In this document: piece by piece, positions 1-64,000 of the stretch
Numbering within the stretch: position 1 is the stretch's first letter
Layout: every line of letters starts with the position of its first letter
Assembly: GCA_034780895.1 (NCBI GenBank)
Contig: JAUZTB010000002.1
Coordinates: forward strand, 47,275,016 to 47,339,015
DNA from: Rhynchobatus australiae
Lineage: Eukaryota
Direction of reading: 5' to 3'
Length of the DNA stretch: 64,000 nucleotides
Notes under the pieces: model-generated
Told to the model about the DNA's origin: nothing
Database searches by the model: none
What the model saw: only the letters and a program-made list of their open reading frames with translations
Position numbers and translations under genes: made by a program

Positions 1-199
1 CCCTGTAAAATATCCTGACTGACTGTCTCTGATTAATCTGCGTCTTTCTAAATTAAGATCTATACTGTCCCTCAGAATTGATGTCAATCCCTCAAATTAA
101 GTCCTAAAAGATTTCAGAGAGCAGAAAAAAGGCAAAAGTTAACACCAAATCAAATATTAAGGAAGGGATAATCAAACAGTTAGTTTTAATTACCTCCAG

Positions 200-325
200 T
201 GGAAGAGGGGCCATCAAGAAGCTGTTAAAGTTTGGAGGAAGAATTTCAAAGCTTAGGGCCTCAGGTAGCTGAAGGCACAGATTTGGACAAGGAGGGAAAG
301 TGTTAAAATTGAGGGGTTGCTGCAT
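200..325 (-). mobile_element. L2-type LINE 3' fragment (old)
   Basis: Reverse complement of 'gaatttcaaagcttagggcctcaggtagctgaaggc' resembles the L2 3' motif 'gccttcagctgcctaggccctaagctctggaattc'; recognised by eye only. Confidence 0.5.
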
Positions 326-1624
326 TGTGAGCCTGGTTAGGACATACTGCTGAAACACTTAAAAGCCACTTTGTAAGGATTGTGATTAAACCCTTGTCAG
401 AAGATAGGAAAATATTTTGCAGCGTTATTGAATTGTAATATAATGATGATTATAACAGTGAATGCAGAAGATGATGCACTACCTGTTTGAAAATGAAGAA
501 AAAATATAGACTTCTCAAGTCAGTAACCCTTGAGTTCAATTAACTTTTTTGAATTAATTTTCCTCAATATTATTTAATTGAAAATTGCTTTTTCATGGGG
601 AGACCCCATTCAGGTGACTGCTTCATTCTAGAAATTCAACCTTGCATGAGCAACTCCGGTGTCCCGAAGCAATTTCCACACCAGGAGCATGCTGGATGAT
701 ATAATTTCCTGTGCCACTTTCCTATTGGAACATTGCTGAGAAACCAGGACCACACTGTCCCCAAAGTGATAGTATTTGCACTCCTGGGACAATGTGGTCT
801 CCCGGGAGTTCCAACAAGTAAGTCAATAACTTGCCATCATCCTTGGGCACCCCCACTGCTGCTGCATCCCCCTTTAACTGCTGTGTACCTCTGCATTGAT
901 CTCTATTTGGTCTCTAGTTCACTTTTTCATATGCTTTACTTCCATCTTTCCCTCCCCAAAACCCTCCATCAAAATGTTAACTCTATTTTTCTCTCCTGGC
1001 TTATTGAATATTAGCAGCATGCTATGATTTTTAATTGCAGTACTTGAACTTTTTAACTTGTGCTTCACTGTTGTACTTATTACTGGCCAAATAGTAACTT
1101 CAGACCATATGGTTTTACTGGCCACCAAATGTATATTTAAATGTTGATGGATTTTGTTATATCGTGGAGCCAATAGCTCCCATATAACCATGTCATTTGC
1201 TAACTACACCTTTGGAGCTCTGAGCATGCTTTGTCTGTCAAGGATAAAACTGTCCCATCGACTGAGTACTTTTGCAGCAAGAGAAGCAACAACAACTATT
1301 ACAGAATTGTTCATAGAACCAGTTCTATACATAACCACTAGCTTGCAAAACAGGATTTTCTGTAAGTGTGTGTTAGTAAATATATCGAAGATTCAGCTAT
1401 GTCATTATTTGTTTTTTATGCCTAACATTCTTTATTTTTATTTGAAGCAAAATCCATCTGCAGTGCACATCTTCTATCATTACAACTGTGCACTTGTTAT
1501 AAATGGGAGTATGTGATAGGAGACTGTGATCGAACTTTGCACAACTGAGTGTCAAAGAGTTGAAAACCATGTTGGGAAAAGCTCATATCTCTGATGGATT
1601 GAGGTGGCGCAGTGAAAAAGAAAA

Positions 1625-1852
1625 CTTCCCTTTCTCCTGAACTCACCTATCCCCTGCCTGTGTGTGCTCCTCCCAACTNNNNNNNNNNNNNNNNNNNNNN
1701 NNNNNNNNNNNNNNNNNNNNNNNNNNNNNNGTCTCGACCTGAAACATCGATGGTTTATTTCCCTCCATAGATGCTGCCTGACCTGCTGACTTCCTCCAGC
1801 ACTTTTTGTGTGTTGCTCCAGATTCCAGCAACTGCAGAATTTCTTGTGTCTT
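1625..1852 (+). mobile_element. Penelope-like element 3' UTR / pseudo-LTR fragment
   Basis: 'gtctcgacctgaaacatcga...gatgctgcctgacctgctga..tcctccagcac...ccagattccagca.ctgcag' matches the repeat that follows a Penelope ORF end at 33181-33277. Confidence 0.7.
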
Positions 1853-2325
1853 TGTTTTTTTTATCTTTGAAGGAGGTCACACATCAACTTCAACGAGATA
1901 CAAGGCTGGAATCTCGTGGATGATGAGAATTTATCATTATTTATAATTCATGCTGGTTATTGAGAAATCACCCCTGGAATATACATTGGGTACACCTAGA
2001 TGACCGAGTGTTATTTGAAGAGAATGAAAAGTACCCGGAATGGACAAGAGAAAAAGGGGAAAGAAATGTTGCCCTTACCTGTAATTTGCAGATTTCTAGA
2101 GGTTTCCTATATTTTTTTTAATCCAGCTATTTAAAGTTGGCCTCTGCTTCATAAATAGGAGGTGCACTGTGACTGCAGAGGTGAAAATCTGGTGAAGATG
2201 ACATTGCACATAAGATTACTGACTACTTTGATGAAAATATCAGTATTAAAACCCAGGCCCCTGTGAAACATTGAACTGCAGCAGGTGCTGCCAGGCTTTC
2301 AGGCACTGAGGCTGACCTTTTGAAA

Positions 2326-3200
2326 ATGGCACACTGCAGAGAGAGTGGGCTGCACGGCACTCTGGTGGTGCAGGAAGTCGGGAGAAGGCACTGGGTTGTG
2401 TTTCTTTGACAGAGGTTGGCCGTGGCAGTCAACTTCACGAATGAAGTACCAAAGACCAAGATGCTGGATTGCAAGCATTCTAATCACATTTATGAATTTC
2501 GTATCCCATCACTGGCACCGCCAACTTCGAACATTGCTAAATGCACCACGAACCATTGATTACACAACAACAATCTCAGTAAATCGAGAATCGGACCTAT
2601 GTGCCAAATAGGCTGATGCACCTGGAATCTCTGCAAGTCTCATACTCGAATCCCACAGTTTGGACACGCTGCCAGTTATTCAAAGCTGACAGGTACATCA
2701 TCCACTCAGGTGGCATGATATTCATCGATGCATTTCCCTCGCTGTCTCAGGATAGCAGCAATCTAGCATGGAACAGGAGTGGCTGGGCTTCCATGCTCCC
2801 TTGGTGAACGTGTTGCTGGCTATAACCAGAGCAACCGTCACTATCCATGGCCAGCAATAGGGCAGAAGTTACAAAAGATGTTGGCATTTCCATACCTAAT
2901 CCTCTTCTTCACCTCTCACTTCCCTAATTTGCCATAAATGTCCTCTGATCTACAAGCCTTAGATTACATAGACACAGACCTTATCTATTTTGTCTCACTG
3001 TGTCTTATTTTTTCTCTAACCAAATAGCTAAGCACTTAACCTGATTAGGCAGTGCAGAAGGTGGAGAAGAGAGTGAGTATGAAGGCACACTATCACTTCA
3101 TTTAACACCTGCATTCATTAGCTGCCAACACTGTATCATTTAGAAGTTTATTTATAGGCAGGATCTGTATATGGATCACATGGCCTACAGCCAGGGCAGG
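2326..3200 (+). pseudogene. Degenerate Harbinger Myb/SANT-like DNA-binding gene (multi-exon)
   Basis: From ATG 2326: MAHCRESG..LVVQEVGRRHWVVFL*QRLAVAVNFTNEVPKTKMLDCKHSNHI, resembling Harbinger Myb/SANT (LV.EV..RR.VL...W..VA.AVN....RT..QC.KKFND); acceptor-like sites end at 2750 and 3027. Confidence 0.55.
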
Positions 3201-3299
3201 GAGGAAGAAGATTGCAGAAGTGTTCCAGGGAGAGGGGTTCAGTGAAGCTGTCTTGTTATTCTTGGGTCTTTCAGCCCAAAGCTTTTAACATTCATGCTG

Positions 3300-3860
3300 G
3301 GAAACACATAAATCTGTGCCTCCCAGGACTGGATCCATGTGATAGTATCCTCCATGGCCATCTGAATCGACAAATGGGGCCTGCAAAGCAATGTGCGTGG
3401 AATCAATGGCATCCTCTACCATGCCTACAGTCCTGGCAAAATCATGTGCCTTCTCTGTCTGCCACTCTCGGAGAAGGAAGAATGTAATGTCGTTCATTAT
3501 TTTGGAACAGAGAACACAGGTGACCTCCTTGCTAAAAAGTTGAGTGGCGACACTTGTGGCTGCCCCCAGAACACTCGACACAAAAAGATGCATTTCACTG
3601 TGTGTTTGATGTACCTGTGACGAATAAAGATACCTTATCAAAATACATAACATTTCAAATATTTCCAGCTTCAGCCTGGAAGGATTGTATATTAAACATT
3701 CATGGCCACTGTGATATCAACAGCCACTGGCAATGTGATCCTTGCCCTGCTTTCAGATTGCAATTGTGGCTAAAGCAGCTGGCAGATTTTATTTATATAT
3801 CTGCACTGAATTGCAGATATCTTATGTACAGCTCCTTGCTGAGGTGCAGGTGAGAGGTTC
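3300..3860 (-). pseudogene. Degenerate Harbinger (HARBI1-like) DDE transposase
   Basis: Minus strand gives HLSKELYIRYLQF..ICQLL*PQLQSESRARITLPVAVDITVAMN..SFQAEAGNI, then QTEKAHDFARTVGMVEDAIDSTHIALQAP (cf. ALPVAVKVT.ALNF..GSFQ and GAIDCTH); stops and frameshifts; interrupted by a SINE tail. Confidence 0.8.
3543..3639 (+). mobile_element. 5'-truncated SINE (family of 30225-30522)
   Basis: Near-identical to the 3' third of the SINEs at 30225 and 51573. Confidence 0.9.
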
Positions 3861-5482
3861 AGCTGATCCATTAATATGTGTGGAATTCATTTCTGCTCAA
3901 AGTCCATTGACAACTTCTCCTCCCTCTCACAGCAACTTGCCTGTTGGGTGCCTCTGCTCATCCTTCCAATCATCCTCTACTCTGAGGAATGTCTACTAAC
4001 ACACTCTAGGAAAGATTGATTTGTGCAGAATCTTGAGGGTAAGATAAATTCATTCAGCATTTGGCATAACACTTCTGGTAGACTTTAAAACTTCTAAAAT
4101 TCTAGAAAGTACTAATCCCTATATATATTCAATAGCCAGCAGGTTTCCTTCAGCAACTGTCAGTTTCTGATAAACCCATTTAAATAGTTTTGTTGTGGTT
4201 TTTTTTCTGCTGCTATAGCTTGTTCAGCTGTGTGATGTTAAGAGAATGGGTGAGCTGGAGCAATGCACTCCAATTTATCAGTGCTGAGGGCAAATCAGTA
4301 CAGCACATTGATTGACATTATAATCTGTGAACTCTGCATGCTTCCAGCAGTGGATAAACTCTCTTGACAATATGTTGGCCTGACTAATCCCACAATTATG
4401 TATGTGTGCATTGATTGGCTTACTGGAGCAATTTGGCATGACAAAATCACATTTAATGATCAGAGGCTCTCTCTTAATTTTTTTGTCACCTTCACCATAG
4501 AATTGAGCTCCTTATCAGAAAAATATTGATAATTTGTAATCCAATGTGATATTTTTTGATCAGGTCTCCCAGTCCCCCAGTTATATATATTTGTCAATAA
4601 TGATGAATGATTTAGATGACCGTTGAGAGAAAGTTTAAACAGAGAGTAACAATTCAACTTAATTGTGAGCTGTGAAGAGTGGTGTTGGACAACTCTTGTT
4701 ACACACTCTGTCCAATTTTCATAGTCCACTGCAGACAGCTCTGGCAGCTTTCTGTCCATCTTGAAATGCCAGCAAACGCAAGACCCAGGGACCATTGGAA
4801 ACTTCATGCAATCTTTCTCCAGTATCCTGTATAAGAGAAATAATGCTAACTTATTTTATTTCCACCTTCCTCCTCTCATCCTCCCAAATACATTTCAGCG
4901 CCTCTTACTATGCTGCACCTCACACAGCACCATCCAGTGGAATTCCTTCCACCATTCTGAAAGCTGTTAAGCCTCATTTCACATTATTCCATTCTCGTAC
5001 TGGGTCTCCAATGGTTTCCCACTCCAACTATAGTATTGGATGAGAGGTGATTCCATTCATTAAAGGGCCAAGCGAGAATTTCCAACTTAGTTTGCAATGA
5101 GTGAGTCTGAACAGTTTTACCTGTCTGTCTCTGGAGTTAGGCAGGGATCCTGGGAGAACATCTGAGAGAATCTCATCACTTCCATGTGATTGGGAAAGCA
5201 GCCTTCAGAGGGGAGTTCACAGAGCCATTGTAGGACTTAGTGAGAGTTGTTGACTGCGTACATCACTACACCAAGGAGAGAAGCATTTAGTCCAATATAT
5301 CTGCGCAGGCTCTCGGGGGGAGAAAACAACCATTTGATCTCATTTCCTTGTCCATACCTTTTAAACTATTCCTTTTTCTCAGCATTGATTCAGTTCACAT
5401 CTAAAGTTTTCTTGGATTTTGTTTATCGTGGATTTTGCTTCTATCACAGTTTCTAGTGGGTGTACTAAGTCCTGACAAAATC

Positions 5483-5745
5483 CTCTACATAAATTATGAA
5501 CCTCCCCTAATTTAAGTCTGATAAAACCCAATTATCTGTGCAGCAACTTTTTCATCTATCCTGCCACTAATCCAAGATAAACTTAATAACCCTAAATAGA
5601 ATCTGCATAAAGTGACAGAGGACTAGAACTTTTCAGTGACTGTCACTATTCCCATTAAAAATAACTATTAATGCCAATTTTGAAAAACACAAAATTTTGT
5701 GTGACATTATTTTGATAATTGGCCCTCCAATGTTTTTATTCTGTA

Positions 5746-5777
<32 letters not shown>

Positions 5778-5883
5778 AGTTCCTGAGTTATTGGTACATT
5801 TCTTTTATCCAGTTAGATAATGGGTCATTGGGCAAGTGGTGTGCAGATGACAAACCGAAGTTCACATTGTTTATGCATATGGG
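5483..5883. repeat. Old direct repeat, copy 1 (contains an (ATT)n run at ~5746-5775)
   Basis: Colinear blocks shared with 6831-7218 ('cctaatttaagtctgataaa', 'attaaaaataactatt', 'gatgacaaac...cattgtttatg'). Confidence 0.75.
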
Positions 5884-6830
5884 TAAAAAATGACTCCTGA
5901 GATTGCGGCATTCTTCTTGGGAAATTGACCAGAATACTGAGAGAGTATGGAAATGATTAGTGAATTGTTTAATTAATGGCAAAATGCAGCTCACAATTAT
6001 GGATCTTCTTCTGGGATTAAATACAAAAGTTTACCAAGTTTTAAAATGGAAACAGCTGGTGGAAACCTTACATGGCATTGGAGCAGCTGTCGCAAAACCA
6101 ATAGTAAAACTGCACTTTTGCTAAAATTAAATATCAGGATTATTTTGAGGTGAAAACCTTAAAGAGTGGGAGAAAAGATGGTTGGAAAAATGAGGGGTTA
6201 GAGAACTTCAGTGTGGTTCAATGGAACCAGATGGATCTGATGGCTTTCTCTTAGGTTTAATTATTTGGGGTAGAATTTTAGATGCATCTTTCCCAATTTT
6301 GTGGTCTGCAACAAAAATATCAAAGTTAAATTTCGTGAGTGACATTCCTTGCCAAAATGCCATCAGAATATTTGACTGTATGATGTTGATGTCATGTGTG
6401 CTGACATTACATATGTTGTACTTCATTACAGGGTGATTAGAACATTCTGAAGTTTCCCATGGATTGCTATGGGTCTTCCGTATGCTGTGTGTCTTCAATC
6501 CTGCTCAGCAATGCTAGTGCTCCCTTGGGCAAGCTGCTTTCTGGACCTATCTCCCCACTTTCCACACCGCCCCCCAACCCACCCTCAGCCCGCTCTTGTA
6601 CTTTCATGTTTGATGCATCTTCACATGCTGACCTGCAGACCTGTTTGCTCTGCTCTCTCAGCTATGTGAGGTGCCATTCTCCCAGCTGTCAAGCAACACC
6701 TCATCATCACTTTCTGCTCTATCCAATCTGTGAAGTTTCTAGACTAGAAAAGGACAAAGGTCAGAACTCAATGGGATAAGTAAACCAAAACTAATGAATT
6801 AGTTCTGAAATAGAGGCTAAAATGCATTTG

Positions 6831-7218
6831 CTCTGCGTAAATTTCGAACCTCTCCTAATTTAAGTCTGATAAACTAAGACCCCATTATCTTGGCAAGAAC
6901 TTTTCAGTCTGCCCTGTCACTAGTTTCAGCTAAATTGAAAAATAATTGATGCCATCTGCAGATTGTGACTGGAATTTCTCAATGTCTGCCAATGTTCCCA
7001 ATTAAAAATAACTATTGAGATCAACTATGGGAAAAAACATTTTGTATGACATAATTTGAATGATTATATCTTGGCTCACCTGTGGATTTTCTATGTCACA
7101 TGACAATTATTGTAATTCCTTAGTTGTATTACAATTCTCATCTCCAGTCAGTACATGTCTCACTGGGTGAGTGGTAGATGGATGACAAACTATAGTCCTC
7201 ATTGTTTATGAATATGTG
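6831..7218. repeat. Old direct repeat, copy 2
   Basis: Colinear with 5483-5883. Confidence 0.75.
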
Positions 7219-7562
7219 ATTGTGTGTGTATTAAAATCACAATGTTAAGTGAAATTCAATGGTCCAAAGATTGTTATTTTCACATTCAAGAGAGGTTTAG
7301 GATTTCAGTTTGATCCTTTTTGAGCTTTTGCCACCTTAAGCAAATGTTTCTGAAATGTCAATGAAGAAGTGCGTACATAGTGTTAGAAGGATTCTACAAA
7401 CTGGCTGCTTATTCCTTTAACTCTTGTCCATAACGATCTTTGTGATGATACCGCAGGAAAGAAGACTGAGGCATGCTGTTAATTTAGGTGCAGCCATCTT
7501 TATTTTTCTCCTCTTTACTCCCCCTGCTGGTTAACAGCAGGTAGGCCAGCACTGGAGCAACA

Positions 7563-7720
7563 AGGCAGACAAACATGGACAGGCGTGAACACCTGAACAG
7601 GCAGGGAATAGATAGATACAGACCATGTGCAGGCAAATGGAATGAGTTAGATTGGCATCATGGCCAACTAAGACAATGTGGGCCGAAGGGCCTGTTCCTG
7701 TGCTGTCCTGTACTGTTCTG
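7563..7720 (+). mobile_element. CR1 LINE 3' end
   Basis: Ends in the CR1 terminal motif 'gggccgaagggcctgttcctgtgctgt..tgttct'. Confidence 0.8.
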
Positions 7721-8565
7721 TTAACAAAATGAGTTACACAGCTAAATTTACTGCATTGCATCCATAGNNNNNNNNNNNNNNNNNNNNNNNNNNNNNNNNN
7801 NNNNNNNNNNNNNNNNNNNNNNNNNNNNNNNNNNNNNNNNNNNNNNNNNNNNNNNNNNNNNNNNNNNNNNNNNNNNNNNNNNNNNNNNNNNNNNNNNNNN
7901 NNNNNNNNNNNNNNNNNNNNNNNNNNNNNNNNNNNNNNNNNNNNNNNNNNNNNNNNNNNNNNNNNNNNNNNNNNNNNNNNNNNNNNNNNNNNNNNNNNNN
8001 NNNNNNNNNNNNNNNNNNNNNNNNNNNNNNNNNNNNNNNNNNNNNNNNNNNNNNNNNNNNNNNNNNNNNNNNNNNNNNNNNNNNNNNNNNNNNNNNNNNN
8101 NNNNNNNNNNNNNNNNNNNNNNNNNNNNNNNNNNNNNNNNNNNNNNNNNNNNNNNNNNNNNNNNNNNNNNNNNNNNNNNNNNNNNNNNNNNNNNNNNNNN
8201 NNNNNNNNNNNNNNNNNNNNNNNNNNNNNNNNNNNNNNNNNNNNNNNNNNNNNNNNNNNNNNNNNNNNNNNNNNNNNNNNNNNNNNNNNNNNNNNNNNNN
8301 NNNNNNNNNNNNNNNNNNNNNNNNNNNNNNNNNNNNNNNNNNNNNNNNNNNNNNNNNNNNNNNNNNNNNNNNNNNNNNNNNNNNNNNNNNNNNNNNNNNN
8401 NNNNNNNNNNNNNNNNNNNNNNNNNNNNNNNNNNNNNNNNNNNNNNNNNNNNNNNNNNNNNNNNNNNNNNNNNNNNNNNNNNNNNNNNNNNNNNNNNNNN
8501 NNNNNNNNNNNNNNNNNNNNNNNNNNNNNNNNNNNNNNNNNNNNNNNNNNNNNNNNNNNNNNNNN

Positions 8566-8752
8566 GAATGCACTGGCAGGGTGGTAGTGGAGGCAAATAT
8601 GATAAGGGTGTTTAAAAGTCTCTTAGATAGGCACATGAATGTGCAGAGAATGGAGGGATATGTGTAGGCAGAAGGGATTAGTTTATTTCAGTGTTAAATT
8701 ATTTTGGCACAACATTGTGGGCCGAAGGGCCTGTTCCTGCGCTGTTCTATGC
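8566..8752 (+). mobile_element. CR1 LINE 3' end
   Basis: 'gaatgcactgg..gggtggtagtggaggca...tttaa..tctcttagataggcacatg...gggccgaagggcctg', matching 23960-24150. Confidence 0.85.
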
Positions 8753-8829
8753 TCTCTCCTTAGTGGTGCCTGCACAAGGGTGATAAAGGCCATGCAATAT
8801 ATTTACTTTAACCTAAGTGGTCAACCAGC

Positions 8830-9075
8830 TTGCTCAGTCCTCCAGAGAGAACATCTTATAGAAGCGTATGGCATGGCTAGGTTCTTTATACTTAAACACA
8901 CCCTGTGCCTTGGATGAAGCATGCTAAGCATATTACTTTCTCTGGTGAAGGATGAAGTATTAGCAAATGAGAGGGTCCCATCCACAGCAAAAGATCCTGT
9001 TTTGTCTCAATTTCATGACTTTGTTATTAAAGGGTGGCCTACAGAGAAATAGCCACTGAGACTTGAGTGTAAGGG
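8830..9075 (+). mobile_element. Gypsy-type pol fragment (RNase H-integrase linker)
   Basis: Translates to TAKDPVLSQFHDFVIKGWPTEK (T..DP.L..V...V..GWP motif). Confidence 0.55.
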
Positions 9076-9088
9076 AGANNNNNNNNNN

Positions 9089-9152
9089 AAACACTCACTC
9101 GTATGTATAGGGTGTCCGTAAGTCAGGCATTCATAACCTGGGGAGGACATGC
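9089..9152 (-). mobile_element. Terminal fragment of Tc1/mariner (Tigger-like) MITE
   Basis: Reverse complement resembles the left end of 62081-62380 ('ccccaggttatgaa...ggacacc'). Confidence 0.6.
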
Positions 9153-9239
9153 AACATCTACCACAGAGAGATATTGTTTTGAAGATTTGCTAGTCTAAAA
9201 CGTGTATGTGTTAGAGGTTATCTTTGCTCATCTCCTGTA

Positions 9240-9816
9240 GTGCGGACTCTACAACTACCCACTTAATTGACAACATCTCTCCACAGCTTGCTGAGTTAAT
9301 GAACAGGGACTTGTCCGACACCAGTCTGCTGTTGCCACTGCTGGTTATGCATGGTCTTTTCCTGTAAGAGAAAATGAAGCTCATCAGTGAATGTGTTACA
9401 AGATGTCTAGGTAAGTTCTTACTAAGGGTGACCAGCTGAAAGTGTGGGAGAGTAGGAAGCAGGTGACTTTCTTGGAATACTAGTAAGTGTGTGAGTAGGT
9501 GGTGAATGATAAGAATGTTAGATAGGAATTGTGTTTGATAGAGTTTGTTGTGGAATACATAGCATAGAGCAGCATATAAGGCTAGTTGAGCAAACAGCAG
9601 ATGGGATTTCCTATGGCAATACATCCAAGTCTTCTGGAGTCACTCTTGACATGAATTGTAATCTCCTCCTCCCATTTCTGTTACAATAGGGGTCTGAGGG
9701 GCTTCCTTGGTCGCCGAAAATAGAACACTATTCTCATCCTCAGCCCCATCCACAAAAGTGTACAGAGATATGTAAGGTGATCAAAATGCCTTATCTCATG
9801 TGCTCCCTCCTGGCAT
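9240..9816 (-). pseudogene. Degenerate two-exon Harbinger Myb/SANT-like gene
   Basis: Exon 1 (ATG 9816): ..FVDGAEDENSVLF..RKPLRPLL*QKWEEEI..TWMYCHRKS; acceptor 'ttttctcttacag' then exon 2 from 9361: EKTMHNQQWQQQTGVGQ (cf. EK.AHN....TGGG). Confidence 0.7.
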
Positions 9817-10036
9817 CTTCAGCCTTCTCAATCCTGTGGAATAATTTCTACCACCAGTTTCAGACAACAATAGCCTTCCACTTTTGGAGATTCAAATCAT
9901 CCTAGCTAGCTTTAATTGGACCCAAACAGGTTCGAATTAGAATCTGTAGATACGCATTAAACAATAAACAGCATGGTTAGCATTTTTCTGAGTGCGGAAG
10001 TCTTGATGAAGTGATAGCGCAACTTTTTTCCTTTAC

Positions 10037-11735
10037 AATATAAGAAATAGAAGCAGGAGTAGGTTATTCAACCCTTCGTGCCTGTTCTGCTATTCAAATA
10101 AATCATGGGTGATCTTTCACCTCAGTGCCACTCCGGCCTCCCAGACAACCTGGATCCACTTCAATTCTCCTACCACTGAAACAGGGTCCATCTCCCTGGC
10201 CCTACACTCATCTCTGTAACATCTGGACAGTAAAGACACATACGTTAGACTATTGTTTATTGACTACAGCTCCACCTTCAATATTATAATTCCAAGCAAG
10301 CTCATCTCCAAACTCTGAGACCTGGGATTCAACATCTCCCTCTGCAATTGGATGCTGGACTTTCTGACCAACTGACTGTAATCAGTGAGGATAGGCAGCA
10401 ACACATCCAGCATGATTATTCTCAACACAGGAGCCCCACAAGACTGCGACCTCAGCCCTNNNNNNNNNNNNNNNNNNNNNNNNNNNNNNNNNNNNNNNNN
10501 NNNNNNNNNNNNNNNNNNNNNNNNNNNNNNNNNNNNNNNNNNNNNNNNNNNNNNNNNNNNNNNNNNNNNNNNNNNNNNNNNNNNNNNNNNNNNNNNNNNN
10601 NNNNNNNNNNNNNNNNNNNNNNNNNNNNNNNNNNNNNNNNNNNNNNNNNGTCATTGACTTCAGGAAAGGGGGCAGTGTACATGCACCTGTCTACATCAAT
10701 GGTGCTGAGGTCAAGAGGGTTGAGAGGTCCAAGTTCCTAGGAGTGAACGTCACCAATAGCCTGTCCTGATCCAACCAGGTAGACGCCATGGCCAAGAAAG
10801 CTCACCAACACCTCTACTTCTTCAGTAGGCTAAAGAAATTTGGCATGTCCCCTTTGACACACCAACTTTTATCGATGCACCATAGAAAACATCCTATCTG
10901 GATGCATCACAGCTTGGTATGACTACTGCTCTGCCTAGGACTGCAAAAAACCGCAGAGAGTTGAGGACATAGCCCAGCACATCATGGAAACCAGCCTCCC
11001 CTACATGGATTCCATCTATACCTCTCACTGCCTTGGTGAAGCAGCCAACATAATCAAAGACCCCACCCACCTGGGACATTCTCTCTTCTCTCCTCTCCCA
11101 TTAGGCAGAAGATACGCCTGAGGGCACATACCACCAGGCTCAAGGACAGCTTCTATCCCACTGTGATAAGGCTATTGAATGGTTCCCTCATACGATGAGA
11201 TGGACTATTGACCTCACAATCTGCCATGTTTGACTTTGCACTTTATTGTCTACCTGCAATGCACTTCCCTGTAACTGTGACACTTTACTCTGTATTCTGT
11301 TATTGTTTTTACCCTGTTCTACCTCAATGCAGTCCGTACTACCTCAATGCACTATGTAATGAATTGATCTGTACGAACGGTATGCAAGACAAGTTTTTCC
11401 ACCGTACCTCGGTACAAGTGACAATAATAAACCAATACCAATACTAATTCCTTATGTCTCGACTCCCTTAATATCTAAAAATCCATTGATCTTTGTCTTA
11501 TATTCAGTGACTGAACCTTTTCATCTCTTTTGGGTGAAGAATTACAAAGATTCACCAGGCTCCAGGTAAAGTAATTAATTCCTGTCTCTGTCTTGAATGG
11601 CTGATTCCTTATTTTGAGACTACGACCACCAGTTCTGGATACCCAGTTAGGAGAAACATCAAAATCTCATTCTTCTTTTCAAGCCCCATAGGAAGTCTGT
11701 ACATTTCAATGAGATCACCTCTCATTCTTCAGAAT
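10037..11735 (-). mobile_element. Old CR1 3' fragment split by a Rex1/Babar insertion (pieces 10037-10131 and 11446-11735)
   Basis: Both pieces are colinear with the minus-strand CR1 at 48283-48690. Confidence 0.7.
10132..11444 (+). mobile_element. Rex1/Babar-type LINE, 5'-truncated
   Basis: RT motifs [16 protein letters not shown] and TGAPQ.C.LSP; 3' tail 'gtgacaataataaaccaataccaatac'; colinear with 58422-60040. Confidence 0.85.
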
Positions 11736-12779
11736 GAGAAGCAGAAGGAATTTGTACTGATCCAGGAAGTGAGTCGCCACTTACAGCACTGTGCCAAATG
11801 GGATGGGTTAGTTACTGAGCACAATCCTGTCACGTTTCCAGTTCTGTCTGAATTAGCCTCTGATGTGCTTCAAAGCATTAGAATGGAGCTATGTTATCCC
11901 ATGTTATGCCAGAATGTACAGAACCTCTTGAAGTCAGCAAAGTTGTATTTTTAAGGTCCCCTTAATTCTGTATGGTAATTCCCAAGAACTTCAGTGTATC
12001 ACCTGATTAGTGCCAATATTCATGACAAAACAAGCACTGGCAATTGATCTTGTGGTTTGATTAAAATTCTTGCCTTTCCAAGGACTGAAATGTTGGGAAA
12101 CAACTGGCAATGCTCTGTTTTCTTAACTAATTTTGAAGTGAATATTATGTCTGCTAAGTGCTCTGTTTTTCACTGTGACTGGGTCAAAAACTGCAGGGAA
12201 GCTGTTAGAAGAAAAGCGGGGGAGGGAACAGATGGCTTCAGCTGCAGAGAGAACAGGCAGAAAAAAGCTTTGCATTCAGGTTCCACACATGCCCCATTGT
12301 ATCACTGCTGATAACAACATGAGGAACCTGAGCTTATCTATAAAGAGAGTCCCATTTGTAACAAAGGTCAAAGCCAATTGTTAAAGCTGCCATTCCCTTG
12401 GCTGTACAGTCGAGGTCACCCTCAATTTCTTTGTTTCTGAATCTGTCCAGGCTGCATCAGAGAGCATTGATGACATGACGTGGTGTTCACTTTTGCATCA
12501 GGTGAGTGACTGATCATGAAATAGCCAGGACATTCATTACTTCCCCCAGTCACAAGCAGGAGCAACCAGATATGATTTTGTATGAAAAGCAGTCTGCCCT
12601 CAAGGCAAAGCTATCATCAATTAGAGGTGCACTGTGTAAACATAAATTTCAAGTGCTTCCTTATTCTGAATACCCAGCTGGTGTATATTGACTATGCTGC
12701 AATATAGGTCCTGATATCCTGGAGAGGAACAGGGAGAGCAATTAGAGTTGCTCAGGAGTCAGCTATATAGGAGTTGCAG

Positions 12780-13133
12780 CAATATAGGTCTCTGGTCAGA
12801 CCCCACTTGTAGTATTGTGCTCAGTTCTGGTTGCCTCACTACAGGAAAGATGTGGAAGCCATAGAGAGGGTGCAGAGGAGATTTACGAGGATGCTGCCTG
12901 GAATGCGGANNNNNNNNNNNNNNNNNNNNNNNNNNNNNNNNNNNNNNNNNNNNNNNNNNNNNNNNNNNNNNNNNNNNNNNNNNNNNNNNNNNNNNNNNNN
13001 NNNNNNNNNAGCTGAATAAAATAGAGGGCTATGTGTAGGTCTAGTAATTTCTAGGTTAGGGACATGTTCGGCACAACTTTGTGGGCCGAAGGGCCTGAAT
13101 TGTGCTGTAGTTTTTCTATGTTCTATGTTCTAT
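12780..13133 (+). mobile_element. CR1 LINE 3' fragment
   Basis: PHYRKDVEAIERVQRRFTRMLPGM; (TTCTATG)n tail. Confidence 0.9.
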
Positions 13134-15144
13134 GAGTCTACCTGGTTTGCTTTCTTTTTGGAGAAATTTCAACTTATTCTTCAAAGCACATAGGAAGGCG
13201 GGAAGGGTTTTGGAGGCAGCGGTTCTTGTTTAATTGCTTTCGGCTTTGCTGATGTCACCAGGGTCCAAGTGCTATTTTAATCACAAGTCTGAGTTGTAAA
13301 TATTTCCACCAGCTCAACTAAGCAGGAAGGCTAAAGAGGTCCAAACGTTCCTCATAACACAGGGAGAGGCGGGAGAATTGCTCTTAGTTCCATGCAGGAA
13401 GATGGTAAGTGTAGGATGCGCCTGCTATGGACACCTCTCAGAATCTCTGGCCAGTGTGGTCATGTGTGTCTGCCAGAAATCCTCTCCACTGTGACTTGCT
13501 TGACTGCAAGATTCTGGTCTTTTGGTTTCAGTTTATTTTACCATATTGGTACAACTCTACTTATTGACTATCAATGATCCATGCACTACAACTCCCAGGT
13601 GCTTCTTTGGCTCGACAATCTCAAACTCACTATAAATCTGAGCTAGAAATAGAGCAAATTAGAAATAAAAAAGAGCACAAAAATGTAAATTACCAACACA
13701 GTCCGATCTTAACAGACACAAGAATACATCTCCAGTAGTTAAAATAGGAAACCAATAAAGGTGATGTAGAATAGGCAAGGCAAAGAGGGAGTAAAGTGTT
13801 ACCATGCTTAGAGCAATGTTGTCTACAGTTATAATACCATTCTAATTTACTGATGCAAGTTGTCCTTGTAAACTGAAATGCACTGCTGACCTGATCATTG
13901 TGCTATCTTAAATGGCACTTTTAATACTGTTGTAAAACTGACAATGAGCCCACAAAACAGGAACATTTGACTTTTAGTAATGTAAGATTTGACTTGATGT
14001 TTATCCTCATATAAACTTATGCAGTGTGTTTATAGTCAAAAGCAGCCATGGTGTTTAATGAGCTATGTGAGAAACACATGCACATTGGCATAAAGTTGCA
14101 GATTTTGGCTGTGGCTTCCTTATTTCTCTGCAGAAAAGAAAATGTTTAATTTGAATTAAATAATCAGTATAAATTTTCAGTCTGTCAGTTTCTTTCTAAA
14201 CTGTTAAGGTTTAATTTATCTCTGCCACCTAATACTTATTGTGAAGCACTTGGGAGGCGACAACTCCTTACTTCCACCTGCACCTACAACATTTCTGATG
14301 GTTTCACTGCTTCAACAATTCTCAGTTTCTGTGTGGGTCCAGTTTTATTTGGATTTTTGGGGGACAGGTGGAACATCCTGTGTTCCAGTTGAAATGTAAA
14401 CCCTTTGTCCCCCCCAACCTTTCCCATCCCCACACATCTTAGTCCAGTACATTATATTGGTACCACTTCCCATTTTCACCATGATTTATTTCCAATTCCC
14501 ACCCTTCTATCAATTTCTCTTTCTCCATATATGAGCAAAAGCTGATGCTTGACTACACTTCCTCTGGGTATGAAAAACTGCAGTCTTGCACTTTTATCAT
14601 GGTATTATTTAATTTTTAATTGTTTGTTCTGTATTTCGGTTTTCAGGTTGAGAAAGATGATATCTAAAGTTGATCTTAATTTCCTTTCTATGAGTAAGAA
14701 ACTATGTATAAGTTTTTTTAATTTGTAGCCTTTAATGTTGAAGTATTGCTTGGCTGTATGTCCATCCACTTTGACTGAACATCGGTTAAGGAACATTGTC
14801 CTTAAGAAAAGCTTAGCATAATAACATGGAGTCTACTCCATGGCTGTTCAGGCCATTCCAAAGGCAAGAGGGAGTGGAAGTGGATACTGATTGTTGCAAG
14901 ACTACATTTCTCACTCAATGCCAGAGTCTATTTTAGGCCACCACATGTATAATCTGGCCTTCATTTTGCTAATTCCTTGGAGTGACTATTGTAGTTGTTT
15001 CAACAGCAAGGTCTAGCTTTGTTGGGGAATGACAACTCTAGCTCCCCACAAAATGCATCCAACCCTCACACTCAACTCTGGGGCATTAACTATGGTTATT
15101 TCTATGTAGAACACCCTTTAATGACTTGAAGAAGTAGTATAATC

Positions 15145-15735
15145 ATACGGTACAAATAAAGGCCCTTTGGCCCATCATGTTAATGCTGACCATCAAATAC
15201 CCATCTATACTTATCCCATTTACCAGATCTGGTCCATGGCCAACTGTGCCTTAATGATTCAAATTCTCATCCAGATGTAACTTAAGTTTTGTGAGATGCT
15301 TTAGTGAGCATGTAGATGAGATTTACTAAGACGACTCCAGGAATGAAGGTTTTCATTTGTGTGATGGACTGAAGAAGCTGGGATTATTCTCTTTCAACCA
15401 GAATAAATTGTCAGGAATCTAGCAGAGATACTTAAAATTAGGAAGGGTACAGAAAAATATTCCAATTGACAAGAGTAGTCAAAACCTAGGGAGTCAAAAG
15501 TGGCAAAACAAAAGAAGTATTTTATGCAGAGTGGTTAGGATCTGGTATGCACAAGTTGGAGTAATCATGAAGGCACATTCAGTTACAGTGATCTAAAGGA
15601 AGCTGTTAAACACAAAAGGAAAAAGATAATGCAGGATTATGACAAGGAGTGGAAGTAAATAGTTTGTTATTACATAAGGCTGGCATAGAGTTGAAGGGTC
15701 AAATGGCCTCCTGTATTATTACTATTCCAAGATTC
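15145..15735. mobile_element. Two degenerate CR1 3' fragments (minus ~15145-15295, plus ~15305-15735)
   Basis: 'ggccctttggcccatc' is a reverse CR1 tail; 'gagatttactaag...gaagaagctgggatt...gggtcaaatggcctcc' is a forward CR1 3' region. Confidence 0.65.
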
Positions 15736-16145
15736 TGTGGTTCACCAAATGAGAAAAATCTCCAAAAGTTAGATAGGAAACTGAGAACTACCCTCAACAA
15801 ACTGTGCATGTTCCACTTCTGCTTACTGGAAGCACCTGGAATATTTGGATTACAAGGGGAAGTCCTGGAAAATTCCAAGTAGCAATGAAGCCAGATATCT
15901 AATCACATTCAGCACCTGGAATATATGAATTCCTGATGCGCAAAGAATGCAGAAAATCCCCATTCCTTTTTCATNNNNNNNNNNNNNNNNNNNNNNNNNN
16001 NNNNNNNNNNNNNNNNNNNNNNNNNNNNNNNNNNNNNNNNNNNNNNNNNNNNNNNNNNNNNNNNNNNNNNNNNNCACTCTAGTGAAAATCGAAAAAAACT
16101 GCAGATGCTAGAAATTTAAAATAATACAGTAAATGCTGTTAATAG

Positions 16146-17850
16146 TCATGAACTTGAAACAGAACAGGATCTCCTGCTGTCCGCTGTCTGATCTGTACAG
16201 TTCTCACAGGCACGGTCCAAATGATCCATTATCAGCACTTGGCTCTGTATTCCTTCTGGCATCGAAAGACAATTGAGAACATTTGCATTTCCATAGTATT
16301 TCCCAGCTTTGAAACCTATTGTACATTCAAATGCTCCCAAGCTCAAAACTCATCTCTGAACATGGGGAAACTATTGAGGTGCCAGCTTCATTTCACAGGG
16401 CAAATAAATCAGTGATTTCTTTCTGTGTAAATTGTGACGTGACATCCATGGATTTACTTATAAAACCACTGCCCTTCAAACATGATGGCTAAGCCTTGTT
16501 CATCCAGCTAGGTTTATTTTTTTACTCTGTAATTATCAGCTCTCTGGACAGAAAACCTATTGGATTTTCAAACCCATCTTCCATCCAATGGGGCAACACA
16601 ACAGCAACACCACATGGTGATGTGTTACTGGATAGGATTGACTTCCTGTCTGTTTTGCAGTAGAGGAACACGTTGGCAGACTATATCAGATCTTTGGAAT
16701 GCACAGGAACCTTTTCTTGAAGTCCATCTCCACTTCGTGCCAATTTGCAATAATTAATGCACTAGAGCTAAGAGCTTTACTAGATTTGGCAATAATTTAT
16801 TACAATTATTTAACAAATTAATGAACAAAATAATTAATTATCTACAGCTCGGTTCATTAGTTGGGGCAGGATCATTGGTCACGGTTCTACCTTCTATCAA
16901 ACTGGGTGTTGTCCTTTGGAATCCAAATGGTGTCCATTATAGTCCACTTCATTTGCCTAGAAAGTACATGTTCTTTTCTTTAAACATAGGCCTGCCCTTC
17001 CAGGTTGCTCAAAACTTCTTGAGACTTCCATAACCAGGATATTATTAAAGAATACAGTTATGCTGGGAAAGGCCTTCAGCATGGATCTCTGAAAGCCTGG
17101 AAGGTTGTCAGTTCTTTGTGAACAAGCTCTTGTGTTTGTTCACAGTTTANNNNNNNNNNNNNNNNNNNNNNNNNNNNNNNNNNNNNNNNNNNNNNNNNNN
17201 NNNNNNNNNNNNNNNNNNNNNNNNNNNNNNNNNNNNNNNNNNNNNNNNNNNNNNNNNNNNNNNNNNNNNNNNNNNNNNNNNNNNNNNNNNNAGTCATCCT
17301 GTAACCTCCACAAATCCTGATGGATCCATTATGCTGCCACATTTGGCGCAGCCCATTCAGAGTACTTCACAGGTTCAATTATTTTCTCTTTGTGAAACCT
17401 TTCAATTTCTGCTTCCAATTTTAGTTTAATTGCATAAGACACTGGCCTTGGCTTGAAAAACTGTGGTGGAGTGTTGGGATCATTGTGAATGTTGGCTTGA
17501 GCAAGGTGCCCAGCCCATCTTTGAAAACTTCTTCTCGTCTTCCTAGCACTTCTCTGCAATCTTCAAGTCTCATCCATCTTAACACAATTAATGTCTCTCC
17601 AGTCCAGGTTTGATACAGAGCCTGTAACAACCACAGCGACGATGCTTCAACCAGTCCTTAATATTTTACTGTCACATCAGCAGCTCCAACTGTACAGTTT
17701 TCAGATTTAGCTGTGCCTCTTTGAATTCTGGTGTAGTGTTTACATCCAGCTGCATATTCAACTTTTTCATCAGAGTAACCCTGCACTCAGTATCAAGCTC
17801 AAATTTTGGGGGGTATCTAAGTGGCCATTGTATACAATCTGAAATTAGAG
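16146..17850 (-). mobile_element. Degenerate Ty3/Gypsy pol (protease-RT-RNase H)
   Basis: FELDTECRVTL (protease DTG-like), PQFFKPRPVSYAIK..KIIEPVKYSEWAAP, NGSIRICGGYR, VFFNNILV (YxDD position), IGFKAGKYYGNANVL, QIRQRTAGDPVL, in Gypsy order. Confidence 0.85.
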
Positions 17851-17896
17851 TTTTCCTTATCCAAACCAGAAAGCAACAGGAGATTGGCTGTATGAG

Positions 17897-18190
17897 AGTG
17901 GCACTGTGAATAGAGCTGCTGCCTCACAGCTCCAGTGACCCGAGTTTAGTCCTAACCGCCAGTGCTGATTGTGGGGAATTTGCACATTCTCCCCGTGACA
18001 CAGGGGTTTCCTATAACTGATCTGCTTTCCTCCCACACGCTGATTGGTAGGTAAGTTGGCCACCATAATTTTCCCCTTGTGTAGGTGGCTGGTAGAATTT
18101 TTGGGATTCTGAATAGGCCCCAGGGAAAAATTCGTGGGGGAATGGGATTGCTCTGTGAGCTGATGGACAAAAGGCCTCTTTCTATGTCAA
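17897..18190 (+). mobile_element. V-type SINE with CR1-like tail (HE1-like)
   Basis: tRNA-like head 'tagagctgctgcctcacagctccagtgacccgagtt', V-core 'ggtttcc...tttcctcccaca', tail 'gatggacaaaaggcctc'. Confidence 0.75.
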
Positions 18191-18544
18191 AAGGATATAC
18201 AGCATGGACTTGGTGGGCTAAGGATCGTGTTGACTTGCTGTGTGACTCAATGGTTAGTGTGACCTCACTGTTCTGTTTAAGTCAGTGAACATCTTAGCAT
18301 TCATGTCATGACATAAATCAGTAGTTCTGCTTTTGTTAAATCAACTCCATTTAATTAAACATTGTGAGCTTTTCCACCGAATTGCAATCTTCACTTGTTC
18401 CTTTATGCACTGACAATGATGGAATCTTTGGAAATTTTAGGTATCTTCATTTCTTTCTTTTTGTTTGCTCAGATCTACTTTATATCTATTCCTAAACTCT
18501 AGTGATGTGGTCTTTTACTACTTAAGTGATACTTCTACCTGAAA

Positions 18545-18730
18545 ATCAAAAACAAAACTGCAGATGCTGGAAATCTAAAATAAAGAAAATGCTGGAAATA
18601 CTCAGCAGGTCAGGCCGCATCTGTGGTAAGAAGAACAGAGTTAATGTTTCCGGTCACAGACCCTTCATCTTTGAACTGAAACATTTCTCCTCCCACAGAT
18701 TCAGCCAGGCCTGCTAAGTATTTCCATCAA
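18545..18730. mobile_element. Penelope pseudo-LTR pieces in inverted arrangement
   Basis: 'tggaaatactcagcaggtcaggccgcatctgtgg' pairs with 'ccacagattcagccaggcctgctaagtatttcca'. Confidence 0.7.
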
Positions 18731-21354
18731 TCTCTGATACTTTAACCTGACTCAGTAATCAAATACATAAGCTTACCTCCGTAGCAGTAATTACTATTAC
18801 TGCAGCAGCTATCTGACATTAATATGTAAATGTACCCACTTATTAGTAATCAAATTACTTTGTGTTTGACCTAGCAAATAATTAATAAATATATGAGCTT
18901 GGTTCTGACAGATAAGTGAACCTTAAATCTATGGAGGTGTAGGTTATATGTGAGATTTGGGATGAGATTTAATGTGGCATTGACTTGACTGAATAGNNNN
19001 NNNNNNNNNNNNNNNNGTTTATTGAAATCTGCATCAGTAGAGAAGTAGGTAATGCACTGAATCTCAACTGACAGGAATTGTTGTTGCAAGAGGATTTGAT
19101 GAATAGAAGAGCAGATGTTAATGTAGGGTCTAAACTTGAAAAGAAACAGATGTTGTCACAAACAGGTGTATGCAAAATACAAATCTGGAGCTTGGGAGTC
19201 TGTTTAATGTGAGGTTGAGCATACCAATAAGCCAGGGCAGGACCTGTGTATGGTCCAGAAATTAATGCAGGGGATGAAAGCAGTATAATTACTAACAATA
19301 ACCCCAAGCCACTCCAAGTTATGAGCCGAAGCCAAATTTGGCAAATAGTTTTTGACTTGTTGGCAGGTTAGAAGTAGACTATAAAACTTCCTTTATCAAC
19401 ACCTACTACTCAATAGTGATATTGCCAATTTGTAGAATGTAAGGTGGAAAGGCTTGAGTTTGGGAATTGCAGAATTATCAAATTGTTCCAGGATTAACTT
19501 CAACAATGTAAAATTGTATTCATAAACTACAACTTTCTTTCAGTAGAAATAGAAGTGTTGCATGTAAAATGAATTAAAGAAACAAATTACAGCATTCTAA
19601 TATAATAAAATCATCTAATGAGAGGACACAGGTATGGAGTTATGCAAGGTGAACTCAGGACAAGACACCAGGAGGCATTTCTTTCCACGGAGCAGGATCA
19701 AAGCCAAAGGGGACAGGGCAAGAGGTCAAGGGCATACATAGCACATTTAAGTAAGGGTTAAAATATAATCATAGGCAGAAGGTAATATTAGTATTCTGGA
19801 AAAAAAGAATCTGCTTCTCTTCCTCTTTCTCTCAACAATTTATCAATCCTTTCTCTCTTTTTATTCCCCTCCTCCTCCAGATTAAATGGACAGAAATCCT
19901 TGCCATTATTGGAGTAACTTAAACGAAGTGGACAGAACTATTTCAGTGCAAATTTGTTCCCAGAAGTCAGTATCATTTGAATCACTAGAAAATAGCAAAA
20001 GAAAAAGTCAAGCAGCCTGAAAGGACACGCTTGCAGTTGAGCTATATGAGGAAATGAGAGCTTTGTTTGTTTCAGTAAAATATGATTGAAAGTGTACTTT
20101 GGAATAGTGAAACATGATAATGACCATTTTTATTCATGTATCAGTATCTGGGAATAGCTGATGAGGCCAGCATTTATTGCCCATCCTTCACTACTTTTGA
20201 CAAGGTGTTGGTGAGCCACTGCTGTTCTTCTAGTGATAGCACTCCCTCAATTTCTGGATAATTACTTATCATTCTGAAAATTTGGGCAGTTGCTTGCTGA
20301 TGTCAGCCATCTATGCATATATAACATGGCATTGGCATCAATTGTGCCAAATGTGATATCATTCCCATTGCAGCACTGCTTTGGAATGTGCACAGTGCAA
20401 TGACCATAGGGGGCCCTTATACCAGTGCACTCCAACTTCTAGCCCGAGGCTTTTACATAGCACCCCTCGAGGGGCCATAATGACATGTAGTTCCACAGAC
20501 TGCTGGATGGCTTTATTGTGTGACAAGTGAGGTGCTGGGGCTGAGTAAGTTCTTTAAATAAGCATAAGCCCCATATTTTAATGTTATAACAAAGTCTTTT
20601 AATATTAACTCAATATAAAATGGCAGAGGATGCAGCTTGAACCCAAGTAAGGTACACTTGTACACTTGTGTGTCCATAACTATAAGTCTGGTATAATCAA
20701 GTTTTGAGGACTTTGGCTTTTTGATACTTCACCCTGAAATGTTTGCAGGGCAGAGTAGATTTGAAATCCACAGTCTGCAGGTTGTTCTTCTAATTACTGT
20801 TTCTCCATTTAGACAATTCAACCAATTATCCCTAAGTTGGTCTAAACTTTGCCCTTTATCCTCCAACTGATGCTCTTAACTTCCCCTTGATGATGAGCAG
20901 CATTTTCTCAGCACAGATGTGATGCATAATGGGGCAGTTGAGTAAATATTGCATGCACTAAAATAATGAGAGATACTTCCTCATGACCCAATGAGGTGAA
21001 GCTGAAAATATTTTGAATCAAATTGCATCATTACCAGTCCTTATTCACCCACTGTAATTGATCCACCATTGCACTAATAGTGGACCAGTCCACACATAAT
21101 GAACATATTAAAAGTAACTGAACATTTAAAATACAGCACAAAGTATTCCCAATCCAAAGCCCTCATTTGAAATATCATTAGCGATCTTTTATCATTAGAA
21201 GGATGTTGAATTCAGTGGAAATAAGAATTGCACCATCTTTTTTTAAAATCTGAGACTAGCAAGTCAGTCTGTTATTAATTACGTTGCTTATTCATCTACT
21301 GGAATTTATCCATTGCTACAATAAATATGATGCATCAGTTATTCATTTATTTGG

Positions 21355-22375
21355 TTTTTGGGGGGGATGTAGGCATTGATAGCAAGGTTAGGATTTATTG
21401 TCCATTTCTAATTGCCTTTGAAAAGGTTGGCGTGAGCTACTTTCTTAAACTTCTATCGCCTTCCAGTGAATTTACTTTCACAACACTGTTGAGGAAAGAG
21501 TTCCAGGATTTATCCCCAGTAATGACGAAGGACTGGTGATGCATGTTCAAGTCAGGCAATAGTGTGTGACTTGCAAAGCAACCAGCAGGTTGTATTTCCG
21601 TGCATTTGCTGCCTGGTCCTTCTTGACAACAGAGGTTACAGACTGAGAGGTTCTGTCAGAGCAGCCAAGACAAATAACTCCAGTTCATCTGTAGATGGTA
21701 CACATCGTGACCATGAACTGCTGGTGGTGGAGGAAAGGAATTTTCAGGATGGTGGATGGGTTACCGATCAAGTTACTTTGTCATGGATGATGTTTAATGT
21801 CTGAGTGTTTTGGAGATACACTTATCCAGAAAAATGGAAAATAGGAATTAACCAGATTGCTTTTGCCCTGCTTTTTGTGTATAGGACATAATTGGGCAAT
21901 TCTCTAGATTGTCAGGTCAATGTTATTATTGCCTAGACGTGTGGCTAGTNNNNNNNNNNNNNNNNNNNNNNNNNNNNNNNNNNNNNNNNNNNNNNNNNNN
22001 NNNNNNNNNNNNNNNNNNNNNNNNNNNNNNNNNNNNNNNNNNNNNNNNNGACGTGTGGCTAGTTCTGAAGTACTACATCTGAGATGTTGCCTGTCCTCTA
22101 GGTTTTACTGTATCTAGTGTTGTGTGGGATGAATCAAGTCATCTAAAGACTGGTGTCTATTATGGTGGGGATGTCATGAGGAACTGGAGATTTCTGGCTG
22201 AACATGTTTTCAGCCTTGTCTTTGATACACTGGTTCTCATCTTTATTGAGGATGGGGAAATTTTTTGAGATGCCTCCTCCTATTAATGGTTCACCACCAT
22301 TCATGACTAGATGTGTCACAGCTGCAGAATTATGATCCGATCTTGTTGGTTGTGGGATCTCTTCCATTGCTGTGG
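21355..22375 (-). mobile_element. Old LINE (CR1/Jockey-group family, probably as 49990-50810), internally deleted
   Basis: 3' signature 'atttattg.ccat...aattgcctttga.aaggt.g..gtgagc', also seen at 20145-20250 and ~35510-35800. Confidence 0.65.
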
Positions 22376-22559
22376 TCATCTATGAAACTACTAACTGTGA
22401 AAGTCATGTATGAAGTGGTGCAGGTAATAGGTAAGAAGTGTAAGGGCCTTTCTTAAGCAGTATGGTTTACTGATGTCACTAGATTCCAAGGTAATTTTAG
22501 AAGGTTGGACATTAAGTAAGTGGATAAGGATAGGAGCAGATGATATGAGAAAGTTTTTA

Positions 22560-24156
22560 ATTGGGGGAGGGCTAATTATGCTGGTATTAGGCAGGAACTT
22601 GGGAGCGTAAATTGGGAATAGAACACTTGCATAGGATTCTGGACAGGTTTGTCCCACTGAGACAGGGAAAGGATGGTAGAGTAAAGGAACCATGGTTGAC
22701 TAGTGAGGTGAAATATTTAGTCAAAAGGAAGAAGGAAGCATACTTAAGGTTTAGGAAGCAAAAAGCAGGTAGGGCTCTTGAGAAATATAAGGTAGCTCGG
22801 AAGAAGCTTAAGAAAGGACTTAGGAGAGCTAGAAGGCCTTGGCAAGTAGAATTAAGGAAAACCCCAAGGCATTCTACAAGTACATGAAGAACAAGAGGAT
22901 GATTAGAGTGAGGGTAAGACTGCTCAGGGATAAAAGGGGAAACGTGCCTGGAGGTGGAGGAGGTAGGGGAGGTCCTTAATGAGTACTTTGTTTCAGTGTT
23001 CGTTAGGGCGAGGGACTTTGATAAATGTAAAGTCAGCGTGGAACAGGCTAACGTGCTGGAGCATGTTCAGTTTAAGAAAGAGGTAGTGTTGGAGCTACTG
23101 AAAAAAAGTTAGGATAGTTAAGTCCTTGGGGCTAGACAGGATATACCCCATAGGTTACTATGGGAAGCAAGGGAAGAGATTGCTGGGTGTTGACGATGAT
23201 ATTTGTGTCTTCCCTGGCCAGAGGATTGGAGGATGGCAAATGTTGTTCCCTTGTTCAAGAAAAGTAATAAGGATAATCTTGGGAATTATAGACCAGTGAG
23301 TCTTACGTCAGTGTGGGCAAGCGATTNNNNNNNNNNNNNNNNNNNNNNNNNNNNNNNNNNNNNNNNNNNNNNNNNNNNNNNNNNNNNNNNNNNNNNNNNN
23401 NNNNNNNNNNNNNNNNNNNNNNNNNNGCAGGATTCTGAGCAGAGTGGAAGAACAGAGGGATCTTTGGGTCCAAGTTCATAGATCCCTCAAAATTGCCACG
23501 CAATCTGATAGGGTGGTTAAAAAGGCAACTGTGCTGATGTGCTGGCCTTAACTAATCAGGGGACTGAGTTCAAGAGCTGCAAGGTAATGTTGCAGCTCTA
23601 TAAAACTCTGTTTAGACCGCACCTAGAGTATTGTGTTCAGTTCTGGTCACCTCATTATAGGAAGGATGTGGAGGGTGCAGAGGAGATTTACCAGGATGCT
23701 GCCTGGATTCGAAAACATGTCTTATGAGGAAAGGTTGAGCAAGCTCAGGCTTTTCTCTTTGGAGCATCGCTGGATGAGAGGCAACTTGATAGAGGTGAAT
23801 AAGATTATGAGGGGCATAAATAGAGTGGACAACCAGCACCTTTTCCCCAGGGCAGCAATGGCCAATACCAGAGGACATCGCTTCAAGGTCAGAGGAGGAA
23901 AATTTAGGGGAGATGTCAGAGGTGGGTTTTTTACACAGAGAGTGATGGGTGCCTGGAATGCACTGCCGGGGGTGGTGGTAGAGCCTGATACAATAGGGAC
24001 ATTTAAGACACTCTTAGATTGGCACATGCATGTAAGAAAAATGGAGGTTTATGGGCTGCGTAGGAGGGAAGTGTTAGCTCGATCATGGAGTAGGTTTATG
24101 TGGGTCAGCACCACATCATGGGACGAAGGGCCTGTACTGTGCTGTACTATTCTGTG
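22560..24156 (+). mobile_element. CR1 LINE ORF2 (RT) remnant with 3' end
   Basis: EPWLT..VKRKKEAY, PEDWRMANVVPLFKK..GNYRPVSLTS, RPHLEYCVQFWSPHYRKDV, FFTQRV.GAWNALP, CR1 tail. Confidence 0.95.
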
Positions 24157-24379
24157 TAAGTGTTGCTTGCTCTTGATATGCAGTTTAGAATATGGCTATA
24201 GTTTGGCTTTTTCCTATCCATAAGGTATGATGCCGCTCAGTATAAAGTAAGATTGCCAGATCTACAATCCAGATAGTTGTTTTTACCACAGTAAAGTCAT
24301 TTGTTGCTAGTGTTAACCAGAGCAATACTACTGGGCTTTCATGCAGGATATAGTCTTTTTAGTCAAGTAAGGACCACTT

Positions 24380-25745
24380 TATCACATATCCCTTAGAATC
24401 TGCAGCATGTGTAACGTTAGTATAATGCTAAACTTGTGCCACATTATTTACAAAAGATTTGTATCTTCAGGAACCACAAAACACTGTTCTACTTTAGTAT
24501 TCTTGATTTTGTGATGAGGCCAAAGAATTTTACATACCCTCCTTTCATCAATTTGAGGAGTTAGCATATGAAATATTTGTATTTCTCACTTTTATCAGGT
24601 CATGCTTTCTGAAGTGACTGGTTATTATCTTTGTGCAGTATAGTTATATCCACCACAGCCACTTCATTACCTTTAGAAAAGATCAAGTCAGCTTTACACA
24701 GTGTTCCATCTGTTGTACACGGATGTGTTTCTACACATGTTGTCCATCCATATTTCATCAACTTCAGTTTTGGGGATCAGGACTGTTCGGTTCATATTGA
24801 GTGCATCAGGGATGGCTGCGGCCTTCAGCCATGTGATGAGGGGGTTGGCAATAGCAATTCACTCTCCTTAGATAGTAGGTTTAGGTCTTCCTTCTTAATT
24901 GTGTCTGAGCCTGACATGTTCTACTCTGAGATTTACAAATAGTTGGTTCTCTTTTCAGCCCCTCTGGTCTTGCCAGTATACAGGGTCTTCTTCGTCTTTT
25001 AATGGTGTTCTTTTGCTCATTATTGTATTGGGGTTTGCTCTCCACCGGGCCAAGTCCCAAGGCAAAGTTCTCTGCATTCCTCTTTTCCCTGAATAGTGTC
25101 TCTGCTTGTTGCAACAAGGTCTCAACTCAGTGGGCTCCTTCCTTCCAAAGGAGTCACTTTTGGTCTTAGTGGTGCTTGAGTGTTTTCTGTACTCTCATGC
25201 ATAGTGGTTTGGTCTTCACTCTCCTCAGCCATAGTCTAGTTCTAGACTGCTGTAGTCCTGTTAAATGTGTGCTTTTTTTCTGAGATCTGTTTGTTGGTTT
25301 TTGGTGTCAGGATTTACTGACCTCCAAGTTGATGCTTTAATACTCTTTAAATATATTCTTTAGTTCCAGCAAGAAAGCTGTCTTCTCATGCGTTCAATTG
25401 GACTTTCTCCTGACTTTTTGTGTGGTCCAGGATTATTACTGTTCTCTTTGCATTCCTCAGCATAGCATAGCAATATCCTTCATTATGACAATAACCACTT
25501 TCTGTATCAAAGGGTTCCTTACAAACCTCACAACTGAAGTTCTACTTGCCCCCCAGTCCTTTAGGTATTTGTATTTTAGGTAGTGTCATCTAATTTCACA
25601 GTGCTCTCCAATCTTGCCGCATGACAAGCAAATGTTTTGTTTTTAATCTAATCTGACAATGCTTTTGAGGTGCGTCTGGACCAGACTGTCGTGCAGATTT
25701 TGTTGCATCTGTTGTACCACAGCTTTCGCTGTGGAGCTCAAATGT
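24380..25745 (-). mobile_element. Degenerate R2-type non-LTR retrotransposon (3 zinc fingers, Myb, RT start, RLE endonuclease), RT core deleted
   Basis: Minus strand, frameshifted: YNRCNKIC..THLK; ICLSCGKIGEHCEIR*HYLKY; FSCEVCKEPFDTESG..LRNAKR; N*THEKTAFLLEL...KTNKQISEKK; SGSDTI..ITWLKAAAIPDALNMNRTVLIPK; KYGWTTCVETH..LCKADLIFSKGNEVAVVDITI..SLQKA*PDKSEKY..VKFFG. Confidence 0.85.
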
Positions 25746-26799
25746 CACCTTGTGTTACAACTTTAAGTTTGGCACTTCATTTTTAGATATTCCAGCTGCT
25801 CTTCTGGCATGGCCTTGTATCATTGATCCATTTAGATGCCCAATAGTGGAAGATATTAAAAAAAGAGCTAGATTCTTTGCACTAAAGGTTGTGTTCTTGA
25901 AAAAAACTTTTTGATGTTGTGACTACCAGAGAAATTTCAAGGTGCAAGATGAGAAACTACTTAGTAGATGATACTTCATGTAAGAGTAGCTTAATTAGTT
26001 AAAACCTGTTCTTTTTAATGAAGAGTTATCCTCAAAAGCTGACAATAACAAGTGGAATGAAGAAATGAGAAAATCAAAAACTGAAAGTGAATTTTAAAGA
26101 GCAGACGTAGGAAATAAATTGTTGAAGGCTGCTTATATCAATTGCACATAGAACTTCTGTTAATATAAGTATTTGCTAATTTATCCTTCCATCAGAATAT
26201 TTATGTGAATTGTGAATTGCTAAAATAGTTTACATTTGATACTTAGTGTTAANNNNNNNNNNNNNNNNNNNNNNNNNNNNNNNNNNNNNNNNNNNNNNNN
26301 NNNNNNNNNNNNNNNNNNNNNNNNNNNNNNNNNNNNNNNNNNNNNNNNNNNNGTTTACATTTGATACTTAGTGTTAATGTACAGAGTATGTTTGGTTGAT
26401 GATTAATAAGGAAATATTAATGGTGTGATTAGTTAATAAACAGCTTCAAGTTCATAATTTCCCAATTAACTGCTATATCTAGAATGACATAGAATGTAGA
26501 GCACAGAAACAGACCACTCAGCCCAATACCAGTGCTTATGTTCCACATTAACCTACTCCTACACCCCTTTATTTCACCCTTTCATTATTAGTACATCCAC
26601 TGAGTACCTTATCCCTCCTGTACTTAGAATATTTACTACTATATATTACCATGCATCTGTGCTTGGGACTCCATCCAGAGGAAAGAAACATTAACCAAGG
26701 GAAGGGAGATGGGTGCAATTTCAATATTGTCAAACCAGAGCTTTATGGATTATACCTTGAGGCCTTGTATTTTGTTGCATTTAGTAGGTTGACTGTGAT

Positions 26800-27592
26800 C
26801 TAATTGGTAAATTCATTTATTATTGTTACATGTACTGACGTACATGAAAAACATTGTTTTTCATGCCATCCATACAGATAATTTCATTACAACTGTGCTT
26901 TGAGGTAGTAAAGGGGAAAATAATAACAGAAAGCAGTATAAAGCATTACAGTTACAGAGAAGGTATAGCACAGGCAATCAATAAGGTGTGAGACCAAAAC
27001 AAAGTAGATTGTGAGGTCAACAGTCCATCTTATCATATTTAGGGGACCATTCAATAACTTTATAACAGCGGGATAGAAGCTGTCCTTGAGCATGGTGGAA
27101 TGTGCTTTCAGGCTTTTGTATCTTCTGCCGGACAGGAGGGGAGAGAAGAGAGAATATCAAGGGTGGGTGGGGTCTTTGACTATGTTGGCTACTTTACTGA
27201 GGCAGCAATAAGTATAGACAGAGTCCATGAAGGGCAGGCTAGTTTCCATGATGTGCTGAGCTGTGTCCACAACTCTCTGCAGTTTCTAGTAGTCTCAGGC
27301 AGAGCAGTTGCCATATCAATAGGATGCTTTCTATGGTGCATCGATAAAAATTGGTGAGGGTTAAAGAAGCCTCCTGAGGAAGTAGAGACATTTGTGCACT
27401 TTCTTGGTCATGGTGTCTACATGGTTGGACCAGGACAGTATATTGACGTTCGCCCCCAGGAACTTGAAGCTTTCAACCTTTTTGACCTCAGCACCGTTGA
27501 TGTAAACAGGAACACCCCTCTTCCTGAAGTCAATGACCAGCTCTTTTGCTTTGCTGACATTGAGGGAAAGGTTGATGTCATGACACCATGCT
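26800..27592 (-). mobile_element. Rex1/Babar-type LINE 3' fragment
   Basis: Reverse complement colinear with 59200-60040 (LKDSFYPAVI.LLN, KTKELVIDFRK). Confidence 0.85.
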
Positions 27593-28467
27593 GCTAATCT
27601 AGCAATGATAAAAGGACTCTGCAGAACAAATACAAATCAGTTATTTTCTCTGGTGAGAGAATCAAGAATAAGGTCATACAATCATAAAATTGACTTCTGC
27701 CATTCTGGAAGGAAATTTTGAAATACTTTATCTGCACAAAGTGTAGTGGAGAGCTGGATTTTGTAACCTAGAAAGCTGTGGCTGCCAGAGCAATTTAAAT
27801 CTTCAGAAGAGAAATTGATAGATTTTTTCTTGGATAAAAGTCCAACCTCAATAAGTAGAGTTGAAATCACAATCGTCTATGATCAAATAAATGGGAAAAC
27901 CATCTCAAGGAGACAGTTTTGCTCCTGTTCCTTTGCTTCTTCATTGGGTGCCTCTCGCTTAAACTGCACACTCTCTGCAAAGATTAGCCTTGGAGAGCGC
28001 CTGTGGCTAGCAGCCCAGCTTTAACAGAGCGGGTGGTGGTTTTGTGCAAATTGTTAACAAAATAAAATGGTAAATGTAAAACCGTTAGAGCCGGCCAGAA
28101 TTTTGTGCAAACAAATTTTCCAGGACTTGAGTGATAATTCTCCAGAAGGCTCCTAAATGAGGACTTGGAGACTTGCCTAGTTCTTTGGAACTAAAGTTTA
28201 GCTCTCCACAGCTTTCTTTCATATTTTATTTTGAGCCCTGCTTGCCAAAGATGGTGAAAGCCTTTGAATTATATCCTCAGTTTTCATATCATGTGGATTA
28301 AAAAGCCATCATCATTTTGATATAGTCACTTAATCAGAGCTTGTAAATGAAATATGCTGTTATTGTTAATTCATCATAAACATTAAATATAGAGGGTGGT
28401 TTGGGGGCATCTTAATTTATATGCCTTGCCCTATTTTACACTTTGTTGAACCTTCTCGTGTACTGGA

Positions 28468-28634
28468 TGTCATGGTTCTGAGTACTGGCCCTCGATTTGG
28501 CTCCTTCGATGCCTTGTTGTACAGCACATGGATTCCATGCTGATTGCATAACGACACACACCTGAGCCCCATCAGAGGCCTAGCATAAGTACCTGGGTTT
28601 CTCTAGCACTAGTTGCCAGAGTATTGGTCAACCT
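28468..28634 (+). mobile_element. LTR family A, copy 1 (cut by gap)
   Basis: Starts TGTCA; highly similar to 29684-29857. Confidence 0.75.
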
Positions 28635-28734
28635 NNNNNNNNNNNNNNNNNNNNNNNNNNNNNNNNNNNNNNNNNNNNNNNNNNNNNNNNNNNNNNNNNN
28701 NNNNNNNNNNNNNNNNNNNNNNNNNNNNNNNNNN

Positions 28735-29363
28735 TGCTTACGTCAACAGAAGATAAAGAACGTCATGACGCTGTTGTTGAAACAACCAGTCGGAGTCAGT
28801 CTGAAGGAGAGAGAGACAGAAGAACGAGAGTGAGACACCAACCTGCTTGTTTTCTCTGTCGATGGATGAGAAACAATAACTGCCTGTCCCTGCAATCCAC
28901 GTATGGATTGTTGAGAGTAATCTGGTGGAAAACAGGTATTTGGTGTGGATGACCACGGCACGAATGCTCTAGGGTGTGGCAGACATGTTGAAATGAAGGA
29001 GTGGAGTTCGCTTGGTTGTTGACCTGTAGAAGGAAACAGGTAGTTGGTGTGGACGGCCACGATACTCTCTATTGTCTCTCTCTGCATCTACATTTATCTC
29101 CAGACAACGGTGGTTGTTGAAGAAGCTTTTACTCATGTTTCACCTTATGGCTTGCTGAGCTAAACTTTAAGAACCATTCCTGGACGTGGAGTTTGGGAAT
29201 TTGCCACACACACATGACAAGTTTAGTTAGCTTTTGGGAGTTCATGTTCAGGGTTTAACATTCTAACATTTTTACTTTTATTTTACTTATTATCATAAGT
29301 AGTTATTAATAAAGTAGTTTTATACATGTCTCGGTGTGTTTCTTTTGTTGCTGGTACGTAACA
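28735..29363. mobile_element. Probable solo LTR, family B (start hidden in gap)
   Basis: Non-coding, internal direct repeats ('ggaaa.caggta.ttggtgtgga.g.ccac'), AATAAA near 29310, ends 'tggtacgtaACA'. Confidence 0.55.
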
Positions 29364-29454
29364 CTATCTTTACATGTGACAATAATGAAGCAATACCAAC
29401 ACCAAGTACTTGCAGTGGAGTACTGTGTAGGTGCAACAATGTCAGACCTGCCAG

Positions 29455-29655
29455 AACATTTTTACACAGAGAGTAATGGGTACCTGGAATGTGCTGCCAG
29501 GGGCGGTGGTGCAGGCAGACACATTTGAGGTGTTTAAGAGGTTCTTAGGTAGGCACATGAATAGGCAGAGAATGGAAAGATATGGACCATGTGCAGGCAG
29601 AAGGGATAAGGTGACCATAGCTTAATTAGTTTGGCACAACTTTTCCTGGTCTCTG
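29455..29655 (+). mobile_element. CR1 3' fragment
   Basis: FTQRVMGTWNVLPG. Confidence 0.85.
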
Positions 29656-29683
29656 TATTGCAGCTCAGAGGTGCAGCTAGTAG

Positions 29684-30094
29684 TGTCATGGTTCCGAGTA
29701 CTGGCCCTCAGTTTGGCTCCTTTGATGATGCCTTGTTGTCCAGCACATGGATTCCATGCTTGACCGTTTGCATAATGACACACACCTGAGCCCCATCAGG
29801 GGCCTAACATAAGTACCTGGGTTTCTCTAGCACTAGTTGCCAGAGTATTGGTTAACCTTTGGGTATACTTTGACTCTGGGCTGCTTAGAGTGGTCAACTC
29901 TAGAGCAGTCCTGTGTTCTCTGTTCCTGTTTGAATATCCAGTTCATGCTGGGATTCCTTCTCAGATCTCCAAGGCAAGATTCCTTCCAGTTGCTGCCCTT
30001 GTCTGGTCCTGAGGAAGTATCCTGACTCCAGTCTTGTACCAGTGTGCCACATTTGGGTTCTCTGTGAGTTTGCTCTTTGCTCAACACTGTGACA
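29684..30094 (+). mobile_element. LTR family A, complete copy (411 bp)
   Basis: Inverted termini TGTCA...TGACA; non-coding; duplicated at 28468. Confidence 0.8.
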
Positions 30095-30224
30095 TTGGAC
30101 TATTGATGTATTTTTTTTGTATTAATCATTCTGGGCTTCCAAAAATCCTGAAGAGCTTTTCCTGTAAGTTTTAAAAATGATCTGGTGGTGTGCATTTAAG
30201 CTAACCATAGTCATGGTAAATTGT

Positions 30225-30522
30225 CCAGTCACGGTAGTGTAGTGGTTAGTGTAACACTATTACAGTGCCAGAGACTGGGGTTCAATTCCTGCCGCTGTCT
30301 ACAAGGAGTTTGTATGTTCTCCCCCTGTCTGTGTAGGTTTCCTCTGAGTGCTCCGGTTTCCTCCCACATCCCAAAGGCGTATAGGTTAGGAAGTTGTGGG
30401 CATGCTATGTTGACGCCAGAAGTGTGGCGACACTTGTGGGCTGCTCCCAGAACATTCTATGCAAAGATGCATTTCACTGTTTGTTTTGATGTACGTGTGA
30501 CTAATAAAGAAATCTTATATCT
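30225..30522 (+). mobile_element. tRNA-derived V-type SINE with Rex/Babar-like tail
   Basis: A/B-box-like head ('tagtgtagtgg', 'ggttcaattcc'), V-core 'gtgctccggtttcctcccacat', tail 'tttcactgt...gtgactaataaag'; four full copies in the window. Confidence 0.9.
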
Positions 30523-32449
30523 TCTGGTGTTATTTAGTAGAGTTCATTTTCTCTACAAGATCACCATTCAAATCTATTGTTTGCAGACTGCTTCAAAAGA
30601 CTGAAGTCTCCATTAATTGAACTGCAGCTTTGAAGCTTTTATAAATGATAACTTTTTACCATACTGCCAGCATGGTAACAGCAATCTAAATAAAATGCCT
30701 TGCCAGTTATTTAGTCTTCAGTGTATTATCTGCCTTTTAAAAAGCTGGAGAAAGATATTTCCAATGCCAACATATTTGGTGAATTATCAATATAACAGCA
30801 CATTTCATTCTGTCTTTTAACGTACACGAACCTGATCCCCTTGGCACATGATCNNNNNNNNNNTGTCTTTTAAAATAACTAAAATCAGAATGATTTTATC
30901 CTTTTTAACAGGTCACATAATTTAGCCAGAATACATGTGCATAGTATATTACATGCATGTGTAGTCTTTGGGTGACACTTTCATGTTGTAATTTGCATTT
31001 ACCCATGACAAATCAGGCCCAGTTGGCCTTCAAGTGACAAACATTTTCTCAAACTATTTCCTGCTTTCACATAATTAAACATCACACATTAGAAACAGAA
31101 ACTGGAAATTCTCAATACTTATTTTCATTGGAAAATTTTTACCTTTTGTAATCCAAGTTCTCTTTGAAGATTAGTATTTCACAATCTAAGCTCCAGCAGG
31201 ATAGTAATTTTGGTTTATTTTGAGAGTCCCATGATTGTAGAAATATGGTTTCTATTTTCACACAAAATAACTTCTATGACACTCAGAATTATACATTTGA
31301 ATGAAAATTATGCAACAGATGTTACAGAACAAACTTTCTTTTATAAAAGATAGTGTGGATTTTTAATATCGCACTGGCTTTGTACTTGAATGGTTTATTG
31401 AAACAGTTCAAAACTTTCAGAAGTTAAATCTCATGAATAGATTTCAGCTGAACTGAAGATTGTAGGAAAATTGCAATTAAAAGTCATCACAATACAAATG
31501 TGATCATGTTTTGCAGATGACTTGATTGGTTCTGGCTGGGTGATTAAGCTCTGCTGTATATTTTGTGCCTGATATCTGCCTTTACAGTATTGCTGCACTA
31601 GCAGACAAGGGAAAGTTTCGATGTTAAAAGAATAATACTCAAGCTTTTGGAAGACCAAGAAGTTGGCTTTCATCAAATTTATTATTTTCAAGAGTCTTAA
31701 GGGTGACCCTTGTGGTGCCACCTCATAGTTATCGATGCAAGTAATAAGCACGTCAGGAGAATGTAGGAGGAATTGCTGCCATTTTAATTTGTCTTTCCTC
31801 ATCAATATTTCANNNNNNNNNNNNNNNNNNNNNNNNNNNNNNNNNNNNNNNNNNNNNNNNNNNNNNNNNNNNNNNNNNNNNNNNNNNNNNNNNNNNNNNN
31901 NNNNNNNNNNNNTTTCCTCATCAATATTTCACAACAGAAGTCTGCCTTTTTTTAGAGATTCCATGAAGTCATCAGTAATATAACACTCTGCTCATCAGTT
32001 CCAGTGTCGTCCAGGGCCACTTTCCGATCTGATCTGTTGTAAAATATGACTGAAACCTATGGCACAAATCAATAAGGTATTTTCCACAAATGAAGAGCAA
32101 GTAATTTGGGATGACCTGATGATTTTTGACAGATAAAACTGAAGATGCAAGCTCCCTTTGAGCTTGCCTGAACTTCTTTGATGCTGTTGGTCAGCCTCTG
32201 CTTGAGTAAGAATGTCAGTCATGACAGTGTGCCATTCTGAGCTGTCTGGACCTCACTAACCACATGGAAGGACCCATAGTTTCAAATCAAATTTATAATT
32301 TGCCATTTCCAAATAACTGCTGGTTCAACAGAATCACAACCTTCGGCGTGTCACCTGAAAAGGTAATAATAATACCAGAACAATAACATCATTTTGTATG
32401 TGTAAGTATCTTTTTTTTAATCAGAATGGATGTGTGTGCAGGACTTTGG

Positions 32450-33277
32450 ATTTACCTGGTGGCATGAACATCGAATTATCCAACTTCCAGTAACTGCTCC
32501 CCTTCTGTCCCTTTTCTCTCTCCTCCTGACCTACCTAGCCCTCCTCACCCTGTCTCTTTCCCCTCCTCCACCCTTTCCATCTGCCCCTCACCCACACACT
32601 CCTCCCACTGGTCCCCCTCCCCAACTACACCCTTCTGCCTCCCCCCNNNNNNNNNNNNNNNNNNNNNNNNCCCTTTATTCCAAGCTCTACCTTCCTCTAC
32701 TATCAGATTCTATCATCTTCGACCCTTTGTCGCCTCCACCTATCGCTTCCCAGGTTCTGGCACTATAAGATAAGATTTCTTTATTAGTCACATGTACAGC
32801 GAAACAGAGTGAAATGCATCTTTTGCATAGTGTTCTGGGGGCAGCCCACAAGTGTTGCCACACCTCCAGTGCCAACATAGCCTGCCCCCAAATTCCTAAC
32901 CTGTATGCCTTTGGAATCTGGGAGGAAACTGGAGCACCCAGAGGAAACCCACGCAGACACAGGGAGAGAACATACATACAAACTCCTTACAGACAGTGGC
33001 CGGAATTGAACCTGGGTCATTGGTGCTGTAAAGTGTTACGCTAACCGCTACACTACTCCCACTTTCCCCTTCCCCACCTGTCTATCACCCCCTCACCTCA
33101 CCTAGATCCATCTGTCACCTGCCAGCTCTTGCTCCACCCCTCCCCTCACCTCTTTATACTGGCTATCTCCCATCTATCTTTCAGTCCAAGCAAAGGGTCT
33201 CAACCCGAAATGTCGACTGTCTACTTCCCTCCAGAGATGCTGCCACACCTGTTGATTCCTCCAGCTTTTTGTGTGTT
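32450..33277 (+). mobile_element. Penelope-like element 3' end (ORF C-terminus, pyrimidine-rich UTR, pseudo-LTR)
   Basis: PGGMNIELSNFQ* typical of the GIY-YIG C-terminus; hammerhead-like scaffold at 33182-33219; SINE nested inside. Confidence 0.75.
32766..33056 (-). mobile_element. V-type SINE (family of 30225)
   Basis: Reverse-complement match to 30225-30522. Confidence 0.9.
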
Positions 33278-34199
33278 TTAAATTTGCCATCTTTTGGCAG
33301 GGCATCAGCACTTGTTTTCTTAATATTTAGGGAAGAAACATGCTTGTGGGTGCCCATGGCATCACATTAATTATATTTTTGGATAACTATTTGGGCAGAT
33401 TATAACCCCGCTGCCTCCTGTCCCACCCTGCACCTCATTCATCCAGCATAACTACTACTCAATAGGCCTCATTCATTACGGCTTGTCTTATTTTACTTCA
33501 GCAACCATTTATAAAATAATTCACAAAATTAGCTCATTACGAGTAAAAAAAAAGGAGAAACAACCTAAATTAGAAACAGATCAGTCATTGACACCTTAAA
33601 CAAGAAAACAATTTCAATGCACTCTTAGTAATCATTGCCTTATGTTAGATTGTTGACAATGCCATTAACTGAGAATTTTATAAATCGTATAGGATCGAAA
33701 AACATATTGAGACAGAAATTCTATCAGCAAGCACTTGATGTCTAAGTGCTAGGCAAGTAATTTATTCTACTAAATCAATTGTGACCCATGAACATGGTCA
33801 AATACCACACATAGTGCTTAATGGAAGCTTTGTTCAGGCATTTCCATGGAAGTGATAAGCTTAGGGCACGGAATACAGAGATGGTTGAAGTCAATTCTTG
33901 TGCAATGTGCAATTGGAAGCTTGCCTGTGAAACTCCATCAAGGAGATGCAATTCAGGCATAGGAAAGCGGGCCTTTATATCAGGGTCAGTCATTACACCT
34001 GTGCTATTTAAAAAACAAATCAAATATTTGCAGCATTTCTGGGGAGTCTTTTGAAGCAGAACTGGTTGGAGTGAGACCCAAAGGTACTTCAAGCAGTAGA
34101 CATCCGGGTCTGTTCACAATGTCATTTATTTTCTGCGTTAAGTATGTGTGCTCTGCTAGTGGTCTCCTGTGCCTGTACAAAGAGAGGGCCCAAAGGCAA

Positions 34200-34905
34200 A
34201 GGCATCTTGGCGGAGGAGACCAGGGGATGTGGGGAAGGGGGACTCCTGCTAGGACAGCCTATTGCCTGGGATTCTATAGGGAGCGAATGCTTCTACCTGC
34301 AGCTCACCCAGAGGTTAAAGATTTCTGCATCAATGGTGACTGAGGTCTGTGGCATTGTGCATATAGAGTCATCATCACACTGAACTTCATAGTCTCCGAT
34401 CATTCCAGGAAGTGGTGGATGAGTTATCCCGCATCTTCCAACTTAAGCACACTGATGCTATCAACTCAAGGGAAAATGTATTTCTCTTCCTCACTGAGTA
34501 AAGAGGTGCAGAATTCCAGAGCGCATAAATTGCTGGAATTCAAGAGATGAGAAACTAGTGCTTAAATGGTTCTTTGATCTGTCATGAGAACCCAGAGCTC
34601 TGTGTGAATTTCAAAAGCCGTAGCTGCTTGAACACAAACTAAAATTCCTCATGGTGAGTACCATATATCTGGGAAAACTGCATGATTCTCATCTTTGAAC
34701 AGTCTGCAGTGCAACTCTTCCTCACTTATTTCAGCCATTGTGCTTGATGAAGAGCTGGCTCTGGAGGCCATGAGCTAACATCTCCTGCCCAATCCAGGCT
34801 TCTGGTCATCTCACAGAATAATGTTACAACTGGAGCCAAGGTGCCACTGGGAGACCAATGTAGAAAGCCAATGGAGACTGCAAAGACCACTTTCCTTTGG
34901 GTTAC
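34200..34905 (+). pseudogene. Degenerate Harbinger transposase
   Basis: YRER..FYLQLTQRLKISASMVTEVCGIV..ITLNF..SFQEVVDELSRI..TDAINSRENVFLF..IAG..LMVSTIYLGKLHDS. Confidence 0.7.
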
Positions 34906-35064
34906 TTATACTTCACAGGGAAACCTCCACCTGAGTCTTAATGAGAATTCATGCTACCTGAGTAGTAATGTGTCCTGTGCACGAAACTGTTGAACAAAGT
35001 TTTCATTAAGAATGATGTTTGGTACTTAACAACGTTTGCAGTTTGTGATGGCATTAGCAAAATA

Positions 35065-35322
35065 CAGGTGACCCCCAAATGCAGGTGGGTTTGTGTTCCT
35101 AGAAATGGTGTGTATCGTGATTTTCCATAACGTGAAGCCACATCATCTGCGCAACCGTCAAGAAATGCAAGTTGAAAAAAGAATAAATTTTGTATTTCTT
35201 TCTCTTTTTTTTTTACATAAATAATGTAAGAGGGAGTTTTATTCCGTAGCTCAAACTTCCTGTGATTTGTGAATTCTGTGACGGCAAATTTCAGGTATCT
35301 GTAACGTAGCATGGGTGTCGCC
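35065..35322. mobile_element. Tc1/mariner-type MITE remnant
   Basis: TA|CAGGTGACCCC at left and GGGTGTCGCC at right form imperfect TIRs; right end eroded. Confidence 0.5.
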
Positions 35323-35384
35323 AATAAATTACCCACAATCAAAGATTATCCAATCTCCACGAAATAAGATCTGGTGATTTTTTA

Positions 35385-35500
35385 AAAATTGCAGATGCTG
35401 GAAAATCTGAAATAATATGTTCTGTTGAAGCTCTATTTCTCTTTCAACAGATGCTGCCTAACCTGCTGAGTGTTTCAGTATTTTCTGTTTTTATTTAAGA
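35385..35500. mobile_element. Penelope pseudo-LTR pieces, inverted
   Basis: 'tgcagatgctggaaaatctgaaataa' followed by opposite-orientation 'cagatgctgcctaacctgctgagt'. Confidence 0.6.
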
Positions 35501-36676
35501 TATAGTTCAATGGGTATGGGCAACACTGATTACAAAGTCAGCATTGATTATCCACTTCAATTTGCCCAATGTAGGGTTAATCACATTGTTGTCTATCAAG
35601 ATCCTACAGAGGCCCTGAAGGCATCATCAGAGTTGAAGAATTTAATGACAATCCTGTGGCTTTATGGCTACCATTGCAGATGCTAGTTTTTTAATACAAG
35701 ATTTATTAAAATATTTGAACTTAAATTCTGACTGCAGTGGTGGAATTCAGGCTTAAGTGTCCAGATCAATAACTGAGGTTTCTGGAGAGTAGTCCAATAA
35801 TTTAATCGTCATACTCTTCACAATTCTGTTGCTAACTCTTCAATCTTCTGCGTACCTGTGAGTCTGTATTCCAAATGCTTTGCATGGCTCCTATTACTGT
35901 ACAGTGTTGCCACAATGACAGCAGCCAAGTTGGTAGATGGGTGTCCTCTCACAATGGGGGAAGCTACAGGTGGCCACAAAAGAAACATTGAGTAGTTCTG
36001 ACTGAGACTGCTTAGCTTGGGACTTCATTGTCTTAGATGAGTGGCACCATTCTGAGCCTCTGAAAATGGAATGATCTTCCTCTCACATGCTTCTGCTTGC
36101 GCCCTTTTGCAAAGGCTGGGAAAAGTGAATATGTTTCTGTGTGACTGAATGAAATGGTTACCCATGGTTAAAGAGCTGCAGGTGTATGTGAGGCCTGAAC
36201 TCTGGGGGAGTGATGGAGCAGCAGTAAACATGCAATGTGATTGATGTTGTGTTGTCACATGGGATTTGTGGCTATCTCAACAACCTTAACTAGCTTAGTG
36301 TGATCATTAAACTAAATTTGTTGCCTAGAGTAGGCCGCTGGATCTCATTCTGATTTGCTGCTTTGTTTAGGCCCAGGAGGTCATACTGTGACCTCTGATG
36401 TACAGAACATCCAGCTGTCAACCTCTTCTGCAAGGATGCCAGGGTTAAGGCCCATGCCTATTCCTCTCTTTTCCAGCTCCTGTGCAGCCAGAGAGTTGCA
36501 CTGTATTAGAGCTGCTGTGCAGTGACTTTCATCAGGAGTGGGATTGAGCAGTCAAATTTCCTTAAGAGCTGGAGCTCTGAAAGCAGTCCATACAGGTTGA
36601 GTTCAATGGATGCATCGTGTGACTGTACAGCTGATGACTTTTCATCTGTATAGAGGCCACAGGCCTTGAGGCAATA

Positions 36677-36964
36677 AAGATAAGATTAGATTTATTTATT
36701 AGTCACATGTACATCGAAACACACAGTTTGTGTAGAGTGTTCTGGGGCAGCCTACAAGTGTCGCCACACTTCCGGCACCAACATAGCATGCACACAGCTT
36801 CCTAACCCGTACGTCTTTGGAATGTGGGAGGAAACCGGAGCACCTGGAGGAAACCCAGGCAGACATGGGGAGAACGTACAAACTCTTTACAGACAGTGGC
36901 CAGAATCAAACCTGGGTCGCTGGCACTGTAATAGAGTTACACTAACTGCTACACTTACCATGCC
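36677..36964 (-). mobile_element. V-type SINE (family of 30225)
   Basis: Reverse-complement match to 30225-30522. Confidence 0.9.
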
Positions 36965-37989
36965 TGTGCTAGATTCATTCCTTATGAACATTACAATTCA
37001 CAAGTTCATAGAATCCCCTCCAATTATCTACCAATTGTACTGAGGAACTGAAACTGAGGTTTATCCATTTATTTTCTCGCAGGTCAAATTTGATTCATGA
37101 GTCCATATTGAACAACTTCCGATAGGAGATGGCACACAAATTGCTTTTATTTCATTTTCTTTATTTAAAAAATATACCATGTAGCAAATAAAAGATTTAA
37201 ACACAAAAATTATGTAAATGCTACTGAGTCTGCATCCAGGCTTACTGGACATTGTATAATTCAACAGAACAGAGTTGGCATCTGAGTTTATTTTAATTTA
37301 AATTATCCAAAAATAGGGGAAGGAACTGGACACTGAGCCAGGAAGACAGAAGTTAGGCAAGGAAGCTTGGTTGAAAGGATTGCATTTGTGAAAGTTTTCA
37401 GTGAGGTGGACAAATCAAGGAGTTCAGGTAATATCTCTGTACTCTCCAGTGAGAGCTGATGCCGCACATACCAAATGGAAAATTTGCACTGGACGCCTAA
37501 TACCTTGGGTAATGTTGCCACAGTTCCCAGAAAGTCGATCGCTTGAGAACCACCCTCATTATAAGTCTATGACATCTTTGTAACTTAAGTTGCTGGTATT
37601 CACAACTGCCTGGAAATTCATCCCCCTTTGGCTGAGCATTCTGCTCGACTACCAAATTTGGCTCTGTTGACTTCACTTCAATTGGAGGGAAAAGTGTTAT
37701 AAACAGTTCCACTGAAATTAGACTTCAAGGAATTTTCAGATGCTAAATCGGTGCCATAGTTCTGCAAAATTAGCAGAAAACACATTTTTAAATAGCGCCA
37801 GGGTGAATTACACCTGGAATTATGCAGTAAAACAGGACCTACACTGTTTCACAAGGTACATAACCCAATCTAGTGGACCGGAACACTTGCTGCACACAAA
37901 TCCCTCAAGGACTTCAGGCCTTAAAGGTACACTCCTCAGCAAACACAAATAACAGCAACACACACAGACAGCAAGAGTGTAAAAATAGA

Positions 37990-38900
37990 GAGGCTGCAGG
38001 GAGAGAGAGAGATCTCCTTTGTTCTCCTTCTGTGATTTACAAGTGGTAATTAATGCCCTAGTTGTAAGGAGGGAGGTAGGTCCTGTGTTCTGGGGGCTGG
38101 AAAACCTGACAGGCCTGCCATTAGCAGGGCCTGCAGAAGGTGTCTGAGGTAGTCACTGGTTGCAGCGACCATTCCTGTATCTTGGAGCAACCCCTCATAA
38201 GTTACTCACNNNNNNNNNNNNNNNNNNNNNNNTCTCATAGCACTCCAATGCCACAATCCCTACTCAGAGGTCAAGCACTAAAGCAGAAATATATGACAAA
38301 TAAAGGATCCTTTATCCTTTCCATTTAGGCAAAAGTTGTCAGGAATAGATGGAACGACCCCATAGGAAGCAGTGAATCATTGAGTAGGAGTTAACAGTAC
38401 AGAGACAAGGCCACAAGGTTTTGGACATCTGGGAGGGCAGGAGATGCAGAACCTGAGTTTGTCAGCAGTGTACAACCCAACAAAGCTGAAGGGTACTGCA
38501 TCACCCAGAGACCCCCTGGATGTAGCATCTCATGTCTTATCGTCCTATGTGTTTTGTCTCTGCAGGGGCCTAAAATTACCCTCACTGAAAGGAGGAAGAT
38601 GGTATGGGCAGGTGGAGATGGAGAGGGCACTGGATGAAGAAGACTGAGAGGTTGTTCAAGGGAGGGGAGGAGACTCAGGGGCATAGGAGAAGGAGAGAAG
38701 AGGAGCCCCAGAGGGACAGGGGAGCATTCAACAGAGGAGCAGAGGTGGAAGAACACTTGAGGGAGGGGGAACAGGGGAAGAAGAAGAGAATAGTACAGGT
38801 TTTCACACTTCTACACTGTCCCTAATGTGCCACAGAAGCAGCTCAGACACTGAAACCATCAGGAATGAGAATGTTAGTATAGGTGGATGTGTGTCACTTG
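37990..38900 (+). pseudogene. Degenerate Harbinger Myb/SANT-like gene (multi-exon)
   Basis: PSFCDLQVVINALVVRREV..GKPDRPAISRA..KVSEVVTGCS; acceptors 'cctttccatttag' (38328, then AKVVRNR) and 'ttttgtctctgcag' (~38565). Confidence 0.55.
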
Positions 38901-39079
38901 GTGATGCAGCAGAATCAGCAGGCTGCACATAGAGACTCAGGCACAGGGCTTTGGGTGAATTGAGTGGATATGTTCATGTGGGAGGGATGCAGTGTTGAGT
39001 GAAGGATTGTGAAGGGAAGAGACAGAGCACATTCATCATAGTTTGCTGAGAACTGTGTGAGAACAGATGCTTCCGACAA

Positions 39080-39800
39080 TTACAATCACCAATTGTACCC
39101 ACTTGCACCTAAACCCCTTCCCATGTAATGATCCATTTGTGGAGTGGATTTAAATCTCCATCAGAGGGAAGCATGTTGCCCTCAAGGATGATCGAGTGGC
39201 TAGAGAAGTTCACCCTTCTGAGCATCTCCATACCCTCTGCATGCTATAAGGGGTTCAAGTCTTGAAATAATAATTACACCTACAGCGAGGAACAGAGGCA
39301 AAGGGAAATGTGTTTATTGAAGGAGGATGTTATCCATTTAACAAGTTCTAATCCATCGGTAAAACATATTCTGCAGCAAGTCATTGCAATGCTTTTGCTT
39401 CACTGATGTGTTGTGAGCAGTGTATCTGCAACTGCAAAGGAGGACGAGTGGTGAGCATTTATATTACCTGATTTGTCAGCTAGATGTTAGAGGATTGCAT
39501 TGTTGATTGGAATTGTTTTATCTAGTGGTCACCTGGTCTGGGCTCAGACTGTGCAGATTGGTTTTGAGGAACATCTCTCTTTGTTTTTGCTGTGGTGACC
39601 TTCCTCCCACCTGCTGCTGGTAAATGATACCACGGGCCTTCAGCTGGCGGTTCCTCCTCCTCTTGTCCCCACAGGTCTCCATGCTCTTAAGATGCCTACC
39701 TCATCTCTGGAACATGCTGTTGTCTGTGAATGACTGGTTTGTCCACCGTACTGTACACAATAATGAAGTCTATGGTACAGTTATGACAGAGGTCCACTGT
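39080..39800 (-). pseudogene. Possible highly degenerate Harbinger transposase
   Basis: Weak ordered motifs LHSLSPDQV, YRWIR, SHSIIL..LP, LGASGY; convergent with the Myb-like gene. Confidence 0.35.
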
Positions 39801-39832
39801 GGCACTTGGAATAATTCTGTTGTGAGGAAGAT

Positions 39833-39966
39833 AGAGACACAAGAGATTGCAGATGCTGGAACCTGGAGCTAAAAACAAACTGCTGGAGGAACCCAGTGGG
39901 TCAGACAGTGTCTGTGGAGGCAGAAGGATGGTTGGCATTTCAGCTCAAGACCCTGCATCAGGACCG
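39833..39966 (-). mobile_element. Penelope pseudo-LTR fragment
   Basis: 'acacaagagattgcagatgctggaa...gaccctgcatcagg', reverse of 1731-1852. Confidence 0.75.
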
Positions 39967-42900
39967 GGTGACAGTCAAGGTAACCTTGACCTCAATGTTG
40001 AAAGCAGTCCTGACCCAACAGCATAAATGTAAGGGCTTCCCTATGCAACTTGCATATCTCCATCATGACTGAACCTGAAAAGCCTACAAAGACATTGTTC
40101 TTCAGATTAGAAACTATGTTTCTAAAGGTTCTCTGGGAATGGGGTCTTTCATGACCTAGGGGGCAAGTTCCATGACCTAGACTGCAAGGCCAAACATTAC
40201 CACATCAAGTTTTTTTCAGGATCTATTACTATTGGTGTAACTACTGAAGTTAATAGTGCATGAATATTTCACGTGATAAGCGCAGCAAAAGTTACAGACC
40301 ATGAGTTTCCACAGAGATGGTGACTTGCATGGTGTTTCAAGAACCCAACCTGATTTCTGAAGGCAGCCAGTCAGATGTCCAGGTGCCAGCAGCGTAACTT
40401 TAAATGGCAAAACCTGCTGCAAAGTATCTCACAGTTGAACTATGATTGAATCAGGAAAGTGGCAAATCACCTGCATAGAGCTGAATTTACAATGATAAAG
40501 CTGAAGAGGAGAGTACATATAGAATTGGCATCATTACTTGTGCAAATCACAACTGGAGGTTGGTTGCCACCCAACTGTGAATGGTGCATAGCATAGCCGA
40601 GGACACTTTCGTGACAGGCACAACTTCTAATTATTTTTGCCACTATCCCATAAATCCATGTGCCAAACATATTTTATGTGTTATTTGTACATGAAAACCA
40701 GGTGCCAATTTTCAGTCATGAGTCTCTTTGAAAAGTGCTCAAGAAATTTCTCCCTTGGAAGATCTGCAATACTTTCATTGCAATGACAGTTCTCAAAAAG
40801 GAAGATCATGGTCAAAATTAAACCAATATATTCTGTGTCTGCTCATACAAAAAAATTGGTTGGTCACAATAACTTTTCATTAATACAAAGGTTCCCTTGT
40901 GCTCCTTGCTGAAGAACATCAAAATGCACAAATGATTCAAAACCAGATGTTCCAATAAGACCTGAAAATGACTGTTTGTGGTTGAAGGTCTTCTCTTCTT
41001 CACATTTAGTTTAAGGGAACCTAAAATCTAACCCCGTGATGTGAAGCCAGGTGTAGAGAACGGAACACCTACTTACAAATGGAGTAAGAGTCTAATACTT
41101 TCCTGATTATAAATTTACTATTTTCTGGAGAGAGAAAGTTTGAATGAGAGTGCAGCAATCATCCATCAAAAGAATTATCTCCAAAAATATCCAGATTATG
41201 CTTTAGTTTTTTGTTGATTTTACCAGGAGGAAGTATTGGCATGGCTCTTAACTCTCTTCCACTCTGAAAATATCCAAGAATCTTTGCAATTCTCTTTGCT
41301 TGTTGAACACAGTGCAGTCAGGTCATTACTGTTTAGTTCTGCTCATCAATTTATTTATCTTTTCCAAAATGCATTTACCTGATTGCTATCTTTTTGGATG
41401 TTCTTGGCACGTGTCCTTTGCATGGTCTTGTACCTGTGAATAATTTTGGATTAACTGTTTTTGCTCAGTGAGTGGTGCTGAACCTGACGTGTAATTTGAT
41501 GATGCTGGTAGGCATGTTGTTGATAGATTCGTTCAAGGTTATCCGCAGGGTCAGCCGAAGAAAAGAATTCCTGAAAATAACACCTTCCAAATCTACTTAC
41601 AGCCTGCAGCTGAAAATTACTGCTTTGTTTTGCTGTTTTATAAACATTGTTAACCTTATACCAAGCTAAGCAAACTTAATTAGGAAATCATTACTCTTGG
41701 TCTGTGTTTCGGAACTCCCCTCATTAGCATTATTTCCAGGTGGAGTAAGCAGCCTGTTTAGCAGGGTCGGGATTCTTCAGCTGGATGGGAAGGTTATGCC
41801 TGCTGAAGAGTGAACATCACTTTCTTACTGTTTAGTTCAAAAAAGGCTGTGGACATTAAAATGATTTTCATACTTGGTGTCTATTGTGGTCGACTTCTGT
41901 ATGTAAATCATTATCGCATTTGCTCAAAACTTTTTAAGCAACTCAAATGTGCAAGTATGCCTGTGCTGCCCTAATGTTTCAGAGTTGGAGTAAATTTAAA
42001 GTTTGAACAATGGCAGGAATAAAAGCCGAAAACATGGGCCAGTGATCGTCATGCTCCAAATCCACAAAATGGAGAACAGGAAAGTGCAACTGGAAACTGG
42101 TTTGTAGTAGTGATGTATGATTTGAAATTATGAGCAGCCATGTCTTCTATTCACTCTAAGTCATAAAGCACATATTAATACTTCATAATTGTATGTGAAT
42201 TAACCCTCAAAGCTAAAGTGTTAATAGATAATGGAACGGTTCAATGATCTTGTGCTCCCAGTGGAAACTGGCAATTTACATGAGAATGTCTGAGGAAACC
42301 ACAGGTGTTCAGCCCTTGGGTTTTCCAGGTTCCATTACACTTATAACTGATTCTCAAAACAGTGTCCCTCTACTTGGAATCATCCACAATATTGCNNNNN
42401 NNNNNNNNNNNNNNNNNNNNNNNNNNNNNNNNNNNNNNNNNNNNNNNNNNNNNNNNNNNNNNNNNNNNNNNNNNNNNNNNNNNNNNNNNNNNNNNNNNNN
42501 NNNNNNNNNNNNNNNNNNNNNNNNNNNNNTTGTTTTTAGGTTACTTTATAAGTCCGGGTCATGCTGATGATTGCGAAATATCCAATTATTTGACTGCAGT
42601 TGGTAATGTATTTCCCAATAGATGCAATGGGGAAGATCTCCAAACTGGGATATAGATTGTCATTGGAGAAGGACATCATTAGATCTTCCCCTTCGGATGA
42701 GACTGTAACCAATAAGCCAGGGTCAAGTGCCTACCCATTTGTTGAAACTCATCCAGCCTTTCTGTAGCAGTTGATCTGCCCTGTCTGCTGCTGCTTCGCT
42801 GTCCTGTAAAACGTGTTGTTCTAGATGAGAGATAAGCAGCAATAACAATAAATTTCTTTTGACAAACCATCGTTAACGATGTAAAATGTCCAAGTGTCAA

Positions 42901-45654
42901 CCCATGGCACTGAGCAAGAAACAGATTGAAGTTGCTTAAGCATTAACAGTGTTCCTTTTACAATATAGCAAATGTAATGAACTGCTTAAGGACACAAGGC
43001 AGGTTTCCCAATTTAACATTGTTGGCAGATCATTAAATACTTATACGTGAAGAGAGAGGATGACCTACTTCAACTCCAATTCTGTGGATTCTGATGTGAC
43101 TGGTGAGGCCAGTGTGGGACCATAGACGGAATGGTAGTTAGTTGGTTAGGTGTGAGGTCCTCCCACAGTTTGTACTGGGTTTCTGTGTGCTCCCAAAAAT
43201 AATCAATGTTAATGAGAATATCTTGAAATTTCTTCCTAGGAAGTATTTCTTAGCTAACCCTAATATGATAGACACCTCATGTCCTTGGTAAAGAATTTTG
43301 TCAAGACCAGCAGCCCTGACCATGAAATATAATTGCATCTGCACATTGTATTCCCCTCCCAAAATATGGTGCCATTAATTTCAATTTCTAATGGCTTTCA
43401 CTAACTTTTACTGTCTCTTTGGGTTATGGATTGAGGTCAATAATTCTTCAGTTTATCCATCTCCCTTGGATTTCAGTACAAGCAGCATCTGTCCAAATTC
43501 ATGCAACTGTTTTCCTATTTCACATATCTTCTTCTATGCGGCTGTGAACTGGCCAATCATTTCATTTATTCCTTTAATTTTATCTTCTGTCTAAGGATAT
43601 CTTAACTTACAGACTTCTGACTGCTTTCAACAAGTTGTGGTAAAGCCACATTCTGCAGTAGTCAACGATGCATACCTTTCCTTCACAAATGTCTTTGAAG
43701 GGTGCCTTCACTAATGAGTTTCCGAGGCTGGATATGTTGACCTGGAAATTCAATTAGGTAGCACCTATCTTTTGGATGAAATGCAGGCACCGCACAACTC
43801 CGAATGATGCACATCAGCTCATACAGTTTCTCACAGTGCCACATATCACAATATTTACAGTGCTTCTGTACTCAGCCAGGTCATTTGCTTTAATGTTGCC
43901 TGCTCCATCTTGAAACTTCTGGCCACCACTGTTTCCATCCCTTTCCAGCCACCCACGCCCAGCCCATTGATGCACCTGAAATACCTGGCTGGCTGGTTTG
44001 TTTTCTATATTTTGGTTTTTTTCACCCGTGATGTATAAGGGTGTGTTTATTATGAGAATCTATGCTTGAATATTGTTTAAATAATTTACCAAGGTCCATT
44101 GACTGTCAAATGAGAATGAACCTATCAGATAATCAACCCCTGTTTTCTTGAAATGTGAGCTTGCAGATATTTGCTACATTGCTGTACACTGTTAATTAAA
44201 ATCGATACATTTATTTGTACTTCCCCTTTCCTTGGGGTACTTTCTATCCAAATGCATATCATCCAGCCAGCTGAAACAATTCCAGTAGGTACCCTTCCAT
44301 CAGAGAGGAATAAAAGAAAATTTCCTTTGGATNNNNNNNNNNNNNNNNNNNNNNNNNNNNNGTTGTGTTGGTGAACGCTGTGTATCATTTTATAGTTTGT
44401 GTATGTGTGTTTCAAGACCAAATAGATCTGCAAAATCCAATGTCATTGCTGGATGTAGAGCAGTAATTGAAACAAATGCAGTCATTCGTTGGAACTGTCA
44501 AAGTCTATACTTCTGGGAATAATAAATTAGATGTATATCTTTGTATCCTATCTATGAATGAGTACACACAATATGCTCTGAACTTGAAGACTGATTCTCT
44601 CAATGTTGGGGTGATGCTTTTGGAGAATCTTTGCCAAAGATTGTAGCAAAATCACCAAAGTTTATTGCAAAATGCAATCTGTCCTTCCCTCTAGAAACCA
44701 GAAGTAAATCTAATTTATTTTATTTAGTGGGTAAACTAGCATATGGAGCTGACAGCTCAATCTTTATATTCAGCATTGTTGCCAGTAATGTGTCCTCCTG
44801 ACCCATTCCACACTTAATACAAAGTCTCCCTTAAGTTCACAAACAAATTCACAAACACAAATGTGCACAACCAAAAATGCACACATTTCTGGTTAAACAC
44901 GTTTGTGTATGTTTGTGAATCTGTGTACGCATCCTACAAAATCAGTACATTGAAGTATTTAAACTTTTATTGCACTTCTGTCTTGGTGTTTTTCCCCATT
45001 CCAACCTTTATACATGAGTTGCCTTCCACCACCACCAGATGAAAGTTTTAAAATGTTGACCCAGCTAAATAGTCATGGATTCAGTGAGCTTTTACCATGA
45101 ATTTTGCCTTAGTTTAAGTTATTGGCTAGACTAAATGAAGAAACTGAAAATTCTGTTGTTTTCCCAATGAACTGGTTAATGATACTTTTCAATTTCATCA
45201 AATCATAGAGTCATTAGTCATAAAGACATAAGCCAGAAATGAGGCCCTTTGGCCTGCTGAGTCTGTGCAAAAGTGAAGAACCCATTGACACTAATCTTAC
45301 ACCAAATCAATTTTACTCTCCCTTTCCTTCCATGCCATCCTACTGAGACCATTGTAGCTGAGTGCAGATGAGCATTCTTCCCCAAGTGTCCCACTAATAT
45401 CTCAGATAAATGGCAGATATCCCTTGCCATCTTGGGCATGTTGCCTTACCCAAGAAAATTATGTGACCACATCTCAACACCCACCCACTGCAACAGGCAT
45501 GGAATCAGAAATCTAGCAAAATGGGAGAATGTAATTTCTGTCTCAGCACTTCAGTTCTGCAACATCTGGCTCCATGACATGGACAATTTTTTAAAGGCCT
45601 TCCCATTGTTTCCATGTAAATAGCTCTCTGTAGCAAAGCCAAGAAGCAGCATCC

Positions 45655-45735
45655 CCCATAGATGCTGCTCAATCCACTGAGTTCCTCCAGTAAGTTGTTG
45701 CTCCATATTTCAGCATCTTCAGTCTCTTGTGTCTC
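45655..45735 (+). mobile_element. Penelope pseudo-LTR fragment
   Basis: 'gatgctgctcaatccactgagttcctccag...cagtctcttgtgtct'. Confidence 0.7.
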
Positions 45736-48282
45736 CTCTGTACCAAGGCTGGGAGATGAGGGGATGACATAGATCAGTTACCAGCTAATTGAAGTATGGA
45801 AGAACTGCAAAGGGCCAAATGGCCTACTCTTGTAACCATGGTCCTATGTACACTAAGGGATCTCACAGATGCAAGTGAAAGAAGGACTGATTTCACCAAA
45901 AGGCAGACAATACAATGCATAAATAAATCAGCATGACATTACTTTCACAAGTGTTAACATTAGTCGTGTATCCTCATGTGATGATGATTAGATAATTTTC
46001 TGCCTATTTAAATAAATAGTTGGAAAATTAATGTTTGTGGGCCTGACCAGTGCTCCCTGTGAATGTTTTTCTTTGTTATGAGTTACTGGTCAGAGACTGA
46101 GCATTATCATTCACAATATAAATAAATAATGTAATATTCCAAAGATGGAAATCCCTTGAACTTGAAATCTACCACTTTTAGCATCAACCAGTGCTTATAT
46201 ATCTGGCCAACAAGTCATTCAGTCTCAAAACTGCATCCACCATAATAGGGAAAAAGTGTTCAGGATATCGAAGTGAAAGGTGAAATTCAGAGTGACACTG
46301 TTGCATGTTGAACCTATTGACTTTTTATGTGTGTGTCTCTGTAGAGGGCAAAGTGCAGTAGTTAGTCAGAGCATAACTGAAGTCTGGCCTCTATTTTTGT
46401 ACTGATGATAGTATCTCCTCCGATTTGAGTGAAGAAAGGAACCAGCTGGTTGTGCTTGTGCAATAGTCCAACATGTGTACCTCTCCTTATTTTAATTAAA
46501 TAATCTAGTTAAGGAAATGACTGAGACCTTTAGTACATCAAGAGCTTTACTGTTTAAAGTTTCAGCAGTTCAGCTTATGATGAAGATACAAAGGATTTAT
46601 AAATGTGCATGAAATAAAAGCAGTTGATCAGAGTGGAAAAATACTACTTTGTCATGTTACTACTTAAAAGTAAAAATTACTAATTATTTGTTTTCCTGAG
46701 TTTTAGTTTCTTTTGTTTTATCAGTGAAAGCTTGTGATTTTAACCTTCTGAAAAACAGAATGGTTGCATGGTAAAGATGATAATCAAAGTTCACAAAGTT
46801 TTGCTATCATTTCCGCAGAACAAACCTGTAACAAACTCCATGTGATACAGTATCTGCCCTTTTGGTGAAAATCTTTCCTCTTGAAGACCTATAGCCATCT
46901 GTGCTAATTTAGCACAGACTAAATAAAAGTCTTTACCTATTATTGTTACTTTGCAAAGATTAGATTTAAATTCCTCCTTTGTCCTTCTGACTGTTTTAAG
47001 TGTGCTATTGCCTAGAACATTGCTCAAGCAATTGGCCCCAAGGTAAACAAATCTCTTTCCTTGCAGCCATTAGCGTGTGGTGGAGATTTTCCCAATACCT
47101 GTTTTTGCTTAATTTTGCTCAGACAACGTTCTAATCACCCTACACCAAACGTTTTGACAATAGAAAATGCCTTAAGAATGTTCTGAACTATATAAAAAGT
47201 GTGTCCAACCCTTGTGCAATTACCTCTTTGAAAACAGATATTCTTGGAAAGTGAATCAAAGATTCAATTGTTTAAAAGCAGCTGTAATAGATTTTACAAG
47301 AAAAAAAGGTCATAAAATGAGAGTAGACATTCGGAAGTGACCCTTACCAATAGTGGTCATTTTCAGCATCATCAAAACTAACAGATCAGNNNNNNNNNNN
47401 NNNNNNNNNNNNNNNNNNNNNNNNNNNNNNNNNNNNNNNNNNNNNNNNNNNNNNNNNNNNNNNNNNNNNNNNNNNNNNNNNNNNNNNNNCAGATCAGTCT
47501 GTATGCTCATTGAAATTTTAAACCAGCCCATTAGTGAATGTGGGTTTGTTTAATTTTCAGGTTATATTTGCCAGGCTCTCTCTGAGGGCTGGAAAAAAAA
47601 ACCCTCTGAACTGTAAACAAAAAAGCGAATCACAGGAGCCCTGATGCAGGGCCGTTGGCAGATCATGCTGAACTTGTTTCAGCCAGAGCACACTCCGGCT
47701 TCATGGTCAGTGCAAGTCATAGAGCTTCAAAGGTGTGCCCTGTGCTGGAAGCGAGACATTGCAGTGACCCCAAACTCCTGGCAGATTCAGTTACAGTTGC
47801 TGGAATATTCTCAACAAACTGAAAGCACTCCAGCTGCCTGGAGATTCAGAAAACTGCGGCAGTCTTAAAGATATGGTTTTGAAACCAACATCGACAACTG
47901 AGCAAAAATTTGCAACTTGAATTTTGCTGGAGCAGATGTTATCTGCTAGCAATTACCACACTTGTCATCACTTGTGGAAAATGACACAGAAATATACAGT
48001 TTTCAACCACAGATGACCCCACAGACAATGTAATCACTCAATGAAGTTTTTACATTAATTGTTAAATATACAAACACTTACAATGTCTGCAAGCTACAGA
48101 ACATATTGGAACATTCTCAAATGCCATGCTTTTAAACTCAGTTAACCAGGTGGTAAGCTAATATAAATAATGAATTGTGTTCTCTGGCCCACTGATGAGA
48201 GATTGCGAAGCACTGCACTGCATTGCAAGTTCAGGAAAGGAGTTACGAAGGAAATGAATCTTTTCACCATTCATTAGTCACA

Positions 48283-49010
48283 ACATAAGAACACAAGAAA
48301 CAGGAGCAGGCATTGGCCAATCAACCCCTCAAGCCTGCTCTGCCATTCAATAAGATCCTGACTTATTCAACCTTCCTCTTAACACCACTTTCTTGCTCTC
48401 TGTCCATTTCCCTTGACTCCCTTGCAGTTTAAACATGTCACTCTCTGCTTTCAGAATATTCAGTGACTCTTCCACCACAGCTGCAGAGAATTCCAAAGAT
48501 TCACAACCTTCTGAGAGACAAATATCCTCCTCATCTCTGTCTGAAATGGGCACCTCCTTATTCTAATACCATTGCCCCTTGTTCCAGAGACCCCACTTTG
48601 GTGGAAACATCCTCTCAATGTCTGCACTGTGAAACTCTTATGAATAAATGTCTCAATTAGTTGACTTCTCATTTTTCTGTACTCCAATGAGTATAGGCCC
48701 AGCCTACTCAACCTTCTTTCATACATCAACCCTTCATTCCAGGAACCAACCCAATGAATCTTCTCTGCACTGAATCCAATACAAGCACATCCCTCCTTAA
48801 ATATGGAAACCAAATTTATAGAAAATACTCCAGATATGGTCACACCAGTGCTTGGTAAGTTTGCGTCAAAACTTCCCTAAAATTTACTCCATTATCTCTT
48901 GCAATAAAGGCCAATATTTCATTAATCTTCCCAAGTAAGTACTATATCTGCATGCTAACCTTTTGTACTTCATCTACTAGAATCTCCAGCCTCTTTGTAC
49001 TGTAATATTT
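48283..49010 (-). mobile_element. CR1 LINE 3' part
   Basis: YERRLSRLGLYSLEYRKMRSQLIETF; SQKVVNLWNSL. Confidence 0.85.
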
Positions 49011-49111
49011 TGTAGTTACAAACAATCTTCTGGAGGAACTTAGTGGGTCGAACTGCATCTGTGCGGGGGAAAGGATCTATCAATGTTTTGGGTCAAATCT
49101 CTGCATCAGGT

Positions 49112-49620
49112 CTCTGTGGAGCTCAAAGCCATAGAAACTCTCAACTTCTTGTCTATTGGATCATTCAAGACAGTCTCTGACACATTTCATTCACCAGAGC
49201 ATCAGAGTAGTCACTGGGGCTCTCTCCTCATGTAGGAACAACTTCATTTTGTTTTAGATTTCAGTGAGGAGAAAATGACATTACAGACAACATGACTTGT
49301 TGGCCTTCCACAAATGTAGGTCACCATCAAATGATCAAGTAGCTCCATTGCATAACCTGGCTGTCTGCATTTTGAGAGAGGGTTTCCGTTTCCTAAAAGC
49401 CTTGCTGGTCATGGATCATGAGAAGAATTTTAAGGTGAATGCCACCAGGTGAGTGGGGATTTAAGGATAGCTGTGCAAGGATGAGGATAGTAGTGGAGAC
49501 TGCTATCAGTCTCCTGAAGATGAACCTTCCCTGTGTTCATCAGTCTGGGGTGTACTGAAGAACATGCACAACAGGTGCGAAGATTTTAAAATGACAATCT
49601 GAATGTTGACTATCCTTGTA
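49112..49620 (+). pseudogene. Degenerate Harbinger transposase, preceded by a pseudo-LTR fragment at 49018-49111
   Basis: LNFLSIGSFKTVSD..HQSIRVVTGALSSCRNNFILF..VGLPQM..EGFRFLKALLVMDH..VETAISLLKMNLPCVHQSG. Confidence 0.75.
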
Positions 49621-49989
49621 AACAGGAGACATCAGCCAGAGGAAGATCAGAAAAGAGACTCAGAACCTGAGGGCCATGAAGCAGACACAAAAGACAAGAA
49701 AGAGTAAGACAGCAGAGGATATGGAAAGCCAGCAGGAGGAAGGGTACCCTGTCCAAACACACAATATGGGATTCTCTTATAAAGAGACACCTCTTCTAAG
49801 TAGTCTGCATAATCATAGAACATAATAAGAACATAAGTAAGTGCCCTGTGCAAACCAAGTGAAATTTTCATACTTGAGTCATTACCTCCACCACAGTACC
49901 CCAAATGGGATCGTCTCAGAATAGATCAAGCAGCTAAAAACTGGCTATCCATGAACCATGCACAAATAGGAGGACAACTCAAACAGCTT

Positions 49990-50810
49990 ATAACAATTTA
50001 ATCATTCTACTCCCAATTATTAACAAAATGATTGAAGGTGCCAATGACAGTGTTATCAAGGAACTATCATGTAATAATAATCTGCTCACCAATACTCAGT
50101 TTGAGTTTCAGCAGAACACTCAGCTTCAGAACTCATCACAACCTTGGTTCAAACATGGGCCAAAGAGCTAAATCCTAGAAGTGAGGTGAGCATGACATCA
50201 AGACAGCATTNNNNNNNNNNNNNNNNNNNNNNNNNNNNNNNNNNNNNNNNNNNNNNNNNNNNNNNNNNNNNNNNNNNNNNNNNNNNNNNNNNNNNNNNNN
50301 NNNNNNNNNNGACAGCATTTAACCAAATGTAAAGCTGACATCAATGGGCATCAAAGAGAAAACACCCCAATTACCCAATTACCAAACTCATACCTCATAC
50401 AAGTTAAGGTGGTTGTGCTTGCTAGAGGGCAGTCATCCCAGCCCAAGGTTATTACGACAGGAATTCCTTAAGATAGTATCCAAAGCCTAACTTTCTTCAG
50501 CTGCTTCAACAACAATCTTCCTTCCATCATAAGGTCAGAAATGGGAATGTTTGCTAATGCTTCCATGATATTCAACTCCATTCATAACTCCTCAGCAAAT
50601 GAAGCAGCCTATGCCTGCAAGTAGCAAGACCTAGACAACATTCAAACATGGATGATAAGTGGCAAATAGCATTTGTGCCTCAAAGATGAAAGACAATGGC
50701 CATCTCCAACAAAACAGAGTCTAATCATACACCTAATATTCAATTGAATTACCAATGCCTAGTTGCCAATCATCAACATCCTTGGGGGTCAACATTGACC
50801 AGAAACCACA
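49990..50810 (+). mobile_element. Old LINE RT fragment (CR1/Jockey group)
   Basis: NNLLTNTQF.F..LITTLVQTWAKELN.RSEV..DIKTAF; GIP*DS; MFAN(D). Confidence 0.75.
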
Positions 50811-50819
50811 ATGGGGCAT

Positions 50820-51150
50820 ATAAGATTCTGGAAGATATATAAGGGTAGACACTGAGCGAATGTTTCCCCTTGTGGGCATAATTTCAGAGTAAGATGGAAA
50901 TAAAGCGGAATTTCATTTCTCAGGGGCTCCTGAATCTTTGGAATTCTCTATCCCAGAAGTTTGTGGAGGCAGAGTCATTGAGTGTTATCAATGCCCAGAT
51001 ATATAAAAGTATTTTTTGATGTGTTGGGTTGCCTTGGGGTATGGAGTATAGGCAGGAAAGTGGAGCTGAAGCCAAGATCAGCATGATGAAACTGAAGGGC
51101 AGAATAACTCTTTTAATGTTAAGCTTCTGAACCTATGCTTAGAGATACTT
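50820..51150 (+). mobile_element. Degenerate CR1 3' fragment
   Basis: 'gaatctttggaattctcta.cccag...tgtggaggcagagtcattgag'. Confidence 0.7.
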
Positions 51151-51572
51151 TCACTTCCAGAGAGAACCCTGGTGGTGATCATTACATCTGTGACGTGGGA
51201 CTCAGATTTGCCTAATGTTAATGTACTCTTCAAAATTTTCCTGTTCATTACGTTGATTAATACCAATTGATTCAATGTTAAATATTTACACTGTGAAGAG
51301 CCTCCAATATAATTGAGCATGAGTTTCCCATAATTGACTTTCATAAACAAAACCTTTCTAGTCTGATTAATCCATTTTTTAGATTATCCAAACTTTTCAT
51401 TGAATCTCTAACCATGGTTTAATATAATATTCTCTGTAAATTCAGTTCACTCATTTCCCACTAAAATAAATGAGGGCAGACTTTCAAATACTGGTTGCCT
51501 TCTGAACCCATGTATATCATTACGTCCAATGGCTTGTCTTACAATTGTATTTATTATCTATTATGAATACAA

Positions 51573-51865
51573 TAGTGTAGCGGTTAGCGTAACGCTTTAC
51601 AGCACCAGTGACTCAGGTTCAAATCTGGCCACTGTTTGTAAGGAGTTTGTACATTCTTCCTGTGACTGCGTGGGTTTCCTCCAGGTGCTGCAGTTTCCTC
51701 CCATGTTCCAAAGACGTACAGCTTAGGAAGCTGTGGGCTTGTTATGTTGGCGCCGGAAACGCGGTGACACTTGCTGGCAGCCCCCATAACACTCTGTGCA
51801 AAAGATGCATTTCACTGTGTGTTTCGACGTAGATGTGACTAATAAAGAAATCTTGTCTTATCTTA
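51573..51865 (+). mobile_element. V-type SINE (family of 30225)
   Basis: Colinear with 30225-30522. Confidence 0.9.
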
Positions 51866-53354
51866 CCATTTCTGCTCTGAGCTGCAAGCAGAATGGAATC
51901 TAACATATCTTGCATATGATTTTCCAGTAAGTTACAACGAATTATAAGCAAATCTTTCACAGTGCATTTGGTACCTGAATTTATAATATCTTTATCTGAG
52001 TAGTGAGGTTTCTGATGTCAATATGTTACAATGATTTATATTCTCTTTGATTTCTCATCTTACATTTTAACATGTCTTCTGACATTTGTGTCCTTCAACA
52101 TGGTGAGCAAGTTGCCTCATCCAAGATGTTGATAGCCTTTTAAAAAAAATAATCATTCAACATTGAAACTTTGCTGAGATTTGCCAATAGAATTAATTTG
52201 TCTTCAGACCACTAGTATCAGGAACTTGAACACCAAGTAGCAATCCCACAACTTTATTCTATCTGATAGTATATGTATGTCAATGATTTAGTATCAGTGA
52301 AGAAAAGCACTGGAAAGAATAGCCGTGTTATCATTGTCCTAACTTGAAACAACCCCTGATAAGGGGCTTGTTACATCCTTAGTTTCTTCCAACTGTCCTC
52401 TTGGCATTCTTGGCATTCAGCCTAGATGAGAGAAATCTTGCTTCTTTTGTTTATATTGAAGTAGAATCAAACTGTTACAAAACTGAGGTGGAAAAAGGCA
52501 AGTCTTGTGCTTATTGTAAGGTATACTTTAGTAAAAGCTTTGAGTGAAATGTCAGATTATCTGACATTATTTCTGTTTTAATGACACATGAAGTATACAG
52601 AGCTAAATATTTTGGGATTGTAAGTTTTTCTTGCCATCAAGAATTGCTCACTCCTTTCTACACAAAAGCCACTGGTACTTAACTGTAACCATTATTCTCA
52701 GCCAGAATTTAACATTGCAGCATGANNNNNNNNNNNNNNNNNNNNNNNNNNNNNNNNNNNNNNNNNNNNNNNNNNNNNNNNCCTGCTTCCCTGCCTTCTT
52801 GGCTATTGCCTTGCAAATTTCTTCTTTTCACATCTGTCTGAGAGGACTTGCATTGGGACATGTTTGCAGATTGGTTTCCTTTGCCCCAAAACCTTTGAGT
52901 GGGCCACAAGAAAGCATGAGAGATATATTGTTTAAATAGCACTTTATATATTTAGCATTAAAAAGACTAAACATCATAACTTTTCTTTTTTTTCTTCCTC
53001 CCATGTTTTCATAAGGAACATGAAGGTGCAGAAAATGCTTCAGACTATGATCTTGGGAATTATGTGAGGATCACACCTAGGATTCTCCATCTGTAATCCT
53101 ACGGGATGAATTATTGACTGCTGTGACTGCTATTGCACTCTCAGACCATGGTTCAGCCCAGAGGATGACTGAGGTATAGCAGTCAACATCTTTTAGGGAA
53201 AGTGTGGATGATGCTGGGTGCATGCTGGGTAGTTAGATTAATATTATTACCTAAAGTATCCTTTGTCTGACCACAAATAAGTAATCCCATGATAGCTACA
53301 ACTAAGGGAAGTTTTCCCCTTAATTTATTCCCTGTACACTCAAAACTTTGTGGC

Positions 53355-53908
53355 CAAATTCTGCTCTAATGCCATTTACAAGTTGACAGATGACACCAGC
53401 GTAGTGGGTCAGATCTCAAACAACAAGGCAGTACAGGAAGGAGATCAAGAGCCCAGTAGCATGGTGTGAAAACAACAACCTTTCCCTCAATGTCAGCAAA
53501 ACAAAAGAGCTGGTCATTGACTTCAGAAAGCAGGGCAGAGTATACACCAATGTTGCTGAGTGGAGATTGTTGAGAGCTTCAAGTTCCTAGGTGTAAATGT
53601 CACCAACAATTTGCCCTGGCCAGCCACATGGATCCTATGGCCAATAAAGCTCACCAGCACCTCTACTTCCTCAGCAAGCTAAAGAAATACGGCATATCCC
53701 TGATGACACTCACCAATTTTTACAGATGCACCATAAAAAGTATCCTATCTGGATTTATCACAGGTTGGTATGGCAACTGCTCTGCCCAAGACCACAATAA
53801 ATTGCAGAGAGTTGTGAATGTAGCCCAATCCAGCACACAGACCAGGGTCCCCTCCATTGACTCTGTCTATACTTCCCGCTGCCTCGGGAAAACAGCCATC
53901 ATAATTAA
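53355..53908 (+). mobile_element. Rex1/Babar-type LINE RT fragment
   Basis: IYKLTDDT, NLSLNVSKTKELVIDFRK, AHQHLYFL.KLKK..LTNFYRCTI.SIL. Confidence 0.85.
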
Positions 53909-55109
53909 GTAGCTCTCTGCATCCTAAGACCACTTTACTTTGAAATTGGATGATTTGAAGATAATAACCGTTGATGAAGAAGATAATTCATGGTCTGGAC
54001 AAGTGTAACATTGGTTGTCATAACAACAGTCACCATTAATGTGAATCAAAATGTGTATAGTACTAACCTGATGGGTTGGTTTTAGTTGAGAAAATGTCTT
54101 GTATCTGCTACGTAGGATCACTAAATGCCTGTTTGGTCAAAGCAACATGAGAGTGATAGCACTGACCTTTTGTCCTGATCCTTTTCTTGTGGTTTGGATG
54201 CTTTTGTCTCATGACTGAATGTTCTTTACTGTTTTCTTTCATGAAGTAATCCTAGTGTCCCTTTGGTGGTGTTGAAAAGGTGGATTATGTTCTGAGTGGC
54301 TTTATATCATACTTTGTTATCCTTACATGCCTTCTTTTTGTCTTGCTCCACACAAGCAATCCTTGGTTCCACAGTTTCTTCCAGCAGGTCTTTCCAGAAC
54401 CAGTAAAGGAAAATTACATCCAGTGAGGAAGTGTGAAAGCCAAAACAGCTGCCTATACTTGCCAAGGGCCAACCAAATGGCAAAGCGTTAGCTCTTGCAG
54501 CGTTTGTCTTTATGGAACTGTTTTAGTTCAGGTTGTCTCGGCATTTATTTAAATATCCTTTATATACGTCCTCTGATTCGGAGCACAAATTGTTCAGTAT
54601 AAACCTGAGTCTGTTTAGGCTCAGGCAGAATGTCTAAGCAGAAATGGAATTGTAAACGCATCACATGGACACTTCTACATCTTACAAATATTTTACTAAA
54701 TCATTATACTTTAGCAGGATCCAGGACATTGTAGCAATGAGTGTTCGACTTATTGACATTACGAGTCATTCTCCAAAGTAATTGCGTGAATTTTTTAAAA
54801 GCCTTTTGAACTGCTACATCATTCCCTCAATGCAAGTTAAGAATACATTTAAAATGTTGCAAGATCTTTGATAATAGACTATTAGCTCTAAATAAAGGTT
54901 CATTATTGTCATCATTTAAAAAAACTAATTTAGCTATTCTGTCCTTGCAAGGCACTAGCACATCCATAATAACCTCACTCTCTCAAAGTCTTTGAATGCA
55001 TGAAACCTCCCAGGTTCATGTCCTTTTCCTTTTCATTCAGCAACATTTTGTATTCCCTTCAATTCAGTTTCTGATCCTGGCCTGAAAATAGTCAAATCAA
55101 AGTCACAAC

Positions 55110-55320
55110 GTGATTATCTTCAATTTAGGGTATTGTATTGTGACTCATGATGCAGTCTCATCTATCTTGCATAGACCAAATGAGGGTTGGCTGATTACTT
55201 TGTGAACACTTGCATTCAATCTGTAAAATAGGCAGGAGCTCCTGATTGCTTGTCATTTTCATTCATTGCTGAACTCCCATTTTTACCTCTCTGTCTCAAG
55301 CTTCATCTAATGAAGCTTTT
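55110..55320 (+). mobile_element. Penelope GIY-YIG endonuclease remnant
   Basis: FNLGYCI..S*CSLIYLA*TK*GLADYF.EHLHSICK..ELLIACHF (cf. N.VYCI.C..C...YIGET.R.L..R..EH). Confidence 0.75.
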
Positions 55321-55329
55321 GCCTAATAT

Positions 55330-55615
55330 AGAAACAGAACATGCTGGAGATATTCAGCAGGCAAGGCAACATCTGTGGAGAGTGATGCAAAGTAACATTT
55401 CAGGTCAATGATCTTTCGTCTATTCTGATCAACATAGACTTCAGATTTCTGACCAACACTGATCTTCCCAGTCAACAGAAAAGACCCTGACCAAACAATG
55501 GCAGTCATAGCATCAACAACTGGAGAATGTTGCCTCCACAGATGCTGCTCAACCTGCTGAGTTTTTCCAGCAGTTTGTTTTCTTGCTCCGTATTCCAGCA
55601 TCTGCAGTCTATTGT
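55330..55615. mobile_element. Two Penelope pseudo-LTR fragments in inverted orientation
   Basis: 'tgctggagatattcagcagg..ggcaacatctgtggag' pairs with 'ctccacagatgctgc...cctgctgag..tttccagca'. Confidence 0.7.
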
Positions 55616-56812
55616 GTTCCCAATTGGAGAACTGTTGTGCTGATACATTTGGTCTTATGTTGTCATCCTCCACATAACGTAATCAGGGTGGATTTCTGAG
55701 CAACAACAACAAGGGCAAGCAAATGCAAATGGTTCTGTAAAATATGAATTTCAGAGACAGAAAGTAGCACATAACAAATGTCACACAACTTTTGTGTGGA
55801 TTTCACTGCTGCATGCTGTTCTTGCAAGCTCAGCAAATCAGATTTCTTATATGAGCACCTCCGCTCCTGCAATAGATGTTATCTCCACTAATAGTTGCTG
55901 TCAGTGCAAGTTCCTCCTAATTGGGTTCGAAATATCCTTAGTTACAAGGTATTCAGGAAAGATAGAGAAGAGAAGAAAGAAGGGAAATGTCAGTATTGAT
56001 TTAGGAGAATATGGCAGTTCTGGAAAGAAGGACGTTCTGCAACAATTATGGAAAGAATCTGTCCATTTAAAATTAAGAAACAATCAAGATATGATTACAC
56101 TGCTGACAATACACCAACTAGTGGGAAGGATATGCAGGAACACGTTTACAGGAAAGTTGCAGAGATGTGGAAAAGCTATACAGTGATAATGATGGGGGAT
56201 TTCAACCATCCAAATATTGATAGGATATGGCTAACATTCAGGGAAAAGAAGGGGAGAAATTTACGAAATGTGCTCAGGAGAACATTCTTAGTGTTTGTCA
56301 GTCTCAACACAGAAGGCAGTATTGCAGGACTTGATTCTGGGAAACGAGCCAGGCCAAGTGGAGAAGGTGTCAAGAAAACAAGTAAAAAGAAGCAAGAAAA
56401 GGCCAACCGGTCCATCAAGATTGCCTTTCCAGTCAATGACATCATGATATCATAAAGTTTAGAATAACTATGAAAAAATAATGTAGACATCTCTACATTA
56501 AAATATACAGTGAAGGGCAAATTTCAGTGGGAAGAGAATAGATCTGACCAGGTAGATAGGCAGGCAAAACTGCAGCTGAACAATCAGAGACTTGTATAAT
56601 GGAATTGTTTCAGCTACATTCCAGGTACATTCCCATGAAGCAGAAGGGTAGGAAATTTAAAGACAGAGCTCTCTGGATGACTGAAAAGACAGAAAGTAAA
56701 ACAGATCAGAAGAAAAAGAACATATGACAGATTAAGTTGTGAACACAATTGAGAATAAGGCTGATTACAAAAAGTTCAGAGTGAAAGTATTTAAGGAAGT
56801 AAGAGAGAAAGA

Positions 56813-57381
56813 ACATAGAACATTACAGCACAGTACAGGCCCTTCGGCCAACGATGTTGTGCAGAGATGTTATCCTGCTCTAAGATCTATCTAACCCTTC
56901 CCTCCCACATAGCTCCCTATTGCTCTATCATTCATGTGTCTATCTAAGAGTCTCTTAAACATCCCTAATGTATCTGACCCCACAACCTCTGCTGGCAGTG
57001 TGTTCCACACACTCACCACTCTTTGTGTAAAAAACTTAACCCTGACATCCCCCTTATATTTTCCTCCAATCACCTTAAAATTACGTCCCCTCGTGTTAGC
57101 CATTGTCACCCCGTGAAAAAGTCTCTGACTGTCCACTCAATCTATGCCTCTTATCATCTTGTACACCTCTATCAAGTCACCTCTCATNNNNNNNNNNNNN
57201 NNNNNNNNNNNNNNNNNNNNNNNNNNNNNNNNNNNNNNNNNNNNNNNNNNNNNNNNNNNNNNNNNNNNNNNNNNNNNNNNNNNNNNNTCTATGCCTCTTA
57301 TCATCTTGTACACCTCTATCAAGTCACCTCTCATCCTCCTTCTCTCCAAAGAGAAAAGCCTTAGCTCACTCAATCTATCAT
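56813..57381 (-). mobile_element. Younger CR1 3' fragment inserted in the older CR1
   Basis: RMRGDLIEVYKMIRGID..KFFTQRVV; flanked by an 8-bp duplication GAGAAAGA (56805-56812 / 57382-57389). Confidence 0.9.
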
Positions 57382-58144
57382 GAGAAAGAGCATGAGAAAA
57401 AACTGGCAGCAAACATTAAAGGGAATCCAAAAATATTTTATAGGTATATGAACATGATAAGGATTGTAAGATTAATGTTGGGCCAAATCTGAGATCAAAA
57501 AGGAAATCTATTCATGAAGGGTAAAAAAAAGGGATCCTTATTCCTTGATAAAAACTGATATAGATGCTGCTGAGTATCATCAAAGGAAGATAATTTTTTC
57601 ATTCCGGATGAGCTAAAAATCAATGTAAAGAAGATGCTGCATGCTCTTAGAGAGGATAAGTCACTTGGTCCAGATGAGATGCATCCTAAGTTGTTGAGGG
57701 TAGTGTTTATAGAGGCCCTGGCCCTAATCTTCTGGACATCTATAGATTCAAAGGTGGGGCCTTATCACTAGAAAATTGTGAATGGTACAGCTTTGCTCAG
57801 ACAAAGGTGTAGGGATAAACCCACTATCCATGGATTAGTCAGTTTAATGTCAGTAGTGAAGAACATTTAATAAACAATAATTTGGAACAGAATTATCAGT
57901 CATGTGGACAAGTGCAGATTGATTAAAGAAAGCTGCCATGGATTTGTTAAAGGCAAATCATGTCCAACTAACTTGATAGAATTTTATTAAGTAACAGAGA
58001 GGACTGATAAAGGAAGTGTAGTTGATGTGGTTTACATGGACTTGAAAAAGGCATTTGATGGGCTTGTCATGAAATAAATTAGATCAACAGCATGAATGGA
58101 AAAATAGTCAAATAACAGGAATCAAGAGGTAGNNNNNNNNNNTT

Positions 58145-58270
58145 AAAGAACTGCAGATGCTGGGAATCTGAAACAAAAACGTCACATACTGGAAACACTC
58201 AACACAACAGGTAGCATCTGTGCAAAGAAGAACAAAGTTAACATATCAGGCTGAAGGCACTTCATCAAAT
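58145..58270 (-). mobile_element. Penelope pseudo-LTR fragment
   Basis: 'ctgcagatgctgggaatctgaaacaaaaac...cttcatca'. Confidence 0.65.
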
Positions 58271-58421
58271 TGTTTATTTGGACATGAAGTAAAAAGAGGA
58301 AGTCTATATCAGTAGATTTGAACCCCAGGGGTTGGTACTGGGACCCTTGCTTTTCTTAACATATCTATGGTTCAGACTTTAGTGTACAGGCCACACTTTC
58401 CAATTTCCATATTTGCAGATG

Positions 58422-60040
58422 ACAGCCTTCAATGCACCAAAACCCACAATCACTGTTGCAGACATCGGAACAGTCTTCCAGAGAGTGAACCCACAGAAAG
58501 CATCTGGCCCAGATGTTGTCCCGGGCCATGTCATTAGATCCTGTGCAGATCAGCTGGAGGGGTATTTGCAGACATATTTAACCTCTCCCTGCTTCAATCT
58601 GAAGTTCCCACCTGTTTTAAGCCTACTATCATCCTGGTACCTAAGAAAAATAAGGTAATGTGCCTTAATGACTACCAACCGGTGGCTCTGACATCCACCA
58701 TAATGAAATGTTTCAAGAGGCTGGTCATGGCACACATCAACTCTGGCCTCCAAGACAACCTCAACCCACTGCAATTTGCCTACCGCCAAAACAGGTCCAT
58801 GACAGATGCCATCTCCCTGGCCCTGCACTCATCCCTGGAGCATCTGGACAGTAGTGACACCGACATTGTTTATCGACTACAGCTCCGCCTTCAATACTGT
58901 AATTCCAAGCAAACTCATCTCCAAATTCCTAGACTTGGGACTCAACACCTCCTTTTGCAATTGGATCCTTGACTTCCTGACCAATGGACTGCAATCAGTA
59001 AGACTAGGCAGCAACACCCCCACCACGATTATCCTCAAAACTGGTGCCCCACAAGGCTGCGTCCTCAGCCCTCTATTTCCTATACACTCATAACTGCATG
59101 GCCAGATCCTGCTCTAACTCCATTTACAATTTTGCCAATAACACCACCGTAGTGGGCTGAATCTCAAATAATAATTAGAGTACAGGAAGGAGATAGAGAG
59201 CTTAGTGGAATGGTGTCATAAAAATAACCATTCGGACAATGTCAGCAAAACAAAAAAGCTGGTCATTGACTTCAGGGAGAGGGGTGATGGGCACGCACCT
59301 GTCTATATCAATGGTGCTGAGGTTGAGGGAGTTGAGAGCTTCAGGTTCCCAGGAGTGAACATCACTAATAGTCTGTCCTGGCCCAACCACATAGATGCCA
59401 CAGCCAAGAAAGCTCACCAGTGCCTCTACTTCTTCAGGAGGCTAAAGAAATTTGGCATGTCCCCTTTGACCCTCACCAATTTTTATCGATGCACCATAGA
59501 AAGCATCCTANNNNNNNNNNNNNNNNNNNNNNNNNNNNNNNNNNNNNNNNNNNNNNNNNNNNNNNNNNNNNNNNNNNNNNNNNNNNNNNNNNNNNNNNNN
59601 NNNNNNNNNNNNNNNNNNNNNNNNTCTATCTACACTTCTCGCTGCCTCAGTAAAGCAGCCAACAAAGAAGCAGCCCCATCCACCCAGGACATTCTCTCTT
59701 CTCGCCTTCCCATTGGGCAGACGGTACAAAAGCCTGAAAGCACATACCACCAGGTTCAAAGACAGCTTCTATCCTACTGTTATAAGACTATTGAACAGTC
59801 CCCTAGCATGATAAGATGGACTCCTGACCTGACAATCTACCTCACTATGGCCTTGCACCTTACTATCATCTGCCACTGCACTTGCTCTGTAACTATAACA
59901 CTTTTTTCGGCATTCTGTTATTGTTTTCCCTTGTACTACCTCAATGCACCATTGTAATGAAATAATCTATATGGATGGCATGCAAAACAATGTTTTTCAC
60001 TGTACCTCGGTGCACGTGACAATAAGAAACCAATTTACCA
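58422..60040 (+). mobile_element. Rex1/Babar-type LINE (RT domain to 3' end)
   Basis: [64 protein letters not shown]; frameshifted. Confidence 0.92.
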
Positions 60041-60654
60041 ACTTGGATTGCACAAGACTTGAAGGCATATGAAGAGGATGACAATTGACATCAAGGAGAA
60101 AGGAGCAGGCTGGTGGAATAGGTGGATTTGGGGCAGATAAAACTGAATTCTAAGAAATACAACATGTTATGCTTTTGATAGGAAGAATGAGAAGAGAAAG
60201 TAAAAACTTGAACACACAATTCAAAAAAATGTACAAGACTACAGAGATCTGGAGTTATGTGTGTAAATGTATTGCCATGGGTTGCAATAGAGGCAAGTCC
60301 AGCTTGAGTTTTCAAAAGAGATAAGTTCAAAGTAGCAGGGTAAGTTGAGGAACAGTATCCTTTACAAATCAAAGCAAAGAACACAAGAGCAAGTATTCAT
60401 TTAGACCTTGTTGGTGTATTGTTTTCAGTTCTATGTATTACATTTTGGGATATATATAATGGCCCTAGTGAGAGTGCAGAAGAGATTTACCAAATAATTC
60501 CAGGGATGAGGGAGAAGACTGAAGGAGCTAGGGTTCTTTTTTGTGGAACAGAAGATTTTGCAAAGGGATCTGAAAGAGGTAAAATCATGAACGATATAAA
60601 TAGATAGAAATAAATTATTCCTATTGTTGGAGGATTCATGAACCAGAGGACATA

Positions 60655-60738
60655 TATTCTGTCAGCTTCATGCAAATAAGGAATTTCATTGTACCCTGGT
60701 GTATATGACAATAAACTGATCTGAATCTGAATCTGAAT
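60655..60738 (+). mobile_element. Rex/Babar-like 3' tail with (TCTGAA)n
   Basis: 'tttcattgtacc..gtgtatatgacaataaac' followed by hexamer repeats. Confidence 0.6.
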
Positions 60739-62080
60739 GAACGGGAGAAGCAAAAGAACCAGAATGAATATGAGCAAATATGTTTCCTGCGGTGAATAAC
60801 AAAATCAGAAATGTATTGCTGTGGGTTGTAATGAAGGCAAGTTCAACTAGAGTTTTCAAAAGAGATAGCTTCTGAAAGGAAAGACAATTGTGGGGCAATG
60901 GGGAGAGGGCAGGACATTGGGACTAGCTGTATTGCTCTGACATACAGCAGGTGCAGACTTGTTGGGTCAAATGTCCTCTTTCTATGTTGTAACCACTTTG
61001 TTATTCTGTGAAGACAATGAGGAGACCTGGACATCAGAAAGATTTTTTTTATTGTTGCGTACCACTAAATGACAGAGGTATTTTAAGAACCTGACCCAGC
61101 CATGATATTGAGACAAGTGCAATAATATGCTTAAGCTTTGCTCTTTCAATTATTATAGAAATCATTTGATCGGGTTACCACTTTGGAATCAATCCCAGGT
61201 ATGCATTAGTCTCTTTACTAGAATGACTAGAGGACTTACAGGTTGATAAAATCAGCAAAAGTGCAATAATGTACAGTATATTAAAAATAGTGAGTCTGGA
61301 ACTTGATATTTAGAGTGCCATGTATCCAAGTAGAAAATAAATGCATAGTACTATCCCATTCAGGAACTCAACCTCCCTAGTCCTTACGGAAGCAGAAGTA
61401 ATGTTTGCTTTATTTGTTTGGGTTCTCTGGAGACATTCCTGGCAGTTATTTGAAATATGTTATTCCTTTAAATGAAAAGGGTGTAACACTTGCTTCAAAG
61501 TCCAGTCTGGGTGTTGAATGTTGGGTCTGTTTTTCTCAGTCAGGATCACAAACTCTACACAAGGTCTAACTAGGAGTTCACAATGGTACCACAAGGTACT
61601 ACCACCATCATATACTCACAGCTACTGTACCAAATAGCTATTTACTTGGCTGAAAATGAATGTAAATTTAAATTCAAAATATTGTGAAAAGTACAAATAG
61701 AAATGTAAATGTATTTGTGCTAATAGCACCTCTGATTCAAAACTCCAGACCTTTTGCTCCTTCACTGTATTTTTGCACCTCACGGTTCTGGATCAGAATA
61801 CTTTTAGATTAAGTATTCCTCAGAATTCAAGGTTTAGAAAGACTAAACTGGAGACCAGTTACTATTCTGCACCTGAACAATGTTTTATCCATATCAGCAT
61901 TCATAGCCACTTCTACAAGAGAGTATATTATTCTGAATGGAATGATATATGAAAAATTTCTACCCTTAGAAAAATGCGCTTTGATATCATGATCACGTGA
62001 AAGACTTGTCAAAGTAATGTCAATGTTTGTGTTTGCATGACACCAAATCAGTTTAATTCATAAACAATCAGTTCTGTATA

Positions 62081-62380
62081 CAGGCCATCCCCAGGTTATG
62101 AACACCCAGCCTATGGACACCCCTACATATGAACAAGCACCCATAATATTATTAAATTCAAAAGTCCGATGTACATACATACATTCCTTCCTACAAACAG
62201 CAGAGCTAGTTCCTCTTTCTCTCTGTTTTTAGTAATTTTTCTTTCTTATCAGTCTTAAGTGTTTTTGATACCATTTGTTAAAATACTATGGTTACATATT
62301 GAATGGTTTTTACGTATTTTCTGACTTACGGACAAATTTGACTAAAAAACAGAACCCATTCATTAACTGGAGATCACCTG
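62081..62380. mobile_element. Tc1/mariner (Tigger-like) MITE, 300 bp
   Basis: TA|CAGGCCATCCCCAGGTTATGAA ... TTCATTAACTGGAGATCACCTG|TA: imperfect TIRs and TA duplication. Confidence 0.8.
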
Positions 62381-62573
62381 TACCCTAAACATGGAGTAAC
62401 AGAGGGAGATAATCCAAACTGCAAGAGAAACAACAGACCTAGTCTGGAACCCATTTCTGGAATTTACCTCATACATGAAATCTCATGGAAAACAGTCTCA
62501 CGAGCATAAATCATGAATTTTAAAATAATGCCTTTGGTGCTTTACTGAAGCCCTGGCCCAAAGATATGTCATT

Positions 62574-62910
62574 ACAGTGGCACAGCAGGTAGTAATGTTC
62601 GCTTACATTTCCAGCAACCTGGGCAAGTTCCTATTCTCTGATGCTGTCTGTGTGGAGTTTGCATGCCCCCTTTGTGACCACATGGGGTTTCCAGAGAGGC
62701 TCTTGTTGCCTCCTAGATCCCAAAGATGTGTTAACTGGTAGGTTAATGGGTAACTGTAAATTACCCCTAGTGATGATAGGTGGGGAATTGATGGATATGT
62801 GAGAGAGAATAGGTTACATGGAATTAAGTGGAGAATGGGATTGATGGGATTTCTCTGAGACCCAGCAAGGAGGCAAAGGGATGAATGGCCTCCTTACAAA
62901 TGGTAAATAA
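62574..62910 (+). mobile_element. V-type SINE with CR1-like tail (HE1-like)
   Basis: Colinear with 17897-18190; ends 'gggatgaatggcctcc'. Confidence 0.75.
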
Positions 62911-64000
62911 ATATGAGAATAAGGCCTTCAATTTACTCTTCTCCTCACTCAGTTATTTCATGAAACCATAAACAGATGAAATTCCATGTGACATACAGAC
63001 CACTCAAGTACACCAATATTTATCCTTATAGGTTTTTATCAAACTGCATAGTGGCTTCATTAGCATTTTTTGGATGTTCATTTTTGTTGTGAATTAATTT
63101 TAATAACAAGCCTGTTTTATATTAAAAATGTGGCATCATCCTTAATCATTGAAGACAAAATTTGAGATGTTTTTGAGGCCTTCACTTGTTTTATAATACC
63201 TTAAAGAAATAATGTATTAGCTGCTTTCTCAGCTTCTCATCACCTGCAAGTACTTCATTAGATTCTACTTACGTTCTTTCATTGGTTACCAGTTAGGCTC
63301 ATTTTTATTGAGGGAATGTGTGGTTACAAGCAGAGTTTTGTGACAGAGCATTTATNNNNNNNNNNNNNNNNNNNNNNNNNNNNNNNNNNNNNNNNNNNNN
63401 NNNNNNNNNNNNNNNNNNNNNNNNNNNNNNNNNNNNNNNNNNNNNNNNNNNNNNNNNNNNNNNNNNNNNCTACTTGTTTTCTGCAAGATGTTTTGCAAGA
63501 ATCTGTATGAATGACTAAAATGTCAATATTAATGGATTCAGTCAATGTTTTAAAAATGTATCTTACAGGTCGTGGAACATGCTTCTAATAAAGTAGAATT
63601 TAATTTCATTGAAGAACCTGCCTATTCTGCATAACTAACTAATTTTCACCACTGAATGCAGCTCCTTGGAAAAAGCATTTTCCTGTTTTTGTCTTTAGTG
63701 GATGCAGTAATGAGTTTTAGACTCGAGAAATTAGCAGTAGAATTGAAGAGCTTTGTAGAAATGAAAAGTGAGACTCTCATGAATATCTTGCTTTCCAAAT
63801 TCCTCAGTAAATACATATAATAAACATTTGGCAAACTATGACCCTTGGCCAAAATGAGAAAGGCACTGGTCAACATGTTAAGATGGAGGCTATATTGGGC
63901 CAGAGAGGCTTTGCAGGGCCAGGAGGTGACTATTTTGTCCCACTGTGGGCATTATTTGGCTGATTATTGCTGGAACCATCAATTGACAACAATTGCTCTG

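Follow-up and report, generated by a model that had tools for sequence, protein, structure and literature searches.

An old, partly deleted R2 retrotransposon copy outside the rDNA of Rhynchobatus australiae

R2 is a mobile element that normally inserts only into ribosomal RNA genes, at a conserved site in 28S. Its protein binds the 3' end of the RNA, cuts a DNA strand and starts reverse transcription at the cut. As described in the available parts of PMC3414825 and PMC13580325, R2 is co-transcribed with rRNA and cleaved by a 5' ribozyme that usually leaves about 28 nt of 28S sequence, insertion occurs by target-primed reverse transcription, and 5' truncation is frequent. For cartilaginous fish, R2 lineages A and D have been published (available parts of PMC12247875 and PMC13188248). 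Among the rows of Table S2 of PMC13188248 that we compared, 28S sequence lies on both sides of the element in 12 of 13 cartilaginous-fish entries and in 7 of the 8 elasmobranch entries of lineage-A type. The white-shark element R2-1_CCar, with a near full-length ORF, has 28S on neither side in the same table and may itself be an off-rDNA copy. Lineage-A R2 proteins are under development for site-specific gene insertion, and the strictness of their natural targeting is described as open in the available part of PMC13580325.

R2 sequences away from 28S have been described in other animals. Stray non-rDNA copies were reported in five of eight Drosophila species (available part of PMC2718515), and non-specific R2 families are known from a planarian, a fluke and sponges, with no vertebrate named in the available parts of PMC5035012 and PMC13188248. 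Our literature search, with most subscription journals outside its scope, found no study of dispersed shark R2 copies.

We analysed a stretch of 64,000 nucleotides from R. australiae (hereafter the window) and found that its minus strand from 25716 to 24379 is an old, dead and partly deleted R2 copy outside rDNA. Translated in this direction, it gives zinc fingers, a Myb domain, reverse transcriptase (RT) motifs 0 and 1 and a restriction-like endonuclease, which is the R2 order, and all the motifs that a preliminary description of this DNA had quoted are present in the translation in the same place and order. The parts of the fossil and its immediate surroundings are the following, with the intact bamboo-shark R2 protein P0027 as template:

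25750..26800, minus strand: 5' flank, without a match to a ribozyme core, a 28S leader or the R2 N-terminus
25650..25716, minus strand: weak remnant of zinc finger 3 (ZnF3), seen in the translation, first Cys lost and frameshifted
25571..25630, minus strand: remnant of ZnF2, CCHC type, third Cys a stop and last Cys a Tyr
25443..25538, minus strand: remnant of ZnF1 with the downstream LRN.KR motif, both His ligands lost
25272..25411, minus strand: Myb domain remnant, conserved Trp a stop, one frameshift
24915..25271, minus strand: linker, possibly with an RT -1 remnant, about 112 codons long (P0027: 231)
24766..24914, minus strand: RT motifs 0 and 1 (frameshift-aware z 6.3 and 9.0; profile iE 5e-5)
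24755..24770, minus strand: internal-deletion junction, at about 24760 (frameshift-aware alignment, profiles and spanning contigs)
24379..24758, minus strand: remnant of the restriction-like endonuclease, reaching the end of the former ORF (profile iE 1e-17)
24158..24378, minus strand: probable 3' UTR remnant or flank, assigned by position, without a 28S downstream target
22590..24157, plus strand: neighbouring LINE, which we take to be CR1-like, a high-copy repeat whose 3' tail adjoins the fossil (self-matches ending at 24153-24157)

The zinc fingers have mutated metal ligands, the ORF is interrupted, and the copy is inert today. The endonuclease remnant has retained its catalytic D, D and K and carries internal stops and one frameshift. 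At the junction, template residues from about 611 to 1158 are missing (about 550 codons, or 1.65 kb), so that RT motifs 0 and 1 are retained while RT motifs 2-7, the thumb, the linker and the CCHC knuckle have been deleted. The preliminary description was silent on this loss of the RT core, thumb and knuckle, which came to light through the alignment performed here. Moreover, the stretch between Myb and RT motif 0 has about half the template length, and further deletions probably occurred there.

A frameshift-aware alignment to R2 proteins had been proposed as a check of the R2 reading; with P0027 as template, three blocks (N-terminal, RT motifs 0-1 and endonuclease) each scored above all of 30 shuffled versions of the aligned 2.1 kb, which served as the null. 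The values were 85 against a null maximum of 46 (z 10.4) for P0027 residues 130-335, where the convincing part runs from ZnF1 to Myb (25532-25251), 69 against 53 (z 6.3) for residues 557-610 at 24914-24754, and 126 against 42 (z 30.5) for residues 1161-1288 at 24755-24388. Under the same procedure, residues 640-1100 were absent (score 35, z -0.5). Matches in the linker/RT -1 slot were at chance level, with 41 of 200 and 12 of 60 in-slot shuffles reaching the score. ZnF1 was also recovered by tblastn with P0027 residues 227-258 (E 0.007) and by its profile (iE 0.0027), the latter as the top match in the window, and the Myb profile likewise had its top match in the whole window here (iE 0.038). 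The endonuclease frame, with X at stops, matched the solved R2 proteins 9nl3, 9dou (R2Tg) and 9nl2 at E 4e-5 to 8e-4, aligning ungapped over 79-80 aa, while its three other PDB matches all had E of at least 1.1; P0027 itself matches the solved vertebrate R2 proteins at E 1e-184 or better. On the other hand, we obtained no PDB match for a mixed-frame N-terminal fragment, no Pfam match in any of the four fossil fragments, no scored candidate out of 27 when the endonuclease frame was used in a word-based protein search, and no confirmed case among 553 and 84 pattern matches in two metagenome scans.

Lineage-A R2 has three N-terminal zinc fingers, of CCHH, CCHC and CCHH type, and the preliminary description counted three here. 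ZnF1 is clear, whereas the profiles of ZnF3 and ZnF2 gave no match to their remnants in the window, and shuffles within the expected slots scored as high as the real sequence in 33 of 200 cases for ZnF3, in 8 of 200 for ZnF2 and in 3 of 100 for both together. ZnF3 by itself is thus at chance level and ZnF2 is marginal. The distance from the HLK of ZnF3 to the first Cys of ZnF2, 11 codons, is the same in P0027 and in the stingray element R2-1_HSa, and ZnF2 matches R2-1_CCar at 10 of 20 ungapped positions by eye (available part of its sequence). Based partly on this spacing and this match, a three-finger arrangement is likely.

We searched 1.84 billion cluster representatives with a profile and obtained 20 matches, 19 of which align as R2-type endonucleases; best matches in another clade with restriction-like endonucleases, which the preliminary description had named as grounds for abandoning its reading, were therefore not what we found. 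The top-scoring match, P0005, was rejected as a bacterial-type repeat artefact, with eight stretches and TetR and phage-tail domains. It was left out of both trees that we computed, and so were P0046, which had no anchor match, and P0025 and P0026, which share a cluster with P0018. In the endonuclease tree of 39 rows, which contains no named Utopia, NeSL, HERO or R4 outgroup, the fossil falls inside a starred clade (100/98) whose 13 rows are 11 named shark proteins, the fossil and one unnamed protein; the second tree has 25 rows. Within the clade, the fossil stands beside degraded fragments (92/82, unstarred) on a long end branch of 0.96, and its protein is about 33-44% identical to its nearest kin. 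An AU test rejected its grouping with bird R2 (p-AU 0.007), which sets its sub-lineage apart from the solved vertebrate R2, and did not reject its grouping with R2-1_CPu/P0027 (p-AU 0.245). Together with the R2-type endonuclease and the Myb domain, the starred shark clade bears out the proposed lineage-A R2 origin and the affinity to cartilaginous fish. Utopia elements, which have zinc fingers without Myb and target U2 snRNA genes (available part of PMC12247875), were considered and rejected: Myb is present in the fossil, and Rfam found no U2 in the window.

We then compared the fossil with published elements by eye, over 400 characters per sequence and with the endonuclease sequences not included. 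Over these 400 characters P0027 is identical to R2-1_CPu, which is 28S-flanked on both sides (PMC13188248, available part of Table S2). Across ZnF1 and Myb, the fossil shares 37 of 75 positions with R2-1_HSa and 26 of 75 with P0027, and across Myb 21 of 42 with R2-1_HSa; across RT motifs 0-1 it shares 22 of 48 with the dogfish element R2-1_SAc and 16 of 48 with P0027. In the available part of PMC13188248, R2-1_HSa, R2-1_SAc, R2-1_SCa and R2-1_STig all have 28S on both sides, and 28S-flanked members of the sub-family are listed from stingray, dogfish, catshark, zebra shark and basking shark. These four elements, R2-1_CMax and R2-1_CPu resemble the fossil in finger spacing and in the order of zinc fingers, Myb, RT and endonuclease, and distinctive residues of ZnF1, Myb and RT motifs 0-1 are common to the fossil and the elasmobranch lineage-A elements. 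The latter are 28S-flanked and mostly have long ORFs (same source, available part), whereas the fossil is outside rDNA, 5'-truncated, without about 550 codons and full of stops.

Since its nearest published kin, from stingray, dogfish, catshark and zebra shark, are 28S-flanked on both sides, we favour an off-target origin: the fossil is probably a relic of an elasmobranch lineage-A R2 family with active masters in 28S rDNA. The preliminary description had put forward either an off-target insertion or a lineage of relaxed specificity, and the first is the better supported, considering the 28S-flanked kin and the grouping with R2-1_CPu/P0027 that the AU test left standing.

The flanks bear on this reading in several ways. 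Rfam returned no match at gathering score in the 64 kb, and at E up to 10 it gave five weak matches over 19000-30000, none of them rRNA and the best (E 0.28) at chance. The halves of the 28S target had no match at three mismatches, and the 28S target score did not exceed that of shuffles in any of eight flank tests, including those past the neighbouring LINE; for 24158..24378, 166 of 500 shuffles reached the best 28S downstream score. The earlier observation that no 28S sequence is visible on either side is therefore sustained. Upstream of the fossil, the flank tests found no 28S leader, two patterns for an HDV-like ribozyme core gave no match in the 5' flank, and P0027 residues 1-131, aligned frameshift-aware to the upstream slot, had their score reached by 23 of 30 shuffles. 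Because ribozyme core, 28S leader and R2 N-terminus are all unmatched upstream, the copy looks 5'-truncated, and truncation or decay would explain the missing ribozyme and leader. Since 28S insertion and a ribozyme were both tested for and neither was found, we class the locus as an R2-derived fossil and not as a canonical R2 insertion. The same results also weigh against an off-target origin, as no 28S leader or junction that would tie the fossil to an rDNA co-transcript has been kept.

Alternatively, the copy may have been inserted correctly into 28S and moved out later by recombination or repair, with the flanking 28S subsequently deleted or split off by the LINE. Neither true end of the fossil can be identified, large deletions have occurred, and the LINE tail adjoins the 3' side, as such a history would allow. 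The tail of the LINE stops about 220 bases beyond the old stop codon of the fossil, at 24157, and thereby conceals the true 3' junction; at this position, all four sequencing runs have thousands of contigs and loose ends. However, no 28S signal was found in the 64 kb, even past the LINE, although the R2 coding remnant is still recognisable, and we consider displacement from rDNA very unlikely. Under the favoured off-target origin, an R2 protein would have primed at a non-28S site or at an existing break and halted before the 5' end; fixation would have followed, and after it internal deletion, point decay and insertion of the LINE at the 3' side. As regards host genes, we found no exon at the Pfam curated cut-off in 150 of the 214 non-repeat ORFs of at least 58 aa (up to position 40069).

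Contigs of four organisms (A, B, D and E) cover the locus, with no cover over 24172-25035 in E and over 24172-24387 in B, so that these stretches were left aside; organism A, possibly the source sample, does not count as independent. Single contigs span the deletion junction with 0 differences in 814 positions in A, 32 in 1044 in B and 95 in 1768 in D. Being spanned by contigs of all three, the deletion is no assembly error and is older than the split of A, B and D. This age would also suit a non-autonomous, SIDE-like family, in which the internal deletion was already present in a mobile derivative and its junction is common to other copies. SIDEs are known for Drosophila R2 (available part of PMC3414825), the deletion is old and spanned in three of four runs, and the dispersed fragment P0010 likewise joins N-terminal sequence to an endonuclease. 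However, P0010 is joined at another position, possibly through splicing in the gene model, and no sister copy with the same junction occurs among the contigs listed. Moreover, SIDEs consist of a ribozyme joined to the 3' end and lie in rDNA (available part of PMC3414825), whereas the fossil has neither ribozyme nor 28S insertion and retains much coding sequence. We regard a SIDE-like origin as extremely improbable.

The divergence of the element was similar to that of the 5' flank in the three comparisons made (3.05 against 2.70%, 5.37 against 5.26% and 4.58 against 5.34%; Fisher p 0.86, 1.0 and 0.58), with a little flank included in the element-side sequence of D and E. Since the locus is common to four organisms and diverges like its flank, the fossil is old and neutral. 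Exaptation was ruled out, given stops and frameshifts throughout and a rate equal to that of the flank. For the organisms that carry it, the fossil is usable as a shared-insertion marker. Summed contig depth, which is here no measure of copy number, rises two- to threefold at 25756-25827, just upstream of ZnF3, in all four runs; the small rises at 24532-24747, 25612-25683 and 25756-25827 may represent short paralogous matches.

R2 fragments are also dispersed in shark genomes. In gene models whose flanks were not seen, we found at least 12 distinct bamboo-shark fragments, each on a contig of a different length; 11 of these contigs measure between 50 kb and 6.4 Mb. Two catshark fragments lie on contigs of 40 and 302 kb. 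Six dispersed fragments form a starred short-branch group in the endonuclease tree (98/97). By eye and within the available parts of the published sequences, the dispersed P0012 shares 43 of 51 positions with the catshark element R2-1_SCa and 31 of 51 with P0027, and the N-terminus of P0010 matches the zebra-shark element R2-1_STig; two members of the R2-1_CPu group are likewise found on contigs of 6.4 Mb and 53 kb. As the fragments match two sub-families, each with rDNA-resident members, at least two sub-families have left strays. In one case, P0017 (Chiloscyllium punctatum, 1.87 Mb contig), the gene model joins an R2 endonuclease fragment to the MPN domain of Abraxas-1 (E 1e-40), which places an R2 stray beside or inside a host gene; the fusion itself is probably a mis-prediction. 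Beyond sharks, R2 fragments occur on long records of a turtle (P0022, 127 Mb) and a bird (P0015, 1 Mb contig), whose flanks were likewise unseen.

These fragments raise the question of relaxed specificity, that is, of a leaky or dual-mode sub-family inserting regularly outside 28S, whose masters may temporarily have been located away from rDNA. Such a sub-family would account for fragments lying nearly all on long contigs and for the starred group of six, and the white-shark entry without 28S (available part of PMC13188248) and the loss of specificity in planarian and fluke (available part of PMC5035012) lend it further plausibility. The number of bamboo-shark fragments exceeds the pattern of flies, in which copies are seldom found outside the locus, and this, like the placement of the fossil beside degraded copies in the tree, counts against a purely off-target reading. 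However, the same sub-family has extant 28S-flanked members from stingray to basking shark (available part of PMC13188248), and unequal loss rates make extant locations misleading (available part of PMC13580325). Among the contigs listed, one tiling series per run covers the fossil in all four runs; that no second long series appears at 80% likeness speaks weakly against relaxed specificity and against young sister copies at 80% likeness or more, whereas older sisters would escape detection. Relaxed specificity therefore strikes us as rather unlikely. The expectation of the preliminary description that many dispersed copies would indicate a non-specific lineage proved too simple, as the sub-families of the dispersed fragments also have 28S-inserted members; the co-occurrence of strays and rDNA members is what an off-target origin predicts and makes a dedicated non-specific lineage unneeded.

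Comparison with other known systems adds to this picture. Like the non-rDNA copies of Drosophila (available part of PMC2718515), the fossil is incomplete, dead, outside 28S and related to rDNA-specific families, but those copies differ by 1-2% from their masters, whereas the fossil, at about a third to under a half identity to its kin, is fixed in several organisms. R2NS-1_SMed and R2NS-1_CSi (PMC5035012) and the sponge homologues (PMC13188248) are, like the fossil, R2-type sequences at non-28S sites; in the available parts of these sources they appear as entire families, with dispersed copies that are young and in some cases more than 98% identical to the consensus, while the fossil is one old copy with 28S-inserted kin.

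The shark mutation rate is low, at 7e-10 per generation (CI 1.4-14.1e-10; available part of PMC10587355). Strays outside rDNA would have no promoter context, would escape the turnover of rDNA repeats and would decay slowly in sharks, and should therefore accumulate. The fossil and the dozen bamboo-shark fragments suggest that shark genomes keep a long, countable record of R2 strays, from which target sites can be read. With 11 of 12 bamboo-shark fragments on contigs of at least 50 kb, shark lineage-A R2 may be unusually leaky. Going further, one could propose that elasmobranch lineage-A R2 has long worked in a dual mode, with masters in 28S and many insertions outside rDNA, and that the fossil is an early record of it; we hold this proposal to be doubtful. 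If true, relaxed specificity would be seen for the first time in a vertebrate R2 lineage, whose fossils would then provide a natural map of off-target sites for a class of proteins used in gene insertion.

Finally, the window holds other decayed elements. LINE copies with RT remnants, 70-80% alike, lie at 10130-11442, 26803-27600, 53326-53908 and 56000-60041, and we take them to belong to the CR1 and L2 families. An ORF remnant at 3288-3716 on the minus strand, without a Pfam match, looks by eye similar to what we take to be a PIF/Harbinger transposase. Broken frames at 8900-9700 on the plus strand, without a Pfam match in the one frame tried, resemble by eye what we assume to be the Ty3/Gypsy pol segment before the integrase. 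A 100-N gap within 26228-26377 is bordered by two identical stretches of 25 bases and is probably an unmerged overlap and not missing DNA.
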